Positions 1 through 64,000 of a stretch of 64,000 nt of DNA are shown here, piece after piece; positions within the stretch are counted from its first letter, which is position 1, and every line of letters begins with the position of its first letter. Made by a program: the position numbers and the translations under genes. The DNA is from Bacillota bacterium (GTDB lineage: Bacteria > Bacillota_I > Bacilli_A > RF39 > UBA660), in the NCBI GenBank assembly GCA_015059285.1, contig SVAS01000003.1:2679-66678 (forward strand), in the 5' to 3' direction. A model generated the notes under the pieces. It searched no databases. It was not told where the DNA came from and saw only the letters and a program-made list of their open reading frames with translations.

Positions 1-10
1 TTTATTCTAT

Positions 11-1297
11 TTATTTTTTTATTTCTATTTTTTCTTTACCACCCATATAAGGTCTTAAAACTTTTGGAATATTAATACTTCCATCTTCATTATAATTGTT
101 TTCTAAAAAAGCTATTAGTGCTCTAGTACTTGCTAGTACTGTATTATTTAAAGTACTTACAAAATAGTTACCATTTCCTCCTTTAGCTCTAATACTCAAT
201 CTTCTAGCTTGAGCATCTCCTAAAGTAGAACAAGAACCTACTTCAAAATACTTTTGTTGTCTTGGACTCCAAGCTTCAACATCGCATGATTTAACTTTTA
301 AATCAGCTAGGTCCCCACTACAACATTCAAGTGTTCTAACAGGAATATCTAAACTTCTAAATAATTCTACTGTATAAGACCACATTTTGTTATACCAGTC
401 CATTGCCTCTTCCGGTTTACAAAGTACTACCATTTCTTGTTTTTCAAATTGATGCACGCGATATATACCTCTTTCTTCAATACCATGAGCACCCACTTCT
501 TTTCTAAAACATGGTGAATATGATGTAAGTGTTATTGGAAGTTCTTTTTCATCTACAATTTGGTCTTTAAATTTACCAATCATAGAATGTTCACTAGTAC
601 CAATTAAATAAAGGTCTTCTCCTTCAATTTTATACATCATAGCATCCATTTCGTCAAAACTCATAACTCCAGTTACAACATCACTTCTAATCATAAATGG
701 TGGTATACAATAAGTAAAGCCTTTGTCAATCATAAAATCTCTAGCATAAGTAAGCATTGCTGAAGAAAGTCTAGCAACATCGCCCATCAAATAATAAAAA
801 CCATTACCACTAGTTCTTCCAGAACTTTCTTTATCTAATCCATTTAATCTACTAATAATATCAGCATGATATGGAATTTCATAAGCAGGAACTACTGGTT
901 CTCCATATTTTTCTATTTCTACATTTTCACTATCATCTTTCCCAACAGGAACGCTATCATCAATAATATTTGGTATTACCATCATTATTTTTTTAATTTG
1001 TTCGGTTAAAGTTTGTTCTTCTTTTTCAATATTTTCTAATTTATTATTAATTTCAACTACTTGAGATTTTAAATTATTAGCTTCATCTATTTTCTTTTCA
1101 CGCATTAAAAGTCCAATTTGCCCACTAATAGAGTTTCTTTCTTTACGTAAATCATCACCAAGTTGTTTAAATTCTCTATTCTTTTTATCTAATTCAATTA
1201 CTTCATCTACTAAAGGTAGTTTTTTATCCTGAAACTTCTTTTTAATATTTTCTTTAACAATTTCTTTATTTTCTCTTAAAAATTTAATATCAATCAT
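11..1297 (-). CDS. serS: Seryl-tRNA synthetase
   Basis: N-terminal coiled-coil arm plus class II aaRS motifs (FRKEVGAHG; GSCSTLGDAQARRLSIRAKG). The ORF track starts at a TTG (1306). The ATG at 1297 preceded by AAAGGA is the likelier start. A Ser-specific T-box leader lies upstream. Confidence 0.95.
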   Translation of the reverse strand: MIDIKFLRENKEIVKENIKKKFQDKKLPLVDEVIELDKKNREFKQLGDDLRKERNSISGQIGLLMREKKIDEANNLKSQVVEINNKLENIEKEEQTLTEQIKKIMMVIPNIIDDSVPVGKDDSENVEIEKYGEPVVPAYEIPYHADIISRLNGLDKESSGRTSGNGFYYLMGDVARLSSAMLTYARDFMIDKGFTYCIPPFMIRSDVVTGVMSFDEMDAMMYKIEGEDLYLIGTSEHSMIGKFKDQIVDEKELPITLTSYSPCFRKEVGAHGIEERGIYRVHQFEKQEMVVLCKPEEAMDWYNKMWSYTVELFRSLDIPVRTLECCSGDLADLKVKSCDVEAWSPRQQKYFEVGSCSTLGDAQARRLSIRAKGGNGNYFVSTLNNTVLASTRALIAFLENNYNEDGSINIPKVLRPYMGGKEKIEIKK

Positions 1298-1309
1298 AAT
1301 TAACAATCC

Positions 1310-1535
1310 TTTCTTTTTTATTATAAATCAACTTATAAAAAATCTTTCATAAAAATAAAAGACCGTTTCATAGGAGTGAATAATCACGGTACCATCCTAA
1401 AACAGTCTTAATTTGTAATAACGGCAAAGCCGGAAATGTTTGCATTTCTCTCTAGAGTAGATTCATAAATAATTATTATTAGTTTCCACCAACCACTAAT
1501 TCTCTTAAAAACAATTTATTTATTACTATTCTCCG
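1310..1535 (-). promoter_or_regulatory. T-box leader (tRNA-Ser, specifier UCU) controlling serS
   Basis: Minus-strand T-box motif AGGATGGTACCGTG (plus 1385-1397). AGTA on the 5' side and GAA-TCT-A on the 3' side form the specifier loop, with TCT at plus 1459-1461. A terminator stem and T-run lie before the serS RBS. Confidence 0.8.
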
Positions 1536-1568
1536 TCATTGATTTATAAATCAATTCTAACATTAAGT

Positions 1569-2444
1569 TTAATTATTGTCAATATTTAAATAAGGATTAA
1601 CATGAATTGTAATATACCTTATTTTACTATCTATACTATTTATTTGTTCTTCTATTAAATCTAAAACATCATGCACCTGTTTTAATTTAGTATCTGAATC
1701 CATACTAATTTCACTTATAAGTTTGTAATATGGTCCATACTTTAAAAGAACAAAACTATCTATCGCAAGTACTTCTTTATTTTTTAAAATAACATTTTTA
1801 AGATTATTTAAATATTCTTCATCTGTTTCTTGTTCTCCTAACATAATACTAATATTATCTTTTAAAATACTATAACCTATTCTTACAATTAAAATACCTA
1901 CGATAATAGTAGCAATAATGTTAGAATATTTAAGTATAGGAATAATTTTAGAAGCCTTCATTAAAAGTGCGGATACCAGTACAACGATAGAAGATATTAC
2001 ATCACTACTACTTTCATAACCACTAGAAATTAAAATATTATTTTTATACTTTTTACCCATTTTAATTACATAACCAGATAGAATAAGTTTAAAAATTATT
2101 GTAATAATACTTACAATAATAACTATATTACTTGGTATAATAATATTTTTATTAGTAGAATTATAAATAATTGTAAGACCTAATAATAAAATTACTATAC
2201 CTATAATAATACTTGTTACGTATTCTAACTTACCATGTCCATATGGATGTTTATCATCTGCTGGCTTATTTGAAAAATGAGATCCTATCATAGCACATAT
2301 ATCTGTAACTAAATCACTAAACGAATGAAACCCATCAGCAATCAAAGCACTAGACGAGCCAATAAAACCTACTATTATTTTTAAAAGAGCTAAAAAGATG
2401 TTAGTAATCATACTAACAATCATTACACGCATTGTTATCTGCAT
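1569..2444 (-). CDS. Cation diffusion facilitator (CDF) family metal efflux transporter
   Basis: Six predicted TM segments, an HSFSDLVTD metal-site motif in TM2, HxxxD-type residues, and a C-terminal cytoplasmic domain typical of CzcD/ZitB-like proteins. Confidence 0.8.
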   Translation of the reverse strand: MQITMRVMIVSMITNIFLALLKIIVGFIGSSSALIADGFHSFSDLVTDICAMIGSHFSNKPADDKHPYGHGKLEYVTSIIIGIVILLLGLTIIYNSTNKNIIIPSNIVIIVSIITIIFKLILSGYVIKMGKKYKNNILISSGYESSSDVISSIVVLVSALLMKASKIIPILKYSNIIATIIVGILIVRIGYSILKDNISIMLGEQETDEEYLNNLKNVILKNKEVLAIDSFVLLKYGPYYKLISEISMDSDTKLKQVHDVLDLIEEQINSIDSKIRYITIHVNPYLNIDNN

Positions 2445-2489
2445 ATTATCACCTTATATATTATATTTTAAATTATTATTTTGGAAACC

Positions 2490-5072
2490 TTATTTAGCCT
2501 GATACCAGTTATCACCATACTCGATATCTACCTTTAAAGGCACACTAAGTTTATAAGTATTTTCCATCACTTCTTCTATTAATTTTTTTACTTGTTCTAA
2601 TTCAGATAAAGGCACGTCAAATACTAATTCATCATGAACTTGAATAATCATTTTAGTTTTAAGATTTTGACGTTTTAAAGAAGCATGTATTTCTACCATA
2701 GCTTTTTTAATTATATCAGCACTTGTTCCTTGAATTGGTGCATTTAAAGCCATTCTCTCTCCTTGCTTTATAATCATATAATTGCTATTTTTAAGTTCAT
2801 CAATATGTCTTTTTCTATTTAAAAGCGTTTTAACAAAGCCATCTTCATGAGCTTTTTTAATAGTTTTATCCATATAATCTTTTATTCCTGGGTAAGTAAC
2901 TAAATAATCATCTATAAACTTTTTAGCATCACTAACAGGAATATTTAAGTTTTCAGAAAGACCATAACTACTAATACCATAAATTATTCCAAAGTTTACA
3001 GCTTTAGCAATTCTTCGCATATCTTTAGTCACTTCATCTATTTTAACTTTAAAAATATCGCTAGCTGTTTTAGAGTGAATATCTTGTTCTTCTTGAAAAG
3101 CTTCTTTTAAAGCCTCTACATTTGCAATATGAGCTAAAATACGAAGTTCTATTTGCGAATAATCCCCACTTACAATAACACTATCTATACTTGGTACAAA
3201 AGCTTTTCTTATTAATCTTCCATATTCTGTACGAATTGGAATATTTTGTAAATTTGGTTCTATTGAAGAAAGTCTACCAGTTCTGGTTATTGCTTGAGTA
3301 TAAATAGTGTGTATTTTTGAATCTTCTAAAACAGAATTCAAAAGTCCTTCAACATAAGTTGTATATAGTTTTGTAAGCATACGATATTCAATAATATCTT
3401 CAATAATTGGATGTTTTCCTTTTAATTTATTTAATACATCAATTGCCGTAGAATAACCTGTTTTACCTTTTTTACCATGAGGGAGTTCTAACTTTTCAAA
3501 AAGTATTTCCCCTAATTGGCTTGGGGATGATATATTAAATTCACATCCAGCTTGATTATAAATAGATTTGCTTACTAATTCTATCTTTATTTTAATTTCT
3601 TCTCCCATTTCTTTTAATGCATTTTTATCTATTAATACACCATCATATTCCATATCACCTAATACTAAAGATAAAGGATGTTCTATTTGTTCATATAATT
3701 CTATCATATTTTCTTCTTTTAATTTATCATTAAATAAATTATAGCTTTCATAAATAAACTTCGCTTTTAAAATAGAATTATAAGCTATTACATCCATATT
3801 AGGTTCTACTAACTTAGTTTTACCATAAGTCGTTTCATAAAATGGTATTTCATGACCAAAAGAACTTGCTAAATAAGCAATATCATCTTTAACATTATAA
3901 TCAAGTAGATAAGATGCTAACATAGTATCAAAAATACAATCATTAAATTCAATATTATTCCATTTTAAAGCTACATAAGTTTTCTTTAAATCATAAGTAT
4001 ATTTTTTAAAACCATTTAAAATATTAGGATTATCTTTTAATAAACTAAAAGGAACAAAAAAACTATCATGGCTATTATAAAAGGCCATTCCTAATACTTT
4101 TGCAGTATGATAATTAGTACCTAATATCTCTAAATAAATAGCTGTATCTTCTTCTATTTTAATATTATCTAAATTATCTAATACTTTAATATCTAAAGGT
4201 TTTACTTCTTCTACTCTTTCCTTTTTTAAAAATGAGTAAAACTCTAACTCTTCATATAATTCATTTAATTCTTTATGATTTGGACCTAAATACTTAATAT
4301 CATTAATGTCTATATCAACTGGTACATCTTTAACGATAGTCGCTAAATCATAACTTTTATAAGCATTTTCTTTGTCTTCTATTAATTTATTTTTTAAAGC
4401 ACCTTTTATTTCATCAATATGTTCATATATACCATCTAATGTTTTATATTGTTGCAAAAGTTTTAAAGCAGTTTTTTCTCCTACTCCTTTTACACCTGGA
4501 ATATTATCAGAACTATCTCCCATTAATGCTTTTAAATCTATTATATTAATAGGATCAATACCATAATCAGCTTTAAAACTTTCTTCATTATATCTAATAT
4601 AATCTTTTGTTTTTAAAAGCTTTATATCAACATCAGATGATATTAATTGAAGTAAGTCTTTATCACTACTAATAATTGTACCTATATACTTACTATCTTT
4701 ATTACAATATTCCGCAAATGTCCCAATAATATCATCAGCTTCATAATTATCAATTTCATAATACTTAATACCCATTTTAGAAAGCAATTCTTTAGCAACT
4801 GGGAATTGTTTTTTTAATTCATCCGGAGTTTCTATTCTTCCTGCTTTATAATCATCATATTTATCGTGTCTAAAAGTTTTTCCTTTATCAAATGCAACAA
4901 TCATATATATTGGTTTTTCTTCTAAAATTATTTTATTAATCATATTAGTAAAACCAAATAAACCATTAGTTGGAAACCCTTTACTATTTTTCATAAAATT
5001 ACCATTATAAGCTGTCGCATAATAACTTCTAAATAATAAATTATTACCATCTACTAAGATTATTTTTTCCAT
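2490..5072 (-). CDS. polA: DNA polymerase I
   Basis: 860 aa. 5'-nuclease N-terminus (ILVDGNNLLFRSYYA), pol motif A DYSQIELRILAH, motif B RRIAKAVNFGIIYG, motif C QVHDELVF. Confidence 0.97.
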   Translation of the reverse strand: MEKIILVDGNNLLFRSYYATAYNGNFMKNSKGFPTNGLFGFTNMINKIILEEKPIYMIVAFDKGKTFRHDKYDDYKAGRIETPDELKKQFPVAKELLSKMGIKYYEIDNYEADDIIGTFAEYCNKDSKYIGTIISSDKDLLQLISSDVDIKLLKTKDYIRYNEESFKADYGIDPINIIDLKALMGDSSDNIPGVKGVGEKTALKLLQQYKTLDGIYEHIDEIKGALKNKLIEDKENAYKSYDLATIVKDVPVDIDINDIKYLGPNHKELNELYEELEFYSFLKKERVEEVKPLDIKVLDNLDNIKIEEDTAIYLEILGTNYHTAKVLGMAFYNSHDSFFVPFSLLKDNPNILNGFKKYTYDLKKTYVALKWNNIEFNDCIFDTMLASYLLDYNVKDDIAYLASSFGHEIPFYETTYGKTKLVEPNMDVIAYNSILKAKFIYESYNLFNDKLKEENMIELYEQIEHPLSLVLGDMEYDGVLIDKNALKEMGEEIKIKIELVSKSIYNQAGCEFNISSPSQLGEILFEKLELPHGKKGKTGYSTAIDVLNKLKGKHPIIEDIIEYRMLTKLYTTYVEGLLNSVLEDSKIHTIYTQAITRTGRLSSIEPNLQNIPIRTEYGRLIRKAFVPSIDSVIVSGDYSQIELRILAHIANVEALKEAFQEEQDIHSKTASDIFKVKIDEVTKDMRRIAKAVNFGIIYGISSYGLSENLNIPVSDAKKFIDDYLVTYPGIKDYMDKTIKKAHEDGFVKTLLNRKRHIDELKNSNYMIIKQGERMALNAPIQGTSADIIKKAMVEIHASLKRQNLKTKMIIQVHDELVFDVPLSELEQVKKLIEEVMENTYKLSVPLKVDIEYGDNWYQAK

Positions 5073-5130
5073 ATAATCACCTAATTTAATTATACCATGA
5101 ATTTATAGTTTATTTTAAAAATTAAATCAA

Positions 5131-5161
5131 AAAAACATTTATAATGAATACAAATGTTTTT
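5131..5161 (-). terminator. Rho-independent terminator after the 328-aa gene
   Basis: Stem aaaaacattt/aaatgttttt with an 11-nt loop. It abuts the stop codon at 5162-5164, and a T-run follows on the minus strand. Confidence 0.6.
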
Positions 5162-6148
5162 TTATTTTTGAGTTTGGAGTTCTATTTGATTAGTTCTTTC
5201 TTCTTTTAATCTTTCTACATATTTCATAGTTGACTCTAAACTTCCTTGCCAACCATTTTTTAATAAAACTGCTGCGACTTGTTCAATAGTACAAACATCT
5301 AACATAGCATCCATTAAAGCATCATATTTGTTTTTTTCTCTTTGTAATTCTATTTCTTTATTTTTTAAATTTTCAGTTAACATTTCTTTTTCTACTGATA
5401 ACAAATATTTTTGTCTAGCCAAATCTATTTTTTCTTTTTCATTAAATTTAGTAGGTTCATAAACTAATTCTCCTGTTTTAGAAGTTATATAACAATTTGG
5501 AAATAATTGAATTAAAAAACTAACAGTTTCTTCACTTTTAAATATTTCATCACCTATTACTATACCTAAAAAAGCATTGCTTGGAACACCATATAGTATA
5601 GATGATAATTTTTCTTTATCTACATTAGGTAATCCCATTTCGTTAACAAAACTTTTAGTTATATCTGATGCATTTGTATTTTCTCTATAACAATCATAAC
5701 TTAAAAGTTCATCTAATTTAGAATCTGGACTTATAATAAAAGCTATACTACTATTTCTAAAATGTCCAAAAGGAGTTCTCCCATCTCTATAATTAAAACT
5801 TTTATTATATTCTTCTATCGTTGTAGTTTTTGAAACTCTATGAAAATCTGCGCAATAGAAAGTTTCACCATCTTCTTCTATTCCTAAAGATTGTCCTGTT
5901 AAAATTCCTGTTTTAGAAATATTGGTTATTTTTTCTGGTTCAAAATAACTAGTTCCATGAATTAAAGTACCTTCTTTTAAAACTACTTTACCATCTTCGT
6001 TTATACTTATTCCTTTATTATCAATAATTTGTGTTTTTAATTTATCAAAACGATTAATTTGTTCATTTAATATTTTTTTCTGAATATCACTAATATTTAA
6101 TTCATCTATAAATCCATTTGGTAAATCTAATATTTCTATCTCAGCCAT
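5162..6148 (-). CDS. Hypothetical protein with C-terminal coiled coil
   Basis: 328-aa ORF with no recognisable motif. The C-terminal ~90 aa are heptad-like and K/E/Q-rich. Confidence 0.5.
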   Translation of the reverse strand: MAEIEILDLPNGFIDELNISDIQKKILNEQINRFDKLKTQIIDNKGISINEDGKVVLKEGTLIHGTSYFEPEKITNISKTGILTGQSLGIEEDGETFYCADFHRVSKTTTIEEYNKSFNYRDGRTPFGHFRNSSIAFIISPDSKLDELLSYDCYRENTNASDITKSFVNEMGLPNVDKEKLSSILYGVPSNAFLGIVIGDEIFKSEETVSFLIQLFPNCYITSKTGELVYEPTKFNEKEKIDLARQKYLLSVEKEMLTENLKNKEIELQREKNKYDALMDAMLDVCTIEQVAAVLLKNGWQGSLESTMKYVERLKEERTNQIELQTQK

Positions 6149-6222
6149 ATTATCACCAAATTTATTATACTACAAAATTAATATTAATTAAAGTTTTAGA
6201 ACATAATATAAGTGGTGATAAT

Positions 6223-7173
6223 ATGATTATACGACTAGGATATGCTTGTTTATCTAAAACAATAGATATAACTACTTCTAAAACTATAAGTTATACTAAT
6301 TATTTAAAGTTAAATGATAAAAATAAACAAAAAGACAAATTAAATGAATTAATAACTAGTAATTTAGATAGTTTAGATAAATTAATTGATTATAACATTA
6401 AAAATAATATCCATTTTTTTAGATTGAGCTCTGCTTTAATACCACTAGCAACTTTAAAAAGTGTTGATTTTGATTATATAAAACCTTATTTAAAAAAATA
6501 TCAAAAAATAGGCTTAAAAATTAAACATAATAATATGCGCGTAGATTTTCATCCAGATCAATTTACTGTTTTAAATAGTACTAAAAAGGAAGTAATTGAA
6601 AATACTATTACAAGTCTTAATTACCATTACTCTATTTTAAAAACACTAAATATCAAAAACCCGACTATCATCTTGCATGTTGGTTCTAGTGTTTTGGGTA
6701 AAGATAACTCTATTAAAAGATTTATAAATATTTTTAATAAATTACCTAAATATTTACAGAAAAGTATTGTTATTGAGAATGATGATAAAACTTATAATAT
6801 TTTAGATGTTTTAGATTTGTGCAAAAAAATTGATGTGCCTTTTGTACTGGACTATCATCATCATGTTTGTAATAATAACGATATTGAAATACAAAAATAT
6901 TATAAAGAGATATTTTCTACGTGGAAAGAAAAAACTCCTAAAATTCATTTTTCATCTCCTAAAAACAAAACAAAAAAAGAAATAAGAAGTCATCACGATT
7001 ATATAAATTCTGATGATTTTATTTCTTTTATTGAATCAATTAAATATTTAAATACTAATTTAGATATTATGATTGAAGCTAAAGCCAAAGATGAGGCTTT
7101 GTTTAAATTAGTTCGTGAATTAAAATTTAAAACTAATTATAAATTTCTAGACGAAACTACATTTGAAGTTTAA
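6223..7173 (+). CDS. uvsE: UV damage endonuclease (UvdE/UvsE family)
   Basis: MIIRLGYACLSK N-terminus and a TIM-barrel pattern (ILHVGS, DYHHH, MIEAKAKDEAL) typical of UvdE. The ATG at 6223 with GGTGA upstream was chosen over the ORF-track start at 6118, which overlaps the divergent gene. Confidence 0.85.
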   Translation: MIIRLGYACLSKTIDITTSKTISYTNYLKLNDKNKQKDKLNELITSNLDSLDKLIDYNIKNNIHFFRLSSALIPLATLKSVDFDYIKPYLKKYQKIGLKIKHNNMRVDFHPDQFTVLNSTKKEVIENTITSLNYHYSILKTLNIKNPTIILHVGSSVLGKDNSIKRFINIFNKLPKYLQKSIVIENDDKTYNILDVLDLCKKIDVPFVLDYHHHVCNNNDIEIQKYYKEIFSTWKEKTPKIHFSSPKNKTKKEIRSHHDYINSDDFISFIESIKYLNTNLDIMIEAKAKDEALFKLVRELKFKTNYKFLDETTFEV

Positions 7174-7700
7174 TACTTTTTTGAATGCGTTATAAAACTT
7201 TTTTCTAAATTAAATTCTTCTACTACAGATCCAAAACTATTTAAATATAAATTTACATCTTCATTTTCAACTAATGAGCATCCATTTCCAACTAAAGATT
7301 CTAATATTTTTGTACCTTTTTCTGTTTTACTTAAAATTTCACTTGGCCATGCATTAAACTTAGGATTTAAAAAACCTTTAGTTTTTACAAATTGGGTATA
7401 TGTAGGATCAATCAAAATATATTTTATTTCATCATTTTCTTTATAATATGATATTAAAAATACATGTTCATAATTTAATTCACACAAATCTTTAATATTA
7501 AATTCAAGAGTCCTAATATTAAGTTTATTTAATTCCTCTAACACAAACAAAGCTATAACTTTACATAAACCACTAATATCATTAGTACGTTTTAATAGTT
7601 CATTTGTTTTTTTATTAACAATTTCTTTAATTAAATTATAATTAACACTAGGTTTTCTAATATTTAAAATATCATAATAAAACTTATTTAAATCATTCAT
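7170..7700 (-). CDS. Hypothetical protein, possible transglutaminase-like Cys-His-Asp fold
   Basis: Ordered candidate triad GLCKVIA ... EHVFLI ... LIDPTY. The ATG at 7700 lies 1 nt after the polC stop. The ORF-track start at 7739 would overlap polC. Confidence 0.45.
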   Translation of the reverse strand: MNDLNKFYYDILNIRKPSVNYNLIKEIVNKKTNELLKRTNDISGLCKVIALFVLEELNKLNIRTLEFNIKDLCELNYEHVFLISYYKENDEIKYILIDPTYTQFVKTKGFLNPKFNAWPSEILSKTEKGTKILESLVGNGCSLVENEDVNLYLNSFGSVVEEFNLEKSFITHSKKY

Positions 7701-7701
7701 T

Positions 7702-10700
7702 TTAAAATAAAGATAATTGACTTGATTCATCCATACCATCTAGTATTCCCATTGAACGCATTTTATCAATTAGAGTACCAGATACTTTACCGCGTTTTTG
7801 TAAATCTTCAATGCTTAAAAATTCCCCTTTTTGTCTTTCTTCAACTATTTTTTGAGCAACAGTATCACCAAGTCCATCAATAGTTCTAAAAGGTGGTATT
7901 AAGGTCATATTATCAGTATCTACTTTAAAATTTAAAGCATCACTACGATTAAGGTCAATATTCGCAAATTTAAGTCCACGAGCTGTCATTTCAAGCGCTA
8001 ATCTAAGACATTCCAAAATGCCATTTTCCTTATTAGTAGCATCATATCCTTTGTTAATAATTTCACTCATTTTTGCTTTAATAGTATCATAACCTTTAAT
8101 CATAGATTCAATATCAAAGTCAGTAGCTTTTGTTGAAAACCAAGATGCATAGAACCAACTTGGGTGATGAACTTTAAAATAAGCTATTCTAAAAGCACTT
8201 GTAACATACGCTGTAGCGTGAGCTTTTGGGAACATGTATTTTATCTTTCTACAAGAATCAATATACCATTCTTCAATACCAGCTTCACGCATTTCTGCTT
8301 CAAATCCAGCCCATGTTTCAGGATCTTTACTTGCTTTTCCTTTACGAACAAATTCCATTATTTTAAATGCTTTAATTGGTTTCATTCCTTTATACATAAG
8401 ATATACCATGATATCATCACGACATCCAATAACTTCTTTAAAAGGAACTACATTATTTTTAATTAAATCTTGAGCGTTTCCTACCCAAACGTCAGTACCA
8501 TGAGAAAGTCCAGAAATTTTAATAAGTTCGGCAAAAGTTGTAGGTTTAGTTTCTGCAACTAAATTAATAGTAAATGGTGTCCCAAACTCTGGTATCCCAA
8601 GCGTACCTGTTTCATTTAATATTTGTTCTTTAGTAACGCCTAGTGGTTTAGGTGATAAAAATATTCCCATAGTTTCTTTATCATCAAGTGGTACTTTTGT
8701 TATATCCATATGAGATAAATCCTGTATCATACGAAGTTGGGTTGGATCTGAATGACCTAAAATATCTAGTTTTAATAAATCTTGATCAATTGCATGATAA
8801 TCAAAGTGAGTTGTTCTCCATGCAGAGTTAGGATCATCTGCTGGAAATTGGAATGGTGTAAAATCAAATACATCCATATATCCAGGCACTACTACTATTC
8901 CACCAGGGTGTTGACCTGTAGTTCTTTTAACACCTGTACAACCTGCTGCTAAACGTTCTATTTCAGCAGTTCTTTTTGTTATTCCTTTATCTTCACAATA
9001 ACCTTTAACAAAACCAAAAGCTGTTTTTTCAGCAACTGTTCCAATAGTACCAGCGCGATATACGTTATCAACACCAAATAGTACTTTCGTATATTCATGT
9101 GCATCAGCTTGGTTTAAATCTGAAAAGTTAAGATCAATATCTGGAACTTTATCAGCATTAAATCCTAAGAAAGTTGCAAATGGCATGTCATTACCATCTT
9201 TAAGCATATTAGTTTCACACTTTGGACACGCTAAATCAGGTAAATCAAACCCAGATAAATAATTGGCTCCTAAAGGACTTCCATCCATATCAAAAACACT
9301 ATGTTTACAATTTGGACATCTATAATGAGGCGCTAGTGGATTTACTTCAGTAATTCCCATCATAGTTGCTACAAACGATGAACCTACTGAACCACGAGAA
9401 CCAACTAAATAACCATCATCATTTGATTTTTTTACTAACTTTTGGGCAATTAGATAAATAACGTCAAATCCACCACCAATAATTCCTCCTAGATTTTTCT
9501 TCATCATTTTTTCTATTTCAGAACTATCTAAATCAGGATTTGTTTCTTTTAAATTTTCACGAATAATATCTTTTACGTTATCAAAACCTTTTAATATAGC
9601 TTCATGTAATCTTTTAAACGACTCTGCTTCAAAATTATCTTCAGGATAATTTTCTCTAGTCATTTTTTCTTTAATACTATTATAAATTCCATCGCCATAT
9701 AATTCTTTAGCAATTCTCTCTTCAATATTAAAAGGAAGTGGTTCACCATACCAGTCACTTGCTTTACCATATACTAATTCAGTAACGGTTTCTACTGATT
9801 TATCAATTTTAGGTGAAAAAGGAACTCCACCAGTTTCTATAATAACTTCTATAATTTCACACATATCAGCAATTTTACTTGGATTTTCTATTACAAGTTC
9901 ACGAGCTATTTCATCACTTAAGAAATTAAAACATTCTAACATTTCATTAGTTGTTCTAAAATGATTATTAGGTAAATGTGTAATATTATTACGAGCAAGT
10001 GGATGCCTTCCTCCACCTGGTACTTTTTGATTAATAATAATTTCACGATAAATCTTATCATCTTCAGTTAAATAATGAACATCCCCTGTTGCAACAATTA
10101 TTTTACCGGCTTCTTTAGTTGTATTTACAACTTTTTTAATGTGTTCAATTAATTCTATTTGTGAACCAAAATCACTTGTATCAATTAAATGGCTATAAGA
10201 ATCTAATGGTTGTACTTCCACATAATCATAAAAGTTAATAATATTAGTTAATTCTTCTTCACTTTTTGATTTAGCTTCTATGAAAACTTCACTTTCATAA
10301 CAACCACTACCAACAAGTAATCCTTCTCTATGACGATCTATTTCACTACGTAATATTCTAGGTGTTTTATATAAATATTTTGTATTAGCCATAGAAATTA
10401 TTTGGAATAGATTTTTTAAACCAACTTTATTTTTTACTAATAAATTAACATGAAATGCACGCCCATATTTATGTATTTCATCTTTAGAAACAAGTCTATT
10501 TAAATCGGATAATTTAGTCTTGTTTTGGCCAATTAATTTCATCATCATCTTGTGATATACTAAAGCAGTTCCTTCAGCATCATAATCTGCTCTATGATGA
10601 GCATTTTCATCCCAAGGAACATTATATCTTTTAACAAGCGCTGAAAGACCATGTCTAGCATAATTATTATCTAAAGTACGTGAAAGTTCTAAAGTATCAA

Positions 10701-12240
10701 TAACTGTATTATTAAATGTTCCTAAATCATATTTTTTATAAGCCATTTCTAAAAAAGAAACATCAAACTTAGCGTTATGCGCAACCATTGGTAAATCTCC
10801 AAACCAAGCTATAAATCTTTTTATAACTTCTTCTTCATTTGGTTTACCTTCTAACATTTCATTTGTGATATTTGTAACCTCTGTGATACGAGGATTTAAT
10901 TTATGTCCTGGATTAACAAGTTCATTAAATCTATCTATAATTTCACCATTAAGGATTTTTACAGCTCCAACTTCAATGATAGAATCTCCTCCACCAGCAT
11001 TAAAACCTGTTGTTTCAAAATCCCATACAACATAAGTATTATCCATTAAATTAGTATCATTTTCTCTTAATACTATATTTATACTATCATCAATTAAAGT
11101 AAGTTCTGTTCCATATATAGCCTTAAATTTTTCACTTTCTTCTTTACCTTTATTTAAATCACAAATAGTATGATATACATCTGGAAAAGATTGACATCCA
11201 TTATGATCAGTTATAGCTATAGCTTTATGTCCCCATTTATATGCTTGTTTAACTAACGCTTTAGCATCCACTAACCCATCCATTTGACTCATCTTAGTAT
11301 GAGCATGAAGTTCAATTCTTTTTTCTATAGCTTCATCTTTAATAGACACCGTATCTTTTTTTATAGTCATCATATCTCTAACAGATATAACTAATTCCTT
11401 AGAAAACGCATCATTTCTAAGAGAACCTCTAATTAAAAAATCTTTATTATTTTTTAAAGCTTTTTGCAATTTAGAATATTCATCACTATCTCGTTCAAAA
11501 ATCTTACAATAAATACTATCTGTACCATCTGTAACTTTCATAGTAATAATATTAATTTTAGGAGTTTCTTTAAACTCTATACCAAATACACTGGCTTCAA
11601 TAAGCACATTTTCTTCTTCATAAAGTAAGTCCCTAATAGGAGTTGGTGTTCCAGTTATTTCTTTACCTTTAACAACAACATTTTCTGGTTCGTCTTTTTT
11701 TACCACTTTCAAAGTCTCATTTTTAATTTCATTTTCTATTTCTTCTTTTATTTCTTTACTTTTTTCTTCATTAATATTTATTTTTATTTCAATAGTACCA
11801 TAACCAAAAGATTTAAAATCATTTATTAAACGTTTACTAAGACTTTTAATCTTCATTTCTTCTGCTTTATTACTTACTTCTATTATTAAATTATTATCTT
11901 CTAACTTAATATTGCTCCCAATAAACATCTCAAGTAGTGGAAACTCTAAAGCATATCTTTTAATACAATCATCAAAATGAATATTTAAATATTTATCACT
12001 TTTTTCAACTACATTTAAAGTTAACAAAACATCATTAAATGTATTAAAATGTTTTTTTAATAATTCATAAAATTTATAATGAACTTCTATTTCTAAAAAA
12101 TTAGTAAGCGTTATGATAAATTCTACTACATTATTTTTTTTAGATATATTTATTTTATCTAAGTTACCATCTTTAAAATAAATATAATCACTTTCGTCCA
12201 TATTAACTTGTTTTAATAATAGTTCTAACTTATCATGCAT
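7702..12240 (-). CDS. polC: DNA polymerase III PolC-type alpha subunit
   Basis: PHP domain (ELHAHTKMSQMDG), inserted DEDD exonuclease (VVWDFETTGF; HRADYDA), zinc module CPNCKH...CPKCE, polymerase core and C-terminal HhH. The ATG at 12240 preceded by AGGGTGG is preferred to the GTG at 12249. Confidence 0.97.
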   Translation of the reverse strand: MHDKLELLLKQVNMDESDYIYFKDGNLDKINISKKNNVVEFIITLTNFLEIEVHYKFYELLKKHFNTFNDVLLTLNVVEKSDKYLNIHFDDCIKRYALEFPLLEMFIGSNIKLEDNNLIIEVSNKAEEMKIKSLSKRLINDFKSFGYGTIEIKININEEKSKEIKEEIENEIKNETLKVVKKDEPENVVVKGKEITGTPTPIRDLLYEEENVLIEASVFGIEFKETPKINIITMKVTDGTDSIYCKIFERDSDEYSKLQKALKNNKDFLIRGSLRNDAFSKELVISVRDMMTIKKDTVSIKDEAIEKRIELHAHTKMSQMDGLVDAKALVKQAYKWGHKAIAITDHNGCQSFPDVYHTICDLNKGKEESEKFKAIYGTELTLIDDSINIVLRENDTNLMDNTYVVWDFETTGFNAGGGDSIIEVGAVKILNGEIIDRFNELVNPGHKLNPRITEVTNITNEMLEGKPNEEEVIKRFIAWFGDLPMVAHNAKFDVSFLEMAYKKYDLGTFNNTVIDTLELSRTLDNNYARHGLSALVKRYNVPWDENAHHRADYDAEGTALVYHKMMMKLIGQNKTKLSDLNRLVSKDEIHKYGRAFHVNLLVKNKVGLKNLFQIISMANTKYLYKTPRILRSEIDRHREGLLVGSGCYESEVFIEAKSKSEEELTNIINFYDYVEVQPLDSYSHLIDTSDFGSQIELIEHIKKVVNTTKEAGKIIVATGDVHYLTEDDKIYREIIINQKVPGGGRHPLARNNITHLPNNHFRTTNEMLECFNFLSDEIARELVIENPSKIADMCEIIEVIIETGGVPFSPKIDKSVETVTELVYGKASDWYGEPLPFNIEERIAKELYGDGIYNSIKEKMTRENYPEDNFEAESFKRLHEAILKGFDNVKDIIRENLKETNPDLDSSEIEKMMKKNLGGIIGGGFDVIYLIAQKLVKKSNDDGYLVGSRGSVGSSFVATMMGITEVNPLAPHYRCPNCKHSVFDMDGSPLGANYLSGFDLPDLACPKCETNMLKDGNDMPFATFLGFNADKVPDIDLNFSDLNQADAHEYTKVLFGVDNVYRAGTIGTVAEKTAFGFVKGYCEDKGITKRTAEIERLAAGCTGVKRTTGQHPGGIVVVPGYMDVFDFTPFQFPADDPNSAWRTTHFDYHAIDQDLLKLDILGHSDPTQLRMIQDLSHMDITKVPLDDKETMGIFLSPKPLGVTKEQILNETGTLGIPEFGTPFTINLVAETKPTTFAELIKISGLSHGTDVWVGNAQDLIKNNVVPFKEVIGCRDDIMVYLMYKGMKPIKAFKIMEFVRKGKASKDPETWAGFEAEMREAGIEEWYIDSCRKIKYMFPKAHATAYVTSAFRIAYFKVHHPSWFYASWFSTKATDFDIESMIKGYDTIKAKMSEIINKGYDATNKENGILECLRLALEMTARGLKFANIDLNRSDALNFKVDTDNMTLIPPFRTIDGLGDTVAQKIVEERQKGEFLSIEDLQKRGKVSGTLIDKMRSMGILDGMDESSQLSLF

Positions 12241-12323
12241 ACTTACCACCCTACTTAAAATTATACCATTATTTTAATAAAGAATAAAGAAACTTAAAAC
12301 ATTTTAAATCAAATTAGACATAA

Positions 12324-12354
12324 AAAGATATAACTAATTGAAAGTTATATCTTT
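12324..12354 (-). terminator. Hairpin terminator after cca
   Basis: 12-bp stem aaagatataact/agttatatcttt with a 7-nt loop, directly after the cca stop codon. A/T runs flank both sides. Confidence 0.55.
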
Positions 12355-13440
12355 TTATTTATTCTGTATATAATCCTTTAATACTTCTTTTTTATTTTCT
12401 ATATTTTTAACTACAATATTATATTCTAAATCTTCAATAATTTGTTTTAAAAAAGAATTAGGTTTTTTATTTAACAAATCACAAATTTCCTTAGCACTTA
12501 TATCTATTTCTTTTTTATTTGTTATAGGTAAATCATTATATTTTTGATTAATTATTTTTTTATTAATATCTTTTATTTCACCTACAATAGTACTCACATA
12601 AAGTCCATATTTATATAAATTAAATTCATCTAAAACATCTTTATTTAATAGTTCTTTAATTAATTTAATTAAATCTTTTTCATTGTTATTAAATGTATAA
12701 ATTTTTTCAACATCTAGTTGAGCCCATATTCCTAAAATAGATGGTACTATTTTTAAATTTTCTAAGTTAGATAATTCTAAATGTTTATCTAATTTTAATT
12801 CTTTTAAAAGTTTAATACCAACTTCTGCATTACTTGATAAAAATAGTTTTTCTAATTCTTCTTTTTTTCTAAAATATGATAAATCTTTTAAAAGATAACC
12901 ATATTTTTTTATATATTTTTTTAATTTAGGATCTAATTCAAAATTTAAAATAGTCGCAAATCTAATTGCTCTTAAAATACGTAAAGCATCTTCTTTTAGT
13001 TTATATCTAGGATTACCTACCATTTTAATTATTTTATCATCTATATCACATCTACCATTTAATAAATCTATAATATTACCATCTTGATCTATACAAAGAG
13101 TATTAATTGTAAAATCTCTTCTTTTTAAATCTTCTATTAAGCTATTTATATATTTTATTTTAACTGGTAAACGATGATTTTCATATTTTATATCTTTTCT
13201 AAATGTCGTTATTTCAAATCTTACTTTATGATAAATTACTGTAACTGAACCGTATTCAACATTCGGTAACATACTATCTTTAAATATTTCTTTTAACTGT
13301 TTAGGGGTTGCATTAGTACATACATCTATATCAGTTGTTTTTCTATCCAAAATTAAATCTCTAGTATAGCCACCTACAATATAAGCTTGAAATCCATTAT
13401 CAGTTAGTTTATGAAGTAATTTTAGCGCTATATTATACAT
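12355..13440 (-). CDS. cca: CCA-adding tRNA nucleotidyltransferase
   Basis: GGYTRDLILDRKTTDIDV head-domain motif and RRDFTINT. The ATG at 13440 is preceded by AGGAGGAAAA. Confidence 0.9.
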   Translation of the reverse strand: MYNIALKLLHKLTDNGFQAYIVGGYTRDLILDRKTTDIDVCTNATPKQLKEIFKDSMLPNVEYGSVTVIYHKVRFEITTFRKDIKYENHRLPVKIKYINSLIEDLKRRDFTINTLCIDQDGNIIDLLNGRCDIDDKIIKMVGNPRYKLKEDALRILRAIRFATILNFELDPKLKKYIKKYGYLLKDLSYFRKKEELEKLFLSSNAEVGIKLLKELKLDKHLELSNLENLKIVPSILGIWAQLDVEKIYTFNNNEKDLIKLIKELLNKDVLDEFNLYKYGLYVSTIVGEIKDINKKIINQKYNDLPITNKKEIDISAKEICDLLNKKPNSFLKQIIEDLEYNIVVKNIENKKEVLKDYIQNK

Positions 13441-13458
13441 TTTTCCTCCTTTACGCAA

Positions 13459-13479
13459 GAAAAAAAGGCTTATGCCTTT
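13459..13479 (-). terminator. Terminator after hup
   Basis: Stem aaaggc/gccttt with loop ttat, followed on the minus strand by a T-run. It abuts the hup stop codon. Confidence 0.55.
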
Positions 13480-13751
13480 TAGTTTAAAGCGTCTTTTAAT
13501 TTAGAACCAGCTTTGATAACAACTGCAGTTCTTGCAGGAATGTTAACAGCAGCACCAGTTCTTGGGTTACGTCCAACTTTAGCTTCTTTTTCTTTAGTAG
13601 CGAAAGTACAGAACCCTGTTAAAGTTACTTTTCCTTCTTCTTTTAATCCTTTTGTAATTCCACTGATTGCAGCTTCTAATGCACGAGATGCATCTGCTTT
13701 TGTTAAACCAGCTTCTTCAGCAATATAAGTTACTAAATCTGTTTTTGACAT
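13479..13751 (-). CDS. hup: HU family DNA-binding protein
   Basis: 90 aa. MSKTDLV...GFGTF-like core and the RNPRTGAAVNIPA arm motif. Confidence 0.95.
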   Translation of the reverse strand: MSKTDLVTYIAEEAGLTKADASRALEAAISGITKGLKEEGKVTLTGFCTFATKEKEAKVGRNPRTGAAVNIPARTAVVIKAGSKLKDALN

Positions 13752-13894
13752 TTCTATTTACCTCCTATTTTGTCATAAGCTATCTTGCCTACAATTAAAG
13801 AATATCATTTTTTATATATAAATGCAATATATTTTAATAATTTTTTTGATTTTTTCCTTTATTTTTAAGAAAAAAACGGCTTTTTTTGCCATTT

Positions 13895-15643
13895 TTATCT
13901 AATCTTAATATGCACATCTCTTAATTGTTGTTCAGTAATTTCACTAGGAGAGCCCATCATAACATCTTGAGCATTACTATTCATAGGGAATGCAATAACT
14001 TCTCTAATGTTTGGTTCATCACATAAAAGCATAATCATTCTATCTACACCTGGTGCCATTCCTGCATGAGGAGGAGCTCCAAAATGGAATGCACTATATA
14101 AAGATTTAAATCTTGTTTTTAGTTCTTCTTCTTTATATCCAGCTATTTCAAAAGCTTTAGTCATAATATTTATATCATGGTTACGAACAGCACCACTAGA
14201 TAGTTCCACACCATTTACAACAATATCATATTGATAAGCTAAAATATCTTCTGGTTTTTTATTTAAAAGACTTTCCATACCACCTTGTGGCATTGAGAAT
14301 GGATTATGTGTGAATATATATTGTTCTAATTCTTCATCATATTCATACATTGGAAAATCCACAATAAAACAGAATTCAAATTTATTTGGATTTATTAAAT
14401 CTAATTTACGACCTAATTCATTTCTTATTTGTCCCGCAAAAGAAGCAGCTTTTAATTCTTTTCTATCAGCAATAAAGAAAAGCACACTTCCAACTTCTAA
14501 TTGAGCTTTATTAATTAAACTCATTCTTTCTTCATCTGTTAAGAATTTATCAATAGGACCTTTAAATGCATTTCCTTCTTCTACTGTAATATACCCAATA
14601 CCTGGCATACCAATACTACTTGCATAATCTACTAATTCATTAAACCATGAATTTGATTTAGAAGCTATACCATCTACTTTAATTCCACGAACTATAGATT
14701 TTTGGAATGGTTTAAAAGTAGTATCTTTAAATTCTTCTGTTAAATCAATAATTTCTAATGGATTTCTTAAATCTGGTTTATCTGTTCCATATTTTAACAT
14801 AGCTTCTTTAAATGGTATTTTTCTAAATGGTTTTGGACTAACTTCTTTAGTACTAAATTTAGTAAATGTATCATATAATACTTCTTCAGCAACTTCATAT
14901 ACATCTTCTGCTTCCGCAAAAGCCATTTCAAAATCTAATTGATAAAATTCACCTGGAGCTCTATCGCTTCTAGCATCTTCATCTCTAAAACAAGGCGCTA
15001 TTTGGAAATATCTATCAAATCCTGATACCATTAATAATTGTTTAAAGATTTGAGGAGCTTGAGGTAAAGCATAAAATTTACCATGATGTTTTCTAGATGG
15101 AACTACATAATCCCTAGCTCCTTCTGGTGATGATGCGGTTAAAATAGGAGTTTGAATTTCTTTAAATCCTAAATCATACATTTTATCTCTTAAAAATTTA
15201 ATTACTTCTGCTCTAAAAATAATGTTATTATGTACTTTTTCATTTCTTAAATCTAAGTAACGATATTTTAATCTAACTTCTTCATTTACATTAGTAGATG
15301 TCATTACTTCAAATGGAAGTTCATTTGGTGCTTTACTTAAAATTTCTAAAGAGCTTACTAATACTTCAATTGTACCTGTAGCAATATGATCATTATAATC
15401 TTCTTCATTTCTTTTTCTAACAGTACCAACTACTTTAATTACAGTTTCACGAGTGAGTCCATTAAACATACTATCTTCATTACTTACTAATTGAACAGTT
15501 CCTGTTTCATCTCTTAAATCAACAAATACAATTCCACCATGATCTCTTATATTAGAAATCCAACCTGAAATTAGTATTTCAGTTGAAATATCTGAATCAT
15601 TTATTTTTCCACAGTAATGACTTCTATATATATTCTTTTTCAT
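13895..15643 (-). CDS. aspS: Aspartyl-tRNA synthetase (bacterial type)
   Basis: OB-fold N-terminus, motif 2 FRDEDARSDRAPGEFYQLDFEM, GAD insertion, motif 3 GAPPHAGMAPGVDRM. Confidence 0.95.
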   Translation of the reverse strand: MKKNIYRSHYCGKINDSDISTEILISGWISNIRDHGGIVFVDLRDETGTVQLVSNEDSMFNGLTRETVIKVVGTVRKRNEEDYNDHIATGTIEVLVSSLEILSKAPNELPFEVMTSTNVNEEVRLKYRYLDLRNEKVHNNIIFRAEVIKFLRDKMYDLGFKEIQTPILTASSPEGARDYVVPSRKHHGKFYALPQAPQIFKQLLMVSGFDRYFQIAPCFRDEDARSDRAPGEFYQLDFEMAFAEAEDVYEVAEEVLYDTFTKFSTKEVSPKPFRKIPFKEAMLKYGTDKPDLRNPLEIIDLTEEFKDTTFKPFQKSIVRGIKVDGIASKSNSWFNELVDYASSIGMPGIGYITVEEGNAFKGPIDKFLTDEERMSLINKAQLEVGSVLFFIADRKELKAASFAGQIRNELGRKLDLINPNKFEFCFIVDFPMYEYDEELEQYIFTHNPFSMPQGGMESLLNKKPEDILAYQYDIVVNGVELSSGAVRNHDINIMTKAFEIAGYKEEELKTRFKSLYSAFHFGAPPHAGMAPGVDRMIMLLCDEPNIREVIAFPMNSNAQDVMMGSPSEITEQQLRDVHIKIR

Positions 15644-15654
15644 AAAATCCTCCT

Positions 15655-17037
15655 TTAAAAATCACAATTTTTAGGTGTACGAGGAAAAGGTATTACATCT
15701 CTAATATTTTCAACACCAGTTAAATATATTAGTAATCTTTCAAAGCCCATACCAAATCCACTATGAATACATCCACCAAATTTTCTTAAATTACAGAACC
15801 AATCAATAGGCTCTTTATCAACACCTAATTCATTTATTCTTTCTAACAATTTATCATAATTTTCTTCTCTTTGAGAACCACCCATAAGTTCTCCTGCTCC
15901 TGGTACTTCTAAGTCAACAGCCGCAACTGTTTTTAAATCATCATTTACTTTCATATACCAAGCTTTTATATCTTTAGGCCAATCAGTAATAAATACAGGA
16001 CCATTAAAATATTTAGTAATATAATGTTCATGTTCTTTTGCTATATCAGATTCATAACTAGGTTCAAACTCCCAGTTAATATCTACTTTATTTAATATAT
16101 CAACAACATCATGATGAGTAATTCTAACAAATTTAGAATTGACTAATTTAGTTAGTTTTTCAATTAAGCCATTTTCTACAAATTTATCAAAAAATTCAAG
16201 TTCATTTGGGCATTTTTCTAATACATAATTAACAATAAACTTTAACATTTCTTCTTCAATATCCATAAGTTTATTTATATCACAGAATGCTATTTCTGGT
16301 TCAATCATCCAAAATTCATTAGCATGTGTTTTTGTATTAGAGTTTTCTGTTCTAAAAGTAGGACCAAAAGTATAAATCTTTTTATAAGCCATAGCATATG
16401 CTTCACCATGAAGTTGACCAGTTCCTGTAACATATGCTTTTTTACCAAATAAATCTTTTGACATATCAACTTTATTATCTAAGATAGGTAAATTATTCAT
16501 ATTTAAAGTTGTTATTTTAAACATTTGATCTGAACCTTCACAATCTGTTGTTGTTATTAATGGTGTATGAACATATACATAACCATGTGATTGGAAATAT
16601 TCATGAATAGCCATAGCAGCAACACTTCTTACTCTAAAGATAGCTCCAAAAAGATTAGTATGAGGTCTAAGATGGGCAACTTCTCTTAAAAATTCTCGAG
16701 TATGTCTTTTTGGTTGGATTGGATAATCTTCTGGACAATCTCCTTCTAGAGTTATTGATTTAACTTTAATTTCAAAAGCTTGATCTTCCCTTAATGATTT
16801 AATTAATGTTCCAACTACTGTAATAGCACTTCCAATATGAAGTTTACTAATATCTTCAAAATCTTTTAAACTATTATCATAAACTAGTTGAACTCCTTTA
16901 AAACAAGTACCATCATTAAAATCAATAAAACCTATTTCTTTTTGTTTACGATGATTTCTAATCCATCCTTGTAAAGTTATATCTTGATCAAATAACTCAT
17001 TATAACTTTCATATACCTCTTTTAAATCTTTCAGCAT
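15655..17037 (-). CDS. asnS: Asparaginyl-tRNA synthetase
   Basis: FGPTFRTENSNTKTHANEFWMIEPE and HSGFGMGFERL motifs. The 460-aa length fits AsnRS. Confidence 0.9.
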   Translation of the reverse strand: MLKDLKEVYESYNELFDQDITLQGWIRNHRKQKEIGFIDFNDGTCFKGVQLVYDNSLKDFEDISKLHIGSAITVVGTLIKSLREDQAFEIKVKSITLEGDCPEDYPIQPKRHTREFLREVAHLRPHTNLFGAIFRVRSVAAMAIHEYFQSHGYVYVHTPLITTTDCEGSDQMFKITTLNMNNLPILDNKVDMSKDLFGKKAYVTGTGQLHGEAYAMAYKKIYTFGPTFRTENSNTKTHANEFWMIEPEIAFCDINKLMDIEEEMLKFIVNYVLEKCPNELEFFDKFVENGLIEKLTKLVNSKFVRITHHDVVDILNKVDINWEFEPSYESDIAKEHEHYITKYFNGPVFITDWPKDIKAWYMKVNDDLKTVAAVDLEVPGAGELMGGSQREENYDKLLERINELGVDKEPIDWFCNLRKFGGCIHSGFGMGFERLLIYLTGVENIRDVIPFPRTPKNCDF

Positions 17038-17045
17038 ATATTCAC

Positions 17046-18503
17046 CTATCTTTTTTCAATTTCTTCTTTTATTATTTTAGCTGTTAAACTAGGGTTTGCT
17101 TTTCCTCTAGTTTGTTTCATAACTTGACCTACAAAGAAATCAAATACATTTCTGCCTTTTCTATATTCTTCTATTAAATCTAAATGTTCATCAATAATTG
17201 AAATAACTATTGGTCTAATAGTATCTTCATCCCCTATTTGTTCTAAACCTAATTCTTTAACTATAATAGCGGGTTCTTTTTTATCATCTAACACTTTATA
17301 TAAAACTTCTTTCCCTTGTTTAGAAGATATTTTACCGCTTTCAATTAATTTCATTAAATCTACTAACATTTGAGGTGTTAAGAAAATATCTTTAATATCT
17401 AAATCATATTTGTTTAAATGACCTAAAATAACACTAGTAAGCCAGTTAGCACTACTTTTAGGATTAGCTCCTAATTTAATAGTTTCTTCAAAATAATCAG
17501 ATACTGCTTTTTCTTTAACTAATACAGTAGCATCATAACTAGATAAATTATAATCTCTTACATACATTTCTTTTCTTTGTAAAGCAAACATTGGAATATC
17601 TTTTTTTATCTCTTCTATCCAATTAGGATCAATTTTAAATTTAGGAATATTTGGTTCAACAAAGTATTTATAATCAATAGCATCTACTTTACTACGCATG
17701 TAGATTGTAGACATACTAGCTTCATCCCAACGTCTTGTTTGTTGTTCCATTTCATCATATTTATTTGTTTCTTTTAATTCAATTTGTCTTTCAATTTCAT
17801 AATTAATTGCATCTCTTACTCCACTAAATGAGTTAACATTCTTTATTTCAACTTTAGTGCCCCAATTATTTTCATCAGTTTCATCTAAAGCAGCATCCAT
17901 AATAGAAACGTTAACATCACATCTTATTTGTCCTTTTCTACTATCAGCTTCAGAAATAGCTGCATATCTATAAATACTACGCATTGCTTCTAAGAAAGAA
18001 ACTGCCTCATCAGCACTATGAAAATCTGGGTATGTAACTAACTCTAAAAGAGGAACACCAGCTCTATTATAATCGATTGTTGAATAAACTGTATGATGAT
18101 CAGTAGATGCTGCATCTTCTTCTAAGTGAATGTTATTAATTCTAACTGTTTTTAATTCATCATTACATTCATATGTTAACTCTCCATATATACCAATTGG
18201 TGCTGGTTTAGTTTCTTGGGTAATTTGAAAACCTTTAGGTAAATCTGGATAATAATAGTTTTTTCTTTCAAAATATAAATATTCAGGTTGACTACAATTT
18301 AAAGCAATACTAGCCATCAAAGCTTTTCTTACTGCTTCCTTGTTAACAACTGGAAGAGTACCAGGGAAACCCATATCAACAGGTCTTATATTTGCATTTG
18401 GAGTATCATTAAAAGTATTGGCTGCACCTGAAAAAACTTTAGTATTAGTTTCACTAATTTCACAGTGCATTTCTAATCCAATAAGTACTTTATATTTATC
18501 CAC
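17046..18503 (-). CDS. gatB: Asp/Glu-tRNA amidotransferase subunit B
   Basis: LIGLEMHCEI N-terminus, cradle domain and YqeY-like tail. It overlaps gatA by 8 nt. Confidence 0.95.
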   Translation of the reverse strand: MDKYKVLIGLEMHCEISETNTKVFSGAANTFNDTPNANIRPVDMGFPGTLPVVNKEAVRKALMASIALNCSQPEYLYFERKNYYYPDLPKGFQITQETKPAPIGIYGELTYECNDELKTVRINNIHLEEDAASTDHHTVYSTIDYNRAGVPLLELVTYPDFHSADEAVSFLEAMRSIYRYAAISEADSRKGQIRCDVNVSIMDAALDETDENNWGTKVEIKNVNSFSGVRDAINYEIERQIELKETNKYDEMEQQTRRWDEASMSTIYMRSKVDAIDYKYFVEPNIPKFKIDPNWIEEIKKDIPMFALQRKEMYVRDYNLSSYDATVLVKEKAVSDYFEETIKLGANPKSSANWLTSVILGHLNKYDLDIKDIFLTPQMLVDLMKLIESGKISSKQGKEVLYKVLDDKKEPAIIVKELGLEQIGDEDTIRPIVISIIDEHLDLIEEYRKGRNVFDFFVGQVMKQTRGKANPSLTAKIIKEEIEKR

Positions 18504-19959
18504 GATATACCTCCTTTGCGATTTGGTTTTTATATTCCATATTACTTTCTAGACTATAAGCAATACTTAAAACATTAACGTCATCATAACAATTACCTGT
18601 AATATTAATTCCAACAGGAAGTTCATTTACAAATCCATTAGGAATAGTAATTGAAGGAAAACCACCAAAATTACCTATTTGTAATTGTTCATCTAAAGCT
18701 ATAGTATTAGTATCATATACTTTATTTAAATCTTCTAACTTTTTAGCAGGACCAATTCCTACAGGAGAAATAACAGCATCATATGTTTCAAATAACTTTT
18801 TCCAAGTGTCTACAAGTAATCTTCTAGCTCTTTGAGCATTATTAAAGTATCTTTCTTTATTTTCTTTTTGTAATACATAAGATCCTATTACAAAACGACG
18901 TTTAATAAGTGGTGAAAAACCATTAGTACGATGATCTTTCATCATATCAATATAGTTTTTACCTTCTCCCCTTGGACCAAAAATAATACCTGTTAAGTTA
19001 CTCATATTACTTGATGCTTCTGCGGAATGAATAACTACATAAACACTATATGAAGCATTAAGTAAAGTTCTATCTACACTCACTTCTTCTACTTCCATAC
19101 CTAATTCCTTGCACTTTTCAATAGTTTTGTGGAAGTTTTCTAAATGAGCTTTTAATTCACTATCAGCATTTGGATAATTAGAAATATCACATAATTCTTT
19201 TACATAACACAACTTTTTACCTTTAGGATTATTTTCAATACTTTCATATAAATTGATATTACTAGAATCCCAAGAAGTCATATCATTTTTATCGATACCT
19301 TTCATGTTATCAACAACAATAGCAGCATCTTTAACAGTACGAGCTAAAACTCCACAATGATCTAAACTTGAAGCAAAAGGAAATACACCATATCTTGAAA
19401 TCATTCCATAAGTTGGTTTATAACCCACAATACCACAGTAAGCCGCTGGTTTTCTAATAGAATCTCCAGTATCTGTTCCAAGTGCATATGGATAAACTCC
19501 TGCTGCAACTGCTGCTGCACTACCAGAAGAAGATCCTGCACAAATTCTTGTAGTATCCCAAGGGTTTAATACTATTCCAGTATGACCTGTAGTTCCAGTT
19601 CCACCCATACCAAATTCATCCATAACTGTTTTATTAACTTTTACTGCTCCTGCTTTATCTAAGTTTTCAATAGCAGTTGCATTAAAAAATGGAACATAAT
19701 CCTTTAAAGTGTTAGAAGAACCAGTTGTTAAAATACCTTTAGTACTATAATTATCCTTTACACCATAAGGAATTCCTGAAAGTAAATTATCAGTTACTTC
19801 TACTTCTTTCGCTTCATCCATAATTGTTACAAAAGCATTACATTTATCTTGAAGCTCATGTGATTTTTTTAAAGATTCTTCTATTAATTCTTTAACTGTA
19901 ACTTCACCATTTTTTAAAGCTTCATGTATTTCTTCAATTGTTTTACTCATATATTCCAT
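18496..19959 (-). CDS. gatA: Asp/Glu-tRNA amidotransferase subunit A
   Basis: Amidase signature CAGSSSGSAAAVAAG and GTDTGDSIRKPA. Confidence 0.95.
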   Translation of the reverse strand: MEYMSKTIEEIHEALKNGEVTVKELIEESLKKSHELQDKCNAFVTIMDEAKEVEVTDNLLSGIPYGVKDNYSTKGILTTGSSNTLKDYVPFFNATAIENLDKAGAVKVNKTVMDEFGMGGTGTTGHTGIVLNPWDTTRICAGSSSGSAAAVAAGVYPYALGTDTGDSIRKPAAYCGIVGYKPTYGMISRYGVFPFASSLDHCGVLARTVKDAAIVVDNMKGIDKNDMTSWDSSNINLYESIENNPKGKKLCYVKELCDISNYPNADSELKAHLENFHKTIEKCKELGMEVEEVSVDRTLLNASYSVYVVIHSAEASSNMSNLTGIIFGPRGEGKNYIDMMKDHRTNGFSPLIKRRFVIGSYVLQKENKERYFNNAQRARRLLVDTWKKLFETYDAVISPVGIGPAKKLEDLNKVYDTNTIALDEQLQIGNFGGFPSITIPNGFVNELPVGINITGNCYDDVNVLSIAYSLESNMEYKNQIAKEVYRG

Positions 19960-19960
19960 A

Positions 19961-20257
19961 TTATTCCACCACCTTTGGTACTTTTACTTCTCTATCTAAT
20001 TTAGAATCACAATTTTGAAGTAATTCATCAATATCAACAGACTCTTCTACAATATCTTCTCTTAAAACATATTCAAAATCATCTAAACAATGTGTCATTG
20101 GTTCAACGCTTTCAATATTTGGTATCTCATTAATTAAATCAATTTCTTTATCAATTGCTTCAAATTCACTAAGAACCATTTCAACTTCATCTTCTTTTAA
20201 ACCAATTAATAGTTTATCAGCATAACTAACTACCATTTCTTGTGTAAATTTTTTCAT
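19961..20257 (-). CDS. gatC: Asp/Glu-tRNA amidotransferase subunit C
   Basis: Small acidic protein directly upstream of gatA. The ATG at 20257 is preceded by AAGGAGGA. The ORF-track start at 20293 is a TTG inside the leader terminator. Confidence 0.85.
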   Translation of the reverse strand: MKKFTQEMVVSYADKLLIGLKEDEVEMVLSEFEAIDKEIDLINEIPNIESVEPMTHCLDDFEYVLREDIVEESVDIDELLQNCDSKLDREVKVPKVVE

Positions 20258-20280
20258 AATATCCTCCTTTATACTAAAAA

Positions 20281-20537
20281 AAACAGTATTCAAAATCCCA
20301 ATTGGGACGAATTACTGTTGTATCCGCGGTACCACCCATATTATTATATTTTCATATAATCGCTTTACGACCTATCAGTCTAGTAATTTGATAACGGATT
20401 ACTTCCGAAATAGCCTACTACCATTTCAGCCATTTAGCTCATAAGTGTTCTTCATAATAATCTTAATTGTTAGCTCCCACCATACCTAACTCGCTTTAAT
20501 CAGTGGTTATTATTACTTTTCTTCCTCGTCGCTTGTG
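20281..20537 (-). promoter_or_regulatory. T-box leader (candidate tRNA-Asn specifier AAC) controlling gatCAB-asnS-aspS
   Basis: Minus-strand TGGGTGGTACCGCG (plus 20325-20338). Specifier loop AGTA ... GAAG-AAC-A, with AAC at plus 20447-20449 in the same geometry as the serS leader. A terminator hairpin (ACAGTA..TCCCAATTGGGA..TACTGT) plus T7 lies just before the gatC RBS. Confidence 0.8.
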
Positions 20538-20543
20538 TCTTTA

Positions 20544-20572
20544 ATTATAAAGTATTGACATAATTTTGTCAA
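20544..20572 (-). promoter_or_regulatory. Sigma-A-type promoter of the gat leader
   Basis: Perfect TTGACA (20567-20572), a 17-nt spacer, and TATAAT (20544-20549) on the minus strand. Confidence 0.75.
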
Positions 20573-20609
20573 TATATATAAAAAACTTCCTAAGAAGTTT
20601 ATTTTTAAA

Positions 20610-20685
20610 TGGCGCCTAATGTAGGACTCGAACCTACGACCTATCGGTTAACAGCCGAGTGCTCTACCGACTGAGCTAATTAGGC
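20610..20685 (-). tRNA. tRNA-Asn (GUU), CCA encoded
   Basis: The 76-nt minus-strand sequence GCCTAATTAGCTCAGTCGGTAGAGCACTCGGCTGTTAACCGATAGGTCGTAGGTTCGAGTCCTACATTAGGCGCCA folds as a cloverleaf with anticodon loop CTGTTAA. Confidence 0.93.
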
Positions 20686-20690
20686 ATCAC

Positions 20691-20766
20691 TGGCGCCCAA
20701 TGTAGGACTCGAACCTACGACCTATCGGTTAACAGCCGAGTGCTCTACCGACTGAGCTAATTGGGC
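20691..20766 (-). tRNA. tRNA-Asn (GUU), CCA encoded, second tandem copy
   Basis: Identical to the first copy except for a compensatory acceptor-stem pair (C4:G69 instead of U4:A69). Confidence 0.93.
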
Positions 20767-20833
20767 ACTTAAATTAAGTTACGTAAGTAATTATAAAATA
20801 GAATGATTTAAATGTCAATAGTTTTTGAAAAAA

Positions 20834-20861
20834 AAGGAAATAAGAAAATACTTATTCCCTT
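20834..20861 (-). terminator. Terminator after the zinc-ribbon gene
   Basis: 11-bp stem with one mismatch (aaggaaataag/cttattccctt), followed on the minus strand by a T-run. Confidence 0.6.
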
Positions 20862-20885
20862 TTATTATATGTTATTTATAAACTA

Positions 20886-21971
20886 TTATTCTTTATTTTG
20901 ACTAAGAGTAAATATTTCATTACTTATATCTTTAAATTCAAAATTATCCTTAAATAAATCAGTAGTATTATTTTCTTTTACATTACCCATAACACTTAAA
21001 ATATTATTAAGTAAAATATCATCTACTTCTCCTTTGAATTTTAAATCTGTAACTAATACTTTTTCTTCATTAATATTTGTTACAATAACATACACACTAT
21101 AATCATAATATTTACCTTTAAATAAATAGTAATCATGTTCTTCATATTCTTTTGAATAATTACTTGTAAATTGATATTTTAAATTACCTAAAGATGTTAC
21201 TAACTCATCTTTATTAGTTACAAATGCTTCATAATTAGCATTATCAATAACTTGGATACTTGCGGTCCAATTTTGAGTATCATCATAAATTAATAAACTA
21301 CTTTTTCCATTTTCAGTTATCCAACTAGAAGGAAGCGTTAATTTATAATTTTTATAAGAAACTTTAGAATAAGTTAATTTTTCTTCTGTTGGTTCTGTTG
21401 TTCCATTAGCCTTAGCATTACCATTAATTATAAATAAATAAATATTTCCAACTAAAGAGCAGATTAAAAGTAAAGATAATAAGATCATACCCGAATTAGA
21501 TGGATTTTTTACTGGTTTATTTTTTTCTTTTGGTTTTACTACTTTTTCAGGTTTACTATTTGCTTTATCCAAAACTTTCTTTTGTTCTGATTTAACTATC
21601 TTTTTAACTTCGACTACTGGTTCTTGAACTTCTTCCTTAATTTCAGTTTTAACTTCTTCTATTTTAACATCTTCAACAATTGGTTCTTCTTTTACATCTT
21701 CAATTATAGTTTCTTCTACAACTTCTGGTACTTCAATTTCTTTTACTTGTTCTTCCTTTTTCTCTTCTTTTTTAATAGGTTCTTCTACTAAATTAACAAT
21801 ATTATCTAAATCCGGTAAATCTATTGACATATCAGAAGTTTCTTCCATATCTTCTGGTAAATCTATAATTTCTGGAGCTTTTTCTCTTTTTGAAAAATCA
21901 GTTTTATTTCCACATATACGACAAGTATTTTCTCCTGGTATAATTGGCGTACCACACTTGTTACATTTCAT
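20886..21971 (-). CDS. Zinc-ribbon membrane protein with acidic E/K/V-rich linker
   Basis: N-terminal CxxC-x13-CxxC (MKCNKCG...CRICGN), a ~120-aa low-complexity E/K/V/P region, one TM (MILLSLLLICSLVGNIYLFII) and an extracytoplasmic C-terminal domain. Confidence 0.55.
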   Translation of the reverse strand: MKCNKCGTPIIPGENTCRICGNKTDFSKREKAPEIIDLPEDMEETSDMSIDLPDLDNIVNLVEEPIKKEEKKEEQVKEIEVPEVVEETIIEDVKEEPIVEDVKIEEVKTEIKEEVQEPVVEVKKIVKSEQKKVLDKANSKPEKVVKPKEKNKPVKNPSNSGMILLSLLLICSLVGNIYLFIINGNAKANGTTEPTEEKLTYSKVSYKNYKLTLPSSWITENGKSSLLIYDDTQNWTASIQVIDNANYEAFVTNKDELVTSLGNLKYQFTSNYSKEYEEHDYYLFKGKYYDYSVYVIVTNINEEKVLVTDLKFKGEVDDILLNNILSVMGNVKENNTTDLFKDNFEFKDISNEIFTLSQNKE

Positions 21972-22068
21972 AATAACACCTCACAATGTTTACCCCTCTA
22001 CTACAATTATACTTCTTATAAAAAATTTGTCAATAAAACATTGATTATTATGTGTCTAGTTAATGTAA

Positions 22069-22090
22069 AAAATAATCCGAAGATTATTTT
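22069..22090 (-). terminator. Hairpin overlapping the spoIVA stop
   Basis: 9-bp stem aaaataatc/gattatttt with loop cgaa. The T-run is short. Confidence 0.45.
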
Positions 22091-23564
22091 ATAATACTAT
22101 TGCAAATAAATTACCAGAACCTTTATTTACTAATTTAGATAATGTTTGTTGTAATTTATACCTTGCGTTTTCAGGTAATAATGAAAGTTTTGCTTGAATT
22201 CCTTCTTGAACAATACTATCTAAACTACGACCAAATATTTCACTTTTCCATATATTACCACTTTCTTCACTAGAATCTTTCATTAAATAATTTATTAATT
22301 CTTTACTTTGAAGTTCTGATCCTATGATTGGCTCAAAAGTTGATTCTACATCCACCCTAATCATGTGTATTGAAGGTGCGACTGCTTTTAACTTAATTCC
22401 ATATCTACTACCTTGTTTAATTATTTCAGGAGTATCTAATTTCATATCCATTAAACTTGGAGACGCTACTCCATAACCAGTTTGTTTAACCATTTTTAAA
22501 GCACCTTTAATTTGATCATATTCTTGTTTTGCTTCATTATAATCTTGGAATAAAGATAATAATTGTGATTTGCTCTGAATATCTATACCAATAATTTCTT
22601 TAAGAACTTGATTGTAAAGTTCTGAAGGAGCCTGTAAAGTAATTGTAACCTCACCTGTAGATGTGTTTACGTCTGATAAATAGGCTTTACTAATATATTC
22701 AGAATCTGTAAAATGATTAGTTATTGTTTCAATATCACGTAATTTATCTACTTCTACAACACTCTCTTTTATTTTTTCAATGTAAATCTTTTTAAGCCAA
22801 TTATTTGGTGATAGGCATGCAATCCATTCTGGCATATCAACTTTTACTTCAACTACTGGAAACTCATATAAAGCTTCTCTTAAAATATTATAAATATCTC
22901 TTTCAGCCATATTCTCAACACTAATAGGTAGTACTGGTACATTATAATTATCTCTCATACTTTCAGATAATCTTTCAGTTTCTGGAAGCATTGGATGAGT
23001 AGAATTTAATAATACTATAAATGGCTTACCAATTTCTTTTAATTCATCTATTACTCTTTGTTCTGCTTCTAAATAATCATTTCTACTAATTTCTCCAATA
23101 GAACCATCTGTTGTAACTACAATACCGATTGTAGAATGATCTTTTATAACTTTTTCAGTTCCTATTTCCGCAGCTTCTATAAAAGGAATTTGTTCATCAT
23201 ACCAAGGTGTTTTTACCATCCTAGGACCATTTTCATCTTCATAACCTTTAGCTGAAGGAATTACATAACCAACACAATCTACTAAACGAACATTTGCACT
23301 AAAATCATCAATTTTAATAGTTGCGGCATTAGAAGGTACAAACTTAGGTTCTGTCGTCATAATTGTTTTCCCTTGAGCACTTTGAGGTATTTCATCTAAT
23401 GCCCTTTTTCTTTCATACTCATCTTCAATATTAGGAACTACTAAATTTTCTATAACTTTTTTTATAAAAGTTGATTTTCCTGTTCTAACAGCCCCTACTA
23501 CACCTAAATAAATATCTCCTCCAGTTCGTTCAGTAATACTTTTAATAATATCAAATTTTTCCAT
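22089..23564 (-). CDS. spoIVA: Stage IV sporulation protein A (spore coat morphogenetic ATPase)
   Basis: 491 aa with characteristic N-terminus TGGDIYLGVVGAVRTGKSTFIKK (Walker A) and full-length SpoIVA-like sequence. Confidence 0.93.
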   Translation of the reverse strand: MEKFDIIKSITERTGGDIYLGVVGAVRTGKSTFIKKVIENLVVPNIEDEYERKRALDEIPQSAQGKTIMTTEPKFVPSNAATIKIDDFSANVRLVDCVGYVIPSAKGYEDENGPRMVKTPWYDEQIPFIEAAEIGTEKVIKDHSTIGIVVTTDGSIGEISRNDYLEAEQRVIDELKEIGKPFIVLLNSTHPMLPETERLSESMRDNYNVPVLPISVENMAERDIYNILREALYEFPVVEVKVDMPEWIACLSPNNWLKKIYIEKIKESVVEVDKLRDIETITNHFTDSEYISKAYLSDVNTSTGEVTITLQAPSELYNQVLKEIIGIDIQSKSQLLSLFQDYNEAKQEYDQIKGALKMVKQTGYGVASPSLMDMKLDTPEIIKQGSRYGIKLKAVAPSIHMIRVDVESTFEPIIGSELQSKELINYLMKDSSEESGNIWKSEIFGRSLDSIVQEGIQAKLSLLPENARYKLQQTLSKLVNKGSGNLFAIVL

Positions 23565-23634
23565 TTAATCCCTACTTTCCATAATTCATTAAAATATATG
23601 AATAGAAAGTATTTATTATGTATAAAAAGAAAAA

Positions 23635-23654
23635 AAGATAGAAAACTCTATCTT
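23635..23654 (-). terminator. Terminator after the pilin-like gene
   Basis: 8-bp stem aagataga/tctatctt, followed on the minus strand by a long T-run. Confidence 0.6.
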
Positions 23655-23661
23655 AAAATAA

Positions 23662-24732
23662 TTATTTTGAAAGTTCTATTACTGGACGGACACCATAGCG
23701 ATCGGCATAGTAGGAAAAACCAGAGTTAACACTACCATCATAGTAAACATACCAACCGCCATCATTGCCAACTCCCGCAAAAGCAGAACTCGTCCAATAT
23801 CCAGATGGTGTAGATAAACCATCTCCTAAATCATTGTATAACCAACTATTACTAATAAATTCATCGGCTTCTGTTTTTGTTAACATTCTTGCTCTTGCAT
23901 TTGGTCTTGTCATTGTTCCATATACGCTATCCGTTAATGTAAAATCCTTAGCTGCTATATTTGTCCAGCTACTTGTTTGACTTTCTAAGTAATTTAATGC
24001 TGTTATTGGTCCATTAATTGGATTGCCACACCCAGTACATTCCGCATTCCATCCTGATTCTGTTCCACCAGAAGTAATATAATCACTTTTATTAATCCAT
24101 GCTACTGTTTCACCTATATTTTTTTCCATTAGTAATGTTACTTTATTATCGACATCACTTACTACATAGAAGTTTTGGATATTTCCAGGGGCTACTTCTA
24201 TCGCAAATTTTGTACCTACTGCACATGTACCTGTTGTTGCACATGCATTTACAACATTTTCTGAAAATGTTGTCTTTCTTGCTAAATAAGCTAATGTCCC
24301 AGGTTGTAGTTCTCCGACTGGTAATTCACAGTTATCTATGTCTGATTCCGAATCAATCTTACTATCATCGTATCCTTTTGTGATACACATTGCTCCATTT
24401 GATATTGCTATCGCTACTTTACCATCACGTGTAACTTTAATACTACCACTTGATGGTAATGCTCCTTTGACTTCTAATTTGTTTGTTCCAACAAACTCTC
24501 CATCTTCAATTGTGAATTCTACATCACTTGTCATTCCATTTTCTAATAGAGCCTGAGCATAATACATTTCCCCTGCACTTATTAATCCATATGCAGTATC
24601 TTCAAATGCACTCTTTCTTGCACTTGTTATGATATTCATTATTACTGGTACTGCGATTAGGGCTATTATTGCTAGTATTACTATTACTGCTAGTAACTCA
24701 ATTAAGGTAAAACCTCTTTTGTTTTGTTTCAT
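23662..24732 (-). CDS. Prepilin-type N-terminal cleavage/methylation domain protein with large C-terminal domain
   Basis: Class III signal MKQNKRG|FTLIELLAVIVILAIIALIAVP. The C-terminus (GYWTSS...YGVRPVIEL) resembles DUF1566-type domains. The ATG at 24732 preceded by AAGGAGTG is preferred over the GTG at 24741. Confidence 0.8.
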   Translation of the reverse strand: MKQNKRGFTLIELLAVIVILAIIALIAVPVIMNIITSARKSAFEDTAYGLISAGEMYYAQALLENGMTSDVEFTIEDGEFVGTNKLEVKGALPSSGSIKVTRDGKVAIAISNGAMCITKGYDDSKIDSESDIDNCELPVGELQPGTLAYLARKTTFSENVVNACATTGTCAVGTKFAIEVAPGNIQNFYVVSDVDNKVTLLMEKNIGETVAWINKSDYITSGGTESGWNAECTGCGNPINGPITALNYLESQTSSWTNIAAKDFTLTDSVYGTMTRPNARARMLTKTEADEFISNSWLYNDLGDGLSTPSGYWTSSAFAGVGNDGGWYVYYDGSVNSGFSYYADRYGVRPVIELSK

Positions 24733-24939
24733 ATTTTCCACTCCTTCTTTCTTATCTTGAACAATTTTTTTATTCTTTTATGCATTTGTTTAATTTGTAT
24801 AACATATTGTTCTAGATTAATTTTGCAACATAAATATTTTGCTGTCAATAACATAATGTTTTATTTTGTTATCATTGACATATTTATTATACATAAACTT
24901 TATTTAAAGTGGTTTCTATAACATAAATTACATATAAAA

Positions 24940-24961
24940 AAGAATTTATTTCTAAATTCTT
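24940..24961 (-). terminator. Terminator after spoVIF
   Basis: 8-bp stem aagaattt/aaattctt with a T-run on the minus strand. Confidence 0.55.
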
Positions 24962-25205
24962 ATAAAAACTTATTTAAATCTTTTGGCACTTGGTCATTAA
25001 CAACCGCACTTACTATTTTATCCTCTTTTTCTTTAGATACTTCTTTACCAGTCATTGTACCTAACTCTTGTATTATCTCTCTTAATGTAGCTTCATTTTT
25101 TAAATCTGATTGTTGAAGTTTACTAGCTAAATCTAAAATTGTTTGTTTATTTACATTTGTTTTCTTTTCTATTTTATTAAAAAAACTATCTGAAAAATTA
25201 AACAT
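24960..25205 (-). CDS. spoVIF: Stage VI sporulation protein F-like
   Basis: 81 aa. The pattern FFNKIEKKTNVNKQTILDLA...KEKEDKIVSAVVNDQVPKDL matches the SpoVIF/YjcC family as I recall it. Confidence 0.7.
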   Translation of the reverse strand: MFNFSDSFFNKIEKKTNVNKQTILDLASKLQQSDLKNEATLREIIQELGTMTGKEVSKEKEDKIVSAVVNDQVPKDLNKFL

Positions 25206-25266
25206 TAGAATTCCTCCCTAACTTAATATATGCAAGAGTAAAATTTTAGTTAAAAAAAAGAACGTT

Positions 25267-26580
25267 TTACTGTTCTCCTTTGTTTTTAAATTGTAATACT
25301 ATTGGTGTTCCTTCAAAATCAAATGATTCTCTAATTTTATTTTCTAAATATCTTTCATAAGAGAAGTGTATTAATCCTTTACTATTAACTTGTATATTAA
25401 AAGTTGGTGGACAAATACTTGCTTGATTTGAAAAATATATTTTTAATCTTTTACCTTTATATGTTGGTGGTAAGTTTAGATTATAAGCATCTAATATTAC
25501 ATCATTTAATACATTTGTTTTTACTTCTCTTCTACTATTTTCATAAACTCTAAGTATTTCTGGCATTAATGTATGAATTCTTTTTTTAGTAAGAGCGGAT
25601 AAAAATACTATTGGAGCGTAAGGCATAAATTGAAAGTTAGCTCTTATTTCTTTAGTAAACCTTTTCATTTCTTCATCTTTGTTTTCAATTACATCCCATT
25701 TATTAACTACAATAATAACAGCTTTGCCTGCTTCTATAGCATATCCTGCAATATGTTTATCATGTTCAATTATACCAGTACTAGCATCAATTACAATTAA
25801 ACATACATCCGATCTATCTATTGCTTTTAAAGAACGAAGTAAGCTATATTTTTCAATATTTTCATATACTTTGCCTCTTTTTCTCATACCAGCTGTATCA
25901 ATAACAATATATTCTTTATTATGGTATGTAAAAGGAGTATCAATAGCATCTCTAGTAGTTCCAGCAACATCTGATACAATTACTCTTTCTTCATTTAATA
26001 AAGCATTTACTAAACTACTTTTTCCTACGTTTGGTCTACCTATTACTGAAAATTTAACAATATCGTCTTCACTTTCATTTTCAAATTCTTTAAAATCTTT
26101 TGTGATTTCTTCTAACAGGTTATAAATTCCAATATTTTGTTCACCACTAACATTAATATAATTATCAAAACCTAATTCATAAAAATCATATAAATGATCC
26201 TTAGCTTGTTTTGAATCTGTTTTATTTATTACTACAATAACTTTTTTACCAGATTTTATAAGTAAATCTCTAACAACATAATCATTAGCAGTTATGCCTT
26301 CTTTACCATCAACAATAAATAAAACTACATCAGCTTCTTCAATCGCAATTTCCGCTTGAACTTTAATTTCATCATTAAAATGCTCATCTGTTATATCAAT
26401 ACCGCCAGTATCAATTAAATGAAATTTATATTTACCAAATTCACAGTTACCATATATTCTATCTCTAGTAACCCCTGGCGTATCTTCAATAATAGATATT
26501 TTTTTACCTACTAAGCGATTAAAGATTGTAGATTTACCTACATTTGGTCTTCCTACTAACGCTACTACAGGTTTTTTCAT
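25267..26580 (-). CDS. der: Ribosome-associated GTPase Der (EngA)
   Basis: Two tandem GTPase domains (GRPNVGKST twice, DTGG/DTAG, NKTD/NKWD) plus a KH-like C-terminus. Confidence 0.96.
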   Translation of the reverse strand: MKKPVVALVGRPNVGKSTIFNRLVGKKISIIEDTPGVTRDRIYGNCEFGKYKFHLIDTGGIDITDEHFNDEIKVQAEIAIEEADVVLFIVDGKEGITANDYVVRDLLIKSGKKVIVVINKTDSKQAKDHLYDFYELGFDNYINVSGEQNIGIYNLLEEITKDFKEFENESEDDIVKFSVIGRPNVGKSSLVNALLNEERVIVSDVAGTTRDAIDTPFTYHNKEYIVIDTAGMRKRGKVYENIEKYSLLRSLKAIDRSDVCLIVIDASTGIIEHDKHIAGYAIEAGKAVIIVVNKWDVIENKDEEMKRFTKEIRANFQFMPYAPIVFLSALTKKRIHTLMPEILRVYENSRREVKTNVLNDVILDAYNLNLPPTYKGKRLKIYFSNQASICPPTFNIQVNSKGLIHFSYERYLENKIRESFDFEGTPIVLQFKNKGEQ

Positions 26581-26630
26581 AAAATCACCTCTGACTAATA
26601 ATTATAACACAAAATACGTTTGATACCAAA

Positions 26631-27128
26631 TTAATTTAAAGTTATTTTTTGTCCTAGTTTTACTACCTCACTACATTCATTTCCATATATTAAATTTCCT
26701 AACTCAAATAACTCACTCATTTTATAAACATCTAAATTACTATTTAAATATAAATAATAACTGCCCTTAAAAAAATAGATATCTAATTTTTTTAAGATGT
26801 TTTTATCTAACATGAATATATCCTTAATTTTATATAAAAATATTACATCTGATATAACATTAATACGCATATCTACTTTACTATCAAAGTATTCAAAATA
26901 TTCAATATCTTCATGCTCTATTTCTAGAAATGCCCCATATTTTTTATTCATATAAATATTAATGTTATAATATCCTTTTATATTAATATTATATAATAAT
27001 TTCAGTTTTAAAAATATATTTCTAAAATGTTTTTCAACATTTTCTTTACTATCAAAATCTATATTTTTAATATTAAATGTATTTAAAAAAACGATTATAT
27101 TATTATCGTCAATGATACTTACTTTCAT
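26631..27128 (-). CDS. Hypothetical protein
   Basis: 165-aa ORF between engB and der. There is only a weak resemblance to MecA-type adaptor N-domains, too weak to support a call. Confidence 0.4.
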   Translation of the reverse strand: MKVSIIDDNNIIVFLNTFNIKNIDFDSKENVEKHFRNIFLKLKLLYNINIKGYYNINIYMNKKYGAFLEIEHEDIEYFEYFDSKVDMRINVISDVIFLYKIKDIFMLDKNILKKLDIYFFKGSYYLYLNSNLDVYKMSELFELGNLIYGNECSEVVKLGQKITLN

Positions 27129-27174
27129 ATAGTCACCTAAATTATTGTATGAAAATAAATATATTATGAGATAA

Positions 27175-27810
27175 CTAAATCGTTCTTCCTATCTTTTTAT
27201 ATACTTCATCTTTTCCTAATTTTGTAACATTGGAAAACATTACAAAATCATCCCCTACTACTAAATCTAATTCTTCTAATATAAGATTACGTTGTTTTTG
27301 TTGACTTGTTATTCCTACTTTATCAGTTTTAGTAGCAATAATTGTAACTGGTAATTCATAATGCTTTAAAAAATTATACATCATGATATCATCATTACTC
27401 GGTTTATGTCTAAAGTCAATTAACATAAAAACTTGTTTTAAATTTTTACGATTAACTAAATAATCCTCCATCATAAGACCAAATTTACGTTGTTTCTTTT
27501 TACTTAAATTAGCATACCCATATCCAGGCGCATCTACTAAATAAAATGAATCATTAACTAAATAAAAGTTAATTGTTTGAGTTTTACCTGGGTTTGATGA
27601 TGTTCTAGCATAATTTTTACGATTAATTAAAGTATTAATAAAACTACTTTTCCCTACATTAGATCTTCCAACCATTAAAAATTCTGGCTTTTCATCAGTT
27701 GGATATTGACTACGTCTAACAGCTGAAATTTTTAATTCAACAGAACTAATACGCATAAAATCACTGTCCTTTAATGCCTCAATTATATCAAAAGAGTAGT
27801 CCATTGTCAA
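27175..27810 (-). CDS. engB: Ribosome biogenesis GTP-binding protein YsxC/EngB
   Basis: GRSNVGKSSFINTLINRKNYARTSSNPGKTQTINFY and DAPGYGYA motifs. The real start may be the internal Met (MRISSVELKISAV, about 27756). Confidence 0.9.
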   Translation of the reverse strand: MTMDYSFDIIEALKDSDFMRISSVELKISAVRRSQYPTDEKPEFLMVGRSNVGKSSFINTLINRKNYARTSSNPGKTQTINFYLVNDSFYLVDAPGYGYANLSKKKQRKFGLMMEDYLVNRKNLKQVFMLIDFRHKPSNDDIMMYNFLKHYELPVTIIATKTDKVGITSQQKQRNLILEELDLVVGDDFVMFSNVTKLGKDEVYKKIGRTI

Positions 27811-27813
27811 AAA

Positions 27814-29175
27814 TTATTTATAATGATTTTTAACTATATTTTGATAAGCATATCCTTTTTCTAAAAAATTTTTATAATACTCATAACTAGGTGCTGCTGG
27901 ACTAAGTAAACAAATCATATCTTTTTTAGTAACTTTGGCTGCAATACTTACAGCTTCTTCTAAAGTTTCTACAAAATAAATATTTTTGTTATTATTTAAT
28001 TTTTTACCAATCACCATACCAGTTGTTGGCATACATATAATATTTTCTACATCACATTTATTTAAAAATTCTATAAAGTCATTATAATCTATTCCTCTAT
28101 CCATGCCCCCAAAAATTAATGTATTAACACGCTTTAAAGAATTTATAGCTGCAATGGTTGCCTCTGGGATAGTCGCAATTGTATCACTATAATAAGTAAT
28201 AGAATTAAATGTTCCAATATTTTCCATACGATGAGAAAGCCCTTTAAAACTATTTATTGTCTCTATTGTTTTATTTAAATCTAAATTAAATAATTTTGAA
28301 AACAACAATACTACCATAATATTTTTTAAATTATGTATGCCTAATAATTTTCTTTCATCATTAATGTTATAAAGTTTTTCACCATTAAAAACTATATAAT
28401 CATCTTCTATATAAATAGTCTTATCATCTACTAATTTAGAATTATCTGTAAATTTATATAAAGAACAAAAATAACTATTGTCTTTTATTTTATCTGCTAA
28501 AGTATCATTATCTAAACAATACACGCCAATATCACTAAAAGTTTGATATTTAAACATATTCATCTTACAGTCATGATAATGATTAACACTTCCAGCATGA
28601 TCCAAATGATCTTGAAATAAATTTAAGATAACTCCATAATGTGGGGAGGTATTAATAAATTCTAATTGATGACTAGACATTTCTACTACCAAAATAGAAT
28701 CATCATTAAATTTATCAATATCATCTAGTGTAGGGTTACCTATATTACCAAGTAAAAATACATTTTCTCTTTGAGATTTTAAAACTTCATATAAAAGTGT
28801 AGAAGTTGTACTTTTACCTTTAGTACCAGTTATCCCTATAACATTATTTTTATAATATTTAAGTAAAAGTTCTAACTGTGATGTTATTTTTTCTCTAATG
28901 TTACTAGTTTCAATATCTTTAAATGTTATACCCGGAGATTTAATAATTAAATCATAAATATCTAAATTATTTAAATAATCATCCCCCATAACAAAATCAA
29001 TATTATTATCATTTTGTAACATTTCTAAAGTACTAACATCATTTTTATCAATAATAGTAATAATTTGATTAGGTAAATATTTTCTAATAAAATTATAAGT
29101 TGATTTACCTTCTACTCCAAAACCTAATATTGCTACTTTTTTATCTTTTAATTCTTCAACTATTTTATGATACAT
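27814..29175 (-). CDS. murD: MurD-type UDP-N-acetylmuramoyl-L-alanine--glutamate ligase (possibly the L-Glu-adding MurD2 type)
   Basis: Mur ligase P-loop GITGTKGKSTT and Rossmann N-terminus VAILGFGVEGKSTYNF. It lies outside any dcw context and overlaps the upstream PP-loop gene by 11 nt. Confidence 0.8.
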   Translation of the reverse strand: MYHKIVEELKDKKVAILGFGVEGKSTYNFIRKYLPNQIITIIDKNDVSTLEMLQNDNNIDFVMGDDYLNNLDIYDLIIKSPGITFKDIETSNIREKITSQLELLLKYYKNNVIGITGTKGKSTTSTLLYEVLKSQRENVFLLGNIGNPTLDDIDKFNDDSILVVEMSSHQLEFINTSPHYGVILNLFQDHLDHAGSVNHYHDCKMNMFKYQTFSDIGVYCLDNDTLADKIKDNSYFCSLYKFTDNSKLVDDKTIYIEDDYIVFNGEKLYNINDERKLLGIHNLKNIMVVLLFSKLFNLDLNKTIETINSFKGLSHRMENIGTFNSITYYSDTIATIPEATIAAINSLKRVNTLIFGGMDRGIDYNDFIEFLNKCDVENIICMPTTGMVIGKKLNNNKNIYFVETLEEAVSIAAKVTKKDMICLLSPAAPSYEYYKNFLEKGYAYQNIVKNHYK

Positions 29176-30511
29176 CTTCTAGTTCTCCTTTAATAATATT
29201 TAAAAAGTGTTCATCAAGATTATGAATATTATTAAACTTTGATTCATATTTGTGATTTAGTTCCGAAGGATAGTGTTCTTTATAATATTTTAATAAATAT
29301 GGTAAATCTTCTAATTTTTGAATTAACAAACTAACAGAATATCTAACTTCCTCATAAGTTCCAACGCATTCAAATGGTTTAGTTTCACCATATCCTAAAA
29401 GTTCAATAAAGGTATTTAATAAATCTTTTCTTTCAAATAAATCTTCGCCAAATATACCAATTAATTTATCTTTATATAAAAACGGACTTAAAATAGTATA
29501 TACAAATAAACATTTAGGACAATTACAGCACCAATTCCAATTACTATTTTTACTGCCCACATTACAACTTTTAAATACTTTATGATACTTATCATATTTT
29601 GAAAATAACATTCCTATTTGAAATTCTGTTAAAGGTCTAAGTAAACTAAAATATTTAATATCTAAATTAAAATGCTTTTTTGTATATTCATTAAAATCAT
29701 TTTCAAATTCATATGTCTTTGAGTATTGATGATTGATTTTAGTTCCAATTACAGTAGCTTCATTCGCACTTGCTTCATTAGATAAAACTATATATTTTTT
29801 ATTATTAATGTATGCGGTTAAATAAGTAATAAATGCTACTAAAGAACTAAAAGGAGTATGCCCATTTAAATATCCTTTTTTATTTAATTCAATAAGTTTT
29901 GGATCAATAGTCCTTTTTACTATTTTAATATTATTTTCATTATACCCCGAAACTTTCGCACATTCTAAATTAGTTTCTTTAGGGTTTAAAATAAAGCAAT
30001 CATTATTTTCTTCATTTTTTAATAGTTCCAAAGTAACAACAGAATCCTTTCCACCACCTATAGGAATTAAATTACCTATTCCTTTAAATGAAGATGGACC
30101 TAATTCTAATTCTTCACCTTCTATTTGAAAATTAAATAAATTATCTTCTTCAATAGAAATGTTATTTACATATAAAAATTCACCTAAACCATAATAATAT
30201 AACTTTTTAAACCAATTTATTTGTTCTTTATCTAAATAACCAGCTTTTATAACTATATTAGGACTACAAGTACATTTAATATAACTAATTACTTCAATTA
30301 AACCAATATGAAAAATTAATGTCTTTAAATAATTATCTTCTAAATTTAAATCATTATTAGCTTTTATTTCTAAAGTTGGAGTAAAACTTTCTAAATTAGG
30401 AATATCAAAAAAATATTTAATCTTTAATTTATTATCTTCTATTTTATATTCATACTTTTCATAAATAAAAGTTGGATATAATTTTCTTAAATCTGAAAAA
30501 TTCTTATTCAT
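29165..30511 (-). CDS. PP-loop-like ATP pyrophosphatase family protein, candidate MurL-type epimerase
   Basis: 448 aa. IPIGGGKDSVVTLELL resembles the SGGxDS PP-loop. A Cys cluster CNVGS...WCCNCPKC is present. The gene is translationally coupled to the MurD-type ligase. Confidence 0.45.
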   Translation of the reverse strand: MNKNFSDLRKLYPTFIYEKYEYKIEDNKLKIKYFFDIPNLESFTPTLEIKANNDLNLEDNYLKTLIFHIGLIEVISYIKCTCSPNIVIKAGYLDKEQINWFKKLYYYGLGEFLYVNNISIEEDNLFNFQIEGEELELGPSSFKGIGNLIPIGGGKDSVVTLELLKNEENNDCFILNPKETNLECAKVSGYNENNIKIVKRTIDPKLIELNKKGYLNGHTPFSSLVAFITYLTAYINNKKYIVLSNEASANEATVIGTKINHQYSKTYEFENDFNEYTKKHFNLDIKYFSLLRPLTEFQIGMLFSKYDKYHKVFKSCNVGSKNSNWNWCCNCPKCLFVYTILSPFLYKDKLIGIFGEDLFERKDLLNTFIELLGYGETKPFECVGTYEEVRYSVSLLIQKLEDLPYLLKYYKEHYPSELNHKYESKFNNIHNLDEHFLNIIKGELEDVS

Positions 30512-30592
30512 ACAATCACCATCTATAAATTATACTTAATTAATTATAATTTATATTATTATACCATATTTTAATTATATTTTTTAATACAT

Positions 30593-30616
30593 AATAAAAA
30601 GATGGTTAAACCATCT
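30593..30616 (-). terminator. Terminator after the GT4 gene (copy 1 of an identical 24-nt element)
   Basis: aataaaaagatggttaaaccatct. Stem gatggtt/aaccatc, with the minus strand followed by TTTTTATT. Confidence 0.7.
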
Positions 30617-30620
30617 ATAT

Positions 30621-31796
30621 TTATTTATTTTTTTCTTCTATTGATTTTAAATATTCATCACATGTGATATTTGCAATTTGTTCCCAACTAATTCCAAGTG
30701 TTTTTTGAGCATTTATAGAAACTTTTTTTAATAAGTCTTTATTATTAATTATTTCTTTTATTCTATTTTTATATTTCACTTCATCTAATTCTGAAAGAAA
30801 ACCATTTTTACTATCTTCAATTGTTTTACCAACCATACTATCTTTAATAAATAATCCTGGAGTTTTATTGACAGCTGCTTCAATGCGTACCAAACTAGAT
30901 GTATCCATTAAAGACGGAAATAATAATAAATCAGCTCTTGCATAAATAGATGATAACACCAATCTATCTTCAATTCTACCAGTTAAAATAATATCCTTTT
31001 CCATATGGTATTGTTTTATTTTAGTTTTTAATCTATCTTCATCTGGCCCACTACCTACATATAACATTTTAAATTTAATATTATCTTCTTTTAACAGTTT
31101 TAATGCATCTAATATAAAAAATATATTTTTATAATCTATTATTCTACCCACATATAATAAAACTATATCTTTATTTTCTAATTTATAGATCTTATTAGTT
31201 GCCTCTAAATTATGTTTTACATCTTCTAAGGGACGTAAATCTGTTCCATTATGTATTACTACTGGTTCATACTTGTAACCATATTTTTTTATATCATCTG
31301 TAAGTGGTTCATTAACTACTATACATTTGTCACACTTATTAAAAACATTTATTATAAATTTCATTACTTTATTAACAAGCCATTTTTGATTAGTAATTCT
31401 TTTAATATCAAATTCAAATCTAGTATGAACGGTTCCAATACAAGGTATATTTAAATCATGCGCTAATTTAATACCTAATTTACCCATTGTAAAAGGTGAA
31501 TGAATATGAATAACATCAAACCTTTCATTTAAAAGTTCTTTATATATTTTAGATTTTTTTCTAGGCATCAAACCTAATCTATGTTCTGTATAAGGAATTT
31601 TTATACTATCTATTCTTATAATTTTATATTCTTTTTTATAATCTTCTTTATATGTTTTTGTGTAAGGGACTACAACTGTTACATCATGATATCTTGCTAA
31701 CGCGCGAGCTAAACTATCTATTACAACAACAACCCCATCTATAGCAGGATAAAAACTATCCATAAATATACCTATCTTTAATCTTTTTTTCTTCAT
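30621..31796 (-). CDS. GT-B family 4 glycosyltransferase, probably a diacylglycerol glycosyltransferase (glycolipid synthase)
   Basis: N-terminus IGIFMDSFYPAIDGVVVVI is typical of MGlcDAG-synthase-like GT4 enzymes. The C-terminal region is EX7E-like (RIEAAVNKTPGL). Confidence 0.7.
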   Translation of the reverse strand: MKKKRLKIGIFMDSFYPAIDGVVVVIDSLARALARYHDVTVVVPYTKTYKEDYKKEYKIIRIDSIKIPYTEHRLGLMPRKKSKIYKELLNERFDVIHIHSPFTMGKLGIKLAHDLNIPCIGTVHTRFEFDIKRITNQKWLVNKVMKFIINVFNKCDKCIVVNEPLTDDIKKYGYKYEPVVIHNGTDLRPLEDVKHNLEATNKIYKLENKDIVLLYVGRIIDYKNIFFILDALKLLKEDNIKFKMLYVGSGPDEDRLKTKIKQYHMEKDIILTGRIEDRLVLSSIYARADLLLFPSLMDTSSLVRIEAAVNKTPGLFIKDSMVGKTIEDSKNGFLSELDEVKYKNRIKEIINNKDLLKKVSINAQKTLGISWEQIANITCDEYLKSIEEKNK

Positions 31797-31894
31797 ATGA
31801 TCACCTACTTTATATGTTATTTTTACGAAATCAATAATATTATAACATACGATGTAACCAAATACTACTATAACAAAATTTTAAAATATTATTA

Positions 31895-31918
31895 AATAAA
31901 AAGATGGTTAAACCATCT
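31895..31918 (-). terminator. Terminator after the aph-like gene (copy 2 of the identical 24-nt element)
   Basis: The same 24 nt as 30593-30616. It overlaps the aph stop codon and ends the long operon. Confidence 0.7.
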
Positions 31919-32703
31919 TATAAATATAATTGCATCATTAATAAATAATATTCTATTTTATGATAATCTGGAATTATTCCTAACTCTTCATAAAATTTTT
32001 CAACATATTCTTTACCAAAGTTTCTAACAATTGATTTTTGACAAATAGCAAGGTCAAACCATTTATCAGCAATACCACATTCACCTACATCAATAAATCC
32101 TGAAAAATTATCATTTAAACAAAATATATTAGGTAAACTAGTGTCTCCATGTGAAAAAACTAGTTCTTCTTCAAATCTATTATCATCTAAATATTTAATA
32201 ATTTCTTCTAATGAATTAAATTTGTCTTTTACAGCTTCTGGTAACTCGTTATAATTAATTAAACCTTCTTTAACATTAGTTTTTACTAAATTAAGTTTAT
32301 AATCTAAAGCTACATTCATAGGACAATTAGAAATATCTACACTAGTAATTTTTTTAAATGCTTGGGCTATTATTTTAATACCTAAATTTGGATTTTCTAA
32401 CATATTTTTAGAACAAACCATTTCACCTAAAATAGCTTCTGTAATTAAAAATTCAGTACTATTATCTACATCATAAAGAACTACTTTAGGAACTTCAAGT
32501 TTTCCTTCAAGCCATTTTAAAGCATTATATTCTTTTGTAAGTAAGCCTTCACTTGCCATTTTAATAAAAAATATTTCATTGTTTTTTTTTATTTCAAAAA
32601 CTTGAGAATCAGAACATCCAATTCCTATTTCTTTTAATTCAGCGTTTTTTAAAAAGTTCTCTACTTTACTACTTAATTTATAATTAAATTTCATGACTAT
32701 CAT
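31918..32703 (-). CDS. Aminoglycoside 3'-phosphotransferase family kinase (APH(3')-III-like)
   Basis: Collinear matches to my recollection of APH(3')-IIIa: WLEGKLEVPKV, SVDISNCP, EEELVFSHGD..NIF, SGFIDVGECGIADKWFDLA, LGIIPDYHKIEYY. Confidence 0.85.
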   Translation of the reverse strand: MIVMKFNYKLSSKVENFLKNAELKEIGIGCSDSQVFEIKKNNEIFFIKMASEGLLTKEYNALKWLEGKLEVPKVVLYDVDNSTEFLITEAILGEMVCSKNMLENPNLGIKIIAQAFKKITSVDISNCPMNVALDYKLNLVKTNVKEGLINYNELPEAVKDKFNSLEEIIKYLDDNRFEEELVFSHGDTSLPNIFCLNDNFSGFIDVGECGIADKWFDLAICQKSIVRNFGKEYVEKFYEELGIIPDYHKIEYYLLMMQLYL

Positions 32704-32704
32704 C

Positions 32705-34357
32705 CTATCTTTTTCTATCTGAAGGAGTATTAGTTAATCTTTTTTGTTTACTTTCTTTAAAGTAATCATAATTTCCTAAATATTGAACAATTTGTTCTTC
32801 TTCAATATTAACTACTCTTTGAGCAAGTTTATTAATAAAATATCTATCATGAGATATAAAGAATAATGTACCTTTATATTCATTTAAAGCTTCTTCTAAT
32901 ATTTCTTTTGTATCAATATCTATATGGTTAGTAGGTTCATCTAGTATTAATAGATTAGCCTTCTTTTGAATTAATTCAAATAATTTTAATCTTACTTTTT
33001 CTCCACCTGATAATGTACCAACTCTTTTAAATACATTTTCACCATAGAATAAGAATTTGGCTAGAGTAGCTCTAAGACGAGTTTCATCACCATCAAATAC
33101 TTTTCTAGCTGTATCTAATATAGTAGCTTTATCATCTTCAAATTTTATTTCTTGAGGAATATAACCGATACTTACATTACTTCCTACTTTAATTGTTCCT
33201 TGACTTATATTATCTCCATTTAATATAGCTTTAATTAAAGTTGACTTACCTGTTCCATTTTTACCCATCATACATACTTTTTCGCCATATTTAAGGCTCA
33301 TTGAAGCTCCATCAAATAAAACTCTATCGCCTAATATAATACCTAAATCATCGATAACTAAAACATCGTTCCCAGATCTTCCTTTTATTTCAAAATCAAG
33401 AGGAATTTGTTTTTTACTATCTGGTCTATCCAAAATTTCCATTTTTTCTAGTTTTCTTTCAATACAAGCAGCTCTTCTAAAAAATCTAGGGTTATCTCCA
33501 CGTTCTCCCCATTCTTTTAATTTTTTAACAGCAGCTTTCATTGCTTCAATTTGTTTTTGTTGTGTTTTATATTCTTCAAATTCCGCTAAAGCTCTTCTTT
33601 CACTTTCTTCTAAATAATAAGAATAGTTTCCATGATAAACTTCAGCTTTCCCTTTATCCATTAAAACTGTTTTAGTGGCTACTTTATCTAAAAAATATCT
33701 ATCATGTGAACTAATAATAATTGTTCCTTTATAATTTGATAAAAATTGTTCAAACCATTCTAATGTGTCTATATCTAAGTGATTAGTGGGTTCATCTAAA
33801 AGTAATATATCAGGATTACTAATAATAAGTGAAGCTAAATTAACAATTGTTTTTTCTCCACCTGATAATGTATTAAAATATCTATCTAACATATTATCAT
33901 TTATTTTAAATCCTCTACAAATTTTACTTACTTGTTCATCTATTTCATATCCGCCCATCATAGCAAATTTTTCTTGTAATTGTCCATAACTTTTAAGAAT
34001 AGAATCTAATTTAGATGGATCAATATTCGCCATCTTTTGTTCATATTCTCTTAATTTTTTTTCTATTTCAAAAATTTCTTTAAAACTACTAAGTAATATA
34101 TCTCTTACTGTACAATCATCAGTTACTTTAGGAGGCATTTGTGAAAGCATTCCAATAGTTGCGCCTTTACGAGTTGCAACCATTCCTTTACTTACTGTTT
34201 CTTTACCTATAATTACATTAAATAAAGTAGTCTTACCACAACCATTAGGACCTATTAAAGCTATTCTTTCCCCTGTATTTGCTTCCAAATCAAATTCATC
34301 TAAAACATTTTTAAAACCAAAACTTTTTACAGCTTTATTTACACTAATATCTATCAT
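32705..34357 (-). CDS. ABC-F family ATPase (no membrane domain), candidate ribosome-protection protein
   Basis: Two NBDs (GPNGCGKTT, GKNGTGKST; LSGGEK twice; LLLDEPTNHLD/LILDEPTNHID) joined by a charged helical linker. The ATG at 34357 is preceded by GAGGTGAG. Confidence 0.88.
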   Translation of the reverse strand: MIDISVNKAVKSFGFKNVLDEFDLEANTGERIALIGPNGCGKTTLFNVIIGKETVSKGMVATRKGATIGMLSQMPPKVTDDCTVRDILLSSFKEIFEIEKKLREYEQKMANIDPSKLDSILKSYGQLQEKFAMMGGYEIDEQVSKICRGFKINDNMLDRYFNTLSGGEKTIVNLASLIISNPDILLLDEPTNHLDIDTLEWFEQFLSNYKGTIIISSHDRYFLDKVATKTVLMDKGKAEVYHGNYSYYLEESERRALAEFEEYKTQQKQIEAMKAAVKKLKEWGERGDNPRFFRRAACIERKLEKMEILDRPDSKKQIPLDFEIKGRSGNDVLVIDDLGIILGDRVLFDGASMSLKYGEKVCMMGKNGTGKSTLIKAILNGDNISQGTIKVGSNVSIGYIPQEIKFEDDKATILDTARKVFDGDETRLRATLAKFLFYGENVFKRVGTLSGGEKVRLKLFELIQKKANLLILDEPTNHIDIDTKEILEEALNEYKGTLFFISHDRYFINKLAQRVVNIEEEQIVQYLGNYDYFKESKQKRLTNTPSDRKR

Positions 34358-34399
34358 TTTCTCACCTCGCATCAAATGAAATTCAAATTAAACAAGCAT

Positions 34400-34408
34400 A
34401 TTATAACA
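34400..34408 (-). promoter_or_regulatory. Possible extended -10 promoter (TGTTATAAT) upstream of the ABC-F/APH pair
   Basis: The minus-strand TGnTATAAT element lies in the 54-nt gap between the DegT-like gene and the ABC-F start. No good -35 is present. Confidence 0.3.
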
Positions 34409-34411
34409 CAA

Positions 34412-35452
34412 TTATTTATCTTTTTCTATGGTGTCAAATATTTTTTGTAAATTCTTTATTTGCTTATTTATTTTTACATTTCTAGTTCTAAGTAATATAA
34501 CCTGTTTATCACTGTTTTTTAAGTTATATATTTTACTATTTTTTAAACTTGGTAATCCATAATTAGGAACTTTATGTTTTTGTTGATATTCTAATTTATA
34601 TAATTTAGAAAGACTTATAAATTTATTATAACTATCGCGATCCAAAAGAATAGGGAAACGATGCCATACATTAGAATATATATTATCTTTAGTTGCAATC
34701 ATTTCGATATTTCTATTTTTTAATTCTATAAAGTACTTAAATGCATTTTTTCTTTGTTCTTTAACTACTTTATTACCTATTTTTATAAGTTTTTTCAAAT
34801 TAATTTTATGACAAAGTGGATATAAATAAGAATATATTAAATTATTTTGTAATCTACTTTCATTATCACAAAAATCAAAGTATTTATAATATTCTTTATT
34901 ATTAAAAAACATACCCCCACCAATTCCATAACTTAGTGGTTTAGTGTGTCCAAAAGAAGTTACGACTATATCAGCATCTTGGCATTTTAAAATATTCCAC
35001 GATTGTGCTATATCTTCAATTATTTTAATACCCATTTTTTTATACTTTTTTTTATCTAAGTTATGTAGTATACCGTACTGATGAACTAACAAAATGCAGT
35101 CTATTTTTTGCTTTTTTATTACTTCAGAAATTTCTTCATCTGTTAATATTAAGTTATCTTTAGGTACAACAATAATAGGATTATAATTTAACTTTTTAAT
35201 TGTACTCATAATAGAATAACATACTTCTGAAGAAACCAATATATTGGCTTTTTCTTCTAAATTTAAACATTTAAAAGCAAGTTCAATTGCAAGTGTTCCA
35301 GAATATGTTATTACTCCATACTTCTTATTAAAATATTTAGCTAAAGCATTACCTAATTTTTGATTACTTTTTCTCACTTTTTCCACTCCTTCATTTTTTA
35401 CAATGAAATACATGTTTATGTTCAAAACCTGGTGCTCCATACCCATCATCAA
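34412..35452 (-). CDS. DegT/DnrJ/EryC1/StrS-like PLP enzyme (short form)
   Basis: YSGTLAIELAF, IIEDIAQSW and VVTSFGHTKPL (candidate PLP lysine) in family order. The N-terminus is shortened and the start is uncertain (35452 or the Met at 35413). It overlaps the upstream methyltransferase gene. Confidence 0.65.
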   Translation of the reverse strand: MMMGMEHQVLNINMYFIVKNEGVEKVRKSNQKLGNALAKYFNKKYGVITYSGTLAIELAFKCLNLEEKANILVSSEVCYSIMSTIKKLNYNPIIVVPKDNLILTDEEISEVIKKQKIDCILLVHQYGILHNLDKKKYKKMGIKIIEDIAQSWNILKCQDADIVVTSFGHTKPLSYGIGGGMFFNNKEYYKYFDFCDNESRLQNNLIYSYLYPLCHKINLKKLIKIGNKVVKEQRKNAFKYFIELKNRNIEMIATKDNIYSNVWHRFPILLDRDSYNKFISLSKLYKLEYQQKHKVPNYGLPSLKNSKIYNLKNSDKQVILLRTRNVKINKQIKNLQKIFDTIEKDK

Positions 35453-36110
35453 TTTTTAATATTGATAATAAATTATTTAAAGTATTTAAAACAAAATACT
35501 CATCATAATATAAATATTTTTCTTTTTCTATCACTATCTTTTGACTATTTACTAAGTGATATTTAATTATAAATTCTATATAATTACTTTTTCTTATAGA
35601 AGTATAATAAACTTCTACTTGTTCTTTTAATTCACTATGTTCTTTCGTAAATAGTAATTGTTCTTTGATTTCTGGTTTTTTATTAAAACTTTCGGATAAA
35701 TCAAATAAAACAATTGTTTTTTCGTTACATATCTTATAGATTTGTTTAATCATTTCTATGAATTTATTTTTATCACCAGAAAACTGTAAAGTACTATAAG
35801 GAACTATAATTAAATCAAAATCTTTTTTTATAGGATTATAATTTATAAAATCACAACATACTACATTAATATTACTAGTTTTCTTTTTTAAAAGATTTAA
35901 TCTTTCTAAATCCATATCTAACGCTGTAACTTGAGCATACTTGCTTAAAGGAATAGCAACTCTTCCGGTACCTGCTCCTATAATAAGTACATTCTTTGCC
36001 TTATAAAATTTCATTTGTTTTATATAATAATTAATGTCATCATTTTGACCTCTTAAAGTACATTCATTATAAAAATCATACATAAGAGCTAATAATTCAT
36101 TATCATTCAT
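35391..36110 (-). CDS. Class I SAM-dependent methyltransferase
   Basis: Motif I VLIIGAGTGRVAIPL and post-I LDMD. The ATG at 36110 preceded by AGGGGT is preferred over the start at 36137. Confidence 0.8.
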   Translation of the reverse strand: MNDNELLALMYDFYNECTLRGQNDDINYYIKQMKFYKAKNVLIIGAGTGRVAIPLSKYAQVTALDMDLERLNLLKKKTSNINVVCCDFINYNPIKKDFDLIIVPYSTLQFSGDKNKFIEMIKQIYKICNEKTIVLFDLSESFNKKPEIKEQLLFTKEHSELKEQVEVYYTSIRKSNYIEFIIKYHLVNSQKIVIEKEKYLYYDEYFVLNTLNNLLSILKIDDGYGAPGFEHKHVFHCKK

Positions 36111-36117
36111 AATACCC

Positions 36118-37080
36118 CTACTTTTCTCCATAATCATATAAATTTAAATAAGGTTTATTTTCTTTATTCCAATGCATATTATAAAATCTACTTTGATAAG
36201 TTCCGAAAGAAATATTAAAGTCTTCTATACTTTCAAATACAGAACCTTCAAAATCTACATATTTAACAATATCATTTTCAATAAAAAACTTAAATATTTG
36301 ATGATATAAAAACGCTATAGCAACATCATCTTGTTTTTCTTCATAATATGAATAAAGTATATAGGCTGTTTTTTTGTCCCATGCCATATGAACTCCGCCT
36401 ACGACTTTACCATTTTCTAAAGCTACAAAACACATTCCACGATTATGTTTAATAGTTTTTCTAATATAATCTTTAACATCTAATGCAGTAGATTCATAAT
36501 TATATTTTGCTTCCCATTTCATAGCTTTATTAGTATCAAAATATTTAATATCTTTATCAACTACAAACTCATAATTTCTCTTTATTGCTCTTTTTATATC
36601 TTTTTTTCTATCGCTACCATAATTTTTAAAAATTTCTTCTATTCCTTTAGATAAATCTAATTTATAAGTATATCTAACTTCTGGAGTAAAATTATTTCTA
36701 ATAAATGGCATAATATCAATAATTTCATTATCTATAGAAAAATCCGCACTCTCAAAATTTTCTTTAATAAATTTACACAATACTTTTTCTACATTTCTAA
36801 TATATCTTATTTTATTACGATTTTCTTTAGGCAAATTAAATATAACAGGTCCACCATAAGGAATATACATAGTACTTTGAAAAATAATTTTAGAATTTCC
36901 AGAATTAAAATAAGGCATAAATCCTTGTAATTCATTTTTATCATTTAATATTTTTAAAATTTTATTACTATTTTTAAACTTCAAAAACCAAGAATAAGCA
37001 AAACAAGTTCCATTAAAACTATTATCTATAAGCTCATCTATATTTTTAAGTTCTTCTATATTTCCAAATTCTATATGCAT
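36118..37080 (-). CDS. FemAB/Acetyltransf_6-like GNAT-fold acyl or aminoacyl transferase
   Basis: 320 aa. The pattern ...RKKDIKRAIKRNYEFV..., CFVALENGKVVGGVHMAWD and VDFEGS...FNISFG resembles FemX/CelD-like two-lobe GNAT proteins. Confidence 0.55.
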   Translation of the reverse strand: MHIEFGNIEELKNIDELIDNSFNGTCFAYSWFLKFKNSNKILKILNDKNELQGFMPYFNSGNSKIIFQSTMYIPYGGPVIFNLPKENRNKIRYIRNVEKVLCKFIKENFESADFSIDNEIIDIMPFIRNNFTPEVRYTYKLDLSKGIEEIFKNYGSDRKKDIKRAIKRNYEFVVDKDIKYFDTNKAMKWEAKYNYESTALDVKDYIRKTIKHNRGMCFVALENGKVVGGVHMAWDKKTAYILYSYYEEKQDDVAIAFLYHQIFKFFIENDIVKYVDFEGSVFESIEDFNISFGTYQSRFYNMHWNKENKPYLNLYDYGEK

Positions 37081-37083
37081 AAA

Positions 37084-37920
37084 TTACTCCTTTGAAATTA
37101 TTATATGACATCTTTTTATTTCATTATTTTTTAAATCATCATATGTCTTATTTCTTCTTCCCCAAAAATCTAAACTCAAAATACTAGAAACACTATATAA
37201 ATATTCAATATGATTAAATAAGCAAAAAAATCCAGCACATTCTTTTCTACCTTCATACGAAGAACCCCATTTTACATTAAACCAAGTGTCTTTATTTTTA
37301 AACATTAAAGTATACCCTAAAGGAATACCTTTTTTATAAATAACTTGTAAGCTTGTTTCTAAAGGATTATTTAATAACATTGGAAGGTACTGTAAATCTT
37401 CCCTATCCAAACTTTTCATATCTGAATTTTCTTCCCTTTTCCAAGAGTTATAATCAATTACTAATACATCTTTCCATAATCTTAAAACATCTTCATTTTT
37501 AGAATTTTTTATTTGAAATTTTTCTTTATTTTTTATATATTTCTTATAATTCTTTTTAATTTGATTAGAACTTAACGTATCAATATAAACATTTAAAGGT
37601 GTATTTAAATCTAATAAAGGAGAATCCCAACAATCAAGCTCTTCAAATTTAAAGTTATTTTTTCTTGCCCAAATTTTTAATCTTTCAATACTTTCTTGAT
37701 TATCAAAGTAACTAAATCTTACTTTTTTATTATTTTCTATTTCCTTTTTAATTTGTTCTAAGACTTTTTCACTTATATTAAAGTTAAAGAAGTTTTGGCA
37801 CTTTAAAATACTCTTATCTTCATAAAAATATAAATTATCATATACTTTTATTTTATCTATATCATATCTTATATATAATGCATTTATCCAATCAGAACTC
37901 ATCGTAAAATTAAAGTTCAT
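37084..37920 (-). CDS. Acetyltransf_6 (CelD/BioF2-like) GNAT-fold transferase
   Basis: 278 aa. The C-terminal YKKGIPLGYTLMF...SLDFWGRRNKTYDDLK resembles the PF13480-type D-x-G-x-G...YK signature. Confidence 0.5.
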   Translation of the reverse strand: MNFNFTMSSDWINALYIRYDIDKIKVYDNLYFYEDKSILKCQNFFNFNISEKVLEQIKKEIENNKKVRFSYFDNQESIERLKIWARKNNFKFEELDCWDSPLLDLNTPLNVYIDTLSSNQIKKNYKKYIKNKEKFQIKNSKNEDVLRLWKDVLVIDYNSWKREENSDMKSLDREDLQYLPMLLNNPLETSLQVIYKKGIPLGYTLMFKNKDTWFNVKWGSSYEGRKECAGFFCLFNHIEYLYSVSSILSLDFWGRRNKTYDDLKNNEIKRCHIIISKE

Positions 37921-39127
37921 CTTTGTACTCCTTTAAACATTTTATAATATATTTAATATGTTTATTTTTTAAAGAAGCAGATAAGTTGTAAAACGCTACT
38001 CTTTTAAATAAAGAATATGAATAAGATAAATCACTTTCTCGATAATGACTTACATTATAAGGAAATCCACTTGTATGCCATGATTGTTTTTTTATAAATG
38101 TATCAAAATTAGAAATTAAATTACTACAATATAAATTAAAACCAATTCCCTTATTATTCATTTTTTTAATAAAATCTGAACACTCTTTTTCAGATTTAAA
38201 CTCTATAGCAAGGCTTGTAAATATCGGTTTAGAACCTATTACAAATGGTCTAATATTATAAAATTTGGTATCAATATTATTTACAATTTTATAATAAGTA
38301 TCATTTTGTTTCCTAATAATTTTTTCAATTTTATTTAATTGTTCTAAAGCTATAGCACTTTGAATTTCAGTTATTTTAAAGTTTTCTCCAAAAAAAGTTT
38401 TTCCATTTTCCCAAGTTGGATAATTACAACCATTTCGGTATCCTCCATTATCATGGTACATTTTAGCTTTTTCATATACTTGTTTATTGTTGGTTGCTAA
38501 AAATCCACCTTCACCGCAAGTAATTGTTTTCCCAGCTTGAAGACTAAATGCTCCAATGTTTCCCAAAGTCCCTACCTTTTTATTATTGATACTTGCTCCA
38601 AAAGCTTGAGCTGTATCTTCAATAACTACTAAGTTATGTTTTTTAGCAATTTTATTTATTTCTATCATATTACAAGGTTGTCCTTGCATATGAATAGCCA
38701 TAATAGCTTTTGTTTTATCAGTAATCTTTTCTTCTATTTTTTTATAATCTATATTCATAGTATTATCTATATCTACAAATACAGGAATAGCACCACAAGA
38801 TAGCACTTCGCTTGCTGATGCTATAAATGTAAAAGGTGACATTATAACTTCATCCCCACATCCTATATCACTCGCAATACAAGCAAGTTTTAAAGCAGCA
38901 CCACCACTTGTACAAGCAAGTACATATTTAACGCCTAAATATTCGGCCAAATTCTTTTCAAACTTGTCTGTTTTATATTGTAAATTAGGACCATGATATC
39001 TAAATAAACTTTTACTTTTTAAAACTTTTTTTACTGCTTTAATCTCTTCTTTACCGATATAATGAGTACCAATAAAAGGATCATTTGGAATCTTCACAAA
39101 AATCCCCCCTTTACTTATTTTCTTCAT
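37910..39127 (-). CDS. DegT/DnrJ/EryC1/StrS family sugar aminotransferase
   Basis: 405 aa. CTSGGAALKLA, DEVIMSPFTFIASA, VIEDTAQAFGA and FSLQAGKTITCGEGG (PLP lysine). Confidence 0.85.
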   Translation of the reverse strand: MKKISKGGIFVKIPNDPFIGTHYIGKEEIKAVKKVLKSKSLFRYHGPNLQYKTDKFEKNLAEYLGVKYVLACTSGGAALKLACIASDIGCGDEVIMSPFTFIASASEVLSCGAIPVFVDIDNTMNIDYKKIEEKITDKTKAIMAIHMQGQPCNMIEINKIAKKHNLVVIEDTAQAFGASINNKKVGTLGNIGAFSLQAGKTITCGEGGFLATNNKQVYEKAKMYHDNGGYRNGCNYPTWENGKTFFGENFKITEIQSAIALEQLNKIEKIIRKQNDTYYKIVNNIDTKFYNIRPFVIGSKPIFTSLAIEFKSEKECSDFIKKMNNKGIGFNLYCSNLISNFDTFIKKQSWHTSGFPYNVSHYRESDLSYSYSLFKRVAFYNLSASLKNKHIKYIIKCLKEYKDEL

Positions 39128-40232
39128 ATATTATTTTAGCTATTTTAAAAGCTGCATCTTTTTCAAATTCATTAAAATAAGTGTTTCTTTTTTCAAAATA
39201 TTTTTCTTGATTAGAATTTAAATATTTACTAATTATTTTATTAACACTTTCTTTATAATCATAATCTAAATATTGTTTTATATTTTCTAAAACCATATCT
39301 ACTCCAGATTTTTCATCTAAATACATAGGTATTTCTTTATAAAAATTAAAATTATCCCAATTTAATATATCAAAACCAAAATCCATTTTTCTATAGTAGT
39401 TTAATTGTAACATCTGACTATAATTTATAGCAGGCAAATACATAATATTTTTATTTTCATTAATTGTTTCTATAAAATTACCAAGTCCTGATGACATAAT
39501 ACAGTGACTGGATTCTTGCATACATTTTAAATATTCTTCATTTGATAAAGTTTTAATAAATACTTTATCATTTTCTTTATCTAATTTAATATTATTAATT
39601 ACTTTGCTACCACCACAAATAATAATTTTATCAAATTTATTTATTTCGTTTGTAGAAAGAATTTCATTAATAATTTTATTATAAAATTTATTTATTATAG
39701 TTTGATCAAATAGAAATGATGAAGCCCCACCTAAATTAATAATTAATTGATTTTTAGTTTTGCCTTTATAAGAGTTTTTTAAATTTCTAACAGGTCCTAA
39801 AAATATAGGATTATCAATAACATGACCAACTCTATCAAAGTTTTCTTTACATGAGAATGTTTCTGATATAAAGAACTTCTTAACTTTACCTAACTTTTCT
39901 GGTATTTCATCCCACATCCATACTAAGTTATCAACATAATAAACATTCTTTATATAATCTAAACTGAAGATTGCTCCATTAATATTTTCACTTGAAAAAT
40001 AGATATCATATTTTAAAAATACATCTTTATGTTTTTCTAAATCAACCATGTCAAAAGTATCGCACTCATAAAATTCATTAAAATATCCACTCATTTTAGC
40101 TTGTTCTAAAGAAATTCCTGAACCGATAAAATCAACAATTACATCAGGATATTTAATTAATTCTTTTATAACATTAAGACAAGTCGCAATAGGACCATAT
40201 CCAAAACTTTCAGCTGATACTAATATTTTCAT
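39111..40232 (-). CDS. GT-B fold glycosyltransferase (GT1/GT28-like)
   Basis: N-terminus MKILVSAESFGYGPIATCL. The C-terminal HCIMSSGLGNFIETINENKNIMYLPAINYSQ fits the H-x4-G-x-G-x3-E...P...Q nucleotide-sugar motif of GT1/MurG-like enzymes. Confidence 0.55.
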   Translation of the reverse strand: MKILVSAESFGYGPIATCLNVIKELIKYPDVIVDFIGSGISLEQAKMSGYFNEFYECDTFDMVDLEKHKDVFLKYDIYFSSENINGAIFSLDYIKNVYYVDNLVWMWDEIPEKLGKVKKFFISETFSCKENFDRVGHVIDNPIFLGPVRNLKNSYKGKTKNQLIINLGGASSFLFDQTIINKFYNKIINEILSTNEINKFDKIIICGGSKVINNIKLDKENDKVFIKTLSNEEYLKCMQESSHCIMSSGLGNFIETINENKNIMYLPAINYSQMLQLNYYRKMDFGFDILNWDNFNFYKEIPMYLDEKSGVDMVLENIKQYLDYDYKESVNKIISKYLNSNQEKYFEKRNTYFNEFEKDAAFKIAKIIYEENK

Positions 40233-40234
40233 TT

Positions 40235-41254
40235 TTATAACTCCTTTATTTTAAAATAACATTTATTAAATTGACAATTAGCTTCATCACACTTTTTCTT
40301 GCAATCAAGCTCACTATTTAATAATTTTGTTTGTAATTCACTTCTTTTTGAACCATTCCAAATTTCTGTAAATGTTTCATTATGTAATTCACCAATCTTA
40401 TATATAGTTCTATCTCTATGGATACTACAATCACAAGGATATACAAATCCTGTTGGAGCATCTATAAAAACGCAATATGATGGATAAACACATTTTAAAT
40501 CTAAATTAATACTTCTATCTCCATTTGAATTAATTTCTTTTTTAAAAAAATTAATATCACTACATAAAAATTCTATACCTAATGAAGCAGATAAACTTAA
40601 ATAATAATCTAAATTATTATTATAATTATTCATTTGTTCTTCTGTAAAAAATAAATCATCACAATCTTTAATAATTATTGGATTAATATAGTCAAAATCA
40701 AATCTTTCTTTTAACCTAATAAAACTTTCAAAATCATCTATATTTTTTTTATTTAATACGTGGTTAATTGCTACTTTAGTATTTGGCATATATTTTTTTA
40801 TTAAATTAATATTACGAGTAACAATATCCCATAAACCAACTACTCTTCTCAGTTCATCATGTATTTCTGCATTAAAACTATCAATTGAAAAAAACACTGC
40901 ATTTATATCATAAGTAGCTAATTTTTTTATTTTTTCTTCATCTAAATTTAAACCATTTGAAATAACATTTATATGAATACCTTTTTTAGTAGCATATTCA
41001 ATATATTTAAATATATCATCATTAATAAAAGGCTCTCCACCACCTGTAAAATGAATATATTTAGTCCCAAGTAAGCTTAATTCATCTATTAATTTAAATA
41101 CATCTATAGAACAATTTTTTTCTTTATTCTCCCTTACATCACAAAAAACACAATTAGCATTACAAAGATTACTTAAAGATAAATAAGCATAATATGGTTT
41201 GTCATAAAACTTTAGTAAGTCTTGTTTTTTTTCTTTTAGTAATTTCAAATACAT
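40235..41254 (-). CDS. Radical SAM enzyme with C-terminal SPASM/twitch-like Cys-rich domain
   Basis: CNANCVFC (CX3CX2C), the GGGEP SAM-binding motif, and C-terminal cysteines (CVYPSYC...CDC...CKKKCDEANCQFNKC). Confidence 0.88.
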   Translation of the reverse strand: MYLKLLKEKKQDLLKFYDKPYYAYLSLSNLCNANCVFCDVRENKEKNCSIDVFKLIDELSLLGTKYIHFTGGGEPFINDDIFKYIEYATKKGIHINVISNGLNLDEEKIKKLATYDINAVFFSIDSFNAEIHDELRRVVGLWDIVTRNINLIKKYMPNTKVAINHVLNKKNIDDFESFIRLKERFDFDYINPIIIKDCDDLFFTEEQMNNYNNNLDYYLSLSASLGIEFLCSDINFFKKEINSNGDRSINLDLKCVYPSYCVFIDAPTGFVYPCDCSIHRDRTIYKIGELHNETFTEIWNGSKRSELQTKLLNSELDCKKKCDEANCQFNKCYFKIKEL

Positions 41255-41256
41255 AG

Positions 41257-41724
41257 TTACACCTCATTTAAACCATCCAATATTCCACTTATTGTTTGTA
41301 ACATTGAATCATTTAAAAAATCATTACATTTATAATATTTAGTATTAGTTAAAGTATCTAATCCCATAACAACTGGAGAATACATAAAATTATCTTCTAC
41401 TAAAATGTGTAAATCTTTTTTTAAAGCGGATGCCCAACCTAACTCAATATGAACTCCACCACTTATTCCTTTAGATAAATGATTACCAGGTATTACTATA
41501 ATAGCATCACTAGATTTAATTCCTTCATAATCACTTAAAGTACACTCTTGAGGTCCCTTATGATCTACTCCCCAATTTTCTCTTTTTATAGCTAAATAAT
41601 AATCAAAACCCTTATTAGTAATCAAATTAATTAAGTTTTCAAAAAACGGCTGATATTCTTTTTTTACAACATAATTTTCTTCTTCACATAATCCAGTAAA
41701 TGGACAAGATATAAATACTTTCAT
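41257..41724 (-). CDS. Nucleoside 2-deoxyribosyltransferase-like (candidate nucleotide N-glycosidase)
   Basis: 155 aa. MKVFISCPF ..., SDAIIVIP and GGVHIELGWASALKKDLHIL follow the PF05014-type pattern (D...G...E.G.A). Confidence 0.55.
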   Translation of the reverse strand: MKVFISCPFTGLCEEENYVVKKEYQPFFENLINLITNKGFDYYLAIKRENWGVDHKGPQECTLSDYEGIKSSDAIIVIPGNHLSKGISGGVHIELGWASALKKDLHILVEDNFMYSPVVMGLDTLTNTKYYKCNDFLNDSMLQTISGILDGLNEV

Positions 41725-41731
41725 TTTTTTC

Positions 41732-42610
41732 CTACCTTCTAAAATATTTTTTCTTTGTTAATAATTTATCTGTTAATGATGTTTCACTTATGCATAAATT
41801 ATTATTAATTCCGGTTGCAATAAATCTTCCATCAGTATTTACTAAACGGTGAAAATCACTTCCAACAGAAGTTAATAAATCATGTTTTTTAGCAATATCA
41901 TATAACCAAATAGTATCTTTTTTTAAGCAATCTGATTGATATATTTCTATTCCATCTATTCCCATAGAAATAAGTTTGTGAGTAATAACTTCAACTTCTG
42001 CTTTATCTAATTTATAAGCCATAGGATGAGCAAAAACAACATATCCTCCAGCAGAATGTATAGCATCAATTACATGTCTAACAGAAACTTCATAATCTTC
42101 GCCATAACTAAATCTATTAGCTTTATAATAAACTCTTAACTTATCTATTGATTCTTTTGAATAATTACCCTCTTCAAAACATTTAATAATCTCTCTATCA
42201 AACCAACAATAACGGCTAAAATTTAAATAGCCAATTTCCTCTTCTGGTAATACTTTTACCATTTCTTTTACCTTTTTTACTACGCTCATATGAGCATCTA
42301 TTCTTTTATCTTTCATTTCATTTAATAACTCTTCTAATTTATGGTTATTTTCATTAAAACCATAACCTAGAATATGTAGTTTTATTTTCTTATTGTTAAT
42401 TACTATATAAGAAGAAAACTCAACTCCATTTATGCCAACTAAACCCTTTTTAATACTTTTTTTAAATTCATTCAAACCTTCAATTGTATCATGATCAGCA
42501 ATTGATAAAATTTTAGTACTGTTATCATTTGCTAGTTCAATAATTTCTGTCGGAGTAAAATATCCATCTGAATTATTTGAATGAACATGCAAATCAATGT
42601 ATTTACTCAT
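41732..42610 (-). CDS. PHP-domain phosphoesterase
   Basis: YIDLHVHSNNSDGYFTPTEII...SIADHDTIEG, then FAHP and GSDFH metal ligands. The ATG at 42610 is preceded by GAGGTGA. Confidence 0.85.
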   Translation of the reverse strand: MSKYIDLHVHSNNSDGYFTPTEIIELANDNSTKILSIADHDTIEGLNEFKKSIKKGLVGINGVEFSSYIVINNKKIKLHILGYGFNENNHKLEELLNEMKDKRIDAHMSVVKKVKEMVKVLPEEEIGYLNFSRYCWFDREIIKCFEEGNYSKESIDKLRVYYKANRFSYGEDYEVSVRHVIDAIHSAGGYVVFAHPMAYKLDKAEVEVITHKLISMGIDGIEIYQSDCLKKDTIWLYDIAKKHDLLTSVGSDFHRLVNTDGRFIATGINNNLCISETSLTDKLLTKKKYFRR

Positions 42611-42630
42611 AAGTATCACCTCTAATTATA

Positions 42631-42660
42631 ATTATATAGACTTATCTGTAATTTGACCAA
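42631..42660 (-). promoter_or_regulatory. Candidate promoter of the 12-gene operon
   Basis: Minus-strand TTGGTC (42655-42660), an 18-nt spacer, and TATAAT (42631-42636), 20 nt upstream of the PHP start codon. Confidence 0.4.
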
Positions 42661-42683
42661 TACCTAAATCTTATATGTTATAA

Positions 42684-42697
42684 GTTATAATTATAAC
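42684..42697. promoter_or_regulatory. Perfect 14-nt palindrome GTTATAATTATAAC, possible LysR-type operator
   Basis: It lies just upstream of the candidate -35 and downstream of the lysR-family gene. It is AT-rich, so a chance occurrence is possible. Confidence 0.3.
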
Positions 42698-42729
42698 AAA
42701 AAAAGGAAACTTTAATTATTTCCTTTTTT
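42698..42729 (-). terminator. Hairpin around the LysR stop codon
   Basis: 9-bp stem aaaaggaaa/tttcctttt with flanking A and T runs. Confidence 0.5.
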
Positions 42730-43614
42730 AAATATATTTACAAAATCTTTGACAATATCATGATTAAATTTTTTATTGTATGCTACACTAACAGGGATAA
42801 ATACTTTATCAATATCAACATTAACTTCAAATAATTTACCATTTTCAATATCTTCTAAAACAAAATTTTTAATCATCCAGCCAATTCCAATTCCTTTACT
42901 GATTATGCCTTTTGAAACAGAAGATGAATTAGCTTCAATTAAAGGATTTAATACTATTTGTTTTTTCTTAAAATACATATCTATCATTTTTCTATTGGCG
43001 GTATGTGGTCCAGGTAAAATTAATGGATAATTTACTAATTCAGAAGCCTTTACTATCTCTTTTTCTGCAACACTCTTAAATTGCTCACTACATACAAAAC
43101 AACTTTCCAAATTAAGAATATCATATTTAGATAAAGGAGAACCATCTAAATCAGGCATATCAGTATCAATAACAATATCCAGTTCTCTTTTAGTTAGCAT
43201 CTTTAACATTTCTTCAGATTTCTTATTAACAATATTAATTCTTATATTGGGGTATTTTTCATTAAAAATTTTCAAATAATTAACAAAATAAAATGTCCCT
43301 ATATGAGTAGGCACCCCAATATTAATAATATCAAAAGAAGCCTCTTTTGCTTTATCTAACATCTCTTGATTTGCGAGTGCAAGTTCACAAAGTTTTTCAG
43401 AATAATAATAAACTACTTCACCAGCCGGTGTTAACTCAATCCCTTTAGAAGTCCTTTTAAAAAGTTCTAAATTTAATTGTTCTTCTAATTTTTTTATTGC
43501 TTGAGTTACTGCAGGTTGTGAAATATATAACTCATGTGAAGCTTTAGTAAAACTTTTGTATTTTCCTACTATATAAAATGTTTTATATAAATTTAAATCA
43601 ACATTCAAATTCAT
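42712..43614 (-). CDS. LysR family transcriptional regulator
   Basis: N-terminal wHTH (FTKASHELYISQPAVTQAIKKLEEQL) plus a periplasmic-binding-like effector domain. 300 aa. Confidence 0.9.
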   Translation of the reverse strand: MNLNVDLNLYKTFYIVGKYKSFTKASHELYISQPAVTQAIKKLEEQLNLELFKRTSKGIELTPAGEVVYYYSEKLCELALANQEMLDKAKEASFDIINIGVPTHIGTFYFVNYLKIFNEKYPNIRINIVNKKSEEMLKMLTKRELDIVIDTDMPDLDGSPLSKYDILNLESCFVCSEQFKSVAEKEIVKASELVNYPLILPGPHTANRKMIDMYFKKKQIVLNPLIEANSSSVSKGIISKGIGIGWMIKNFVLEDIENGKLFEVNVDIDKVFIPVSVAYNKKFNHDIVKDFVNIFKKGNN

Positions 43615-43685
43615 ACTACACCTCCAACACTATATTGTTTAATAAATTTATTATATCATATGGGGGTCTTTATCTGCAACACAAC

Positions 43686-43716
43686 AAAAAAAGGTTAACG
43701 TAAATTAACCTTTTTT
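43686..43716 (-). terminator. Terminator after ssrA
   Basis: 8-bp stem aaggttaa/ttaacctt flanked by A and T runs (bidirectional appearance), 40 nt downstream of the tmRNA CCA end. Confidence 0.65.
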
Positions 43717-43756
43717 ATATATATTAAAGCGATTTTCTTTAGCTATTTTTTTATTT

Positions 43757-44097
43757 TGGTGGAGCTGAGGAGAATCGAACTCCTGTCCAAAAATATATTC
43801 ATATAAATTTCTACAAGTTTAGTCAGTTAATAAAATTCCTAGATAAACTGATAACTAACAATCTATTTTCTAGTAAGCCTATAAAATTCATTATTACTTC
43901 TAGGCGCCGTAATAATATATCCCATTAAATCGAGCCTCTTAAAAACTCCATGGGAGAAAGTTTATAAGAAGCAGCCTCCATTATATTAAGCGAAAGCTAA
44001 TTGATTTCTGTTTCCAGTTATTTTTTGTTTGCACTTAACGCGTGCCTTCGACTTGCCATCTATACTTCAATATTTCTGTCGAAACCTAAACAGCCCC
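43757..44097 (-). ncRNA. ssrA: tmRNA (ssrA)
   Basis: Minus-strand 5' end GGGGCTGTTTAGGTTTCGAC and 3' end GGAGTTCGATTCTCCTCAGCTCCACCA (T-arm, acceptor, CCA). The internal tag frame is AAAAATAACT|GGA AAC AGA AAT CAA TTA GCT TTC GCT TAA. Confidence 0.93.
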
Positions 44098-44191
44098 ATA
44101 AATGTATAACCATTATAGCATACTTACAAAAAAAATCAAATATACATAGCACACTAATAAACTCTTTTCATAAAATATTAAAGGTGATTAT

Positions 44192-45112
44192 ATGAATATT
44201 GATTATAGCTTTGGAAATCAATACTACCAATATTTTGGTGATAAAGGAATTAAAAGTATAGAATATAATATTTTAGCCCCTGAACAGGAACAATTAATCC
44301 AACCAGGAATGGAATACATAATGACACCTAGACCTATTTTTGATAATCCTAATTATATAGGAAGTAATAAATTAAAAGATAAGGTGGCAATTATTACTGG
44401 TGGAGATAGCGGTTTAGGAAAAGCTGCTGCCATTGCATTTGCTAAAGAAGGCGCTAAAATTTTAATACCTTATTATAATGAACATAGAGATGCTTTAGAA
44501 ACAAAAGAATATATAGAAAATCTGGGTGGAATATGTGAAATAATTTCTGGAGACATTGCCAATAAAAATTTTTCTAACCAAATAGTGAATTGTGCTTTAG
44601 AAAAATTTGGTAAAATTGATATATTGGTTAATAACGCTGGTGTACAATACCAACAAGATAGTTTAGATTGTATATCAGATGAACAATTTGACCAAACTAT
44701 GAAAGTTAATGTTTATGGAATGTTTTATTTAACTAAAGCTGTTTTACCTTATTTAAAACCCGGTTCATCTATCATTAATTTATCTTCTGTAACAACTTTC
44801 TATGGTGAACCACAACTTATAGATTATGTAACTACTAAAGGGGCTATTGTAGGTTTTACTCGTTCACTTGCTCGTAATTTAGCTCTAAAAAACATTAGAG
44901 TTAATGCGATTGCTCCTGGATTTTTTTGGACACCTTTACAACCTGCATGCTGGGTAAAAGAAAAAATACCTTCATTAGGAGCTGATGCAGCTATGGCTAG
45001 AGGAGCTATGCCGTATGAATTAGCGCCAACATTTGTTTTTTTAGCTAGTGATGATTCTAGTTATGTAACTGGGCAAGTAATTCATAATAATGGTGGTCAA
45101 ATAATGGGATAA
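44192..45112 (+). CDS. SDR family oxidoreductase (YdaD/YhxC/YghA-like general stress type)
   Basis: ITGGDSGLGKAAA, NNAG and YVTTKGAIV (YxxxK). The N-terminal extension MTPRPIFDNPNYIGSNKL is typical of this subgroup. Confidence 0.85.
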   Translation: MNIDYSFGNQYYQYFGDKGIKSIEYNILAPEQEQLIQPGMEYIMTPRPIFDNPNYIGSNKLKDKVAIITGGDSGLGKAAAIAFAKEGAKILIPYYNEHRDALETKEYIENLGGICEIISGDIANKNFSNQIVNCALEKFGKIDILVNNAGVQYQQDSLDCISDEQFDQTMKVNVYGMFYLTKAVLPYLKPGSSIINLSSVTTFYGEPQLIDYVTTKGAIVGFTRSLARNLALKNIRVNAIAPGFFWTPLQPACWVKEKIPSLGADAAMARGAMPYELAPTFVFLASDDSSYVTGQVIHNNGGQIMG

Positions 45113-45157
45113 AAATAAAAAGTAGCTAATATTGTAATTAATATTAGTTACTTTTTT
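45113..45157. terminator. Bidirectional terminator between convergent genes
   Basis: 13-bp stem agtagctaatatt/aatattagttact (one G-T pair), flanked by A-run and T-run. Confidence 0.65.
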
Positions 45158-45692
45158 ATGCATGACTTAATACATATCTTAAAGCTTTTTGTGGTGAACC
45201 ATAAGAAAGAGAATAACTCATACTTCCTACTATATGTTCTTGAACTAAAGATACTTCTTTTTCTTCACCTAATTCATGTACAGGAACCATAATAAATTTT
45301 TCTTGTTTTAATCTAGGAATAAAAGATTCATTAAATTCTATTTTATATTTTGTTTCATAATTATATGATTTTAACAAAAGATCATAATCTGTATTAACAT
45401 TTATTTTTCTTAAAGAACTCACTAAAACTTTTAATTGCTGAACTGACATAGGTTGAAACATTTTAAATAATAATGCCTCTGGTATTCTAAATAAAATATG
45501 AAGTGGAACGTATGTCAAAAGATCTTTAAAGTTTTGTTCAAATGGTAATGAAAGCGCCATATTCAAAGGCATTCCAATAAGCATAGATAAAGATGAATAA
45601 ATACAAACTCTTTTAGTAAGTCTTGTTAATGAAAAACCTTTTTTTGCTTCCTCCATTTTTTCAAACAAATCATAATTAATTTTTATTTTCAT
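45156..45692 (-). CDS. Hypothetical protein
   Basis: 178-aa ORF with no recognisable motif and one hydrophobic stretch (VCIYSSLSMLIGMPLNMALSL). Confidence 0.4.
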   Translation of the reverse strand: MKIKINYDLFEKMEEAKKGFSLTRLTKRVCIYSSLSMLIGMPLNMALSLPFEQNFKDLLTYVPLHILFRIPEALLFKMFQPMSVQQLKVLVSSLRKINVNTDYDLLLKSYNYETKYKIEFNESFIPRLKQEKFIMVPVHELGEEKEVSLVQEHIVGSMSYSLSYGSPQKALRYVLSHA

Positions 45693-45701
45693 AAATATAT
45701 T

Positions 45702-46199
45702 TTATTTTTGATCTTTCCCAAATTTTTTAATAAATCTTTTAATAACATTTTTTTCACGCAGTTCTTTTGGAAACGGCATTTTTAATTTGCCTGACATAAA
45801 TAAGAATACGTCACTTAATGAATGCATTTTAAATTCTAATAAATCACATTCATCTGATAAACTTGCATTTTTCTTTCTATCTTCCATAGACATCGCATTA
45901 TATTTTTCTGCTAATTTATTTCTTTTATCACAAATATCTTGTCCCATTTGCATTATTTCTTCATCTTTTAAATCTTTTACTTGGTTATAATCAATCATCC
46001 AATCTAAACCTTTAAAAAATTCTATTTCATAACACTTGTCAAATTTTACAAATTCATATCTATTTCTGTTATCAATTATAACAATACCTTCACCATATAC
46101 TTTTTCAAAAATAGTTGCTGGTATTGGCAGCTCTGTATGAGTTAAATATGCTATATCATTTTTTTGTACATATGCAGCATTTTCTGTTATTATTTTCAT
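45702..46199 (-). CDS. Hypothetical protein
   Basis: 165-aa ORF with no recognisable motif. It lies 9 nt upstream of the previous ORF, so the two are probably co-transcribed. Confidence 0.4.
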   Translation of the reverse strand: MKIITENAAYVQKNDIAYLTHTELPIPATIFEKVYGEGIVIIDNRNRYEFVKFDKCYEIEFFKGLDWMIDYNQVKDLKDEEIMQMGQDICDKRNKLAEKYNAMSMEDRKKNASLSDECDLLEFKMHSLSDVFLFMSGKLKMPFPKELREKNVIKRFIKKFGKDQK

Positions 46200-46324
46200 A
46201 AAATCCCCTCCTAAGCGAAAACTATAATATCATAATTTATGTTAAACTTCTAGTCATTTACATAAATTTTTATATTAAATTTAACGATTTAGAATTTATA
46301 TGTTATAATTTTAGTGGTGATAAT

Positions 46325-46633
46325 ATGAAAATATATAATAAATTAGTCAGAGATAAAATTCCTGAAATAATGATTAAAAATGGTGCAAAACCTGTAACTA
46401 AAATTCTAAGTGACGAAGAATATAAATTAGAACTAAATAAAAAACTTTTAGAAGAAGTAAATGAATATTTAGAAAGTGATGATATTTTAGAGCTTGCGGA
46501 TATTCAAGAAGTATTACTAGCCCTTATAAATACTACTAATATGACTTATGAGGAATTTGAAAAAATAAGAAAAGAAAAAGTTTCAAAAAGAGGTGCTTTT
46601 GATAATAAAATTTTTTTAGAAAAAGAAGAGTAA
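46325..46633 (+). CDS. MazG-like / PRA-PH-like nucleoside triphosphate pyrophosphohydrolase (small all-alpha type)
   Basis: MKIYNKLVRDKIPEIM N-terminus and the EEVNEYLES...ELADIQEVLLAL pattern (EExxE...D) of this family. Confidence 0.7.
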   Translation: MKIYNKLVRDKIPEIMIKNGAKPVTKILSDEEYKLELNKKLLEEVNEYLESDDILELADIQEVLLALINTTNMTYEEFEKIRKEKVSKRGAFDNKIFLEKEE

Positions 46634-46634
46634 T

Positions 46635-46669
46635 AAAAAAAGGAAATAATTAATTTTATTTCCTTTTTT
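46635..46669. terminator. Bidirectional terminator between the MazG-like gene and smpB
   Basis: 10-bp stem aaaggaaata/tatttccttt flanked by A and T runs. Confidence 0.65.
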
Positions 46670-47108
46670 AATATTTTTTTAATTGTCTTTCTATATCTCT
46701 ATCAATATCTTTTTTCTTAATTGCTTCTCTTTTATCATAATTTTTTTTCCCTTTAGCAACACCTATTAATATTTTAGCAATATTCTTTTTAAAATATAAT
46801 TTTATAGGAACTAAAGTATAACCTAACATTTGAACTTTTTCATTTAATTTTAAAATTTCTTTTTTATGAAGCAATAACTTTCTTGTTCTGGTTTCATTGT
46901 GATTAAAGATATTACCTTGCTCATAATGACTAATATGCATATTAAGTAAGAATATTTCACCATTTTTTATAATAGCATAACTATCTTTTAAATTAGCAGA
47001 ACCATTTTTTATAGATTTGATTTCCGTACCAGTTAACACAATTCCTGCTTCTATCGTATCTAATATTTCATAATCATATTTTGCTTTTCTATTATTTATT
47101 TCTATCAT
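46668..47108 (-). CDS. smpB: SsrA-binding protein SmpB
   Basis: [29 protein letters not shown]-terminus and a basic C-terminal tail. 146 aa. Confidence 0.95.
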
Positions 47109-47116
47109 AATTGTTC

Positions 47117-48265
47117 CTATTCAATAAATCCTGTTTGTATTCTAGAATCATTAGTTTTATTTATAATTGGTTTATACTCATTATAAATTGATTGATAACC
47201 ATAAAGTATACTATCATTAAGTTTATTAAATGGTATTACTTGAAACTTAGTATAATAATAATAATGTGTCCAAATAAGATCTCCTTTTACATCACTAATA
47301 CTAATATCGGTGGTTTTTCCATCTGTAGTAGTTTTATTTATTGTAAAAGCAGCTATCATACCTACTCTTTTATTAATTCCATCTTGCGCAGAAATAAAAT
47401 TACCTAAAGAATAAATGACTAAAGTATCATCAATAAATTCAATTGGTTGAATAACATGAGGATGGTGACCAATAATTACATCTACTCCAAGTGAAGCTAA
47501 GTATGCTGCTTGTCTTCTTTGTTCTTCAGTTGGAACATGTGTATATTCTGTTCCCCAATGCATAGATACCATAACAATATCTACTTTATCACGAACTTTT
47601 TCAATATCTGCTTTAGCTTGAGCATCACTATATACATTTACTAAATAATCTTTACCATATGGTACTGGTATTCCATTAGTCCCATATGTATAACCTAAAA
47701 GAGTATAAGTTATACCATTTTTTTCTTCAATTCTAACTGCATCTCTTTCTTCTTTAGAAGCATAATTTCCAACTGCATATACCCCTTCTTGATTTTTCCA
47801 AAAGTTTGCAGAATAAGTAGCTCCTGTTTCAAATTTATCTAAAGTATGATTAGAAGCAACATTAACCATATTAAATCCTGTTTTAATTAAGTCTAACCCA
47901 ATTTCATCTGGTGAATTAAAATTAGGATAATTAGAAAGACCTAAATTTTTACCACCAATAACTGTTTCTTGATTGTAAAACTTTAAATCATATGGCGCAA
48001 TTACATCTTTAATGTAAGTAAACATCTTTGTAAAATCATATTTGTAATAACCATTAGCATCTGTTTGATAAGTATTAGCATCTATATAAACACCATTATG
48101 AATTAATGCATCACCAACACCTATAACACTTAAAGAAGTTGTTTCCACTACTGGTTCTTTTGGTTTTTCTGGTTCTTTTACTTCTTCTTTTGGTTTTTCT
48201 TTACCACAACCCACGAGTAATAAAGATATTAATAAAATGGATAAAACATACTTCAAATGTTTCAT
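47117..48265 (-). CDS. CapA/PgsA-family metallophosphoesterase lipoprotein
   Basis: Lipobox LLLVGC, then GDALIH, NHTLD, MHWGTEY and IIGHHPHV metallophosphatase motifs characteristic of CapA-like proteins. Confidence 0.8.
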
Positions 48266-48293
48266 AAACTCACTCCTTACTTCGTTAATACTT

Positions 48294-50399
48294 TTACTTT
48301 TCTTTAGTTAATTCAAAGTCAACTGTTTTAGTTTCCTTTGACGCTGCTTTAACTATAACGTTTACTCTATCTCCTAAACGATAACCCCTTTTATTTTTTT
48401 TCCCTATTAAAGAATACGTAACTTCATCATAAGTATAAAAATCATCTTTTAAATCATCAATTCTAACTAGTCCTTCAACTAAATTATCAAGTTCAACAAA
48501 CATACCAAAACTCATAACACCACTGATTGTACCTTCATATTCTTCACCAATATGATCCATCATGTATTCAGCTTTCTTCATGTCATCAACTTCACGTTCA
48601 CATTCTACAGCCTGTCTTTCTTTATATGATGAATGCTCTGTTATATAAGGTAAATTTGTTTCATAATATTTAATTGTTTCTTCATCCATTCTATTTTGAA
48701 ATAAATATGTTCTAAGTAGACGATGAACTGTTGTATCTGGATATCTTCTAATTGGGGATGTAAAATGTGTATAAATATCACTAGCTAAGCCAAAATGTCC
48801 AATGTTAGTCGGATCATACACAGCTTTTTGCATACTTCTAAGTAATAATTTAGATAAAATTGGAAATTCTTTTACTTCTTTTAATTCATCTAATATTCCC
48901 TGAACTGTTTTTGGATTTATATCTTTTATCTTTCCATGTACTTTATGACCTAACACACTTACAAAACTTAAAAAACTACTTATTTTTTCTTCATTTGGTT
49001 TACCATGAATACGATAAACAAAAGGTAAACTCATATAATATATATGTGAAGCAACTGTTTCATTTGCTACAATCATAAAGTCTTCAATTAAATTTTCACC
49101 AACGCCACGGTTTCTAAGTTTAACATCAATTGCTTTTCCATTATCATCTACAATTATTTTTGCTTCATCAATATTAAAGTCTAAATAGCCTCTTCTTATT
49201 TTAGATGCACGAAGAATAGACGCTAAATCAGCCATCATAGTTAAGCTTTCTGTATATTCTTCATACCCTTCTGGAATTATACCTTCTTCTAAATATTGAT
49301 TAACTTTTTTATAAGTCATTTGAATACGAGAACAAATAACACTTTCATAAATATCATAGTCAATAACTTTTCCGTTTTTATTAATAACCATTTCACATGT
49401 AATAGCAAGTCTATCTACACCTGGATTTAATGAACAAATCCCATTAGATAATTTATGTGGTAACATAGGAATTACTCTATCAGCTAAATAAACACTTGTA
49501 CCTCTATCTTGCGCTGATAAATCTAAAGGACTTCCTTCGGTAACATAATAACTTACATCCGCAATATGAACTCCTAATTTATAATTACCGTCTTCTGATA
49601 ATTCAATTGATATAGCATCATCAATATCCTTAGTATCATCACCATCAATGGTAAAAATCATTTTATCTCTTAAATCGTGATTAGAACGCGATAATATTTC
49701 TTTTTCTAAAACACAAGAAGGTAAGCTATCAGCTTGTTTCATGACAGCTTCTGAAAATTCTGTTTCAATTTCATATTTATATGCAATAGAAAGAATGTCT
49801 ACACCAGGATCATTTTTATGTCCAATCAATTTTAATACTTCACCTAAATAATTGTTGTTGTGAACTTGCTTATATACGTGAACTAGTACTTTATGTCCTG
49901 GCATTGCACCTAATAATTTGTCTTGATTAATTTCTACATTAATTTTTAATTTATCATCATCTAAATCAATATAGTATTTACCTTTATGTTCATAGATTTC
50001 ACCAACTACATTATCAAGTTTACGATCAACAATACGAACGATTCTACCTTCTAAGTCAATACTCTTACCAGAAGTAATTTCTACAATAACTCTATCGTTA
50101 TGAATTGCTCCGTTCATGTTTTCTTTAGCTATATAAACGTCAGTATCACCTTCAATATCAACAAATCCAAATCCTTTTTTATTAACAATTAAACGTCCTA
50201 CTTTTAAATTACTATTTTTATAGGCCATAAACTTATTTTTTTTAGTTCTAATAATTTTCAAACTTTTTTCAAGACTATCTAATACTTCTGTTAACTCTTT
50301 AAATTGTTCAGCGGTTTCTAATTTTAAAAAGTCTTTTATTTGAAAAAAATCTAAGGCTTTATTTTCTAATTCTAATAACTCTATAATTGTCTTTTCCAT
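48294..50399 (-). CDS. rnr: Ribonuclease R
   Basis: Cold-shock-like N-terminal domains, RNB motifs (IDGDDTKDIDDAIS; HFGL..YTHFTSPIRRYPD) and a C-terminal S1 domain (GTISGVMSFGMFVELD). Confidence 0.95.
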   Translation of the reverse strand: MEKTIIELLELENKALDFFQIKDFLKLETAEQFKELTEVLDSLEKSLKIIRTKKNKFMAYKNSNLKVGRLIVNKKGFGFVDIEGDTDVYIAKENMNGAIHNDRVIVEITSGKSIDLEGRIVRIVDRKLDNVVGEIYEHKGKYYIDLDDDKLKINVEINQDKLLGAMPGHKVLVHVYKQVHNNNYLGEVLKLIGHKNDPGVDILSIAYKYEIETEFSEAVMKQADSLPSCVLEKEILSRSNHDLRDKMIFTIDGDDTKDIDDAISIELSEDGNYKLGVHIADVSYYVTEGSPLDLSAQDRGTSVYLADRVIPMLPHKLSNGICSLNPGVDRLAITCEMVINKNGKVIDYDIYESVICSRIQMTYKKVNQYLEEGIIPEGYEEYTESLTMMADLASILRASKIRRGYLDFNIDEAKIIVDDNGKAIDVKLRNRGVGENLIEDFMIVANETVASHIYYMSLPFVYRIHGKPNEEKISSFLSFVSVLGHKVHGKIKDINPKTVQGILDELKEVKEFPILSKLLLRSMQKAVYDPTNIGHFGLASDIYTHFTSPIRRYPDTTVHRLLRTYLFQNRMDEETIKYYETNLPYITEHSSYKERQAVECEREVDDMKKAEYMMDHIGEEYEGTISGVMSFGMFVELDNLVEGLVRIDDLKDDFYTYDEVTYSLIGKKNKRGYRLGDRVNVIVKAASKETKTVDFELTKEK

Positions 50400-50431
50400 C
50401 TATTACACCTCTTATTATATTATAAAGGAAA

Positions 50432-50463
50432 ATTAAAAAAAAATATAGTATTTACCTATATTT
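50432..50463 (-). terminator. Terminator after the membrane protein gene
   Basis: 8-bp stem aaatatag/ctatattt followed on the minus strand by a T-run. Confidence 0.5.
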
Positions 50464-51072
50464 TTAATCTTTTTCTATTTCTTGTATAAATCTTTTAATC
50501 ACTAAACTATTATTTGTTATTTCTTCATATATATACATAATATTAAATAATATCGCACCAATAAAAGCTGCTATCATATCATTCATAGTATCATTAACTC
50601 CTGTAGTTAAAACATTTTGAGCATCCTTACTAAATAAATTATCACAAAAATATTCAAAAAATTCCCAAAATGACGCTATCATAAGTACAAAAGAAATTAT
50701 AAATAATACATTAAATATAATACTTTTTTTATGATATTTTTTAAAATTAACTATTATAAGTATACCAAAAAATGCTGTAACTATGCCAGAAGCTAAATGC
50801 ATTATTTTATCGTAGTTATTAATCAAATGATATAAATTTACAATAGAGCCTAAGAAATGAGCACAAAAAACAAAAATTAAATATACAAATTCTGTCATAG
50901 GCGTAAGTTTAATTTTTAATATTTTTTTAATTATCTTTGGCACTAACATAACAGGAATAATAGCCAAACAAATTAAAAATTTATATATTTGCGCGTTTAT
51001 TAGAGGAATAATGCTATAACAAATACCACCTAGACTAGCTATTATTATGAGACATAAATTTATCTTCTTCAT
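50464..51072 (-). CDS. Multi-pass membrane protein (possibly YjdF/DUF2238-like)
   Basis: 202 aa with about 6 hydrophobic helices and conserved-looking HF..S and DKIMH segments. It overlaps the rmuC 3' end by 38 nt. Confidence 0.5.
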   Translation of the reverse strand: MKKINLCLIIIASLGGICYSIIPLINAQIYKFLICLAIIPVMLVPKIIKKILKIKLTPMTEFVYLIFVFCAHFLGSIVNLYHLINNYDKIMHLASGIVTAFFGILIIVNFKKYHKKSIIFNVLFIISFVLMIASFWEFFEYFCDNLFSKDAQNVLTTGVNDTMNDMIAAFIGAILFNIMYIYEEITNNSLVIKRFIQEIEKD

Positions 51073-52129
51073 AATCTAGTTCCTCCATCTCAACTTGATT
51101 GATAGAATCAAACCTTTTAGTAATTTTATTAGTTGTAGTATAAATATCTTTAACATCTTTTGAAACAGTTTCAATGCTTCGATAAAGTTTATCCCAACGG
51201 TCTTTATATCTTTTAAATTCTTCTGAAAGTAAATTTAATTCTTGATGAATTATATTAGTATATTTATCTCTTTCAATGTTTTTAATAATAACTTGAATTG
51301 TTGTAAGTGTACTAATAAGAGTTGTTGGGGAAGTTATCCAAACTCTTTTTTTATAAGCATAATCAATAATGTCTTGATGATAAGCATTAACCTCTGCGAA
51401 TATTGCTTCCGCAGGTAAAAATAAAATTGCTTGTTCTGAAGTAATAGAAGGAATAATATATTTACTACTTATAGCGTCAATATGTTTTTTCATATCTATT
51501 TTAAATAATTTTTCAGCTTGTTCTCTTCTAAGTGGTGAATTGTTTTTATCTACCATATTTTGATAGTCTTCTAAAGGAAACTTAGAATCAATAGCTATTA
51601 ATCCTAATGGCTCTGGTGCAAATAAAACACAATCCGCAATAGTTCCATTATCTAATGTATATTGCATTTTATAAATTTTGTCATTATTTTCACCGAACAC
51701 ACTACTCATAATGTGTTTTAAATTTATCTCTCCAAAAATCCCTCTTGTTTTTTTATCAGTTAAAATACTTTGTAAGGAAACAATATCATTTGATAACACA
51801 TCTATCTTTTTTTGAGCTTCATCTATTTTAGAAAGACGTTCTAAAACAGAAGTAAATGTCTTATTGGTTTTTTCAAAATTTTCATCTAATCTTTCATTAA
51901 CACGATCATTTATAAGACGTAATTTTTGTTCCATTTTTTCATTTAAATTATTAAAATCTTCATTTAAATTATGCGTGATTGTTGATTTAAATTCTCCTAA
52001 TTCTTTAATGGTATTAGTTTCTAATTTACCTAATCTTTCTGTTATATTTGATTCATTAATATTTTTAGTAAGTGATATAACTGATAAAATTAAAATAACT
52101 ATTAATATTCCTACTATTACATACTCCAT
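51035..52129 (-). CDS. rmuC: DNA recombination protein RmuC
   Basis: N-terminal TM, a long coiled-coil region and a C-terminal nuclease-like domain (LFLPAEAIFAEV ...). The ATG at 52129 is preceded by AGGAGGA. Confidence 0.8.
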   Translation of the reverse strand: MEYVIVGILIVILILSVISLTKNINESNITERLGKLETNTIKELGEFKSTITHNLNEDFNNLNEKMEQKLRLINDRVNERLDENFEKTNKTFTSVLERLSKIDEAQKKIDVLSNDIVSLQSILTDKKTRGIFGEINLKHIMSSVFGENNDKIYKMQYTLDNGTIADCVLFAPEPLGLIAIDSKFPLEDYQNMVDKNNSPLRREQAEKLFKIDMKKHIDAISSKYIIPSITSEQAILFLPAEAIFAEVNAYHQDIIDYAYKKRVWITSPTTLISTLTTIQVIIKNIERDKYTNIIHQELNLLSEEFKRYKDRWDKLYRSIETVSKDVKDIYTTTNKITKRFDSINQVEMEELDYEEDKFMSHNNS

Positions 52130-52139
52130 ACAAATCCTC

Positions 52140-52727
52140 CTACTCAATATCAAATCTTTTCATAATAATTTTAGAAATTAAATAAGCACCTAACATGATT
52201 AAAACAAGTTCAATTAAAACGTTTATGTTTGTAATACTTTCAATAAATGTAGTTCCTATAAATCCCCAAAAGTAAATAACAGCTACCTTTGCTATTAAAA
52301 TAGCGGCTATAAATTTTCTATACGAAATATTTGAAAGTCCAGCCGCAATATTTACAGCAAACGCAGGTGTAAAAGGTAAAGCTGTTATAATAACTAAGTT
52401 TGGAAATTTTATATTAGATATCTTATTCATAATTTTTTTTACTTTTCCATCCTTTTTTATTTTAGAATAAAAAATATTACTTAACCCTTTTTTACAAATA
52501 GTAAACGCTAAAATACAACCAATAATTGTTGCAACCCATGAAATAATAAATCCAACAATATTACCAAATATAAGCATATTAACAGCAATAAAAACAGCTA
52601 AGGGTAAAATAGGTATAATGGATTCTAAAATAATAACTAGCATACCTATAATTAAACCAATAATAGGACTATTAGATTGTACTTGTAATTTAAAAAAATC
52701 TATTACTACATCTATTGCTTCTCTCAT
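52140..52727 (-). CDS. TVP38/TMEM64 (DedA-related) family membrane protein
   Basis: 195 aa with 5-6 TM segments and a PFTPAFAVNIAAGLS re-entrant-like motif typical of the SNARE-associated/DedA superfamily. Confidence 0.7.
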   Translation of the reverse strand: MREAIDVVIDFFKLQVQSNSPIIGLIIGMLVIILESIIPILPLAVFIAVNMLIFGNIVGFIISWVATIIGCILAFTICKKGLSNIFYSKIKKDGKVKKIMNKISNIKFPNLVIITALPFTPAFAVNIAAGLSNISYRKFIAAILIAKVAVIYFWGFIGTTFIESITNINVLIELVLIMLGAYLISKIIMKRFDIE

Positions 52728-52793
52728 ACTATCTCCTCTATATTATTTTATCATATTTTAGCATGATTTTAGTGACTTTTTTGTCATATAAAG

Positions 52794-52827
52794 ACAAATA
52801 AAAATTTCTATGATTTACATAGAAATT
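52794..52827 (-). terminator. Terminator after the rhodanese gene
   Basis: 10-bp stem aatttctatg/catagaaatt followed on the minus strand by a T-run. Confidence 0.65.
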
Positions 52828-53116
52828 ATTTTTGTAATATCCAAGCTTCATACCCACCATTTATATTTACTGTATTATAACCTAAATTATTTAATAAAGA
52901 ACATACTCTAATACTAGATGAACCTTTTTGACAATAAATATAATATGTTTTTTCTTTATTTAAATATTTATTCGGATTACTAATTAATACTTGGCTAGGT
53001 ACATTTTTGGCATTTGGAATATGATTATTATTATAACTTTGATTACTTCTAATATCAATAATAGATATATTATTAGTTTTTTTTAATAACTCTGATATTG
53101 ATATACTATGTATCAT
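52826..53116 (-). CDS. Single-domain rhodanese-like sulfurtransferase
   Basis: 96 aa. IIDIRS..., HIPNAKNVP and the active-site loop YCQKGSSS. Confidence 0.85.
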   Translation of the reverse strand: MIHSISISELLKKTNNISIIDIRSNQSYNNNHIPNAKNVPSQVLISNPNKYLNKEKTYYIYCQKGSSSIRVCSLLNNLGYNTVNINGGYEAWILQK

Positions 53117-53178
53117 TTTACCACCCTAATATAATATATGTTAAATTATTATATTTAAGTATGATACTTGTTTATATC

Positions 53179-55374
53179 TTATTCATCCTCAAAGAAGAAA
53201 TCATCAAAAAATTGATCTTCTGTAATATTATGAGCAGTTTGCTTTTCCACAATATTTTCTGGTTGAGATTGCGGAATAACATTATTTTCCACAGGAATAT
53301 TAATCATCGCTTCTTCTTTTATACTTTTTTCCACAGGTTTAATATCATTAAAGAAATTCAAAATTTCTTTTTCCCCAGGATTGTTTGTTTCTACTGTTTT
53401 TTCCACACTTGGTGGAATTACTATATCAGGAGTATTTGAAGAAGTCTGTGGATTATTAAGTTTTTCCTTTTCTCTTCTTTCTTCTTCTTCTAATTCAGCA
53501 ATTTTAGCATCAATACGTTTTACTAGTTCATCTACATTAAATGTATCATTTGAAGAAGTTGGTTTTGAAATTGAATCAAACATTGGTGGTACACTTGGCT
53601 TAATAGTATTTGCACTAGGACTATTATTGAATTCACCTAACATTTTATTAATTTTCTCTTCTTTTTTCTTTTCAACAAAAGCTTTTATATTAAATGTTGG
53701 TACATCTTTTTTCTCTCTATTAGGATAAGTTGCTAGAGGATAATTTCTACCCCAAGTATTATTTTGAACCATTTTAAAATTTGGTGTCATTTTTGTTTTA
53801 AAAGGCCATTCACGAATACGAAGAACAATCATTGTCCATTGTGGTAAACGTTGCAAATCGCTTACTGTCACAAGTGGCGTTGATGCTGTTTTATCTTTTT
53901 CTTTTGATTTAACTTCTCCACACAATTTACTTATTTCTTCTAAAGCACCAAGTTCACTACTAATTAGATAAATAATATTGCCACAGTTACCTTTAATTGT
54001 TTCTCCATTTTCTTTACCATATACTTCATATAATTGAGCAAAGTTTTGAATAATAAAAGTAAACCTTATTCTACGGCTTCTAGCTGCTGTAACCATTGTT
54101 GTAACGTCTTTAAGCGGTGGCATATTAGCAAATTCATCTAAGATAAAATTAGTTTTATATGGAAGTTTTCCACCAGTTTCTTGAGCTACTCTAATTAATG
54201 TTTCATAACATTGTTTTAAAAATATTGTTACTAATGAATGATATGTTTTCTTTTCATCTTGAACAACAATAAATACTGCTGTTTTTTTTCTACCAATATC
54301 ATCCATATCAAAATCACTATGCGCCAACATTTCAGACAAGTTTTCACGAGATGAGAAAAGTTTTATTTTTTGCTTGAATACTGACAAAATACTACTTTTT
54401 GTATCATTTGGTGCCATCAATGTACTTGCTACGTTGATATATGCTGATGACCCTTGATCTTTATTACTAAAATATTCTTTTATATAAGTAGTATTACCTA
54501 TTTTATCTTCTCCAGCAGTTGTCATTAAGTTAATGCTATTTAAATTAATTTCATCTTCTTTAGCATCTTCAAATAATGCTAAAGTTAAACCTGTGAAATA
54601 ATCAGCCGATGTTTTTTCCCAGAATGGATCTTGACCCTTACTAGCTTCATCATACAAAATATTAAGTGCTAAATCTTCAAGTAATTCTATAGCTTTATCT
54701 TGATTACCATTTCTATAAAGTTCATATGGCAAAGTTAAAGGATTCCAACAATTACCATTTTGAGGATTACGAAAATTTAATAAAACTATATTATACCCTT
54801 TTTCCCTTAATTCCTCAGCATTTTTTTCATATATTTCACCTTTAGGATCGGTAATAATCATTGATTCTCCCTTTTTAGCAAGTAGTTTTACCATAGGCTG
54901 AACAATCATCTCTGTTTTTCCACTACCAGTAGAACCAATGATTAAGTTATGATACTCACTATCATCAACCCAAATGCGTTTTCCATCATTAATTAAAGGA
55001 ATACCAGCCACATCACTTTTTTCAGCACTTGGATTAACCACTTTTAATTGCGATTTCATTTCTTTATCTGTTTCCCAACGTGAATATCCTTTTTCTTTTT
55101 TAGCATTAGTAGAAATACCAAAACCTTTTTCTCTATCAAAGAAATATGACGAAACACTCATCATGATTGCAATTAATGCAATAAAGAAAAATATTAAAGT
55201 ATATAAAATATATTCTTTAGTAAATGCTGGTAGAGGATTTAAACCATGAAAAGTACTTTCAGATGCAAATGTTGATAAATTTAAAACCGCTATTGCAACA
55301 AAATAAAGTAAAAATACACAAAAGATTACAAATATTACTATATCTTTAGGTTCTGCTCTAAATTTTAATTTCAT
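53179..55374 (-). CDS. Type IV coupling protein (VirD4/TraG family)
   Basis: Two N-terminal TM helices, Walker A IIGSTGSGKTE and Walker B-like FILDEFANMP, plus a ~190-aa low-complexity C-terminal tail ending DQFFDDFFFEDE. Confidence 0.88.
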   Translation of the reverse strand: MKLKFRAEPKDIVIFVIFCVFLLYFVAIAVLNLSTFASESTFHGLNPLPAFTKEYILYTLIFFFIALIAIMMSVSSYFFDREKGFGISTNAKKEKGYSRWETDKEMKSQLKVVNPSAEKSDVAGIPLINDGKRIWVDDSEYHNLIIGSTGSGKTEMIVQPMVKLLAKKGESMIITDPKGEIYEKNAEELREKGYNIVLLNFRNPQNGNCWNPLTLPYELYRNGNQDKAIELLEDLALNILYDEASKGQDPFWEKTSADYFTGLTLALFEDAKEDEINLNSINLMTTAGEDKIGNTTYIKEYFSNKDQGSSAYINVASTLMAPNDTKSSILSVFKQKIKLFSSRENLSEMLAHSDFDMDDIGRKKTAVFIVVQDEKKTYHSLVTIFLKQCYETLIRVAQETGGKLPYKTNFILDEFANMPPLKDVTTMVTAARSRRIRFTFIIQNFAQLYEVYGKENGETIKGNCGNIIYLISSELGALEEISKLCGEVKSKEKDKTASTPLVTVSDLQRLPQWTMIVLRIREWPFKTKMTPNFKMVQNNTWGRNYPLATYPNREKKDVPTFNIKAFVEKKKEEKINKMLGEFNNSPSANTIKPSVPPMFDSISKPTSSNDTFNVDELVKRIDAKIAELEEEERREKEKLNNPQTSSNTPDIVIPPSVEKTVETNNPGEKEILNFFNDIKPVEKSIKEEAMINIPVENNVIPQSQPENIVEKQTAHNITEDQFFDDFFFEDE

Positions 55375-55384
55375 ATTAATCCTC

Positions 55385-56158
55385 CTAACAACCTTTCGCT
55401 AATCTATAATTTCCATCTTTTTGATGATACAACTGATTGCAAGTTCCCATTACACTATAATAATTACATTCAATTATTATTTCATATTTTTTATCTTTAT
55501 TAATGTCAATAATGCTATTCACTTTAGGAACACACATATCATATTGATAATCAGCATATTTTTTGTCTTCATATAAAATTTTAGTTTGATCATCCTTTAT
55601 AAAAACCAATGAAAACTTTTTATTTACAGACGTATCATTAGTAAATGCATTTGAGATTGTATAAATCGTTTCCAATTTTTGATCATCATCCAAATTAATA
55701 AAGACCTTTTTAGCATATGTAAAACTTTCTGGATAAGTTATTTCTTTATCGTTTAAAATATCATTTAAGATTTCTTTATCTTCTTCATTAATGTCTTCTT
55801 CTAAAAAATCTATAACCTGATATTTTTTATTCCCCTTGATAGCCAAAATTTTACCTTCGTACTTTTGAGATACTCGTTCATCATCAAATAAATACCATTT
55901 GTTATTATACATTAAACTATAATTACCAATCAATTGATTATCAATATAAACATCAAATTTTTTCCAATTATAATCTTTTTCATTTTCTATATCAGACCAT
56001 TTGCCATCTTTTAATTGCCATTTATCACCAGAATCAAGCATTATATATAACCCTTGAAATTTATTAATAAAATTTTCCCAACCAAAAAGGACAATCGCTA
56101 GAACTAAATATATTAACACTATAGAAATAATAACTATTATTGTTTTTTTATTTTTCAT
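55385..56158 (-). CDS. Membrane-anchored conjugation-module protein of unknown function
   Basis: 257 aa with one N-terminal TM. It sits in the position occupied by VirB8-like/CD1107-like proteins in Firmicute T4SS loci, so the suggestion is positional only. Confidence 0.4.
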   Translation of the reverse strand: MKNKKTIIVIISIVLIYLVLAIVLFGWENFINKFQGLYIMLDSGDKWQLKDGKWSDIENEKDYNWKKFDVYIDNQLIGNYSLMYNNKWYLFDDERVSQKYEGKILAIKGNKKYQVIDFLEEDINEEDKEILNDILNDKEITYPESFTYAKKVFINLDDDQKLETIYTISNAFTNDTSVNKKFSLVFIKDDQTKILYEDKKYADYQYDMCVPKVNSIIDINKDKKYEIIIECNYYSVMGTCNQLYHQKDGNYRLAKGC

Positions 56159-56172
56159 TTCAATTATCCTTT

Positions 56173-59157
56173 CTAACTGGTCACTTTATAACAATGTACT
56201 TGAGTTGTCCAAGCTTGCGGATATTTAACCCAAGCTATTGTTTCTGTTGAGGCAGGATCCATCATATAAACTGAATTACCTTGAACATAATCAACAGCAA
56301 CCCAGTGTTCTCCACCAGATCCACCTTTTACTTCCATAACTAAATAACAACCTTGATTGATTAAATCTTGAATTTTTGCTGCTTTATTTGATTGTGATAA
56401 TCCAGATAAGCTTGTTGCTCCTTGATGAACAAAATTTGGAGCAACTTTTGTAGTAATTCCCCAAACAAATAATGTGCCACCTGGTGCGCCAGAACTTGTT
56501 ACAAATCCATTTGGTTTAATTGCTTCTACAAAGGTTCCAGGATTAAATTCACCATTAATATTTTGAAGTGGAACTCCAGAACGTGCTATTTGCATAGCAA
56601 CTGAAGTTGCAAGACACCCAATATCACCAATTGTTTTTCCATTTCCTATAACTGTTCCTGCCCAAGGTGCTCCTAAAGAAGCAAGCTGCTTCCATTGTGT
56701 ATAATCTCCTGTAGCTTGATTACAAACTTTAGAACAATTAGATGATGAAATGGTAGAACCATTTGTATATTCTGCTAATAAAATTTCTGTATGATCCATT
56801 CCTGCATTTGCCTGTGAAGCCCATTTTTCTTGGTTACTATTAACATAACCTGTTTTAACTATATTTCCATCACCGTCAAGTAAAACTTGCCCAGAAACAG
56901 CACTTACAGCGGAACGAATCTTTGCATCGGCAGCCAAAGGTCCTTTATACTTATAAGCCTTTGTATTTGCACCAGAATAAACTGTTGTCCCATTACCAGA
57001 TTTACTAGGATCTGTTGTATTTGAACAACCTTTATCCGGATCACAATATACTTGATCTTCTGTACAATTTCTAATAGATAAAACCCAGCCATCAGCTTCT
57101 TTTTTTAGACTTAAACCAGCTGCATTCCCCATAGCTTTAGGTCTAGTAAGTGCATAACTTCTAGCGGCAATAGCTTGAACTTTGGCAGCTTCTACTGGAG
57201 CATCAGGACCTATTTCAGCATATACAACACCCAAAATATATTTTTCAAAATCAACTAATTCTTCTCCTAGAATTGGTTCGCCCAAAGTTCCGTCAGAACA
57301 TTGCATTAATCTTACCTTTAAATTATCAATTTGTTGACCATTAACATTATATACACAACTACCACCACAACTATAATTAAAATCTTCTCCTATTAAATAA
57401 TTATAAAAATCTCTTTGATCAAAAATTTCTTCTACAATAGAATCAATTTGCTGTTGTGTATAATCTTCGCCATAAAAGTAAGTAAATGGAATATATAAAT
57501 TTTGTAAATAGTGTGTATAAGAATATTCATAATTTAATTCACTACTTTTATAACTTTTATATAAAGAATTTAGTTCTTCATCAGAACTATCTTTAGCCTT
57601 TTCTAAAGCTTGTTTATCCCCAGAATAATCAATTCCATTTTGATTTAACATTACTTTAATATTCATTAAATCTGTTTTCATTTGTTTATATTCTTCATAA
57701 CCATAATTTTCTTCTAAAACAACATATGGAACAGGAATCCTTATCAATCCATCTCTATCTTCAAGTGGGATATATTTTTCCGTATCACTCAAGTCACCTG
57801 CATTTATAGAATCTACACTTATTTCACTTTGTGATCCGGTCTCACTATCATATGTGCCTGCAATAGAATGATAAGCTTTACCAAATATCGAAATAAACTC
57901 TCCTAATTCATACCATACATTAGCTGCATCATATTTTAAACCTGCAACAACACTACCCGTTTGATCATAATATGCTTTCATATAATTATAAGCATTTATA
58001 AACCCTAGTGGATTGGCAAGATTTATAGTTTCCCCTATTACATTAGATAATTCTTCTAAACCTTCAGCAGAATATAATCCTGCAAATCTGGCCCAATAAC
58101 CTAAAGCCGCACCCGGATTAACCCATGCAACTATAACTTTTGTTTTAGCAACATGACCCAATAATCTTTTTTGACCAGGGACCAAAGTATTTACACTACC
58201 TAATTTATCTTTTGCTACTCTATAAAATGAACTAGTTTGATCTTTTGTTAAAGCATTTCCTAAGTTTTCAAAATCATCAGTATCATAACTAGTATCATCA
58301 GTAGCTGTATTTTGTTCATATTGTTCAAAATCAACCATAGTTGAATAATGAATAGTGGCTGCAATCAAAGGAACATCTAATTGAGCTCCACCAGCAGTAG
58401 TAGAATATAATTTATATTGTTTATCTAAATAACTAAATAAATACTCCTCATTAGTCATCCAACCATCACCTTGAGCAAAATTTATTAATTTTTCTACTCC
58501 AGTTGTAAATTGTTGAGCTAATTGAGTAATATTATCTCTAATAGTCATTATTTGGGCCATTATAACTACTACTATTAAAAATGCCACAATAATTGGGAAA
58601 GCAATTGGTGCAACTGCACTAATTATCCCAATAATTTTCTTCGCTTTTTTAAATGCCTCAACAGCGCCTTTAGCACTATCTACTGCAGAAGAACCCTCAT
58701 TTGAAGATGAGGGATTTTTACTTGAAAATAATCCTGATTTATCACTTCCAAAACCAGAATTATTTGAATTACTGTTAGGTTTATTTGTAGAAGGTGATGA
58801 AGTTGAATTAGAAGAAGAACTATTTCCTACTGGATTAGCACCAGAGGAACTTCCGCCCATATTACTAGCTGCTGCATTTAAAACAGGTTTAGCCTTTTCA
58901 ATTACAGGTTGCGTTTTAGCTAAAGCATTTTTTGTAACAGGATTTTTAGCTAAGACATCTGCTGCTTGACCCAATGTTTGTTGTCCCAATTTAGATTGTG
59001 CTATCTTATTTGCTACCATACCACCAACTGGACCACCAAAATAATTACCGGCAGCAGTTGCTGCTACTTCACCTAAATCTTTACCTGCTTTTTCAGCCTT
59101 TTCTTTTTTTGTTGGTTTTTTTGGTATATTAGGTTGTTGATTATTACTTTCTTCCAT
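56173..59157 (-). CDS. T4SS-associated cell-wall hydrolase: SpoIID-like domain plus C-terminal papain-like (CHAP/C39-like) cysteine peptidase
   Basis: 994 aa. G/S/N-rich N-terminus, one TM, SpoIID-type motif EKYILGVVYAEIGPDAPVEAAKVQAIAARSYAL, and a C-terminal Cys-His-Asp arrangement (GDIGCLATSVAM ... GEHWVAVDY ... MMDPAS). Confidence 0.7.
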   Translation of the reverse strand: MEESNNQQPNIPKKPTKKEKAEKAGKDLGEVAATAAGNYFGGPVGGMVANKIAQSKLGQQTLGQAADVLAKNPVTKNALAKTQPVIEKAKPVLNAAASNMGGSSSGANPVGNSSSSNSTSSPSTNKPNSNSNNSGFGSDKSGLFSSKNPSSSNEGSSAVDSAKGAVEAFKKAKKIIGIISAVAPIAFPIIVAFLIVVVIMAQIMTIRDNITQLAQQFTTGVEKLINFAQGDGWMTNEEYLFSYLDKQYKLYSTTAGGAQLDVPLIAATIHYSTMVDFEQYEQNTATDDTSYDTDDFENLGNALTKDQTSSFYRVAKDKLGSVNTLVPGQKRLLGHVAKTKVIVAWVNPGAALGYWARFAGLYSAEGLEELSNVIGETINLANPLGFINAYNYMKAYYDQTGSVVAGLKYDAANVWYELGEFISIFGKAYHSIAGTYDSETGSQSEISVDSINAGDLSDTEKYIPLEDRDGLIRIPVPYVVLEENYGYEEYKQMKTDLMNIKVMLNQNGIDYSGDKQALEKAKDSSDEELNSLYKSYKSSELNYEYSYTHYLQNLYIPFTYFYGEDYTQQQIDSIVEEIFDQRDFYNYLIGEDFNYSCGGSCVYNVNGQQIDNLKVRLMQCSDGTLGEPILGEELVDFEKYILGVVYAEIGPDAPVEAAKVQAIAARSYALTRPKAMGNAAGLSLKKEADGWVLSIRNCTEDQVYCDPDKGCSNTTDPSKSGNGTTVYSGANTKAYKYKGPLAADAKIRSAVSAVSGQVLLDGDGNIVKTGYVNSNQEKWASQANAGMDHTEILLAEYTNGSTISSSNCSKVCNQATGDYTQWKQLASLGAPWAGTVIGNGKTIGDIGCLATSVAMQIARSGVPLQNINGEFNPGTFVEAIKPNGFVTSSGAPGGTLFVWGITTKVAPNFVHQGATSLSGLSQSNKAAKIQDLINQGCYLVMEVKGGSGGEHWVAVDYVQGNSVYMMDPASTETIAWVKYPQAWTTQVHCYKVTS

Positions 59158-59194
59158 TTCACTTCACCACCAAACTAGAGAATTCTTTTAAATA

Positions 59195-60979
59195 TTATAA
59201 GCCTCCGCCACTACCAAACGAGTCTAACTCTTGTTCAGTTACAATAATATTAATACGCATTCTTCGGCTTCCACAAACGAAAAGTGCCTCTCCTTGATTG
59301 TAATTTTTTATACTTTCTTTTTCATTATCATTTAAATCTATTAATTTTGCTAAATCTTCAATTGCTTGCTTTTTAAGTCCCATAACTAAATAATATGAAG
59401 CATTATCAAAGATAGCTTTCCCTTGAGTAATAATAGCAGGATCACAGAAATCTGTTGGTTGTTGTGTAATAAAGATTGTACCTGTATTATACTTTCTAGC
59501 ACGTCTTTGTACTTGAGCTAAGAAATCAGCCCCTAGTGTATTATTGCCACTTAATAATACGTGAGCTTCATCTACTGCTAAAACGGTATTAACACTTTTA
59601 TTTAAAGTTAATCCCCAAGCATATTTTAAAATATTAAAGAATAATGCGTTTCTAATATTAGTATCCGCATTCATAAGTTCTCTAATATTAAATACTATAA
59701 AATTACTTCTTGGACTAATTGTTGTATGTCCATCAAAATAATATCTTAATTCTTTTATTAGAGGACGAATTTTTAATTCAAGCTTTTCTAATACTTCTTT
59801 TTCATGTGTTTTTTCAGGCATTGATAAAATTTTCCCTCTAATTGTTGCATAAACATCTTTAAAAGTTGGATAATCTCTAGATGTAAATTTTGTAAAATCA
59901 GAATCAAAATTAATATTAAATCTTCTATAAGTTTCCTGTAAAACTTCACTAAAAATGTTAACAACATCTTCTTCTACACTAGGATCATAATATTTTAAGA
60001 ATGCTTTAACAGTTTGAATAGTTCTCGTTAAAACTGTGTAACCTAATCCTTGTTTAATTTCATCTTCATCAGCATCTAATACAACTTCAAGTGGATTTAT
60101 CATACCAAATTCTCCACCCTTACCAAGGTCAATGAAGTCTCCTCCATAAAGGCGAGACATTTCTTCTAATTCACCTTCTGGATCAATAACTACGATTTGA
60201 TGGTTATTTCTGATATTAGTTCTAATAAGAAGCTTAGCTGCTGTACTTTTACCACTACCAGATGTACCTAAAATAATCATATTAGCGTTATTTCTATTAT
60301 GTTCTTTTTTTATTTGGTATAAAAATTGATTAAATAAAATTACCCCACCTGAAAAATCTACTCCTAGTAAGCACGCATATCCAGGATCTTTGATACTATC
60401 AAAAATAAATGGATACATTGCTGCTAGTGTTGGAGCTGGTATAGGTGTTCCAATTCTATTTTCCACATCTTGTTTAGGATATATTGGAATAATTGATTTT
60501 AAAACACTTTCTTGTTCAAATCTTAAAGGGAATGCTTTCATTTCCATGGCCTCTAAATAATTACGAACTTGAAGTTTTTTTGCTAATAATTCGTCTTGTG
60601 AATCAGCAGTAATCATAATATGTAGTTGAAAATCATATACTTTAGATTGACTACTTGCTAACATAGAAATAAAGTATTCTAAAGATTCATAATCCTGTCT
60701 AATTCTTTCTTGTAAAGTTTTATCATTTTCTGTTTGATATCTTTGTTTTAAATCAGCAATTTCTTTATTTAACATCTTACTAATAACACTAAAAGGAAGT
60801 GGAATATGTTTAATAACAACCTTAATTCCTGACATGCTAGTAAGATTAGATAAATAACCTATTGGAATTGCTTTTGGATATGACACTGCTGTTAATATTG
60901 TTGCATATTTATCACTTATTATAAATTCACTTGGTTTAAATTCTAACCCCTTTGGGGCTACTTGACTTCTTATATCCAT
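59195..60979 (-). CDS. VirB4-like conjugal transfer ATPase (C-terminal 594-aa part)
   Basis: VAPKGLEFKPSEFIISDKYATILTAVSYP entry motif, Walker A ILGTSGSGKST and Walker B LAVDEAH. Confidence 0.85.
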   Translation of the reverse strand: MDIRSQVAPKGLEFKPSEFIISDKYATILTAVSYPKAIPIGYLSNLTSMSGIKVVIKHIPLPFSVISKMLNKEIADLKQRYQTENDKTLQERIRQDYESLEYFISMLASSQSKVYDFQLHIMITADSQDELLAKKLQVRNYLEAMEMKAFPLRFEQESVLKSIIPIYPKQDVENRIGTPIPAPTLAAMYPFIFDSIKDPGYACLLGVDFSGGVILFNQFLYQIKKEHNRNNANMIILGTSGSGKSTAAKLLIRTNIRNNHQIVVIDPEGELEEMSRLYGGDFIDLGKGGEFGMINPLEVVLDADEDEIKQGLGYTVLTRTIQTVKAFLKYYDPSVEEDVVNIFSEVLQETYRRFNINFDSDFTKFTSRDYPTFKDVYATIRGKILSMPEKTHEKEVLEKLELKIRPLIKELRYYFDGHTTISPRSNFIVFNIRELMNADTNIRNALFFNILKYAWGLTLNKSVNTVLAVDEAHVLLSGNNTLGADFLAQVQRRARKYNTGTIFITQQPTDFCDPAIITQGKAIFDNASYYLVMGLKKQAIEDLAKLIDLNDNEKESIKNYNQGEALFVCGSRRMRINIIVTEQELDSFGSGGGL

Positions 60980-60980
60980 A

Positions 60981-61523
60981 TTATCCCATCACCGTCCCAA
61001 AAGTAGTAGTTTGTCCACCATTTAAGAAATTATCTAAAATCATTCTCAAATCATCATTTGTAACTTGATGTGAAGAAAGCCCTGCTCCCGCTAAAGAATT
61101 AATTAAATTTCTAATTCTTTTTTGAATGATTTCGTTATCTTTTTCTTTAAATAATAAGAAATACTCTGTATCAACAACATTATTATTCATAAACATATTA
61201 GCTTTATTAATGTCATCCATAATCATTTTTCTTTTAACTGTATCTTGAGTTGAATTATAAAGTAATTGTAACTGTGATAAATAAAGATTAATGTCCACCG
61301 GTCTATCAGCAGCTATAATCCAAAATTCATAATCAATAATATTATAAACGTTTCTTAAATTACTAATTATTCCGTTCATAATATCATAATCAAGTATAAA
61401 AATATTTCTAGGCATAATTTTTACACCAGTTACTTTTTCATTATTAGTTAAAATAATACTACCATTAGTGATACTTTTAATAGGAATATCATCATTAGTA
61501 TACTTACTTCTCATCTTTGCCAT
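60981..61523 (-). CDS. VirB4 N-terminal-domain-like protein (separate 180-aa ORF)
   Basis: IPIKSITNGSIILTNNEKVTGVKIMPRNIFIL... resembles the N-terminal segment of single-chain Firmicute VirB4 (Tn916 Orf16-type) as I recall it. The junction to the next ORF is TAAtATG. Confidence 0.5.
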   Translation of the reverse strand: MAKMRSKYTNDDIPIKSITNGSIILTNNEKVTGVKIMPRNIFILDYDIMNGIISNLRNVYNIIDYEFWIIAADRPVDINLYLSQLQLLYNSTQDTVKRKMIMDDINKANMFMNNNVVDTEYFLLFKEKDNEIIQKRIRNLINSLAGAGLSSHQVTNDDLRMILDNFLNGGQTTTFGTVMG

Positions 61524-61818
61524 CTAGAAAACACCAACCCTTCCAAATAAATTTTTGTCTTGAAGTAAAAAATGTATAAGCAGATTTAATAACTGTTCTA
61601 ACATTATGATAGTTTGGAATTGGTAATACCAAAAAACCACAAACTAAACCAGGAGTTATTGCTATTATAGCTGTAAGCAATTGTTCTACAGGTAAGATTA
61701 GTAATAGCAATAAAGTTGCCCCTGCACCGGAACAAAATATTATTAAATCTACTTGATTGAATAATCCAAAAATCAACATTGATTTTTTTGAATTAGCAGG
61801 TATTAAATAATTATTCAT
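61504..61818 (-). CDS. PrgI/VirB3-like small membrane protein
   Basis: 104 aa with two TM helices, immediately upstream of and overlapping the VirB4 ORFs. Confidence 0.6.
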   Translation of the reverse strand: MNNYLIPANSKKSMLIFGLFNQVDLIIFCSGAGATLLLLLILPVEQLLTAIIAITPGLVCGFLVLPIPNYHNVRTVIKSAYTFFTSRQKFIWKGWCFLDGKDEK

Positions 61819-61838
61819 GCTATATCACACCCTTTTTA

Positions 61839-63824
61839 TTATTTATCATCTAAATTTACACCCGAAGGTAAAATTATACCACCAGAAGTTGTTCTTTCAC
61901 CACTAGCATTTGGCGCAGATACATCTACACCACCTACCGTTCCTCCTGCACTTCCACCACCTGTTGGAGCAGTATCTACAAGAGGCGGTAAATCATCTAT
62001 ATAAGTCCCGGATCTTACACTACCATCAACAATTTTATCTTGAACTTCACGTAATTTAGTAGTTGTAGATTTATCAATGTTGTAAGCTCTTTCAAGGTCT
62101 TTAATTTGATCATTAACAGTACCAATATCACCAGTAACTTTTCCTTCAGCAGCAGAAAGTTGTTGATAACGTTCTTGTACTTGTTGCATTCTAGCTCTTA
62201 TTGCTTCTCTTTCTTGTTCTGTTCTAGCTGTTTGTAATTGCTCATTTAAATTTTTATAAGCATTAGCCGTTTCTTGTTTTTGTAAACCTATTCTACTAAG
62301 TTCTTGTTGTAAAGGAGCTCTTACGTTTTTCTTAAGATCTGCAATTTCTTGTTGTCCTTTTTCTCTATAGTAAGATGAAAAAGGCATTTGTTTTCTCATT
62401 TTACTTCCAGTTGCAATTTCATAACCAGTATCTCTACCAATTCCCCAACCTCTAACCGTTTTAGATCCTGCTTTATTTCCCGTAAAAGGGACTTGTCCTT
62501 TTAATGCTTGTCCAGCTCCAAACCAACCGGCTAAAGCAGCACGTCCTCTATGACCTGTTTGGTCATTTTTCATAGAATATAAAGCCCCTGCTGTTCTTCC
62601 GGCTAATTGAGTAGCTCCCCAACCAACACCTGGTATTTGTTGAAGCTTATTCATAGGATTTAAGGTAAATCCACCATTTAATTTAACACCTGTAATATCA
62701 GATATTAAATCTGGTAATTGTTTAGCAAACATTAATGCTCCAAAAATAATAAATATTATAACAAATATATTTCGTTGTGGTTCTCCAGACACAACATTAT
62801 AAATTCTACCATTAGCTATCGCACTAATAATAAATATTGCAAAATAAATAGCTACCAATCTTACAAATAAATCAACATATGTTTTTACACATTGATTGAC
62901 CCATTTTTTAAATATACCATCTTTACCACTTTTTGGATCAATATAAGAAATAATAGGAATAGGTGCTATTAATTGTAAAAAACCAAGCTTTACACTACGC
63001 GTTGCTATATCTATACAGAATAAAAGCAAAATCCAAGCTAAAAAACCACCAGCGATACTTGAAATAATAAAAGTATAGTCAAACACCCAATCTTCTATTT
63101 TATTTCCATCTTCATCTTCAATCTCTGTTCTTAAATTAACTAAATCAGTATCAGTAAAATAATTAATATTTTTTTCATTATGAGCATCTATTAAAACAGT
63201 AGATACATTATCACCGTTGTTTACAGTAATAGAAGACAAAATATCATCGCATTCTTCTTTCATAACTGCTACTTGATTACCACTATCATCCTCACCAATA
63301 TCATAGTAATCACTAGCACAATCTTCACCTACGATATTAGGATTTGGTCTAATAAAAGCTGATAAAGTGGTATATGACATAAGCTTGCCACCATTATTAA
63401 TATAATCTCCCGCTTGACTATCTGCAATACTAGAATCCATTCCCAGCACAATATTACCAATAATATTATCTTTCAATACAATGGTTTGTAAACTAAAAGC
63501 AGCTTGAAAAACATAAGGTATTGCTATTATTCCAATTAGTACTACAAAAAAGTTAGTTAATAACTTCCCAACACCTTTATTTTTATCAGTTAAACTATCT
63601 GGATTTAATATATATGTAATCATTGAGAATGCCACTTTAAACAACATAAATACACCAAGCAAAACATATATACGACCACCAAATTCTCTAATTGTTTCAG
63701 GAGTAAAAATTCCAGTTTCTGCAATCATCATAAACAATTGATATACCATATTTATTGCCCAATAAATAACTTTATCAATTAATAAAAATAATGATCTAAA
63801 TATTTTTGCCAGCCATACTAACAT
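61839..63824 (-). CDS. VirB6/TrbL-like polytopic channel protein with C-terminal coiled-coil and Gly-rich tail
   Basis: 661 aa with at least 6 TM segments in the first ~375 aa, then a Q/E/R-rich heptad region and a TGGGSAGGTVGG tail. Confidence 0.65.
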   Translation of the reverse strand: MLVWLAKIFRSLFLLIDKVIYWAINMVYQLFMMIAETGIFTPETIREFGGRIYVLLGVFMLFKVAFSMITYILNPDSLTDKNKGVGKLLTNFFVVLIGIIAIPYVFQAAFSLQTIVLKDNIIGNIVLGMDSSIADSQAGDYINNGGKLMSYTTLSAFIRPNPNIVGEDCASDYYDIGEDDSGNQVAVMKEECDDILSSITVNNGDNVSTVLIDAHNEKNINYFTDTDLVNLRTEIEDEDGNKIEDWVFDYTFIISSIAGGFLAWILLLFCIDIATRSVKLGFLQLIAPIPIISYIDPKSGKDGIFKKWVNQCVKTYVDLFVRLVAIYFAIFIISAIANGRIYNVVSGEPQRNIFVIIFIIFGALMFAKQLPDLISDITGVKLNGGFTLNPMNKLQQIPGVGWGATQLAGRTAGALYSMKNDQTGHRGRAALAGWFGAGQALKGQVPFTGNKAGSKTVRGWGIGRDTGYEIATGSKMRKQMPFSSYYREKGQQEIADLKKNVRAPLQQELSRIGLQKQETANAYKNLNEQLQTARTEQEREAIRARMQQVQERYQQLSAAEGKVTGDIGTVNDQIKDLERAYNIDKSTTTKLREVQDKIVDGSVRSGTYIDDLPPLVDTAPTGGGSAGGTVGGVDVSAPNASGERTTSGGIILPSGVNLDDK

Positions 63825-64000
63825 ATAACATTCTCCTATTCTTTTATATACAAATTCACATATAAATTATATCATAAAAAAAAGCAATAATAAACATTAT
63901 TATCACTTTTTTGTGATTTAATATATTTAATAATTATAGCCAACTATTTTATGACCTATTAAATATCTTTTAAACATAAAGGATTATCAACATCTACTCC

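Follow-up and report, generated by a model that had tools for sequence, protein, structure and literature searches.

Gene content and boundaries of the block

Within the window (the whole analysed stretch of 64,000 nucleotides of Bacillota bacterium contig SVAS01000003.1), a LysR gene and 11 densely packed genes occupy positions 31918–43614, all on the minus strand (Table 1). The sequence-only reading had counted twelve genes from the PHP phosphoesterase to the aph kinase; the list of open reading frames (ORFs) holds 11 over that span, and 12 only if LysR is included. Its ORFs and strands were as we found them, and its junction distances agree with the values recomputed from ORF coordinates, within the choice of start codons (+7, +2, +2, −17, −11, +3, −20 or +7, −62 or +13, +36 or +54, and +1 nt).

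Table 1 Features of the block and its borders, in window coordinates.
Feature	Position	Strand	Basis or detail
Intrinsic terminator, operon end	31901..31919	−	8 bp, −8.2 kcal/mol, z = −3.4, then T-run
APH(3')-family O-phosphotransferase (APH)	31918..32703	−	PF01636 + NF033068
ABC-F ATPase without membrane domain	32705..34375	−	NF000355; alternative start 34357
Second, shorter DegT-family PLP enzyme	34412..35377	−	PF01041 2.5e-21; start 35452 or 35377
Class I SAM-dependent methyltransferase	35391..36137	−	PF13649 + PF08241; alternative start 36110
Tandem-GNAT protein B	36118..37080	−	Weak PF13480; AlphaFold2 pLDDT 85
Tandem-GNAT protein A	37084..37920	−	Aminoacyl-tRNA-dependent transferase fold, AlphaFold2 pLDDT 93
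DegT/DnrJ/EryC1-family PLP sugar aminotransferase (BlsH/MilD role)	37910..39127	−	PF01041 2.6e-86
CGA synthase (BlsD/MilC)-related glycosyltransferase	39111..40232	−	TIGR04467 matches in family
BlsE/MilG-like radical SAM, C-terminal SPASM/twitch-type Cys-rich domain	40235..41254	−	PF04055 + PF13186
BlsM/MilB/BcmB-type CMP N-glycosidase	41257..41724	−	PDB matches + MilB residue mapping
PHP-family metal phosphoesterase, 3',5'-nucleoside-bisphosphate phosphatase / RNase AM type	41732..42610	−	PF02811
RBS AGAGGTG	42623-42617	−	3' of −10
Operon promoter region	42631..42684	−	Read from sequence
−10 TATAAT	42636-42631	−	Read from sequence
−35 TTGGTC	42660-42655	−	Read from sequence
LysR-type T-N11-A dyad CTTATAACATATAAG	42684-42670	−	Read from sequence
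LysR gene's own hairpin	42729-42699	−	−10 kcal/mol
LysR-family transcriptional regulator	42712..43614	−	PF00126 + PF03466
tmRNA terminator hairpin	about 43716-43684	−	−11.8 kcal/mol, z = −4.1
tmRNA (ssrA) gene	43757..44097	−	Rfam RF00023, 180.9 bits, match full-length

The region upstream of LysR is occupied by a tmRNA gene (Rfam match), which is the upstream limit of the block and lies outside the pathway. At the other end, the strong terminator described earlier is real but modest, and was the sole terminator-like site in a scan of 31.5–44.3 kb. ORFs and a Pfam search revealed neither an exporter nor a UDP-glucose dehydrogenase encoded in the block.

LysR, the cluster-situated regulator, is co-oriented with the operon and lies 92 nt upstream of it with its own hairpin. 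It stands beside the block, at a median identity of 60%, in 23 non-redundant related loci. A promoter pattern scan picked up TGGTCA-17-TATAAT. Sigma-70 patterns in the region were not above chance (102 found versus 105.6 expected from shuffled sequence), so the promoter call, a candidate in the earlier reading, rests on conservation: the TTAT-N7-ATAA dyad, ATTGGT and TATAAT are kept in 9 orthologous loci, across which the LysR box, −35, −10 and RBS are conserved.

Complete copies of the block were found at about 22 loci, representing about 25 species, and their flanks are unrelated; homologous loci in the comparison matrix have no flanking gene in common with the window. Carriers of the syntenic block, in near-identical copies, are about 25 species-level MAGs, uncultured, from animal and human gut. 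Because synteny extends across species, chance alone does not account for the arrangement; the block is a real, discrete and conserved unit, and the co-occurrence in other genomes on which the sequence-only reading had partly depended is thus seen. The homologous-locus flanks that were read in detail contained no Wzx/Wzy or teichoic-acid genes, which agrees with the earlier argument against a surface-polysaccharide locus.

Core enzymes and their relatives in cytosine nucleoside pathways

Four genes of the block correspond to the cytosyl-pyranoside core known from the biosynthesis of blasticidin S, mildiomycin and arginomycin: those for a CMP N-glycosidase, a glycosyltransferase resembling cytosylglucuronate (CGA) synthase, a radical SAM enzyme similar to BlsE/MilG, and a DegT aminotransferase. 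This shared core has been defined by BlsD/MilC and BlsE/MilG/ArgF (PMC3715490), and the mildiomycin pathway comprises MilB, MilC, MilD (DegT), MilG (radical SAM) and MilH, a putative tRNA-dependent aminoacyltransferase (PMC11784345). The Pfam families named earlier were reproduced, except that PF05014 fell under its cut-off and the glycosyltransferase and protein A had no Pfam match.

The family and active site of the N-glycosidase are well defined. Its only significant PDB matches were BcmB (4JEN, 1.6e-24), MilB (4JEM, 6e-17) and BlsM (5VTO, 2e-16), with a weak PF05014 match (25.6 bits). Six MilB substrate-contact or catalytic residues map onto it (F22 to F9, E62 to E49, D78 to D65, S97 to S88, G99 to G90 and the catalytic E103 to E94) and are invariant in 12 orthologues, in which the position of MilB Arg23 is Thr, Ser or Ala. 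The latter indicates CMP, not hydroxymethyl-CMP, as substrate: the Arg/Lys that selects hmCMP is replaced, as in the CMP-specific BlsM. All seven mapped positions fit the expectation for a CMP-specific enzyme.

For the glycosyltransferase, the sole NCBIfam match was TIGR04467 (CGA_synthase), making CGA synthase the only curated relative of the family. The model was matched by all 16 close homologues (best 3.4e-11) and, among 112 distant representatives, by 107 (best 2.4e-39). The window protein itself scored 19.5 bits against a cut-off of 300, so by the curated test it is not a member of the CGA synthase family.

Among solved structures, BlsE (7VOB; 3.6e-15 with the single sequence, 1.5e-19 with a profile) came closest to the radical SAM enzyme, six orders of magnitude ahead of the second best, SkfB (2e-13), and the enzyme's motifs C31xxxC35xxC38 and GGEP (72–75) are in register with those of BlsE (PMC3715490). 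Significant alignment to BlsE was limited to the N-terminal half, and viperin/pVip HMMs (71–77 bits) and generic SPASM maturase HMMs fitted the radical SAM core as well as BlsE did. At 62.9 bits against a cut-off of 400 for the BlsE family model, the curated test does not place the enzyme in that family. The first DegT protein (395 aa from an alternative start at 39097) matched PDB sugar aminotransferases down to 6e-58.

Natural fusions among homologues elsewhere tie the four core enzymes into one pathway: CMP-glycosidase–glycosyltransferase in six proteins, glycosyltransferase–DegT in two (P0328 and P0358) and glycosyltransferase–radical SAM in one. All four core enzymes thereby point to one pathway. 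The sequence-only reading named no characterised cluster of this composition in low-GC spore-formers; the operon is not described in the literature searched, but its core is the one already known from blasticidin S, mildiomycin and arginomycin (PMC11784345, PMC3715490).

Fem-fold, tailoring and putative protection genes

Proteins A and B, previously described as two Fem/CelD-like GNATs, have no detectable sequence relation to each other, and their structural models show the fold of aminoacyl-tRNA-dependent Fem-type transferases. Protein A had no sequence match in Pfam, NCBIfam or PDB; its top Foldseek matches were the MprF C-terminal domain (4.5e-9) and FemX (3e-8), with Sba18/Sbb17 also found (8e-8, TM 0.62). 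Protein B was closest to the aminoacyl-tRNA-dependent peptide synthase Sbb17 (9WQX, 2.6e-12, TM 0.67/0.74), and Sba18 and Weissella FemX (3.6e-12) were also among its top matches. Tandem-GNAT enzymes that use CoA thioesters ranked lower in both lists, and the models suggest that A and B depend on aminoacyl-tRNA. In the BD-12 pathway, the tRNA-dependent transferase Orf11 acylates an amino sugar (PMC12945691); its substrate, streptothrisamine, is the ligand in the Sba18 and Sbb17 PDB entries. Other pathways of this type are thought to use ATP-grasp or NRPS-type ligases, whereas this block has two Fem-fold transferases.

The methyltransferase, probably a tailoring enzyme, gave generic NCBIfam matches (Erm, 35.7 bits, cut-off 212; BioC, 34.6 bits). 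It is missing from some otherwise complete loci; of the related loci compared, L014, L030 and the Clostridia variant lacked a match to it. The second DegT protein matched PDB sugar aminotransferases at 4e-10 and keeps the Schiff-base lysine: the lysine of SFGxxK does not vary across 21 orthologues and lines up with that of the first DegT protein. Candidate roles are a second amination, epimerisation or elimination. A divergent copy is present in the Clostridia variant.

ABC-F is the block's most conserved gene (median 78%). It passes the NCBIfam ribosomal-protection-like model NF000355 (439.8 bits, cut-off 380) and falls under the cut-offs for EttA, Uup, Msr, Vga and other named subfamilies; PDB scores were about equal for EttA, YbiT, VmlR, PoxtA and Uup, so known resistance ABC-Fs are no closer to it than the housekeeping proteins EttA and YbiT. 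APH, found in 19 non-redundant related loci, passes NF033068 for APH(3') (219.9 bits, cut-off 205) and carries the motifs HGDxxxxN and IDVGxxGxADKWxDL. Both genes are retained in every Bacilli-type locus that extends that far. Self-resistance through O-phosphorylation, by Ard2, operates for the nucleoside antibiotic A201A (PMC12710036); comparable work on hygromycin A and capuramycin (CapP) is cited in that review's reference list.

PHP was found in 25 loci. The Clostridia variant is one of them, and there its gene adjoins that for APH. Its NCBIfam matches, RNase RNM (3e-37) and nucleoside bisphosphate phosphatase (3e-36), were both under cut-off, and its PDB matches included 9ETK (1.6e-21), Cv1693 (2YB1, 4e-17) and the 5'-3' exoribonuclease 7UG9 (5e-16). 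As a pAp-phosphatase-like enzyme, it may reverse phosphorylation by APH. Inspection of the translation by eye revealed no obvious N-terminal signal peptide, so phosphate removal after export is not a simple fit.

Proposed pathway and self-protection

We propose that the BlsM-type N-glycosidase would free cytosine from CMP, as its sequence suggests, and that the CGA-synthase-like glycosyltransferase would couple it to a UDP-hexuronate or UDP-hexose. The radical SAM enzyme would then convert the sugar of the cytosyl-hexose to a keto intermediate, by radical dehydration (to 3'-deoxy-4'-keto) or decarboxylation, and the first DegT enzyme would aminate this 4'-keto nucleoside to a 4'-amino sugar nucleoside. 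From their modelled folds, protein A is proposed to add one amino acid from aminoacyl-tRNA to the amino-nucleoside and the unrelated protein B a second, before tailoring by the methyltransferase and the second PLP enzyme. The product would probably block the ribosomal peptidyl-transferase centre.

The earlier suggestion of built-in resistance stands in that ABC-F and APH pass curated models; the roles of APH, ABC-F and PHP are ones we infer. ABC-F may shield the producer's ribosomes by clearing the product from them. The APH(3')-type kinase may serve self-protection by phosphorylating a sugar hydroxyl, which would keep the intracellular compound or its intermediates inactive as a phosphate ester, and PHP would strip the phosphate from a nucleoside intermediate or kinase product at maturation.

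The N-glycosidase, glycosyltransferase, radical SAM and Fem-fold evidence supports the idea, already raised from the sequence, of a nucleoside or amino-sugar small-molecule cluster whose product is probably ribosome-targeting. The likely reading, in our view, is a LysR-controlled operon that directs synthesis of a cytosine hexopyranosyl (peptidyl) nucleoside in the blasticidin S/mildiomycin/gougerotin class and also carries genes protecting the producer. It would resemble the ribosome-blocking blasticidin/mildiomycin-type pathways of Streptomyces, here in gut bacteria.

Organization of the block and its spread among genomes

The LysR gene and eleven further genes are packed on one strand, their junctions ranging from +7 to −20 nt; two of these vary with the start codon chosen. 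The domain list of the sequence-only reading was reproduced by Pfam search; its twelve-gene operon from PHP to APH came down to eleven genes, twelve being reached only when LysR is counted. A terminator hairpin with a T-run (8 bp, −8.2 kcal/mol, z = −3.4) overlaps the APH stop codon and was the only terminator-like site in the 12.8 kb scanned. At the other end, the LysR–PHP spacer holds, in order, the LysR gene's own hairpin (−10 kcal/mol), a TTAT-N7-ATAA dyad, an ATTGGT −35 element, a TATAAT −10 element and a ribosome-binding site, an architecture that was kept across nine orthologous loci. Scanning for sigma-70 patterns was uninformative in DNA this AT-rich, as the count equalled that expected from shuffled sequence, and it is therefore the conservation of the spacer that provides the promoter evidence.

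A tmRNA gene, overlooked in the sequence-only reading, falls within the 580 nt directly upstream of LysR. We looked for a direct repeat of the tmRNA 3′ end bounding the block and found none, and the GC content of the block did not differ from its surroundings (22–32% across the window, very AT-rich); integration at ssrA is thus unsupported in the window's genome. A mechanically called ORF lies almost wholly inside the tmRNA gene and is likely spurious, while smpB and an RNase R gene are found nearby.

Positions of features in the window, with Pfam matches for the genes of the block
Feature	Position	Strand	Remarks
T-box region	20300–20766	minus
SpoIVA gene	22089–23564	minus	spore-former lineage
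MurD-like ligase and MurL-type epimerase genes	27814–30511	minus	overlapping
GT4 monoglucosyl-diacylglycerol-synthase-like gene	30621–31796
LysR-to-APH block	31918–43614	minus
APH gene	31918–32703	minus	APH
ABC-F gene	32705–34375	minus	two ABC domains, ABC_tran_Xtn linker
DegT2 gene		minus	DegT, weaker than DegT1
Methyltransferase gene		minus	class I methyltransferase
GNAT protein B gene		minus	Acetyltransf_6, weak
GNAT protein A gene		minus	no Pfam match
DegT1 gene		minus	DegT
Glycosyltransferase (GT) gene		minus	no Pfam match; 'GT-B' in the sequence-only reading
Radical SAM gene		minus	Radical_SAM and SPASM
N-glycosidase gene		minus	Nuc_deoxyrib_tr, weak match
PHP gene		minus	PHP domain
TTAT-N7-ATAA dyad	42684–42670		T-N11-A LysR box
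tmRNA gene	43757–44097	minus	full-length, own terminator
Mechanical ORF	44001–44195	plus
smpB	46668–47108
RNase R gene	48294–50399
Conjugative-element genes	53179–63824	minus
Type IV secretion coupling protein gene	53179–55374	minus
Large unannotated ORF	56173–59157	minus	conjugative-element region
VirB4/TraG-like ATPase gene	59195–60979	minus
Large unannotated ORF	61839–63824	minus	conjugative-element region

The set of SpoIVA, T-box leader, EngA and EngB, and a MurD-like gene with MurL found in the window fits a spore-forming low-GC Firmicute. The T-box leader (127 bits) and two tRNA genes lie upstream of a pair of genes for 485- and 487-residue proteins and of two class II aminoacyl-tRNA synthetase genes. 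The MurD-like ligase gene overlaps that of a MurL-type UDP-MurNAc-L-Ala-L-Glu epimerase (NF041275, 4e-78, below cut-off), an alternative D-Glu route to peptidoglycan, here in a Firmicute; the GT4 gene stands beside them, and all three are outside the cluster.

Homologues of the GT formed 116 clusters, none with a protein name and nearly all from metagenomes, and a scan of one genome per species yielded 30 related loci. Most of these belong to uncultured gut MAGs (goat, rabbit, rumen and human gut) labelled 'Bacilli', 'Tenericutes', 'Erysipelotrichaceae' or 'Mycoplasmataceae'; three are from Clostridia MAGs and two from cultured Paenibacillus species. The entire LysR-to-APH order was kept in about 22 loci (tblastn matrix), with median identities across loci running from 49% (GNAT protein A and DegT2) up to 78% (ABC-F), and both ABC-F and APH were retained in all Bacilli-type loci long enough to include them. 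The flanks seen in the window (SDR gene, tmRNA, GT4 gene and MurL) recurred only in same-species contigs (L001–L003), and those of the locus L004 (SMC and D-Ala-D-Ala carboxypeptidase) were unrelated to them. Co-occurrence of the block genes across genomes, a check put forward in the sequence-only reading, was borne out: the same block is present in roughly 25 species, with unrelated flanks outside the window's own. Contigs identical to that of the window were found in metagenome assemblies (ENA ERZ28653927, ENA ERZ28653809 and JGI 3300018495), and tblastn with the GT gave no match in the plasmid collection.

Two kinds of locus depart from this arrangement. Those of Clostridia retain LysR, the four core genes (N-glycosidase, GT, radical SAM enzyme and DegT1), both GNAT proteins, a divergent DegT2, PHP, an inverted APH and ABC-F, lack the methyltransferase and have gained a small GNAT. 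Those of Paenibacillus have only the four core genes in common with the block, together with other tailoring and kinase/phosphatase genes. These cultured carriers of the four-gene core are P. periandrae (L034, 2672–20439) and P. faecalis (L006/L035, 6878–19007). Their tailoring genes encode a class III aminotransferase, an aldo-keto reductase, an arginase-family enzyme, a second DegT and a small GNAT, beside a chloramphenicol-phosphotransferase-like P-loop kinase, a PPDK-like kinase, an Exo_endo_phos phosphatase and a DUF1152 protein, and the P. faecalis locus also has two ABC exporters. These species may make a compound resembling gougerotin or the bagougeramines, and they are amenable to experiment.

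Smaller variations were seen among the remaining loci. In L004, an extra gene for a 295-residue protein with a weak Radical_SAM match (E = 0.004) lies between the methyltransferase and DegT2 genes (14845–15732, plus strand), and genes of this type occur in some Bacilli-type loci. The contig of a near-identical strain (L003, 1–6100 and 9013–10004, ENA ERZ28653809) is altered compared with the window: the radical SAM gene is interrupted, leaving two ORFs (139 and 186 residues), probably by a frameshift or as a pseudogene, and upstream of LysR the SDR gene and its neighbours are replaced by phage-tail-like Gp10_C genes and an M23/LysM peptidase gene, which may represent a prophage near the tmRNA gene.

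A core related to cytosylglucuronate pathways

The N-glycosidase (155 residues) matched BcmB (PDB 4JEN, 1.6e-24, residues 2–153), MilB (4JEM, 6e-17) and BlsM (5VTO, 2e-16), with no other PDB match at E ≤ 1. Functional residues of MilB taken from PMC4081090 were mapped through this alignment: Phe22, Glu62, Asp78, Ser97, Gly99 and the catalytic Glu103 correspond to F9, E49, D65, S88, G90 and E94 of the window protein, all six of which are invariant in 12 orthologues. The F-L-(G/A)-(G/A)-P-F-X-X-L motif reads F-I-S-C-P-F-T-G-L, keeping the P-F core with relaxed G/A positions. Similarity over the whole domain, along with the active-site residues, places the protein in the MilB/BlsM/BcmB family. 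The residue that follows P-F is Arg or Lys in hydroxymethylase-linked hmCMP-specific enzymes and Met in the CMP-specific BlsM (PMC4081090). Thr occupies this position in the window protein, and Thr, Ser or Ala do so in all 12 orthologues, which places the enzyme in the CMP-specific BlsM-like subgroup and not in the hmCMP-specific one. As there is neither an Arg/Lys at this position nor a hydroxymethylase (MilA/ThyA-type) in the block, unmodified cytosine should be released from CMP. BcmB, the closest solved relative, likewise comes from a low-GC anaerobe (the bacimethrin pathway of Clostridium botulinum), but its preferred substrate is hydroxymethyl-CMP, Lys stands in place of Arg23, and a ThyA-like hydroxymethylase is linked to it (PMC4081090); the remaining genes of the bacimethrin cluster are unrelated to those of the block.

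The sole curated family matched by the GT was TIGR04467, hydroxymethylcytosylglucuronate/cytosylglucuronate (CGA) synthase, at 19.5 bits against a cut-off of 300. All 16 close homologues sampled matched this family (best 3.4e-11). An exhaustive profile search extended the superfamily to 1034 representatives at 50% identity, and 107 of 112 distant members matched TIGR04467 (best 2.4e-39) and almost no other family. None of the 128 family members scanned reached the TIGR04467 cut-off, and we place the GT as a sister family of CGA synthase, claiming no demonstrated membership. By analogy it would use free cytosine and UDP-glucuronic acid, a role supported by the CMP glycosidase that is adjacent here and fused to it elsewhere. 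Fusions found in other genomes comprised six of CMP glycosidase with GT, two of GT with DegT and one of GT with radical SAM enzyme (P0408, P0420, P0429, P0433, P0434, P0467, P0328, P0358 and P0451, the last being the GT–radical SAM fusion). Because they are fused elsewhere, the four core activities have independent evidence of acting in one pathway. So large a GT superfamily, with such fusions, suggests that many unrecognized cytosine-nucleoside pathways remain.

For the radical SAM enzyme, the best solved relative was BlsE, 'cytosylglucuronate decarboxylase' (3.6e-15 by single sequence and 1.5e-19 by profile against PDB), ahead of SkfB (2e-13), BtrN (7e-9) and viperins (about 1e-8) in the profile search. 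C31, C35 and C38 and the G72-G73-E74-P75 stretch are invariant, placing CxxxCxΦC and GGEP as in BlsE (positions 31–38 and 73–76; PMC3715490). The curated BlsE/MilG/ArgF model, TIGR04466, gave 62.9 bits over residues 22–149 only and missed its cut-off of 400; in the HMM libraries, the radical SAM core scored as well or better against generic SPASM maturases and prokaryotic viperin (71–77 bits against 62.9 for the BlsE model). Significant alignment to BlsE was confined to the N-terminal half, and the C-terminal C..Y.C.C..HR pattern is common to both proteins in an alignment that is not significant. The radical SAM, GT and CMP hydrolase genes were adjacent in all 30 related species-level loci, Paenibacillus included.

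DegT1 is a strong match to DegT-family sugar aminotransferases, the family to which MilD belongs (PMC11784345). The characterized pathways follow the same logic: the base, once freed by MilB or BlsM, is joined to UDP-glucuronic acid by MilC or BlsD, and through MilG or BlsE with a DegT enzyme an unsaturated or deoxygenated pyranose gains an amino group in place of the 4′-OH (PMC11784345, PMC3715490).

Proposed peptide assembly and protection, and alternative readings

Sequence-profile searches of PDB gave nothing meaningful for GNAT proteins A and B; PF13480 matched B at 17.5 bits, below its cut-off of 22, and A matched neither PF02388 nor PF13480. They were resolved only by structure prediction followed by Foldseek. 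The best matches of the AlphaFold2 models (pLDDT 93 for A and 85 for B) were Sbb17/Sba18, Weissella FemX and the C-terminal domain of MprF (probability 1.00, TM 0.58–0.74), with CoA-dependent tandem GNATs clearly lower-scoring against both. Sbb17 and Sba18 are described in PDB as aminoacyl-tRNA-dependent peptide synthases bound to streptothrisamine. Both models thus have the predicted double-GNAT fold of FemABX/Orf11(Sba18)-type transferases, with a putative tRNA donor. Enzymes of this kind are known from natural-product biosynthesis: in the BD-12/glycylthricin pathway, the tRNA-dependent Orf11, whose substrate is also that bound by Sba18 and Sbb17, aminoacylates the antibiotic's amino sugar from Gly-tRNA (PMC12945691). 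The acceptor here would instead be an amino-nucleoside, and the tandem-GNAT likeness to Orf11/Sba18/Sbb17 and FemX comes without detected sequence similarity. Profile–profile comparison found no relation between A and B, which fits two different acceptor or donor specificities; the pair would add two amino acids, either as a dipeptide or at two sites.

DegT2 is short and keeps its Schiff-base lysine in all 21 orthologues. The methyltransferase is of a generic family and is missing from some otherwise complete loci; we prefer a tailoring to a resistance role for it. An Erm-like rRNA methyltransferase was considered and is held less likely, the match being 35.7 bits against a cut-off of 212, restricted to the SAM-binding region, in a gene that not all loci have.

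The ABC-F protein (PF00005 twice and PF12848 once, without a transmembrane domain) passes the NCBI ribosomal-protection-like model NF000355 (439.8 bits, cut-off 380). It reached no named subfamily cut-off (248–333 bits against 680–1450 for Msr, Vga, Lsa, Sal, OptrA/PoxtA and TlrC/CarA/OleB) and fails the EttA and Uup models, and among solved structures EttA, YbiT, VmlR, PoxtA and Uup score much alike. Its high conservation and its presence in every Bacilli-type locus long enough speak for an ABC-F dedicated to the cluster. The kinase scores 219.9 bits with the APH(3′) model NF033068, above its cut-off of 205, reaches no named APH(3′) subtype cut-off, and has its HxDxxxxN and DxG motifs as HGDTSLPN and IDVGECG in translation. 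The PHP protein groups with the pAp phosphatase Cv1693, which strips the 3′-phosphate from nucleotides, and with RNase AM. All three locus types have a kinase and a phosphatase beside the core, though not of the same families: the block and the Clostridia loci have APH with PHP, whereas in Paenibacillus the kinase is PPDK-like or of the P-loop type and the phosphatase is an EEP (Exo_endo_phos) protein.

The APH–PHP pair may serve a phosphate pro-drug cycle, in which the kinase would phosphorylate the product and the PHP phosphatase would reverse this. Its weak points are that the PHP protein has no obvious signal peptide (translation read by eye) and that the block has no exporter. Ard1 and Hyg19, of the A201A and hygromycin A systems, are ABC-F partners of the O-phosphotransferases Ard2 and Hyg21. 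The A201A, hygromycin A and capuramycin systems share with our proposal a kinase acting on a sugar hydroxyl of a nucleoside antibiotic, here beside a ribosome-protection-type ABC-F; they differ in scaffold and kinase lineage, as the block kinase passes an aminoglycoside APH(3′) model and a PHP protein is added. In the A201A producer, Ard2 inactivates the nucleoside antibiotic (PMC12710036, whose reference list cites a hygromycin A phosphotransferase and CapP of capuramycin).

Taken together, we tentatively propose a widespread, horizontally shuffled operon of uncultured, low-GC gut Bacilli and Clostridia (in ruminants, rabbits and humans) that would make a new ribosome-targeting cytosine peptidyl nucleoside, with a peptide part made wholly by two unrelated Fem-fold ligases dependent on aminoacyl-tRNA, a pro-drug cycle and a dedicated ABC-F; we hold this whole to be possible rather than probable. 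A variant with the same core pathway would make APH, PHP and DegT2 biosynthetic instead of protective: a sugar hydroxyl would be phosphorylated, the PLP enzyme would eliminate (deoxygenating or desaturating the sugar), with the phosphatase clearing away side products, on the GenP/GenB3 logic of gentamicin 3′,4′-dideoxygenation. Such a route would suit the recurrence of a kinase–phosphatase pair in different families, the apparent lack of a signal peptide and the kept lysine of DegT2. GenB3 and GenB4, however, have a class III aminotransferase fold and not that of DegT, the BlsE-like enzyme already supplies a deoxygenation route, and the APH gene sits at the operon's distal end beside ABC-F, as is typical of resistance genes. 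Blasticidin-type cores do have a 2′,3′-unsaturated sugar (PMC11784345), but APH-type kinases of antibiotic clusters are described as resistance enzymes (PMC12710036). We consider biosynthetic phosphorylation unlikely and prefer the pro-drug cycle to phosphorylation-driven deoxygenation. That the block modifies the cell envelope seems highly improbable. DegT1 has PseC, WecE and LegC-type families as its top NCBIfam matches (all below cut-off), FemX and MprF are envelope enzymes, and the block adjoins MurD-like, MurL and glycolipid GT4 genes, so that an amino-sugar or nonulosonic-acid-type unit with Fem-like aminoacylation on peptidoglycan or teichoic-acid precursors might be imagined, ABC-F and APH being passengers. 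Those neighbours are nevertheless specific to the window's species, the other roughly 25 species having unrelated flanks; the block lacks a dehydratase, nucleotidyltransferase, flippase, polymerase and priming transferase; the CMP glycosidase and the BlsE-like enzyme would have no role; and the supposed passengers are retained in every Bacilli-type locus that extends to them.

Viperins act on CTP, and the lack of an exporter, the presence of a kinase and a nucleotide phosphatase, and matches of the radical SAM core to PADLOC pVip models (3e-22) and NCBIfam prokaryotic viperin (71 bits) could speak for a viperin-like system whose product, a modified cytosine nucleoside or nucleotide, works inside the cell as a signal or as a chain terminator against phage and is not a secreted antibiotic. 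The pVip match, though, covers only the generic core of a protein that has a SPASM/twitch domain, which viperins are not known to have, and in pairwise searches BlsE scored 3.6e-15 with no viperin reaching E = 0.1. The nine other cluster proteins scanned (ABC-F was left out) gave no meaningful PADLOC match, the minor ones being methyltransferase to mad2 (47 bits) and GNAT protein B to Csm5 (18 bits). The GT, two aminoacyl transferases and ribosome-protection ABC-F would go unexplained, and a base cut off its ribose cannot yield a polymerase substrate of the ddhCTP kind; we rate this reading very unlikely. An aminoglycoside- or aminocyclitol-type product, with a BtrN-like dehydrogenase, a BtrS-like aminotransferase, a GT and APH(3′) self-resistance, would account for the APH(3′) model passed by the kinase, for the BtrN match (7e-9) and for 2-deoxy-scyllo-inosose aminotransferases among the PDB matches of DegT1 (8e-50). 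We rejected it as barely credible: the block has no 2-deoxy-scyllo-inosose synthase, inositol-phosphate synthase or other cyclitol-forming enzyme, BlsE is ahead of BtrN by 10 orders of magnitude, the GT is CGA-synthase-like, and the CMP N-glycosidase, GT-fused in other genomes, has an intact active site.

Relation to known peptidyl nucleosides and significance

The cytosine peptidyl nucleoside that we favour would belong to a kind already known, the cytosyl-pyranoside peptidyl nucleoside pathway with self-resistance. Gougerotin (Streptomyces) and the bagougeramines (Bacillus circulans) are 4′-amino-4′-deoxy cytosyl-glucuronamide dipeptidyl nucleosides, their core being cytosine and a 4-amino-hexuronate with a dipeptide that has an N-methylated residue. 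Such an N-methylated dipeptide matches the two aminoacyl transferases and one methyltransferase of the block, and the bagougeramines show that Firmicutes are able to make this class. A radical SAM enzyme of BlsE type is not known to be required for gougerotin.

The core is likened to those of blasticidin S (bls), mildiomycin (mil) and arginomycin (arg), cytosyl-pyranoside peptidyl nucleosides of Streptomyces/Streptoverticillium, with which it shares a CMP/hmCMP N-glycosidase (BlsM/MilB), a CGA synthase-type GT (BlsD/MilC), a radical SAM enzyme (BlsE/MilG/ArgF) and a DegT aminotransferase (MilD) (PMC3715490, PMC11784345). Transfer RNA-dependent aminoacylation, carried out by BlsK in blasticidin biosynthesis (PMC12710036) and proposed for MilH in that of mildiomycin (PMC11784345), would be a further likeness, predicted for the block from the fold of its GNAT proteins. 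Products of the class target the ribosome (PMC12710036). The differences are considerable. The block proteins fall far below the curated bls/mil cut-offs, and the host is a gut Firmicute of 25% GC and not an actinomycete. Arginine 2,3-aminomutase, ATP-grasp ligase, CMP hydroxymethylase and MFS exporter are all absent from the block, where the whole peptide part is apparently built by two Fem-fold transferases. Protection would come from ABC-F, an APH(3′)-type kinase and PHP, where the bls, mil and arg systems use leucylation or acetylation, and regulation differs in being by LysR.

Our literature search found no cluster of such a type described for Firmicutes or gut bacteria. Four features appear to be new: the phylum and habitat, a peptide assembly wholly of Fem type, the combination of ABC-F with APH(3′) and PHP, and control by LysR. 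The class of blasticidin S, mildiomycin, gougerotin and arginomycin has, to our knowledge, almost only actinomycete producers; about 25 uncultured anaerobic gut Firmicute species, human-gut MAGs included, would extend it to a new phylum and habitat, and the pathway would, if our proposal is true, be the first of its kind outside Actinobacteria. The cluster also offers two new putative tRNA-dependent amide-forming enzymes, known here from modelled folds, with no sequence relatives of known function.

As APH and ABC-F pass NCBI AMR-type models, resistome surveys will count them as aminoglycoside and ribosomal-protection ABC-F resistance. Their context makes self-protection in the producer of a nucleoside antibiotic more likely than acquired resistance, which affects how gut resistomes are interpreted and how the origins of resistance genes are traced. 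If the proposal holds, resistance genes of the APH(3′)-like and ABC-F kinds in the gut would have a natural reservoir, and possibly an origin, in this operon, and so conserved and complete-looking a gut version would point to translation-inhibitor warfare among commensals.

Follow-up and report, generated by a model that had tools for sequence, protein, structure and literature searches.

A candidate two-layer immunity module, composed of an ABC-F ATPase and an APH(3')-fold kinase, at the end of a predicted nucleoside-antibiotic operon of gut Bacilli

Introduction

Mobile macrolide resistance can be carried by two-gene units such as msr(E)-mph(E) and msr(A)-mph(C), in which the gene for a ribosome-protecting ABC-F protein is followed by that for an APH-fold drug kinase. 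Among antibiotic producers, the A201A nucleoside-antibiotic cluster of Streptomyces capreolus encodes both Ard1 (an ARE-ABCF protein of subfamily AAF1) and the phosphotransferase Ard2 (PMC10201436, PMC12710036), the latter of which phosphorylates A201A (PMC12710036). Likewise, hygromycin A is phosphorylated by the 2''-O-phosphotransferase Hyg21 (10.1101/2021.11.29.470217), and both Hyg21 and the capuramycin kinase CapP are described as producer kinases that inactivate their own nucleoside-type antibiotic (10.1101/2021.11.29.470217; PMC12710036).

Here, we analysed a stretch of DNA of 64,000 nucleotides (hereafter referred to as the window), in which the genes for an ABC-F ATPase and an APH(3')-fold kinase are the last two of a 12-gene operon (Table 1). 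The host is a tiny-genome gut bacterium, and the operon is predicted to be antibiotic-making.

The window pair resembles Ard1/Ard2 in that an ABC-F protein and a drug kinase would reside within the cluster of a peptidyl-transferase-centre nucleoside antibiotic and combine target protection with O-phosphorylation (PMC10201436, PMC12710036), so that Ard1/Ard2 of A201A provide an analogous precedent for an ABC-F protein plus phosphotransferase in a nucleoside-antibiotic cluster. However, Ard1/Ard2 stem from Actinomycetes and the window pair from small-genome gut Bacilli, and the window ABC-F protein scores only 314.8 (cut-off 800) with the actinomycete producer-type model NF000171, which covers TlrC/CarA/OleB/SrmB (Ard1 not being among the models). 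Also in contrast to Ard1/Ard2, the window genes are adjacent, apparently coupled, equipped with their own predicted promoter, mobile as a module, and fused in relatives. Hyg21 and CapP show no such pairing or fusion with a neighbouring ABC-F protein. With the msr-mph units, the window pair shares order and logic (i.e., the ABC-F gene directly followed by the kinase gene), but its ABC-F protein scores 333 against the Msr cut-off of 680 and has a linker far shorter than the tunnel-reaching linker of Msr, while its kinase is of the APH(3') and not the Mph type and the neighbouring cluster is of the nucleoside type rather than dealing with macrolides.

Table 1. Features of the ABC-F/kinase locus in the window.
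Feature	Position	Strand	Remarks
Kinase gene, APH(3')-fold	31918..32694	-	258 aa from conserved start ATG 32694; longest ORF from 32703
Terminator-like hairpin and T-run	31901..31919	-	End of transcription unit; overlaps kinase stop
Putative translational-coupling junction	32703..32707	-	ABC-F stop TAG overlaps kinase Shine-Dalgarno AGGA (32703-32706); read from sequence
ABC-F ATPase gene	32705..34357	-	550 aa; ATG at 34357, stop TAG at 32705-32707
Ribosome-binding site GAGGTGA of ABC-F gene	34362..34368	-	Read from sequence
Extended -10 element TGTTATAAT	34400..34408	-	Internal promoter candidate of ABC-F/kinase pair; cross-locus conservation
Upstream context	34412..43614	-	LysR regulator and ten biosynthetic-type genes; syntenic in about 20 genomes
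tmRNA gene ssrA	43757..44097	-	Bounds variable block; relatives without cluster compared at ssrA

Results and Discussion

Operon context and gene junctions

The operon is syntenic in about 20 species-level genomes of gut Bacilli, and every complete homologous locus ends with the ABC-F gene and then the kinase gene. With its biosynthetic-type genes arranged as PHP phosphatase, Ndt-like, radical SAM/SPASM, CGA-synthase-like glycosyltransferase, DegT, two Fem-like, methyltransferase and DegT-like, the operon looks like a nucleoside pathway of the blasticidin/gougerotin type.

The DegT-like ORF stops at 34412-34414, i.e., at the 54-nt distance from the ABC-F start codon that the first-pass annotation had given, and the GAGGTG of the ABC-F ribosome-binding site is free of variation across an alignment of four loci. 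As to the kinase, its start had been placed 1 nt past the ABC-F stop, which holds for the first ATG (32703) but not for the likely start: since all aligned homologues are 257-258 aa long and begin with MKFNY or MNFNY, ATG 32694 is most likely the genuine start codon. Because the kinase Shine-Dalgarno sequence overlaps the ABC-F stop codon, translational coupling of both genes is implied. In homologous loci the intergenic gap is typically 1-10 nt, with 47 nt in one case (L109).

The kinase had also been said to precede the only terminator, and a hairpin is indeed located at its stop codon, the one other terminator-like site on the minus strand between 30400 and 44300 (30616..30600) lying after the next gene. 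A strict hairpin with T-run was present in 12 of the 47 homologous loci, so that we do not regard a terminator 3' of the kinase as generally conserved; the hairpin is a local rather than a universal feature.

The pair is preceded by a conserved promoter candidate

A bare promoter scan was uninformative in this AT-rich DNA, with 111 promoter-like sites versus 116 in shuffled sequences. Since the motif as such is therefore no better than chance, only cross-locus conservation was counted as evidence for TGTTATAAT. In 27 of 29 homologous loci, a TGnTATAAT element precedes the start codon of the ABC-F gene by 35-54 nt, including those where the pair stands alone, while chance would place it there in 0.16 of the 29 loci and the surrounding intergenic sequence has diverged. 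This conservation supports the earlier proposal that the extended -10 element could give the pair independent expression. Attenuation by a leader peptide preceding the ABC-F gene was also considered and rejected, as a leader of 35-54 nt is too short for it in the cluster-linked genes.

The kinase resembles APH(3')-IIIa in fold and catalysis but not in its substrate pocket

The likeness of the kinase to APH(3')-IIIa, the enterococcal/staphylococcal kanamycin kinase, was borne out by a full-length alignment (E-value of 2.5e-38, 135 bits) with what proved to be its nearest solved relative (PDB 2BKK, 1J7I and 1L8T) and its nearest named subclass, with which it shares fold, length, and ATP-binding and catalytic residues. 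These core residues, i.e., K44, E60, HGDxxxxN and D208 (elsewhere numbered K45, E55, H182-G-D184...N189 and D202), are intact in the window kinase and kept in 55/55 sequences of the core clade (the His in 51/55). Moreover, the protein passes, marginally, the NCBIfam APH(3') family model NF033068 APH_3p (219.9, cut-off 205). None of the named subclass models (I-VIII and XV) was satisfied, however, the scores against cut-offs being 134.6/530 for IIIa, 147.8/360 for II, 101/400 for I and 90/525 for VI.

In APH(3')-IIIa, aminoglycosides are contacted by Glu157 and Glu160 in the binding loop, by Glu262 and by the C-terminal Phe264 (PMC3691515). Such contacts are replaced in the window kinase (E157L, E160A, E262Q, D193L, E230R and D261M), the C-terminus of which is one residue longer, with a Tyr and an extra Leu (and a shift by one residue) where APH(3')-IIIa ends in F264. 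Across 55 family sequences, E160 is retained in 40 and E262 in 48, and the remaining contact residues in none. In the tree, the kinase family moreover forms a clade of its own (support 100/99), apart from APH(3')-IIIa and the clostridial proteins closer to the latter, and aph(3')-IIIa genes, although the best matches on plasmids, are 35.5-37% identical. On this identity we discarded the possibility of a recent connection with mobile aph(3')-III, and the suggestion of a chromosomal reservoir related to it is not supported in view of the identity of about 36%, the separate clade and the replaced contacts. Since the kinase passes the APH(3') cut-off, gut resistome surveys are liable to count it as an aminoglycoside-resistance gene, whereas its substrate pocket argues otherwise.

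The ABC-F protein has intact ATPase cassettes and a short, conserved linker

The ABC-F protein consists of two Pfam ABC_tran domains joined by an ABC_tran_Xtn linker, lacks a membrane domain, and has intact Walker A, Walker B, signature and H-loop motifs in both cassettes. Its homologues at 65-83% identity are 551-553 aa long; the tip of the linker, EWGERGDNPRFFRRAACIE, does not vary within the main clade, and its conservation of 0.89 equals that of the ATPase cores. With the generic NCBIfam model NF000355 ('ribosomal protection-like ABC-F') it scores 439.8 (cut-off 380), but it falls far below every cut-off of the named ARE subfamily models (Msr, Vga, Lsa, Sal, OptrA, CplR and producer-type). 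Attempts to place it in a known subfamily failed, as the PDB scores for EttA, YbiT, VmlR, PoxtA and Uup were all similar (260-283 bits). The nearest plasmid-borne ABC-F proteins are 41-43% identical and annotated as ribosomal-protection-like.

Measured between the HDRYF motif and the second Walker A, the linker span is 157 aa, compared with 149 in EttA, 151 in YheS and Uup, 152 in YbiT, 160 in PoxtA, 172 in Sal, 176 in VmlR and 179-180 in Vga. Given this short linker and the low scores with the named ARE models, the ABC-F protein by itself cannot be told from a translation factor. The span is close to that of PoxtA, and a short-linker action of the PoxtA/OptrA type could plausibly evict a cytosine nucleoside bound at the P site. 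Nevertheless, the protein scores 316 against a cut-off of 1450 with the OptrA model, its PDB score with PoxtA does not exceed the one with EttA, and the drug class differs.

Distribution, loss and transfer of the pair

An unbiased sample of 401 genomes of the family was analysed. Within this sample, both genes adjoin the cluster in 5/5 evaluable cluster-bearing genomes, the contig of a sixth breaking inside the ABC-F gene. Variant, rearranged clusters in four Clostridia MAGs (L077, L078, L080 and L097) carry the kinase at 39-47% identity, and three of them have an ABC-F protein of a separate lineage (40-41%) in another order and orientation, the L078 locus being truncated on that side. Kinase and ABC-F protein have co-diverged with cluster type.

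In a same-genus relative (G001), the whole block is absent and ssrA is followed by a gene orthologous to 27178-27813. The ABC-F gene is therefore no housekeeping paralog kept in this position by relatives that lack the cluster, which the first-pass annotation had named as an observation against its own reading; both genes are missing there. The ABC-F subfamily as a whole occurs in 50 of the 401 genomes, and roughly 30 of the 401 hold a version at 48-59% identity with neither kinase nor cluster. Orthologues of at least 65% identity are confined to about 8 genomes and always lie beside the kinase (including 3/3 independently sampled cases). Co-occurrence of the ABC-F subfamily with the kinase family has an odds ratio of 10.9 (p = 3.5e-7).

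Both genes also exist away from the cluster. The intact kinase was found alone in 15 species genomes and the pair alone in 4, and the glycosyltransferase was absent genome-wide from all of these but detected in both positive controls. In the kinase tree these genomic contexts are interleaved, so that no fewer than 18 changes are needed, and there are sister copies that barely differ from each other. A comparison of L029 with L032 revealed a clean indel of ~11.8 kb (LysR to ABC-F) between ssrA and the kinase, so that in L029, which is without the cluster, ssrA is directly followed by the kinase. Re-use of the ABC-F promoter by this orphan kinase was not apparent, as only the last 24 nt of its ~170 nt upstream sequence align with the ABC-F promoter region of L032. 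Two other signs of loss or exchange are 3' remnants of the ABC-F gene retained by three orphan kinases and a 2.7-kb pair module that is 97.8% identical between different flanks. In one locus (L111), the pair is situated 20 nt behind an unrelated operon.

Proposed function and its alternatives

We consider it probable that the ABC-F protein and the kinase form a two-layer immunity module, i.e., ribosome protection plus drug phosphorylation, directed at what the operon itself produces. This product is predicted to be a peptidyl-nucleoside of the cytosine type, with the peptidyl-transferase centre as its binding site. By analogy with known ABC-F proteins, the ATP-bound form would bind the ribosomal E site and, by extending the conserved hairpin between its two domains in the direction of the P-site tRNA and the peptidyl-transferase centre, dislodge bound drug. 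The kinase, with an intact ATP site and catalytic loop and a remodelled substrate pocket, would then phosphorylate a hydroxyl of the free drug and block its rebinding. The pair would be expressed from its own, presumably constitutive, extended -10 promoter in addition to operon read-through, with kinase translation coupled to that of the ABC-F gene. A unit that has its own promoter and occurs alone or fused in the absence of the operon follows the pattern expected of an immunity or resistance device. Operon membership, co-inheritance, the conserved promoter and persistence without the cluster support the first-pass assignment of both genes as putative immunity determinants.

Several observations count against this reading, among them the short linker and low ARE model scores of the ABC-F protein, the family genomes that carry a related ABC-F gene with neither kinase nor cluster, and the pair behind an unrelated operon in L111. 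The PHP phosphatase is a constant member of the operon, adjoins the kinase in the variant clusters and is also paired with it in non-producers, and the kinase may therefore take part in a phosphorylation/dephosphorylation scheme beyond simple inactivation; as the sole ABC-F protein of its genome, its partner could also serve a housekeeping role. In one alternative, the ABC-F protein confers immunity while the kinase is mainly a pathway enzyme that phosphorylates an intermediate or the end product, synthesis proceeding on an inactive phospho-form from which PHP, resembling a 3',5'-nucleoside-bisphosphate phosphatase, removes the phosphate last. Such pro-drug logic is familiar from streptomycin biosynthesis. 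PHP falls in the nucleotide 3'-phosphatase/RNase AM branch (125 bits with NF041577 and 128 bits with NF047791, both below cut-off; PDB 2yb1 and 7ug9), and its gene lies right next to that of the kinase in L081-L083 as well as in the variant clusters. We nevertheless regard this alternative as unlikely: the main-clade kinase persists intact in 15 or more species genomes that have neither PHP nor other biosynthetic genes, seems to share a separate promoter with the ABC-F gene, and is fused to ABC-F in other lineages, and PHP has no signal peptide, which would put it in the same compartment as the kinase.

That the pair is a general or otherwise targeted resistance cassette hitch-hiking beside the cluster (e.g., the kinase acting on aminoglycosides and the ABC-F protein on lincosamides, pleuromutilins or phenicols) would accord with the APH(3') family score, with the annotation of the closest plasmid ABC-F proteins, and with the copies of the pair and of the kinase located elsewhere than at the cluster, in one case following an unrelated operon. 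It seems quite improbable in view of the replaced aminoglycoside contacts, of a cluster linkage that includes every evaluable cluster and outlasts deep divergence and rearrangement, and of the hosts, which are small-genome gut anaerobes; anaerobes take up aminoglycosides poorly. Finally, the short linker, the PDB scores close to those of EttA, YbiT and Uup, and the lack of a second ABC-F gene would suit an ordinary translation factor of the lineage, next to a kinase acting on a cellular metabolite and at the end of the operon by accident. This we deem very improbable, as the block is missing from a same-genus relative and most of the family, several family genomes are devoid of any ABC-F protein, and the pair is patchily distributed and exchanged between different flanks.

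Returning to the two-layer immunity module, comparative genomics shows that the unit is separable and that its parts have merged in some lineages: ABC-F and kinase are fused into one ORF of ~790 aa in G176 and G124, and a large protein collection contains 574 cluster representatives of such fusions. It is conceivable, if rather doubtful, that both proteins constitute one coupled 'dislodge-and-inactivate' machine, in which a kinase located next to the ABC-F protein, or tethered to it, phosphorylates the evicted nucleoside ahead of any rebinding. Their repeated retention together and their fusion into a widespread protein in gut Bacilli would thereby be explained, and, if true, the window operon would name the natural drug class of the whole undescribed ABC-F/APH family, fusions included. 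In any case, ABC-F/kinase pairs and fusions, which make up a large family, become tied to a specific biosynthetic cluster, making the protective target of the fusions experimentally approachable, and the window pair itself is a concrete immunity candidate for an undescribed, predicted ribosome-targeting nucleoside antibiotic of uncultured small-genome gut bacteria.

Judging from the same genome comparisons, non-producers retain either the pair or just the kinase, which would protect them from neighbours that make the drug. In the 401-genome sample, 6 kinase-only and 2 pair-only genomes were found versus 4 cluster-bearing genomes of the same kinase clade, and this excess of immunity-only genomes of about 2:1 bears the mark of chemical warfare in the gut.

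The ABC-F and kinase genes as a putative two-layer immunity module

The ABC-F and kinase genes are tied to each other by linkage, modularity, a conserved promoter and gene fusion, and the most economical reading of the pair is a two-layer immunity module with a predicted drug, target site and activities: the ABC-F protein would shield the ribosome from the drug, which the kinase would phosphorylate. The pair shares its order, ABC-F then kinase, with the msr-mph operons found on mobile DNA. Further direct precedents are Ard2, which accompanies the ABC-F protein Ard1 in the A201A nucleoside-antibiotic cluster of Streptomyces capreolus and phosphorylates A201A (PMC12710036), and Hyg21, by which hygromycin A is phosphorylated (10.1101/2021.11.29.470217); the window kinase would, by analogy, act likewise.

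Gene layout and promoter of the pair

All genes across 27.8–43.6 kb lie on the minus strand, at a G+C content of ~26%. The first-pass annotation had the coordinates and spacings of the pair right except for the kinase start: since every kinase homologue is 257–258 aa long and begins with MKFNY or MNFNY, the true start is most likely the ATG at 32694 (whose AGGA overlaps the ABC-F stop) and not 32703. Its statement that the only terminator follows the kinase also held, as a minus-strand scan found none inside the operon besides the terminator-like hairpin there. The same hairpin sequence, AGATGGTTTAACCATCT, occurs at 31901–31919 and again at 30600–30616, after the next gene (GT4).

Features of the operon and of homologous loci (L017 to L115, loci fetched from other genomes)
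Feature	Position	Strand	Basis or remark
TrpH-type PHP phosphatase	41732-42619	-	family match; TrpH/RNase AM/3',5'-nucleoside-bisphosphate-phosphatase branch
Nucleoside-deoxyribosyltransferase-like protein	upstream operon gene		family match
Radical SAM/SPASM enzyme	upstream operon gene		weak BlsE match
Glycosyltransferase	upstream operon gene		weak cytosylglucuronate-synthase match
DegT aminotransferases	upstream operon genes		family match
Two Fem-like proteins	upstream operon genes		family match
Methyltransferase	35391-36137	-	family match
DegT-like ORF end	34412-34414	-	sequence reading
ABC-F ribosome-binding site GAGGTGA	34362-34368	-	sequence reading
ABC-F gene	start ATG 34357, stop 32705-32707	-	sequence reading
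Kinase ORF, longest form	possible start 32703	-	sequence reading
Hairpin and T-run, terminator-like	31919..31901	-	overlaps kinase stop
Extra 293-295-aa gene	L017:6443-7327		example
Extra 293-295-aa gene	L021:6428-7309		example
Extra 293-295-aa gene	L106:8103-8990		example
ABC-F/kinase fusion ORF	L114:6142-8508	-	G176:C6; 788 aa
ABC-F/kinase fusion ORF	L115:722-3094	+	G124:C25; 790 aa

An extended –10 element at 34400–34408 had been proposed to drive the pair independently. Taken alone, this motif (TGTTATAAT) is unremarkable in a promoter scan; what stood is its position, as in 27 of 29 loci, stand-alone pairs included, TGnTATAAT precedes the ABC-F start by 35–54 nt within diverged surrounding sequence (background expectation of 0.16 loci, the formal probability being overstated by the shared descent of the loci). 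An attenuator before the ABC-F gene was rejected because the leader is too short. Given the conserved –10 element and this short leader, the pair looks to be expressed constitutively in addition to operon read-through, as producer immunity would predict.

ABC-F and kinase proteins

The ABC-F protein has two intact ABC cassettes with an ABC_tran_Xtn linker between them, and no membrane domain. It passes the generic NCBI 'ribosomal protection-like ABC-F' model (439.8; cut-off 380), and the profile search reached neither a named model of an antibiotic-resistance (ARE) subfamily nor EttA; against solved structures, EttA, YbiT, VmlR, PoxtA and Uup scored similarly. Its linker span of 157 aa falls between those of housekeeping factors (149–152) and PoxtA (160), well below VmlR, Vga and Sal (172–180). 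The linker tip, EWGERGDNPRFFRRAACIE, is invariant within the protein's own family and matches the ATPase cores in its degree of conservation; the arm and C-terminal tail drift. If, by analogy, this tip reaches towards the P-site tRNA and the peptidyl-transferase centre, the protein could plausibly dislodge a cytosine nucleoside that occupies the P site.

The kinase clears the APH(3') family model by a small margin (219.9; cut-off 205) and failed all APH(3') subclass models. As noted on first pass, it aligns with APH(3')-IIIa, which is its best solved relative (E 2.5e-38; 35.5–37% identity). Among 55 family members, the ATP lysine, Glu salt bridge, HGDxxxxN motif and Mg-binding Asp proved to be conserved, the His of the motif in 51 of them. 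In APH(3')-IIIa, aminoglycosides are held by Glu157, Glu160, Glu262 and the Phe264 C-terminus (PMC3691515); the window kinase has L, A, Q and Y there, followed by an extra Leu, and further replaces D193 by L, E230 by R and D261 by M. With catalytic residues intact and contact residues replaced, it therefore appears to be an active APH(3')-fold kinase with a remodelled substrate pocket. This identity level, the kinase tree and the replaced contact residues lend no support to the suggestion that it represents a chromosomal reservoir related to mobile aph(3')-III.

Distribution and relatedness of the arrangements

Kinase homologues of 51–70% identity are numerous in metagenomes. Their contexts were fetched together with 80 loci from species-representative genomes, and mapping all window proteins onto them yielded six types of arrangement. 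In type (a), about 20 gut 'uncultured Bacilli/Tenericutes/Mollicutes' MAGs carry the whole operon in synteny, with ABC-F and then kinase as its last genes and the ABC-F gene as the best conserved (65–82%). Type (b) is the pair alone, and type (c) the kinase alone (51–65% identity) between clean flanks of 10 kb. Type (d) comprises Clostridia MAGs in which the cluster is rearranged: the six core genes are there, the PHP gene adjoins a 39–47% kinase, and three of the four also have a 40–41% ABC-F gene in different order and orientation. Type (e) consists of PHP and kinase pairs, and in type (f) gut Alphaproteobacteria have just the kinase.

These cluster, pair-only and kinase-only states are, by sequence comparison, real and related. 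The glycosyltransferase was absent from all 19 genomes searched (15 kinase-only, 4 pair-only) and present in both positive controls. Contexts are interleaved in the kinase tree, the 'orphan' state needing at least 18 changes, and near-identical sister copies occur (L032/L029, L057/L049, L033/L035). Between L029 and L032 the DNA is 96% identical from a point 16 nt before the kinase through 9 kb downstream, and identity resumes on the side of the tmRNA gene ssrA, the difference being a clean ~11.8-kb block from LysR to ABC-F. Beside three orphan kinases the ABC-F 3' end is still present. Moreover, the 2.7-kb pair module (85 nt upstream of ABC-F to 150 nt past the kinase) is 97.8% identical between unrelated flanks, and independently sampled ABC-F homologues of ~80% identity were followed by the kinase in 3/3 cases (one full cluster, two pairs).

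An unbiased sample of the window's family (401 genomes) contained 6 with the glycosyltransferase, 24 with the kinase family (13 of the core clade) and 50 with the ABC-F subfamily, the latter two co-occurring in 13 (odds ratio 10.9, p = 3.5e-7). Both genes lay beside the cluster in 5/5 evaluable cluster genomes, the sixth contig ending within ABC-F; core-clade kinase genomes comprised four cluster-bearing, two pair-only, six kinase-only and one of unclear type. A housekeeping ABC-F gene at this position in cluster-less relatives had been named as the observation that would speak against immunity; the same-genus relative G001 lacks the whole block, its ssrA being followed ~880 nt on by the orthologue of window gene 27178–27813. 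On this comparison, block 27814–43614 (about 16 kb) is therefore accessory. It also holds a GT4 glycosyltransferase, a 448-aa PP-loop-like protein and a MurD-like ligase.

In MAGs of gut Alphaproteobacteria, Candidatus Enterousia among them (L084–L091), intact kinase homologues (38–44% identity) branch as one tight clade from within the Bacilli family tree, which suggests that the kinase alone was transferred across phyla within the gut. A third cluster type (L116 = G235:C3:33000–46000, also G442) encodes, in this order, a radical SAM protein (315 aa), DegT (384 aa), a 311-aa protein, an APH-like kinase (347 aa; N-terminal extension, 36% identity), proteins of 699, 148 and 360 aa, and an ABC-F protein 65% identical to the window's.

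Gene fusions and alternative readings

In two family genomes, both lacking the cluster, an ABC-F (51–52% identity) and a C-terminal APH-fold kinase domain (35–36%) form one ORF. One fusion (L114) retains HGDxSLPN; the other (L115) reads LGNMSLDN, with catalytic His and Asp lost, which probably leaves its kinase domain inactive. A search of a large protein collection, limited to long proteins, returned 574 cluster representatives of this architecture, on which the text of the main ABCF survey is silent (PMC6723617). Gene fusion is independent evidence that both activities serve one process.

A pro-drug or two-step scheme involving PHP and kinase is kept alive, because simple inactivation does not explain the constancy of the nucleotide-3'-phosphatase-like PHP in the operon, its place right next to the kinase in the rearranged clusters, or the PHP and kinase pairs in two genomes without Fem-like genes. 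PHP loci outside the window include L015:200–1111 and L083. The immunity reading has against it that this is the sole full ABC-F of the window's genome (1.04 Mb, 95.6% complete), that ABC-F genes 48–59% identical stand alone in about 30 of the 401 family genomes, and that one pair (L111) follows another operon. Most relatives have another ABC-F, about 30–37% identical, elsewhere in the genome. In L111 (3128–12450) and L112, the pair has no –10 element of its own and lies 20 nt behind an unrelated operon (30-aa ORF, PPDK_N/PEP-utilising protein, ThiF-like protein, 539-aa methyltransferase, two unknowns) with bacteriocin-type neighbours (Rce1-like, PedC-like).

Upstream genes and predicted product

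The weak family matches of the upstream genes offer a lead towards a cytosine peptidyl-nucleoside pathway. The methyltransferase may add a third, target-modifying immunity layer. It weakly matches rRNA adenine methylases in its SAM-binding part only (RrnaAD 25.1 bits, cut-off 24; broad Erm model, E 5.7e-9), and this match is probably generic. Many homologous operons carry, between the methyltransferase and DegT-like genes, an extra gene with a faint radical-SAM match; the window operon lacks it, and its DegT-like ORF is instead longer (346 aa vs. 318–322), sharing 62 nt with the methyltransferase gene.

Follow-up and report, generated by a model that had tools for sequence, protein, structure and literature searches.

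A conserved twelve-gene operon of uncultured gut Bacilli predicted to make a peptidyl-cytosine nucleoside

Introduction

What does a run of minus-strand genes make when its enzyme classes parallel the core of blasticidin S and mildiomycin biosynthesis? The question was raised by an initial annotation of the 64,000-nt stretch of DNA analysed here (the window), which had pointed out the parallel for positions 37910-42610. The parallel was supported and proved to go beyond a match of classes: by sequence comparison, the four core enzymes are true, if distant, homologues of the blasticidin S and mildiomycin enzymes. With a probability of roughly two-thirds, the operon makes an undescribed peptidyl-cytosine pyranosyl nucleoside of the CGA (cytosylglucuronate) type and has its own LysR regulator.

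Organization and conservation of the operon

The five open reading frames within 37910-42610 were confirmed; all lie on the minus strand and are tightly packed or overlapping. The real functional unit is larger and spans 31901-43614 on the minus strand (Table 1). It contains 12 genes in total, in the order LysR regulator, PHP phosphoesterase, CMP glycosidase, radical SAM enzyme, glycosyltransferase (GT), DegT aminotransferase, two FemX-like tandem-GNAT proteins, methyltransferase, second DegT-like enzyme, ABC-F protein and APH(3')-family kinase. This order is kept in about 22 other gut MAG species, where the flanking genes are unrelated and non-homologous. The operon recurs across many uncultured gut Bacilli, and in a scan of species-representative genomes all hosts of the 12-gene form were uncultured MAGs. 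The four-gene core (glycosidase, radical SAM enzyme, GT and DegT) persists in clusters of three architectures; differently tailored clusters that contain it occur in Clostridia MAGs and Paenibacillus. In metagenomes, core enzymes are paired in fused polypeptides (NDT-GT, GT-DegT and GT-rSAM), which is evidence of functional coupling. Because the gene order recurs among different flanks and the core enzymes are fused elsewhere, the arrangement is not a product of chance.

Table 1. Features of the operon, listed in operon order
Feature	Coordinates	Strand	Basis
LysR-family transcriptional regulator, probably pathway-specific	42712..43614	-	Pfam HTH_1 + LysR_substrate
PHP-family phosphoesterase, TrpH/YciV type	41732..42619	-	Pfam PHP
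CMP N-glycosidase (155 aa), BlsM/MilB/BcmB family, predicted CMP to free cytosine	41257..41724	-	PDB matches, residues
Radical SAM/SPASM enzyme, BlsE/MilG-like	40235..41254	-	Pfam Radical_SAM + SPASM
Glycosyltransferase, distant CGA synthase (BlsD/MilC) relative	39111..40232	-	TIGR04467
DegT/DnrJ/EryC1 PLP-dependent sugar aminotransferase, predicted 4'-transamination	37910..39127	-	Pfam, 290 bits
Tandem-GNAT, FemX/MprF-like putative aminoacyl-tRNA-dependent transferase, 278 aa	37084..37920	-	AF2, Foldseek
Tandem-GNAT, FemX/Sbb17-like putative aminoacyl-tRNA-dependent transferase, 320 aa	36118..37080	-	AF2, Foldseek
Class I SAM-dependent methyltransferase, tailoring	35391..36137	-	Pfam Methyltransf_25/11/12
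Second, divergent DegT-like PLP enzyme	34412..35452	-	Pfam DegT, 76.8 bits
ABC-F ATPase, ribosomal-protection type, without membrane domain	32705..34375	-	NF000355
APH(3')-family O-phosphotransferase, predicted to phosphorylate product or intermediate	31918..32703	-	NF033068
Terminator-like hairpin and T-run at the APH stop codon	31901..31919	-	Downstream operon boundary

The LysR gene comes first in the cassette in at least 19 loci, and its identity rises and falls with core-enzyme identity (rho 0.85). The PHP protein scored 128 bits with the NCBIfam model for RNase RNM and 125 bits with that for 3',5'-nucleoside bisphosphate phosphatase, both below cutoff, and its DxHxH..SDG motif is unchanged in all 27 homologues. 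An alternative ATG start at 42610 would give this protein 292 aa. Two terminator-like sites occur in 13.6 kb, no excess over the mean of 1.8 in shuffled sequence, and the hairpin at the downstream end is one of them. Neither a UDP-glucose 6-dehydrogenase nor a membrane exporter was found in the operon or elsewhere in the window, and both absences weigh against the CGA-type reading.

The core enzymes

The 155-aa protein, previously likened to BlsM and MilB, belongs to the nucleoside deoxyribosyltransferase (NDT) superfamily and narrowly missed the gathering score of the Pfam family Nuc_deoxyrib_tr (E 1.5e-5, 25.6 bits; gathering score 28.8). In the PDB, BcmB (1.6e-24), MilB (6e-17) and BlsM (1.9e-16) were its only real matches even at E<=10. 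On these matches it does not cluster with deoxyribosyltransferases, LOG or Rcl. Its residues F4, F9, E49, D65, S88, G90 and E94 align with MilB F17, F22, E62, D78, S97, G99 and E103, and all seven are invariant in 25 homologues. The role of MilB F17 was reportedly described by Sikowitz et al. in 2013. The roles of the other six are those given in PMC4081090. Judged by this alignment, the protein retains every catalytic and CMP-binding residue of MilB. An Arg or Lys at the position of MilB Arg23 reads the 5-hydroxymethyl group (PMC4081090); this position is Thr in the 155-aa protein and Thr, Ala or Ser, with one Leu, among the 25 homologues.

The radical SAM enzyme is predicted to act at C4'/C3' of a hexuronate nucleoside. 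Its family profile found BlsE (7vob) as the best PDB match at 1.4e-20, about seven orders stronger than the next, SkfB (1e-13), in agreement with its proposed likeness to BlsE/MilG. C31/C35/C38 and GGGEP match the Cys and GGEP motifs of BlsE (PMC3715490). The score of 62.9 bits is far below the NCBIfam equivalog cutoff of 400, and several unrelated SPASM models score as high as rSAM_BlsE or higher on the shared N-terminal core.

The GT showed no Pfam domain match, and its sole meaningful NCBIfam match was CGA_synthase, TIGR04467 (E 4.5e-4, 19.5 bits against a cutoff of 300). This model was also the top match in 24 of 24 aligned relatives (best E 3.4e-11, far below its cutoff). The model was also matched at <=1e-20 by 31 of the 115 proteins in the wider family (best 2.4e-39), with no competing family. 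The suggested kinship with BlsD/MilC is borne out by this recurrence, and the GT is predicted to join cytosine to a UDP-hexuronate. For neither the GT nor the radical SAM enzyme were the closest relatives found in unrelated pathways. Both score far under the equivalog cutoffs, which makes them distant relatives rather than orthologues and leaves room for another acceptor, donor or chemistry. The aminotransferase, taken earlier as BlsH/MilD-like, is a typical DegT-family enzyme. It matches many keto-sugar aminotransferases in the PDB (up to 6e-58), and all 30 homologues keep the Schiff-base Lys of FSLQAGK.

Putative peptidyl and tailoring genes

Downstream genes had been described as a methyltransferase and amino-acyl/acyl transferase candidates. 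The former held, while the latter term was too general for two proteins with a FemX-like tandem-GNAT fold. The 278-aa protein gave no Pfam, NCBIfam or PDB sequence match; its AF2 model (pLDDT 93) resembled the MprF aa-PG synthase domain, FemX and Sbb17/Sba18 in Foldseek (E ~1e-8, TM ~0.6). For the 320-aa protein (pLDDT 85) the only sequence-level match was sub-threshold (PF13480 GNAT, E 0.0047), and the top structural matches were the peptide synthases Sbb17/Sba18 and FemX (E ~1e-12, TM 0.68-0.76). The matched Sbb17/Sba18 structures were solved with the amino sugar streptothrisamine, and enzymes of this type aminoacylate an amino-sugar amine from aa-tRNA (PMC12945691). On fold likeness at 8-15% identity, both proteins are putative aminoacyl-tRNA-dependent transferases; tandem GNATs using acyl-CoA appear lower in both match lists.

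The methyltransferase has an invariant GAGTGR motif and is present in 21 of the retrieved loci and absent from the Clostridia and Paenibacillus variants. The second DegT-like enzyme aligns to sugar aminotransferases, with the Lys in SFGxTKP invariant in 21 homologues. Because these homologues have 318-327 aa, its real start codon probably lies further downstream than the listed TTG.

Predicted self-resistance genes

The ABC-F and APH genes had been missed in the initial annotation. The ABC-F protein exceeded the cutoff of the NCBIfam ribo_prot_ABC_F model (439.8 bits; cutoff 380) and is kept at the same cassette position with 65-82% identity. An independent blasticidin-like cluster, L039 (NDT-GT/rSAM/DegT), also carries an ABC-F protein, 44% identical. 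The ABC-F protein of the operon is predicted to confer self-resistance. The kinase exceeded the cutoff of the APH_3p model (219.9 bits; cutoff 205), and its HGDxxxxN and DVG motifs are invariant. It is the last cassette gene in 19 loci and adjoins the PHP gene in the Clostridia variant. The two genes always close the operon, and their divergence parallels that of the core (rho 0.74). Their conservation points to a ribosome-targeting product.

Proposed pathway and alternative readings

The observed gene content, homologies, residue conservation, predicted folds, synteny and fusions were combined with the MilA-MilB-MilC-MilG-MilD logic summarised in bioRxiv 10.64898/2026.02.25.707955. Enzymatic steps are assigned by homology, and substrates, sugar donor and step order are proposals. 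The 155-aa N-glycosidase would convert CMP to cytosine and ribose 5-phosphate; CMP is favoured over 5-hydroxymethyl-CMP because Thr stands in place of the Arg/Lys reader and there is no MilA-type hydroxymethylase. The GT would then join cytosine to a UDP-hexuronate, probably UDP-glucuronate. The radical SAM enzyme would introduce a 4'-keto group into the sugar and, like BlsE/MilG, most likely remove the 3'-OH; the first DegT enzyme would then transaminate C4'. The two tandem-GNAT proteins may load amino acids from aminoacyl-tRNA on the new amine and then on the first residue or a second site, and the methyltransferase and second DegT-like enzyme would tailor the product. The ABC-F protein would shield the producer ribosome, and the kinase and PHP protein may form a phosphorylating and dephosphorylating pair for self-protection or a cryptic protecting group. 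We infer the structure, target and bioactivity of the product from these steps: most likely an undescribed ribosome-targeting cytosine amino-sugar antibiotic extended with amino acids from charged tRNAs.

The chief alternative, which we consider unlikely, keeps the scaffold with a gougerotin/bagougeramine-like sugar. The radical SAM enzyme would be a BtrN-type dehydrogenase oxidizing the 4'-OH to 4'-keto without 3'-deoxygenation, giving a 4-amino-4-deoxy-hexuronate whose retained 3'-OH the APH(3')-type kinase could phosphorylate. BtrN, a twitch/SPASM radical SAM dehydrogenase, is indeed among the PDB matches of the profile (5e-9), the kinase belongs to a 3'-O-phosphotransferase family, and bagougeramines are cytosine nucleosides from a Bacillus. 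However, BlsE was clearly the better match (1.4e-20), a weak second alignment spans its C-terminal Cys region, and, to our knowledge, gougerotin-type pathways use NAD-dependent oxidation and no radical SAM enzyme.

It is considerably less probable that the product is an aminoglycoside-like pseudo-oligosaccharide or a modified amino sugar of a cell-surface glycan, with the NDT-like protein serving nucleotide salvage and ABC-F and APH being acquired resistance genes adjacent by chance. The PDB relatives of the DegT enzymes do include 2-deoxy-scyllo-inosose aminotransferases and PseC/perosamine synthases, phosphorylating aminoglycosides is the classic APH(3') role, and the operon has no exporter. 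Against this, genes for a sugar-phosphate cyclase, nucleotidyltransferase, polymerase or flippase are missing too; the cytosine-specific Glu and other CMP contacts are retained in the NDT-like protein, which is fused to a GT elsewhere; and ABC-F and APH stay with the cassette in varied genomic surroundings as well as in a rearranged variant.

A third reading, very improbable, is a bacimethrin-like pathway whose product would be a free modified pyrimidine acting as an antimetabolite. It is prompted by BcmB of Clostridium botulinum, the nearest solved relative of the 155-aa protein, and is compatible with the encoded methyltransferase. Against it, no thymidylate-synthase-like CMP hydroxymethylase or ThiD-type kinase is present, the 5-hydroxymethyl-reading Arg/Lys is replaced in all 25 homologues, and the conserved GT, radical SAM, DegT and FemX-like genes would stay unexplained.

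Comparison with known systems

The preferred reading, a CGA-type peptidyl nucleoside, places the operon closest to two known pathways. The blasticidin S cluster of Streptomyces griseochromogenes has the same four-enzyme entry module (BlsM, BlsD, BlsE and BlsH), the radical SAM motifs are common to both, and the predicted product class, ribosome inhibitor, is shared. Like BlsM (Met), the operon glycosidase is non-basic at the MilB Arg23 position and is therefore predicted to be CMP-specific. The operon differs in its GT and radical SAM scores far below the equivalog cutoffs, and in its hosts, low-GC gut Bacillota. It has no ATP-grasp ligase, arginine 2,3-aminomutase or guanidino N-methyltransferase, which are tailoring enzymes of the blasticidin/mildiomycin type, and their absence counts against the CGA-type reading; the predicted catalysts of amino-acid addition are instead the two FemX-like enzymes. 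Known blasticidin resistance genes encode a deaminase and an acetyltransferase, whereas here an ABC-F protein and an APH-type kinase are the predicted resistance determinants. The MilB-MilC-MilG-MilD logic of mildiomycin is likewise matched, with all MilB CMP-binding residues conserved, but Arg23 is Thr and the MilA hydroxymethylase, a MilM-type arginine hydroxylase and the C5' side-chain machinery are absent. Because the tailoring genes of both clusters are absent, the operon is a distinct variant.

The tandem-GNAT fold is common to Orf11 of BD-12/streptothricin-type clusters (Sba18/Sbb17) and FemX, although the operon proteins have only 8-15% identity to them, lack a sequence-level match and are encoded in tandem. 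CapP and Cpr17 are APH-family kinases inside capuramycin-type hexuronate-nucleoside antibiotic clusters, and CapP gives self-resistance there, these kinases acting by O-phosphorylation (PMC6384614). The operon kinase is likened to them by family and context, but its partners here are a PHP phosphoesterase and an ABC-F protein, and the predicted target of the product is the ribosome, not MraY.

Organization and conservation of the cassette

The open reading frames assigned by the initial annotation to 37910-42610 were recovered at exactly those positions. They form part of a 12-gene cassette in which all ORFs are full length and every enzyme has catalytic motifs that do not vary among homologues. 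A hairpin followed by a T-run is situated at the stop codon of the APH gene. No transporter gene was found in the operon, and an Rfam scan of 30000-47000 matched no riboswitch or leader RNA, the tmRNA being the sole match.

Thirty loci, collected by scanning species-representative genomes with the glycosyltransferase (GT) profile, were compared with every window protein by tblastn. The best GT match in these genomes was 68% identical. The order LysR, PHP, glycosidase, radical SAM (rSAM), GT, DegT, 278-aa protein, 320-aa protein, methyltransferase, DegT-like, ABC-F and APH was shared in about 22 species, represented by uncultured gut MAGs from goat, rabbit, human and other guts and labelled as Bacilli, Erysipelotrichaceae, Tenericutes or Mycoplasmataceae. 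The genes flanking the cassette in the window (GT4, MurL, MurD and SDR) were absent from all other loci with the same order, and the flanks of locus L002, one of the relatives, were likewise absent from the other loci. Since the flanking genes differ between loci, the conservation is specific to the cassette. The identities of LysR, PHP, ABC-F and APH to the window proteins tracked those of the core enzymes (rho 0.74-0.85), which fits inheritance as a unit; shared species phylogeny would produce the same pattern.

The Clostridia MAG variant keeps the glycosidase, rSAM, GT, DegT, the 278-aa and 320-aa proteins, DegT-like, PHP, APH and ABC-F genes, has lost the methyltransferase and has gained a small GNAT gene. 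Two Paenibacillus isolates keep the four-gene core (glycosidase, rSAM, GT and DegT) alone, inside otherwise different clusters. Its neighbours are a PPDK-like/PEP-utilising phosphotransferase, a DUF1152 protein and an EEP phosphatase in Paenibacillus faecalis (L001/L032), and an aldo-keto reductase, a class III aminotransferase, a small kinase, a GNAT and an arginase-family protein in P. periandrae (L031/L037). A kinase again accompanies the core in both clusters, paired with a phosphatase in P. faecalis. These cultured strains offer a tractable way to identify what the core makes. An accessory 295-aa gene without Pfam match, absent from the window, was found in L002 with equivalents in L007, L013, L017 and L018, either between the methyltransferase and DegT-like genes or between LysR and PHP.

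Positions of the cassette genes, neighbouring features and related loci
Feature	Position	Strand
LysR	42712-43614	minus
PHP phosphoesterase	41732-42619	minus
Candidate CMP N-glycosidase (155 aa)	41257-41724	minus
Radical SAM enzyme	40235-41254	minus
Glycosyltransferase	39111-40232	minus
DegT aminotransferase	37910-39127	minus
278-aa protein	37084-37920	minus
320-aa protein	36118-37080	minus
Methyltransferase	35391-36137	minus
DegT-like	34412-35452	minus
ABC-F (556 aa)	32705-34375	minus
APH kinase (261 aa)	31918-32703	minus
Hairpin and T-run	31901-31919	
tmRNA gene ssrA	43757-44097	minus
MurD-type ligase and MurL-like protein (448 aa)	27814-30511	minus
Two tandem tRNA-Asn(GTT) genes	20610-20766	minus
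Block of conjugation-type genes	53179-63824	minus
T4SS coupling protein	53179-55374	minus
994-aa protein with SpoIID domain	56173-59157	minus
VirB4/TraG-like P-loop ATPase	59195-60979	minus
Accessory 295-aa gene, other locus	L002:14845-15732	
rSAM gene called in two pieces, other locus	L036:2013-3004	
Unrelated metagenomic cluster	L039:1190-16867	

Candidate CMP N-glycosidase

The 155-aa protein matched Pfam Nuc_deoxyrib_tr slightly below threshold. A sequence search of the PDB returned BcmB of C. botulinum (1.6e-24), MilB (6e-17) and BlsM (1.9e-16), and beyond these three no PDB sequence matched even at E<=10. With these three as the only matches at E<1, the protein is nearer to them than to deoxyribosyltransferases, Rcl or LOG, in line with the BlsM/MilB kinship proposed initially. 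The equivalent of MilB F17, which governs ribo- versus deoxyribo-nucleotide specificity, is F4 in the window protein; according to Sikowitz et al. 2013, Phe at this position is reportedly ribo-specific and replaces the Tyr of NDT enzymes. The other functional residues of MilB, with roles as described in PMC4081090, are F22 for base stacking (F9 in the window protein), E62 for reading of cytosine N4/N3 (E49), D78 for ribose and base contact (D65), S97 and G99 for phosphate binding (S88 and G90) and the catalytic nucleophile E103 (E94). All seven equivalents, including the catalytic Glu and a phosphate-binding Ser, both of which the initial annotation had proposed to check, are in place. Six of these positions are invariant in 25 homologues from related loci and F9 is conserved in 24 of them, the exception being the Ile of L026, a locus in which the N-terminus is probably mis-called or broken.

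[quoted passage not shown] The corresponding residue is Thr in the window protein and Thr, Ala or Ser, with one Leu, in the homologues checked. Because this position is Thr and no thymidylate-synthase-like hydroxymethylase is encoded in the cluster, the predicted reaction is the conversion of plain CMP to cytosine, with ribose 5-phosphate.

Glycosyltransferase

No Pfam domain was detected in the GT, and a search of the PDB by sequence gave nothing meaningful. The sole meaningful NCBIfam match was TIGR04467 CGA_synthase (19.5 bits, E 4.5e-4), against an equivalog cutoff of 300 bits. The same family emerged from the relatives. It was the top NCBIfam family in 24/24 aligned relatives (best E 3.4e-11) and the only one common to all 24, and the 116 relatives obtained at 90% clustering are all unnamed and all without a Pfam domain. 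When 1.84 billion representative proteins were searched with a profile, 1041 relatives were obtained; CGA_synthase was the only family matched among 115 full-length members of this wider family, by 31 of them at E<=1e-20 (best 2.4e-39). The kinship with BlsD/MilC-type cytosylglucuronate (CGA) synthases suggested earlier is thus upheld in the sense that CGA synthase is the nearest described family, though far under the equivalog cutoff. No member of the wider family reaches 300 bits; the group is sister to the CGA synthases, distinct from BlsD/MilC itself.

The GT and glycosidase genes lie in one operon with only the rSAM gene between them. Fusion proteins also occur in the wider GT family: five representative NDT-GT fusions (NDT-family HMM E 1e-13 to 1e-28), two GT-DegT and one GT-rSAM/SPASM. 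They link all four activities to a single pathway. The predicted GT reaction is the coupling of cytosine with a UDP-hexuronate, probably UDP-glucuronate. A UDP-glucose dehydrogenase (ugd), sought in the window as support for this donor, was not found there.

Radical SAM enzyme and aminotransferase

The rSAM enzyme contains Pfam Radical_SAM and SPASM. BlsE was its best solved relative both with the single sequence (3.6e-15) and with the family profile, where BlsE (7vob, 1.4e-20) was followed by SkfB (1e-13) and BtrN (5e-9). Together with the presence of CxxxCxxC and GGEP motifs, this bears out the proposed likeness to BlsE/MilG. In BlsE the cluster-binding Cys and GGEP motifs proved essential by mutagenesis (PMC3715490). 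In the window family C31, C35 and C38 are invariant and GGGEP occupies 71-75; the residue preceding the last Cys of CxxxCxxC is Phe, where BlsE has Met. The region of the invariant C255, C274 and C276 paired with the C-terminal Cys region of BlsE in a second, weak alignment. The enzyme scored 62.9 bits against TIGR04466 (BlsE/MilG; cutoff 400) over the N-terminal 128 residues only, and several other SPASM models of NCBIfam scored similarly or higher on this shared core. At locus L036, a metagenome contig whose GT is identical to that of the window, gene calling splits the rSAM gene into pieces of 139 and 186 aa, reflecting either a frameshift in this allele or an error of assembly.

The DegT protein matched DegT/DnrJ/EryC1 (PF01041) with 290.5 bits against a gathering score of 19.8, and the Schiff-base (PLP-binding) Lys in FSLQAGK is invariant; it is a standard DegT enzyme. 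The listed start of this gene is probably too far upstream; on some identical contigs the protein has 395 aa and not 405 aa. The DegT-like gene is listed with a TTG start that overlaps the methyltransferase gene by 62 nt, and its homologues have 318-327 aa; this start also is probably too far upstream. In the accepted order for mildiomycin and blasticidin, the CMP glycosidase is followed by CGA synthase, the rSAM enzyme (4'-oxidation and 3'-dehydration) and the C4' aminotransferase (bioRxiv 10.64898/2026.02.25.707955).

Tandem-GNAT proteins

Neither the 278-aa nor the 320-aa protein matched any PDB sequence in single-sequence or profile searches, and their profile-profile comparison with each other was not significant. 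A sub-threshold Pfam GNAT match of the 320-aa protein was the sole sequence-level hint for either. Membership of FemABX was likewise not detected by Pfam FemAB or by PDB sequence search with the family profiles. The fold of both proteins was established by structure prediction alone. AlphaFold2 models built on alignments of database homologues (pLDDT 93 for the 278-aa and 85 for the 320-aa protein) have double-GNAT folds. The top Foldseek matches of the 320-aa model were Sbb17/Sba18 and FemX (E about 1e-12, TM 0.68-0.76), and those of the 278-aa model were the aminoacyl-phosphatidylglycerol synthase domain of MprF, FemX and Sbb17/Sba18 (E about 1e-8). Sbb17/Sba18 are aminoacyl-tRNA-dependent peptide synthases with structures containing the amino sugar streptothrisamine, and GNAT-fold aminoacyl-tRNA transferases also act in natural-product pathways, as in Orf11 on streptothrisamine, PacB, DhpH/DhpK and VlmA (PMC12945691). 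From the modelled folds we infer aminoacyl-tRNA as the donor for both proteins; acyl-CoA donors would also fit the fold similarity. With aminoacyl-tRNA donors, the 4'-amino nucleoside would receive two successive tRNA-dependent aminoacylations by the 278-aa and 320-aa proteins.

ABC-F protein, APH kinase and PHP phosphoesterase

ABC-F and APH are fixed members of the cassette. The ABC-F protein matched NF000355 (ribosomal-protection ABC-F, NCBIfam) with 439.8 bits against a cutoff of 380 and has two ABC_tran domains and ABC_tran_Xtn of Pfam with no membrane domain. It reached the cutoff of no named ARE subfamily (Msr, Vga, Lsa, Sal, OptrA). The APH kinase matched NF033068 of the APH(3') family (NCBIfam) with 219.9 bits against 205, both catalytic motifs, HGDxxxxN and DxG, being invariant, and reached no allele-level model.

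By NCBIfam the PHP protein is similar to nucleoside 3',5'-bisphosphate phosphatases and to enzymes of the RNase AM type, and its gene adjoins the APH gene in the Clostridia variant. It may strip the phosphate added by the APH kinase, in a protect-and-deprotect scheme. Alternatively, it may supply CMP. Cryptic phosphorylation of the protect/deprotect kind is known from the nikkomycin and polyoxin pathways. A precedent for an APH-type kinase in a nucleoside cluster is given by CapP/Cpr17, annotated as aminoglycoside phosphotransferases, which phosphorylate the hexuronate 3''-OH of capuramycin and thereby confer self-resistance (PMC6384614).

Genomic setting

The window has a G+C content of about 25% and also encodes SpoIVA, Der, YsxC, SmpB, RNase R, PolC, PolA, GatCAB and several aminoacyl-tRNA synthetases; it is chromosomal DNA of a spore-forming member of Bacillota. 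Proteins identical to those of the window were found on metagenome contigs from JGI and ENA, which we take, from the sample naming, to be ruminant gut assemblies. LysR follows 143 bp after the end of the ssrA gene (tag peptide GNRNQLAFA), whose own terminator hairpin lies between the two. Insertion of an island at the tmRNA gene was rejected as a general feature: 19 other loci have no tmRNA beside the cassette, and the window contains neither a repeat of the tmRNA 3' end nor an integrase close to the cluster. The conjugation-type block, about 10 kb from the cluster, contains several further ORFs without family match and probably represents an integrative conjugative element or what is left of one. 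On the other side of the cassette, a MurD-type ligase (TIGR01087, 298 bits) overlaps a MurL-like protein which scored 263 bits with the Xanthomonadales MurL model (cutoff 700). MurL is a UDP-MurNAc-L-Ala-L-Glu epimerase, and the pair suggests an alternative MurD2/MurL route to peptidoglycan D-Glu in this genome. The two tRNA-Asn genes are situated downstream of the GatCAB, AsnRS and AspRS block.

Proposed product family

The cassette is read from its gene content as joining a CGA/cytosinine-type core to tRNA-dependent aminoacylation and an ABC-F/APH/PHP set, and as widespread in uncultured gut Bacillota. Tentatively, with a probability of about 0.3, it may specify a new natural-product family, tRNA-dependent peptidyl-cytosine nucleosides made by uncultured Bacilli in the guts of humans, ruminants and rabbits. 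In this reading the APH-type kinase would keep the compound inactive inside the producer by converting it to a phosphate ester, PHP would unmask it, and the dedicated ABC-F would guard the producer ribosome. Such a phosphate-masked product with an ABC-F guard would represent a widespread gut-native translation inhibitor, and an ABC-F/APH resistance pair would have a natural reservoir in the cassette. A translation inhibitor of this kind would offer an accessible new scaffold, encoded by 11 small genes and requiring neither NRPS nor PKS. It would be a candidate for mediating competition in the gut, and it would account for where one lineage of ribosome-protection and phosphotransferase resistance genes came from. 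For mechanistic work, the cassette provides compact, distant homologues of BlsD and BlsE. No account of a comparable Firmicutes, rumen or gut cluster was found in the literature, of which the coverage was incomplete, so the novelty is weakly supported.

Comparison with known nucleoside clusters

The blasticidin S/mildiomycin-like core put forward in the initial annotation is supported at the level of homology. The tailoring set of those pathways was not found in 31901-43614, which has no enzymes for a beta-arginine or arginine-derived side chain, no ATP-grasp ligase, no guanidino methyltransferase and no MilA. Because these tailoring genes are missing and both the GT and the rSAM enzyme fall under the equivalog thresholds, the cassette is neither a blasticidin nor a mildiomycin cluster. 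A bacimethrin-like pathway was rejected, as the cluster has no CMP hydroxymethylase, the hydroxymethyl-reading Arg/Lys is replaced, and the GT, rSAM, DegT and FemX-like genes would be left unexplained.

The unrelated metagenomic cluster L039 looks closer to blasticidin logic. It encodes an NDT-GT fusion, two rSAM genes including a BlsE-like one, DegT, an AAT-family acyltransferase, an amidohydrolase and an ABC-F 44% identical to that of the window and, unlike the window cassette, a guanidino-type N-methyltransferase and an ATP-grasp (LAL_C2) gene. The NDT-GT fusion has a faint precomputed Pfam match to PF27895, 'CGA_synth-rel'. To our knowledge, nearly everything known of CGA/cytosinine-type nucleoside antibiotics (blasticidin S, mildiomycin, arginomycin) and of their enzymology comes from Streptomyces. 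The cassette would carry this chemistry into anaerobic, low-GC, never-cultured gut bacteria and would pair it with tRNA-dependent peptide bond formation and an ABC-F/APH pair.
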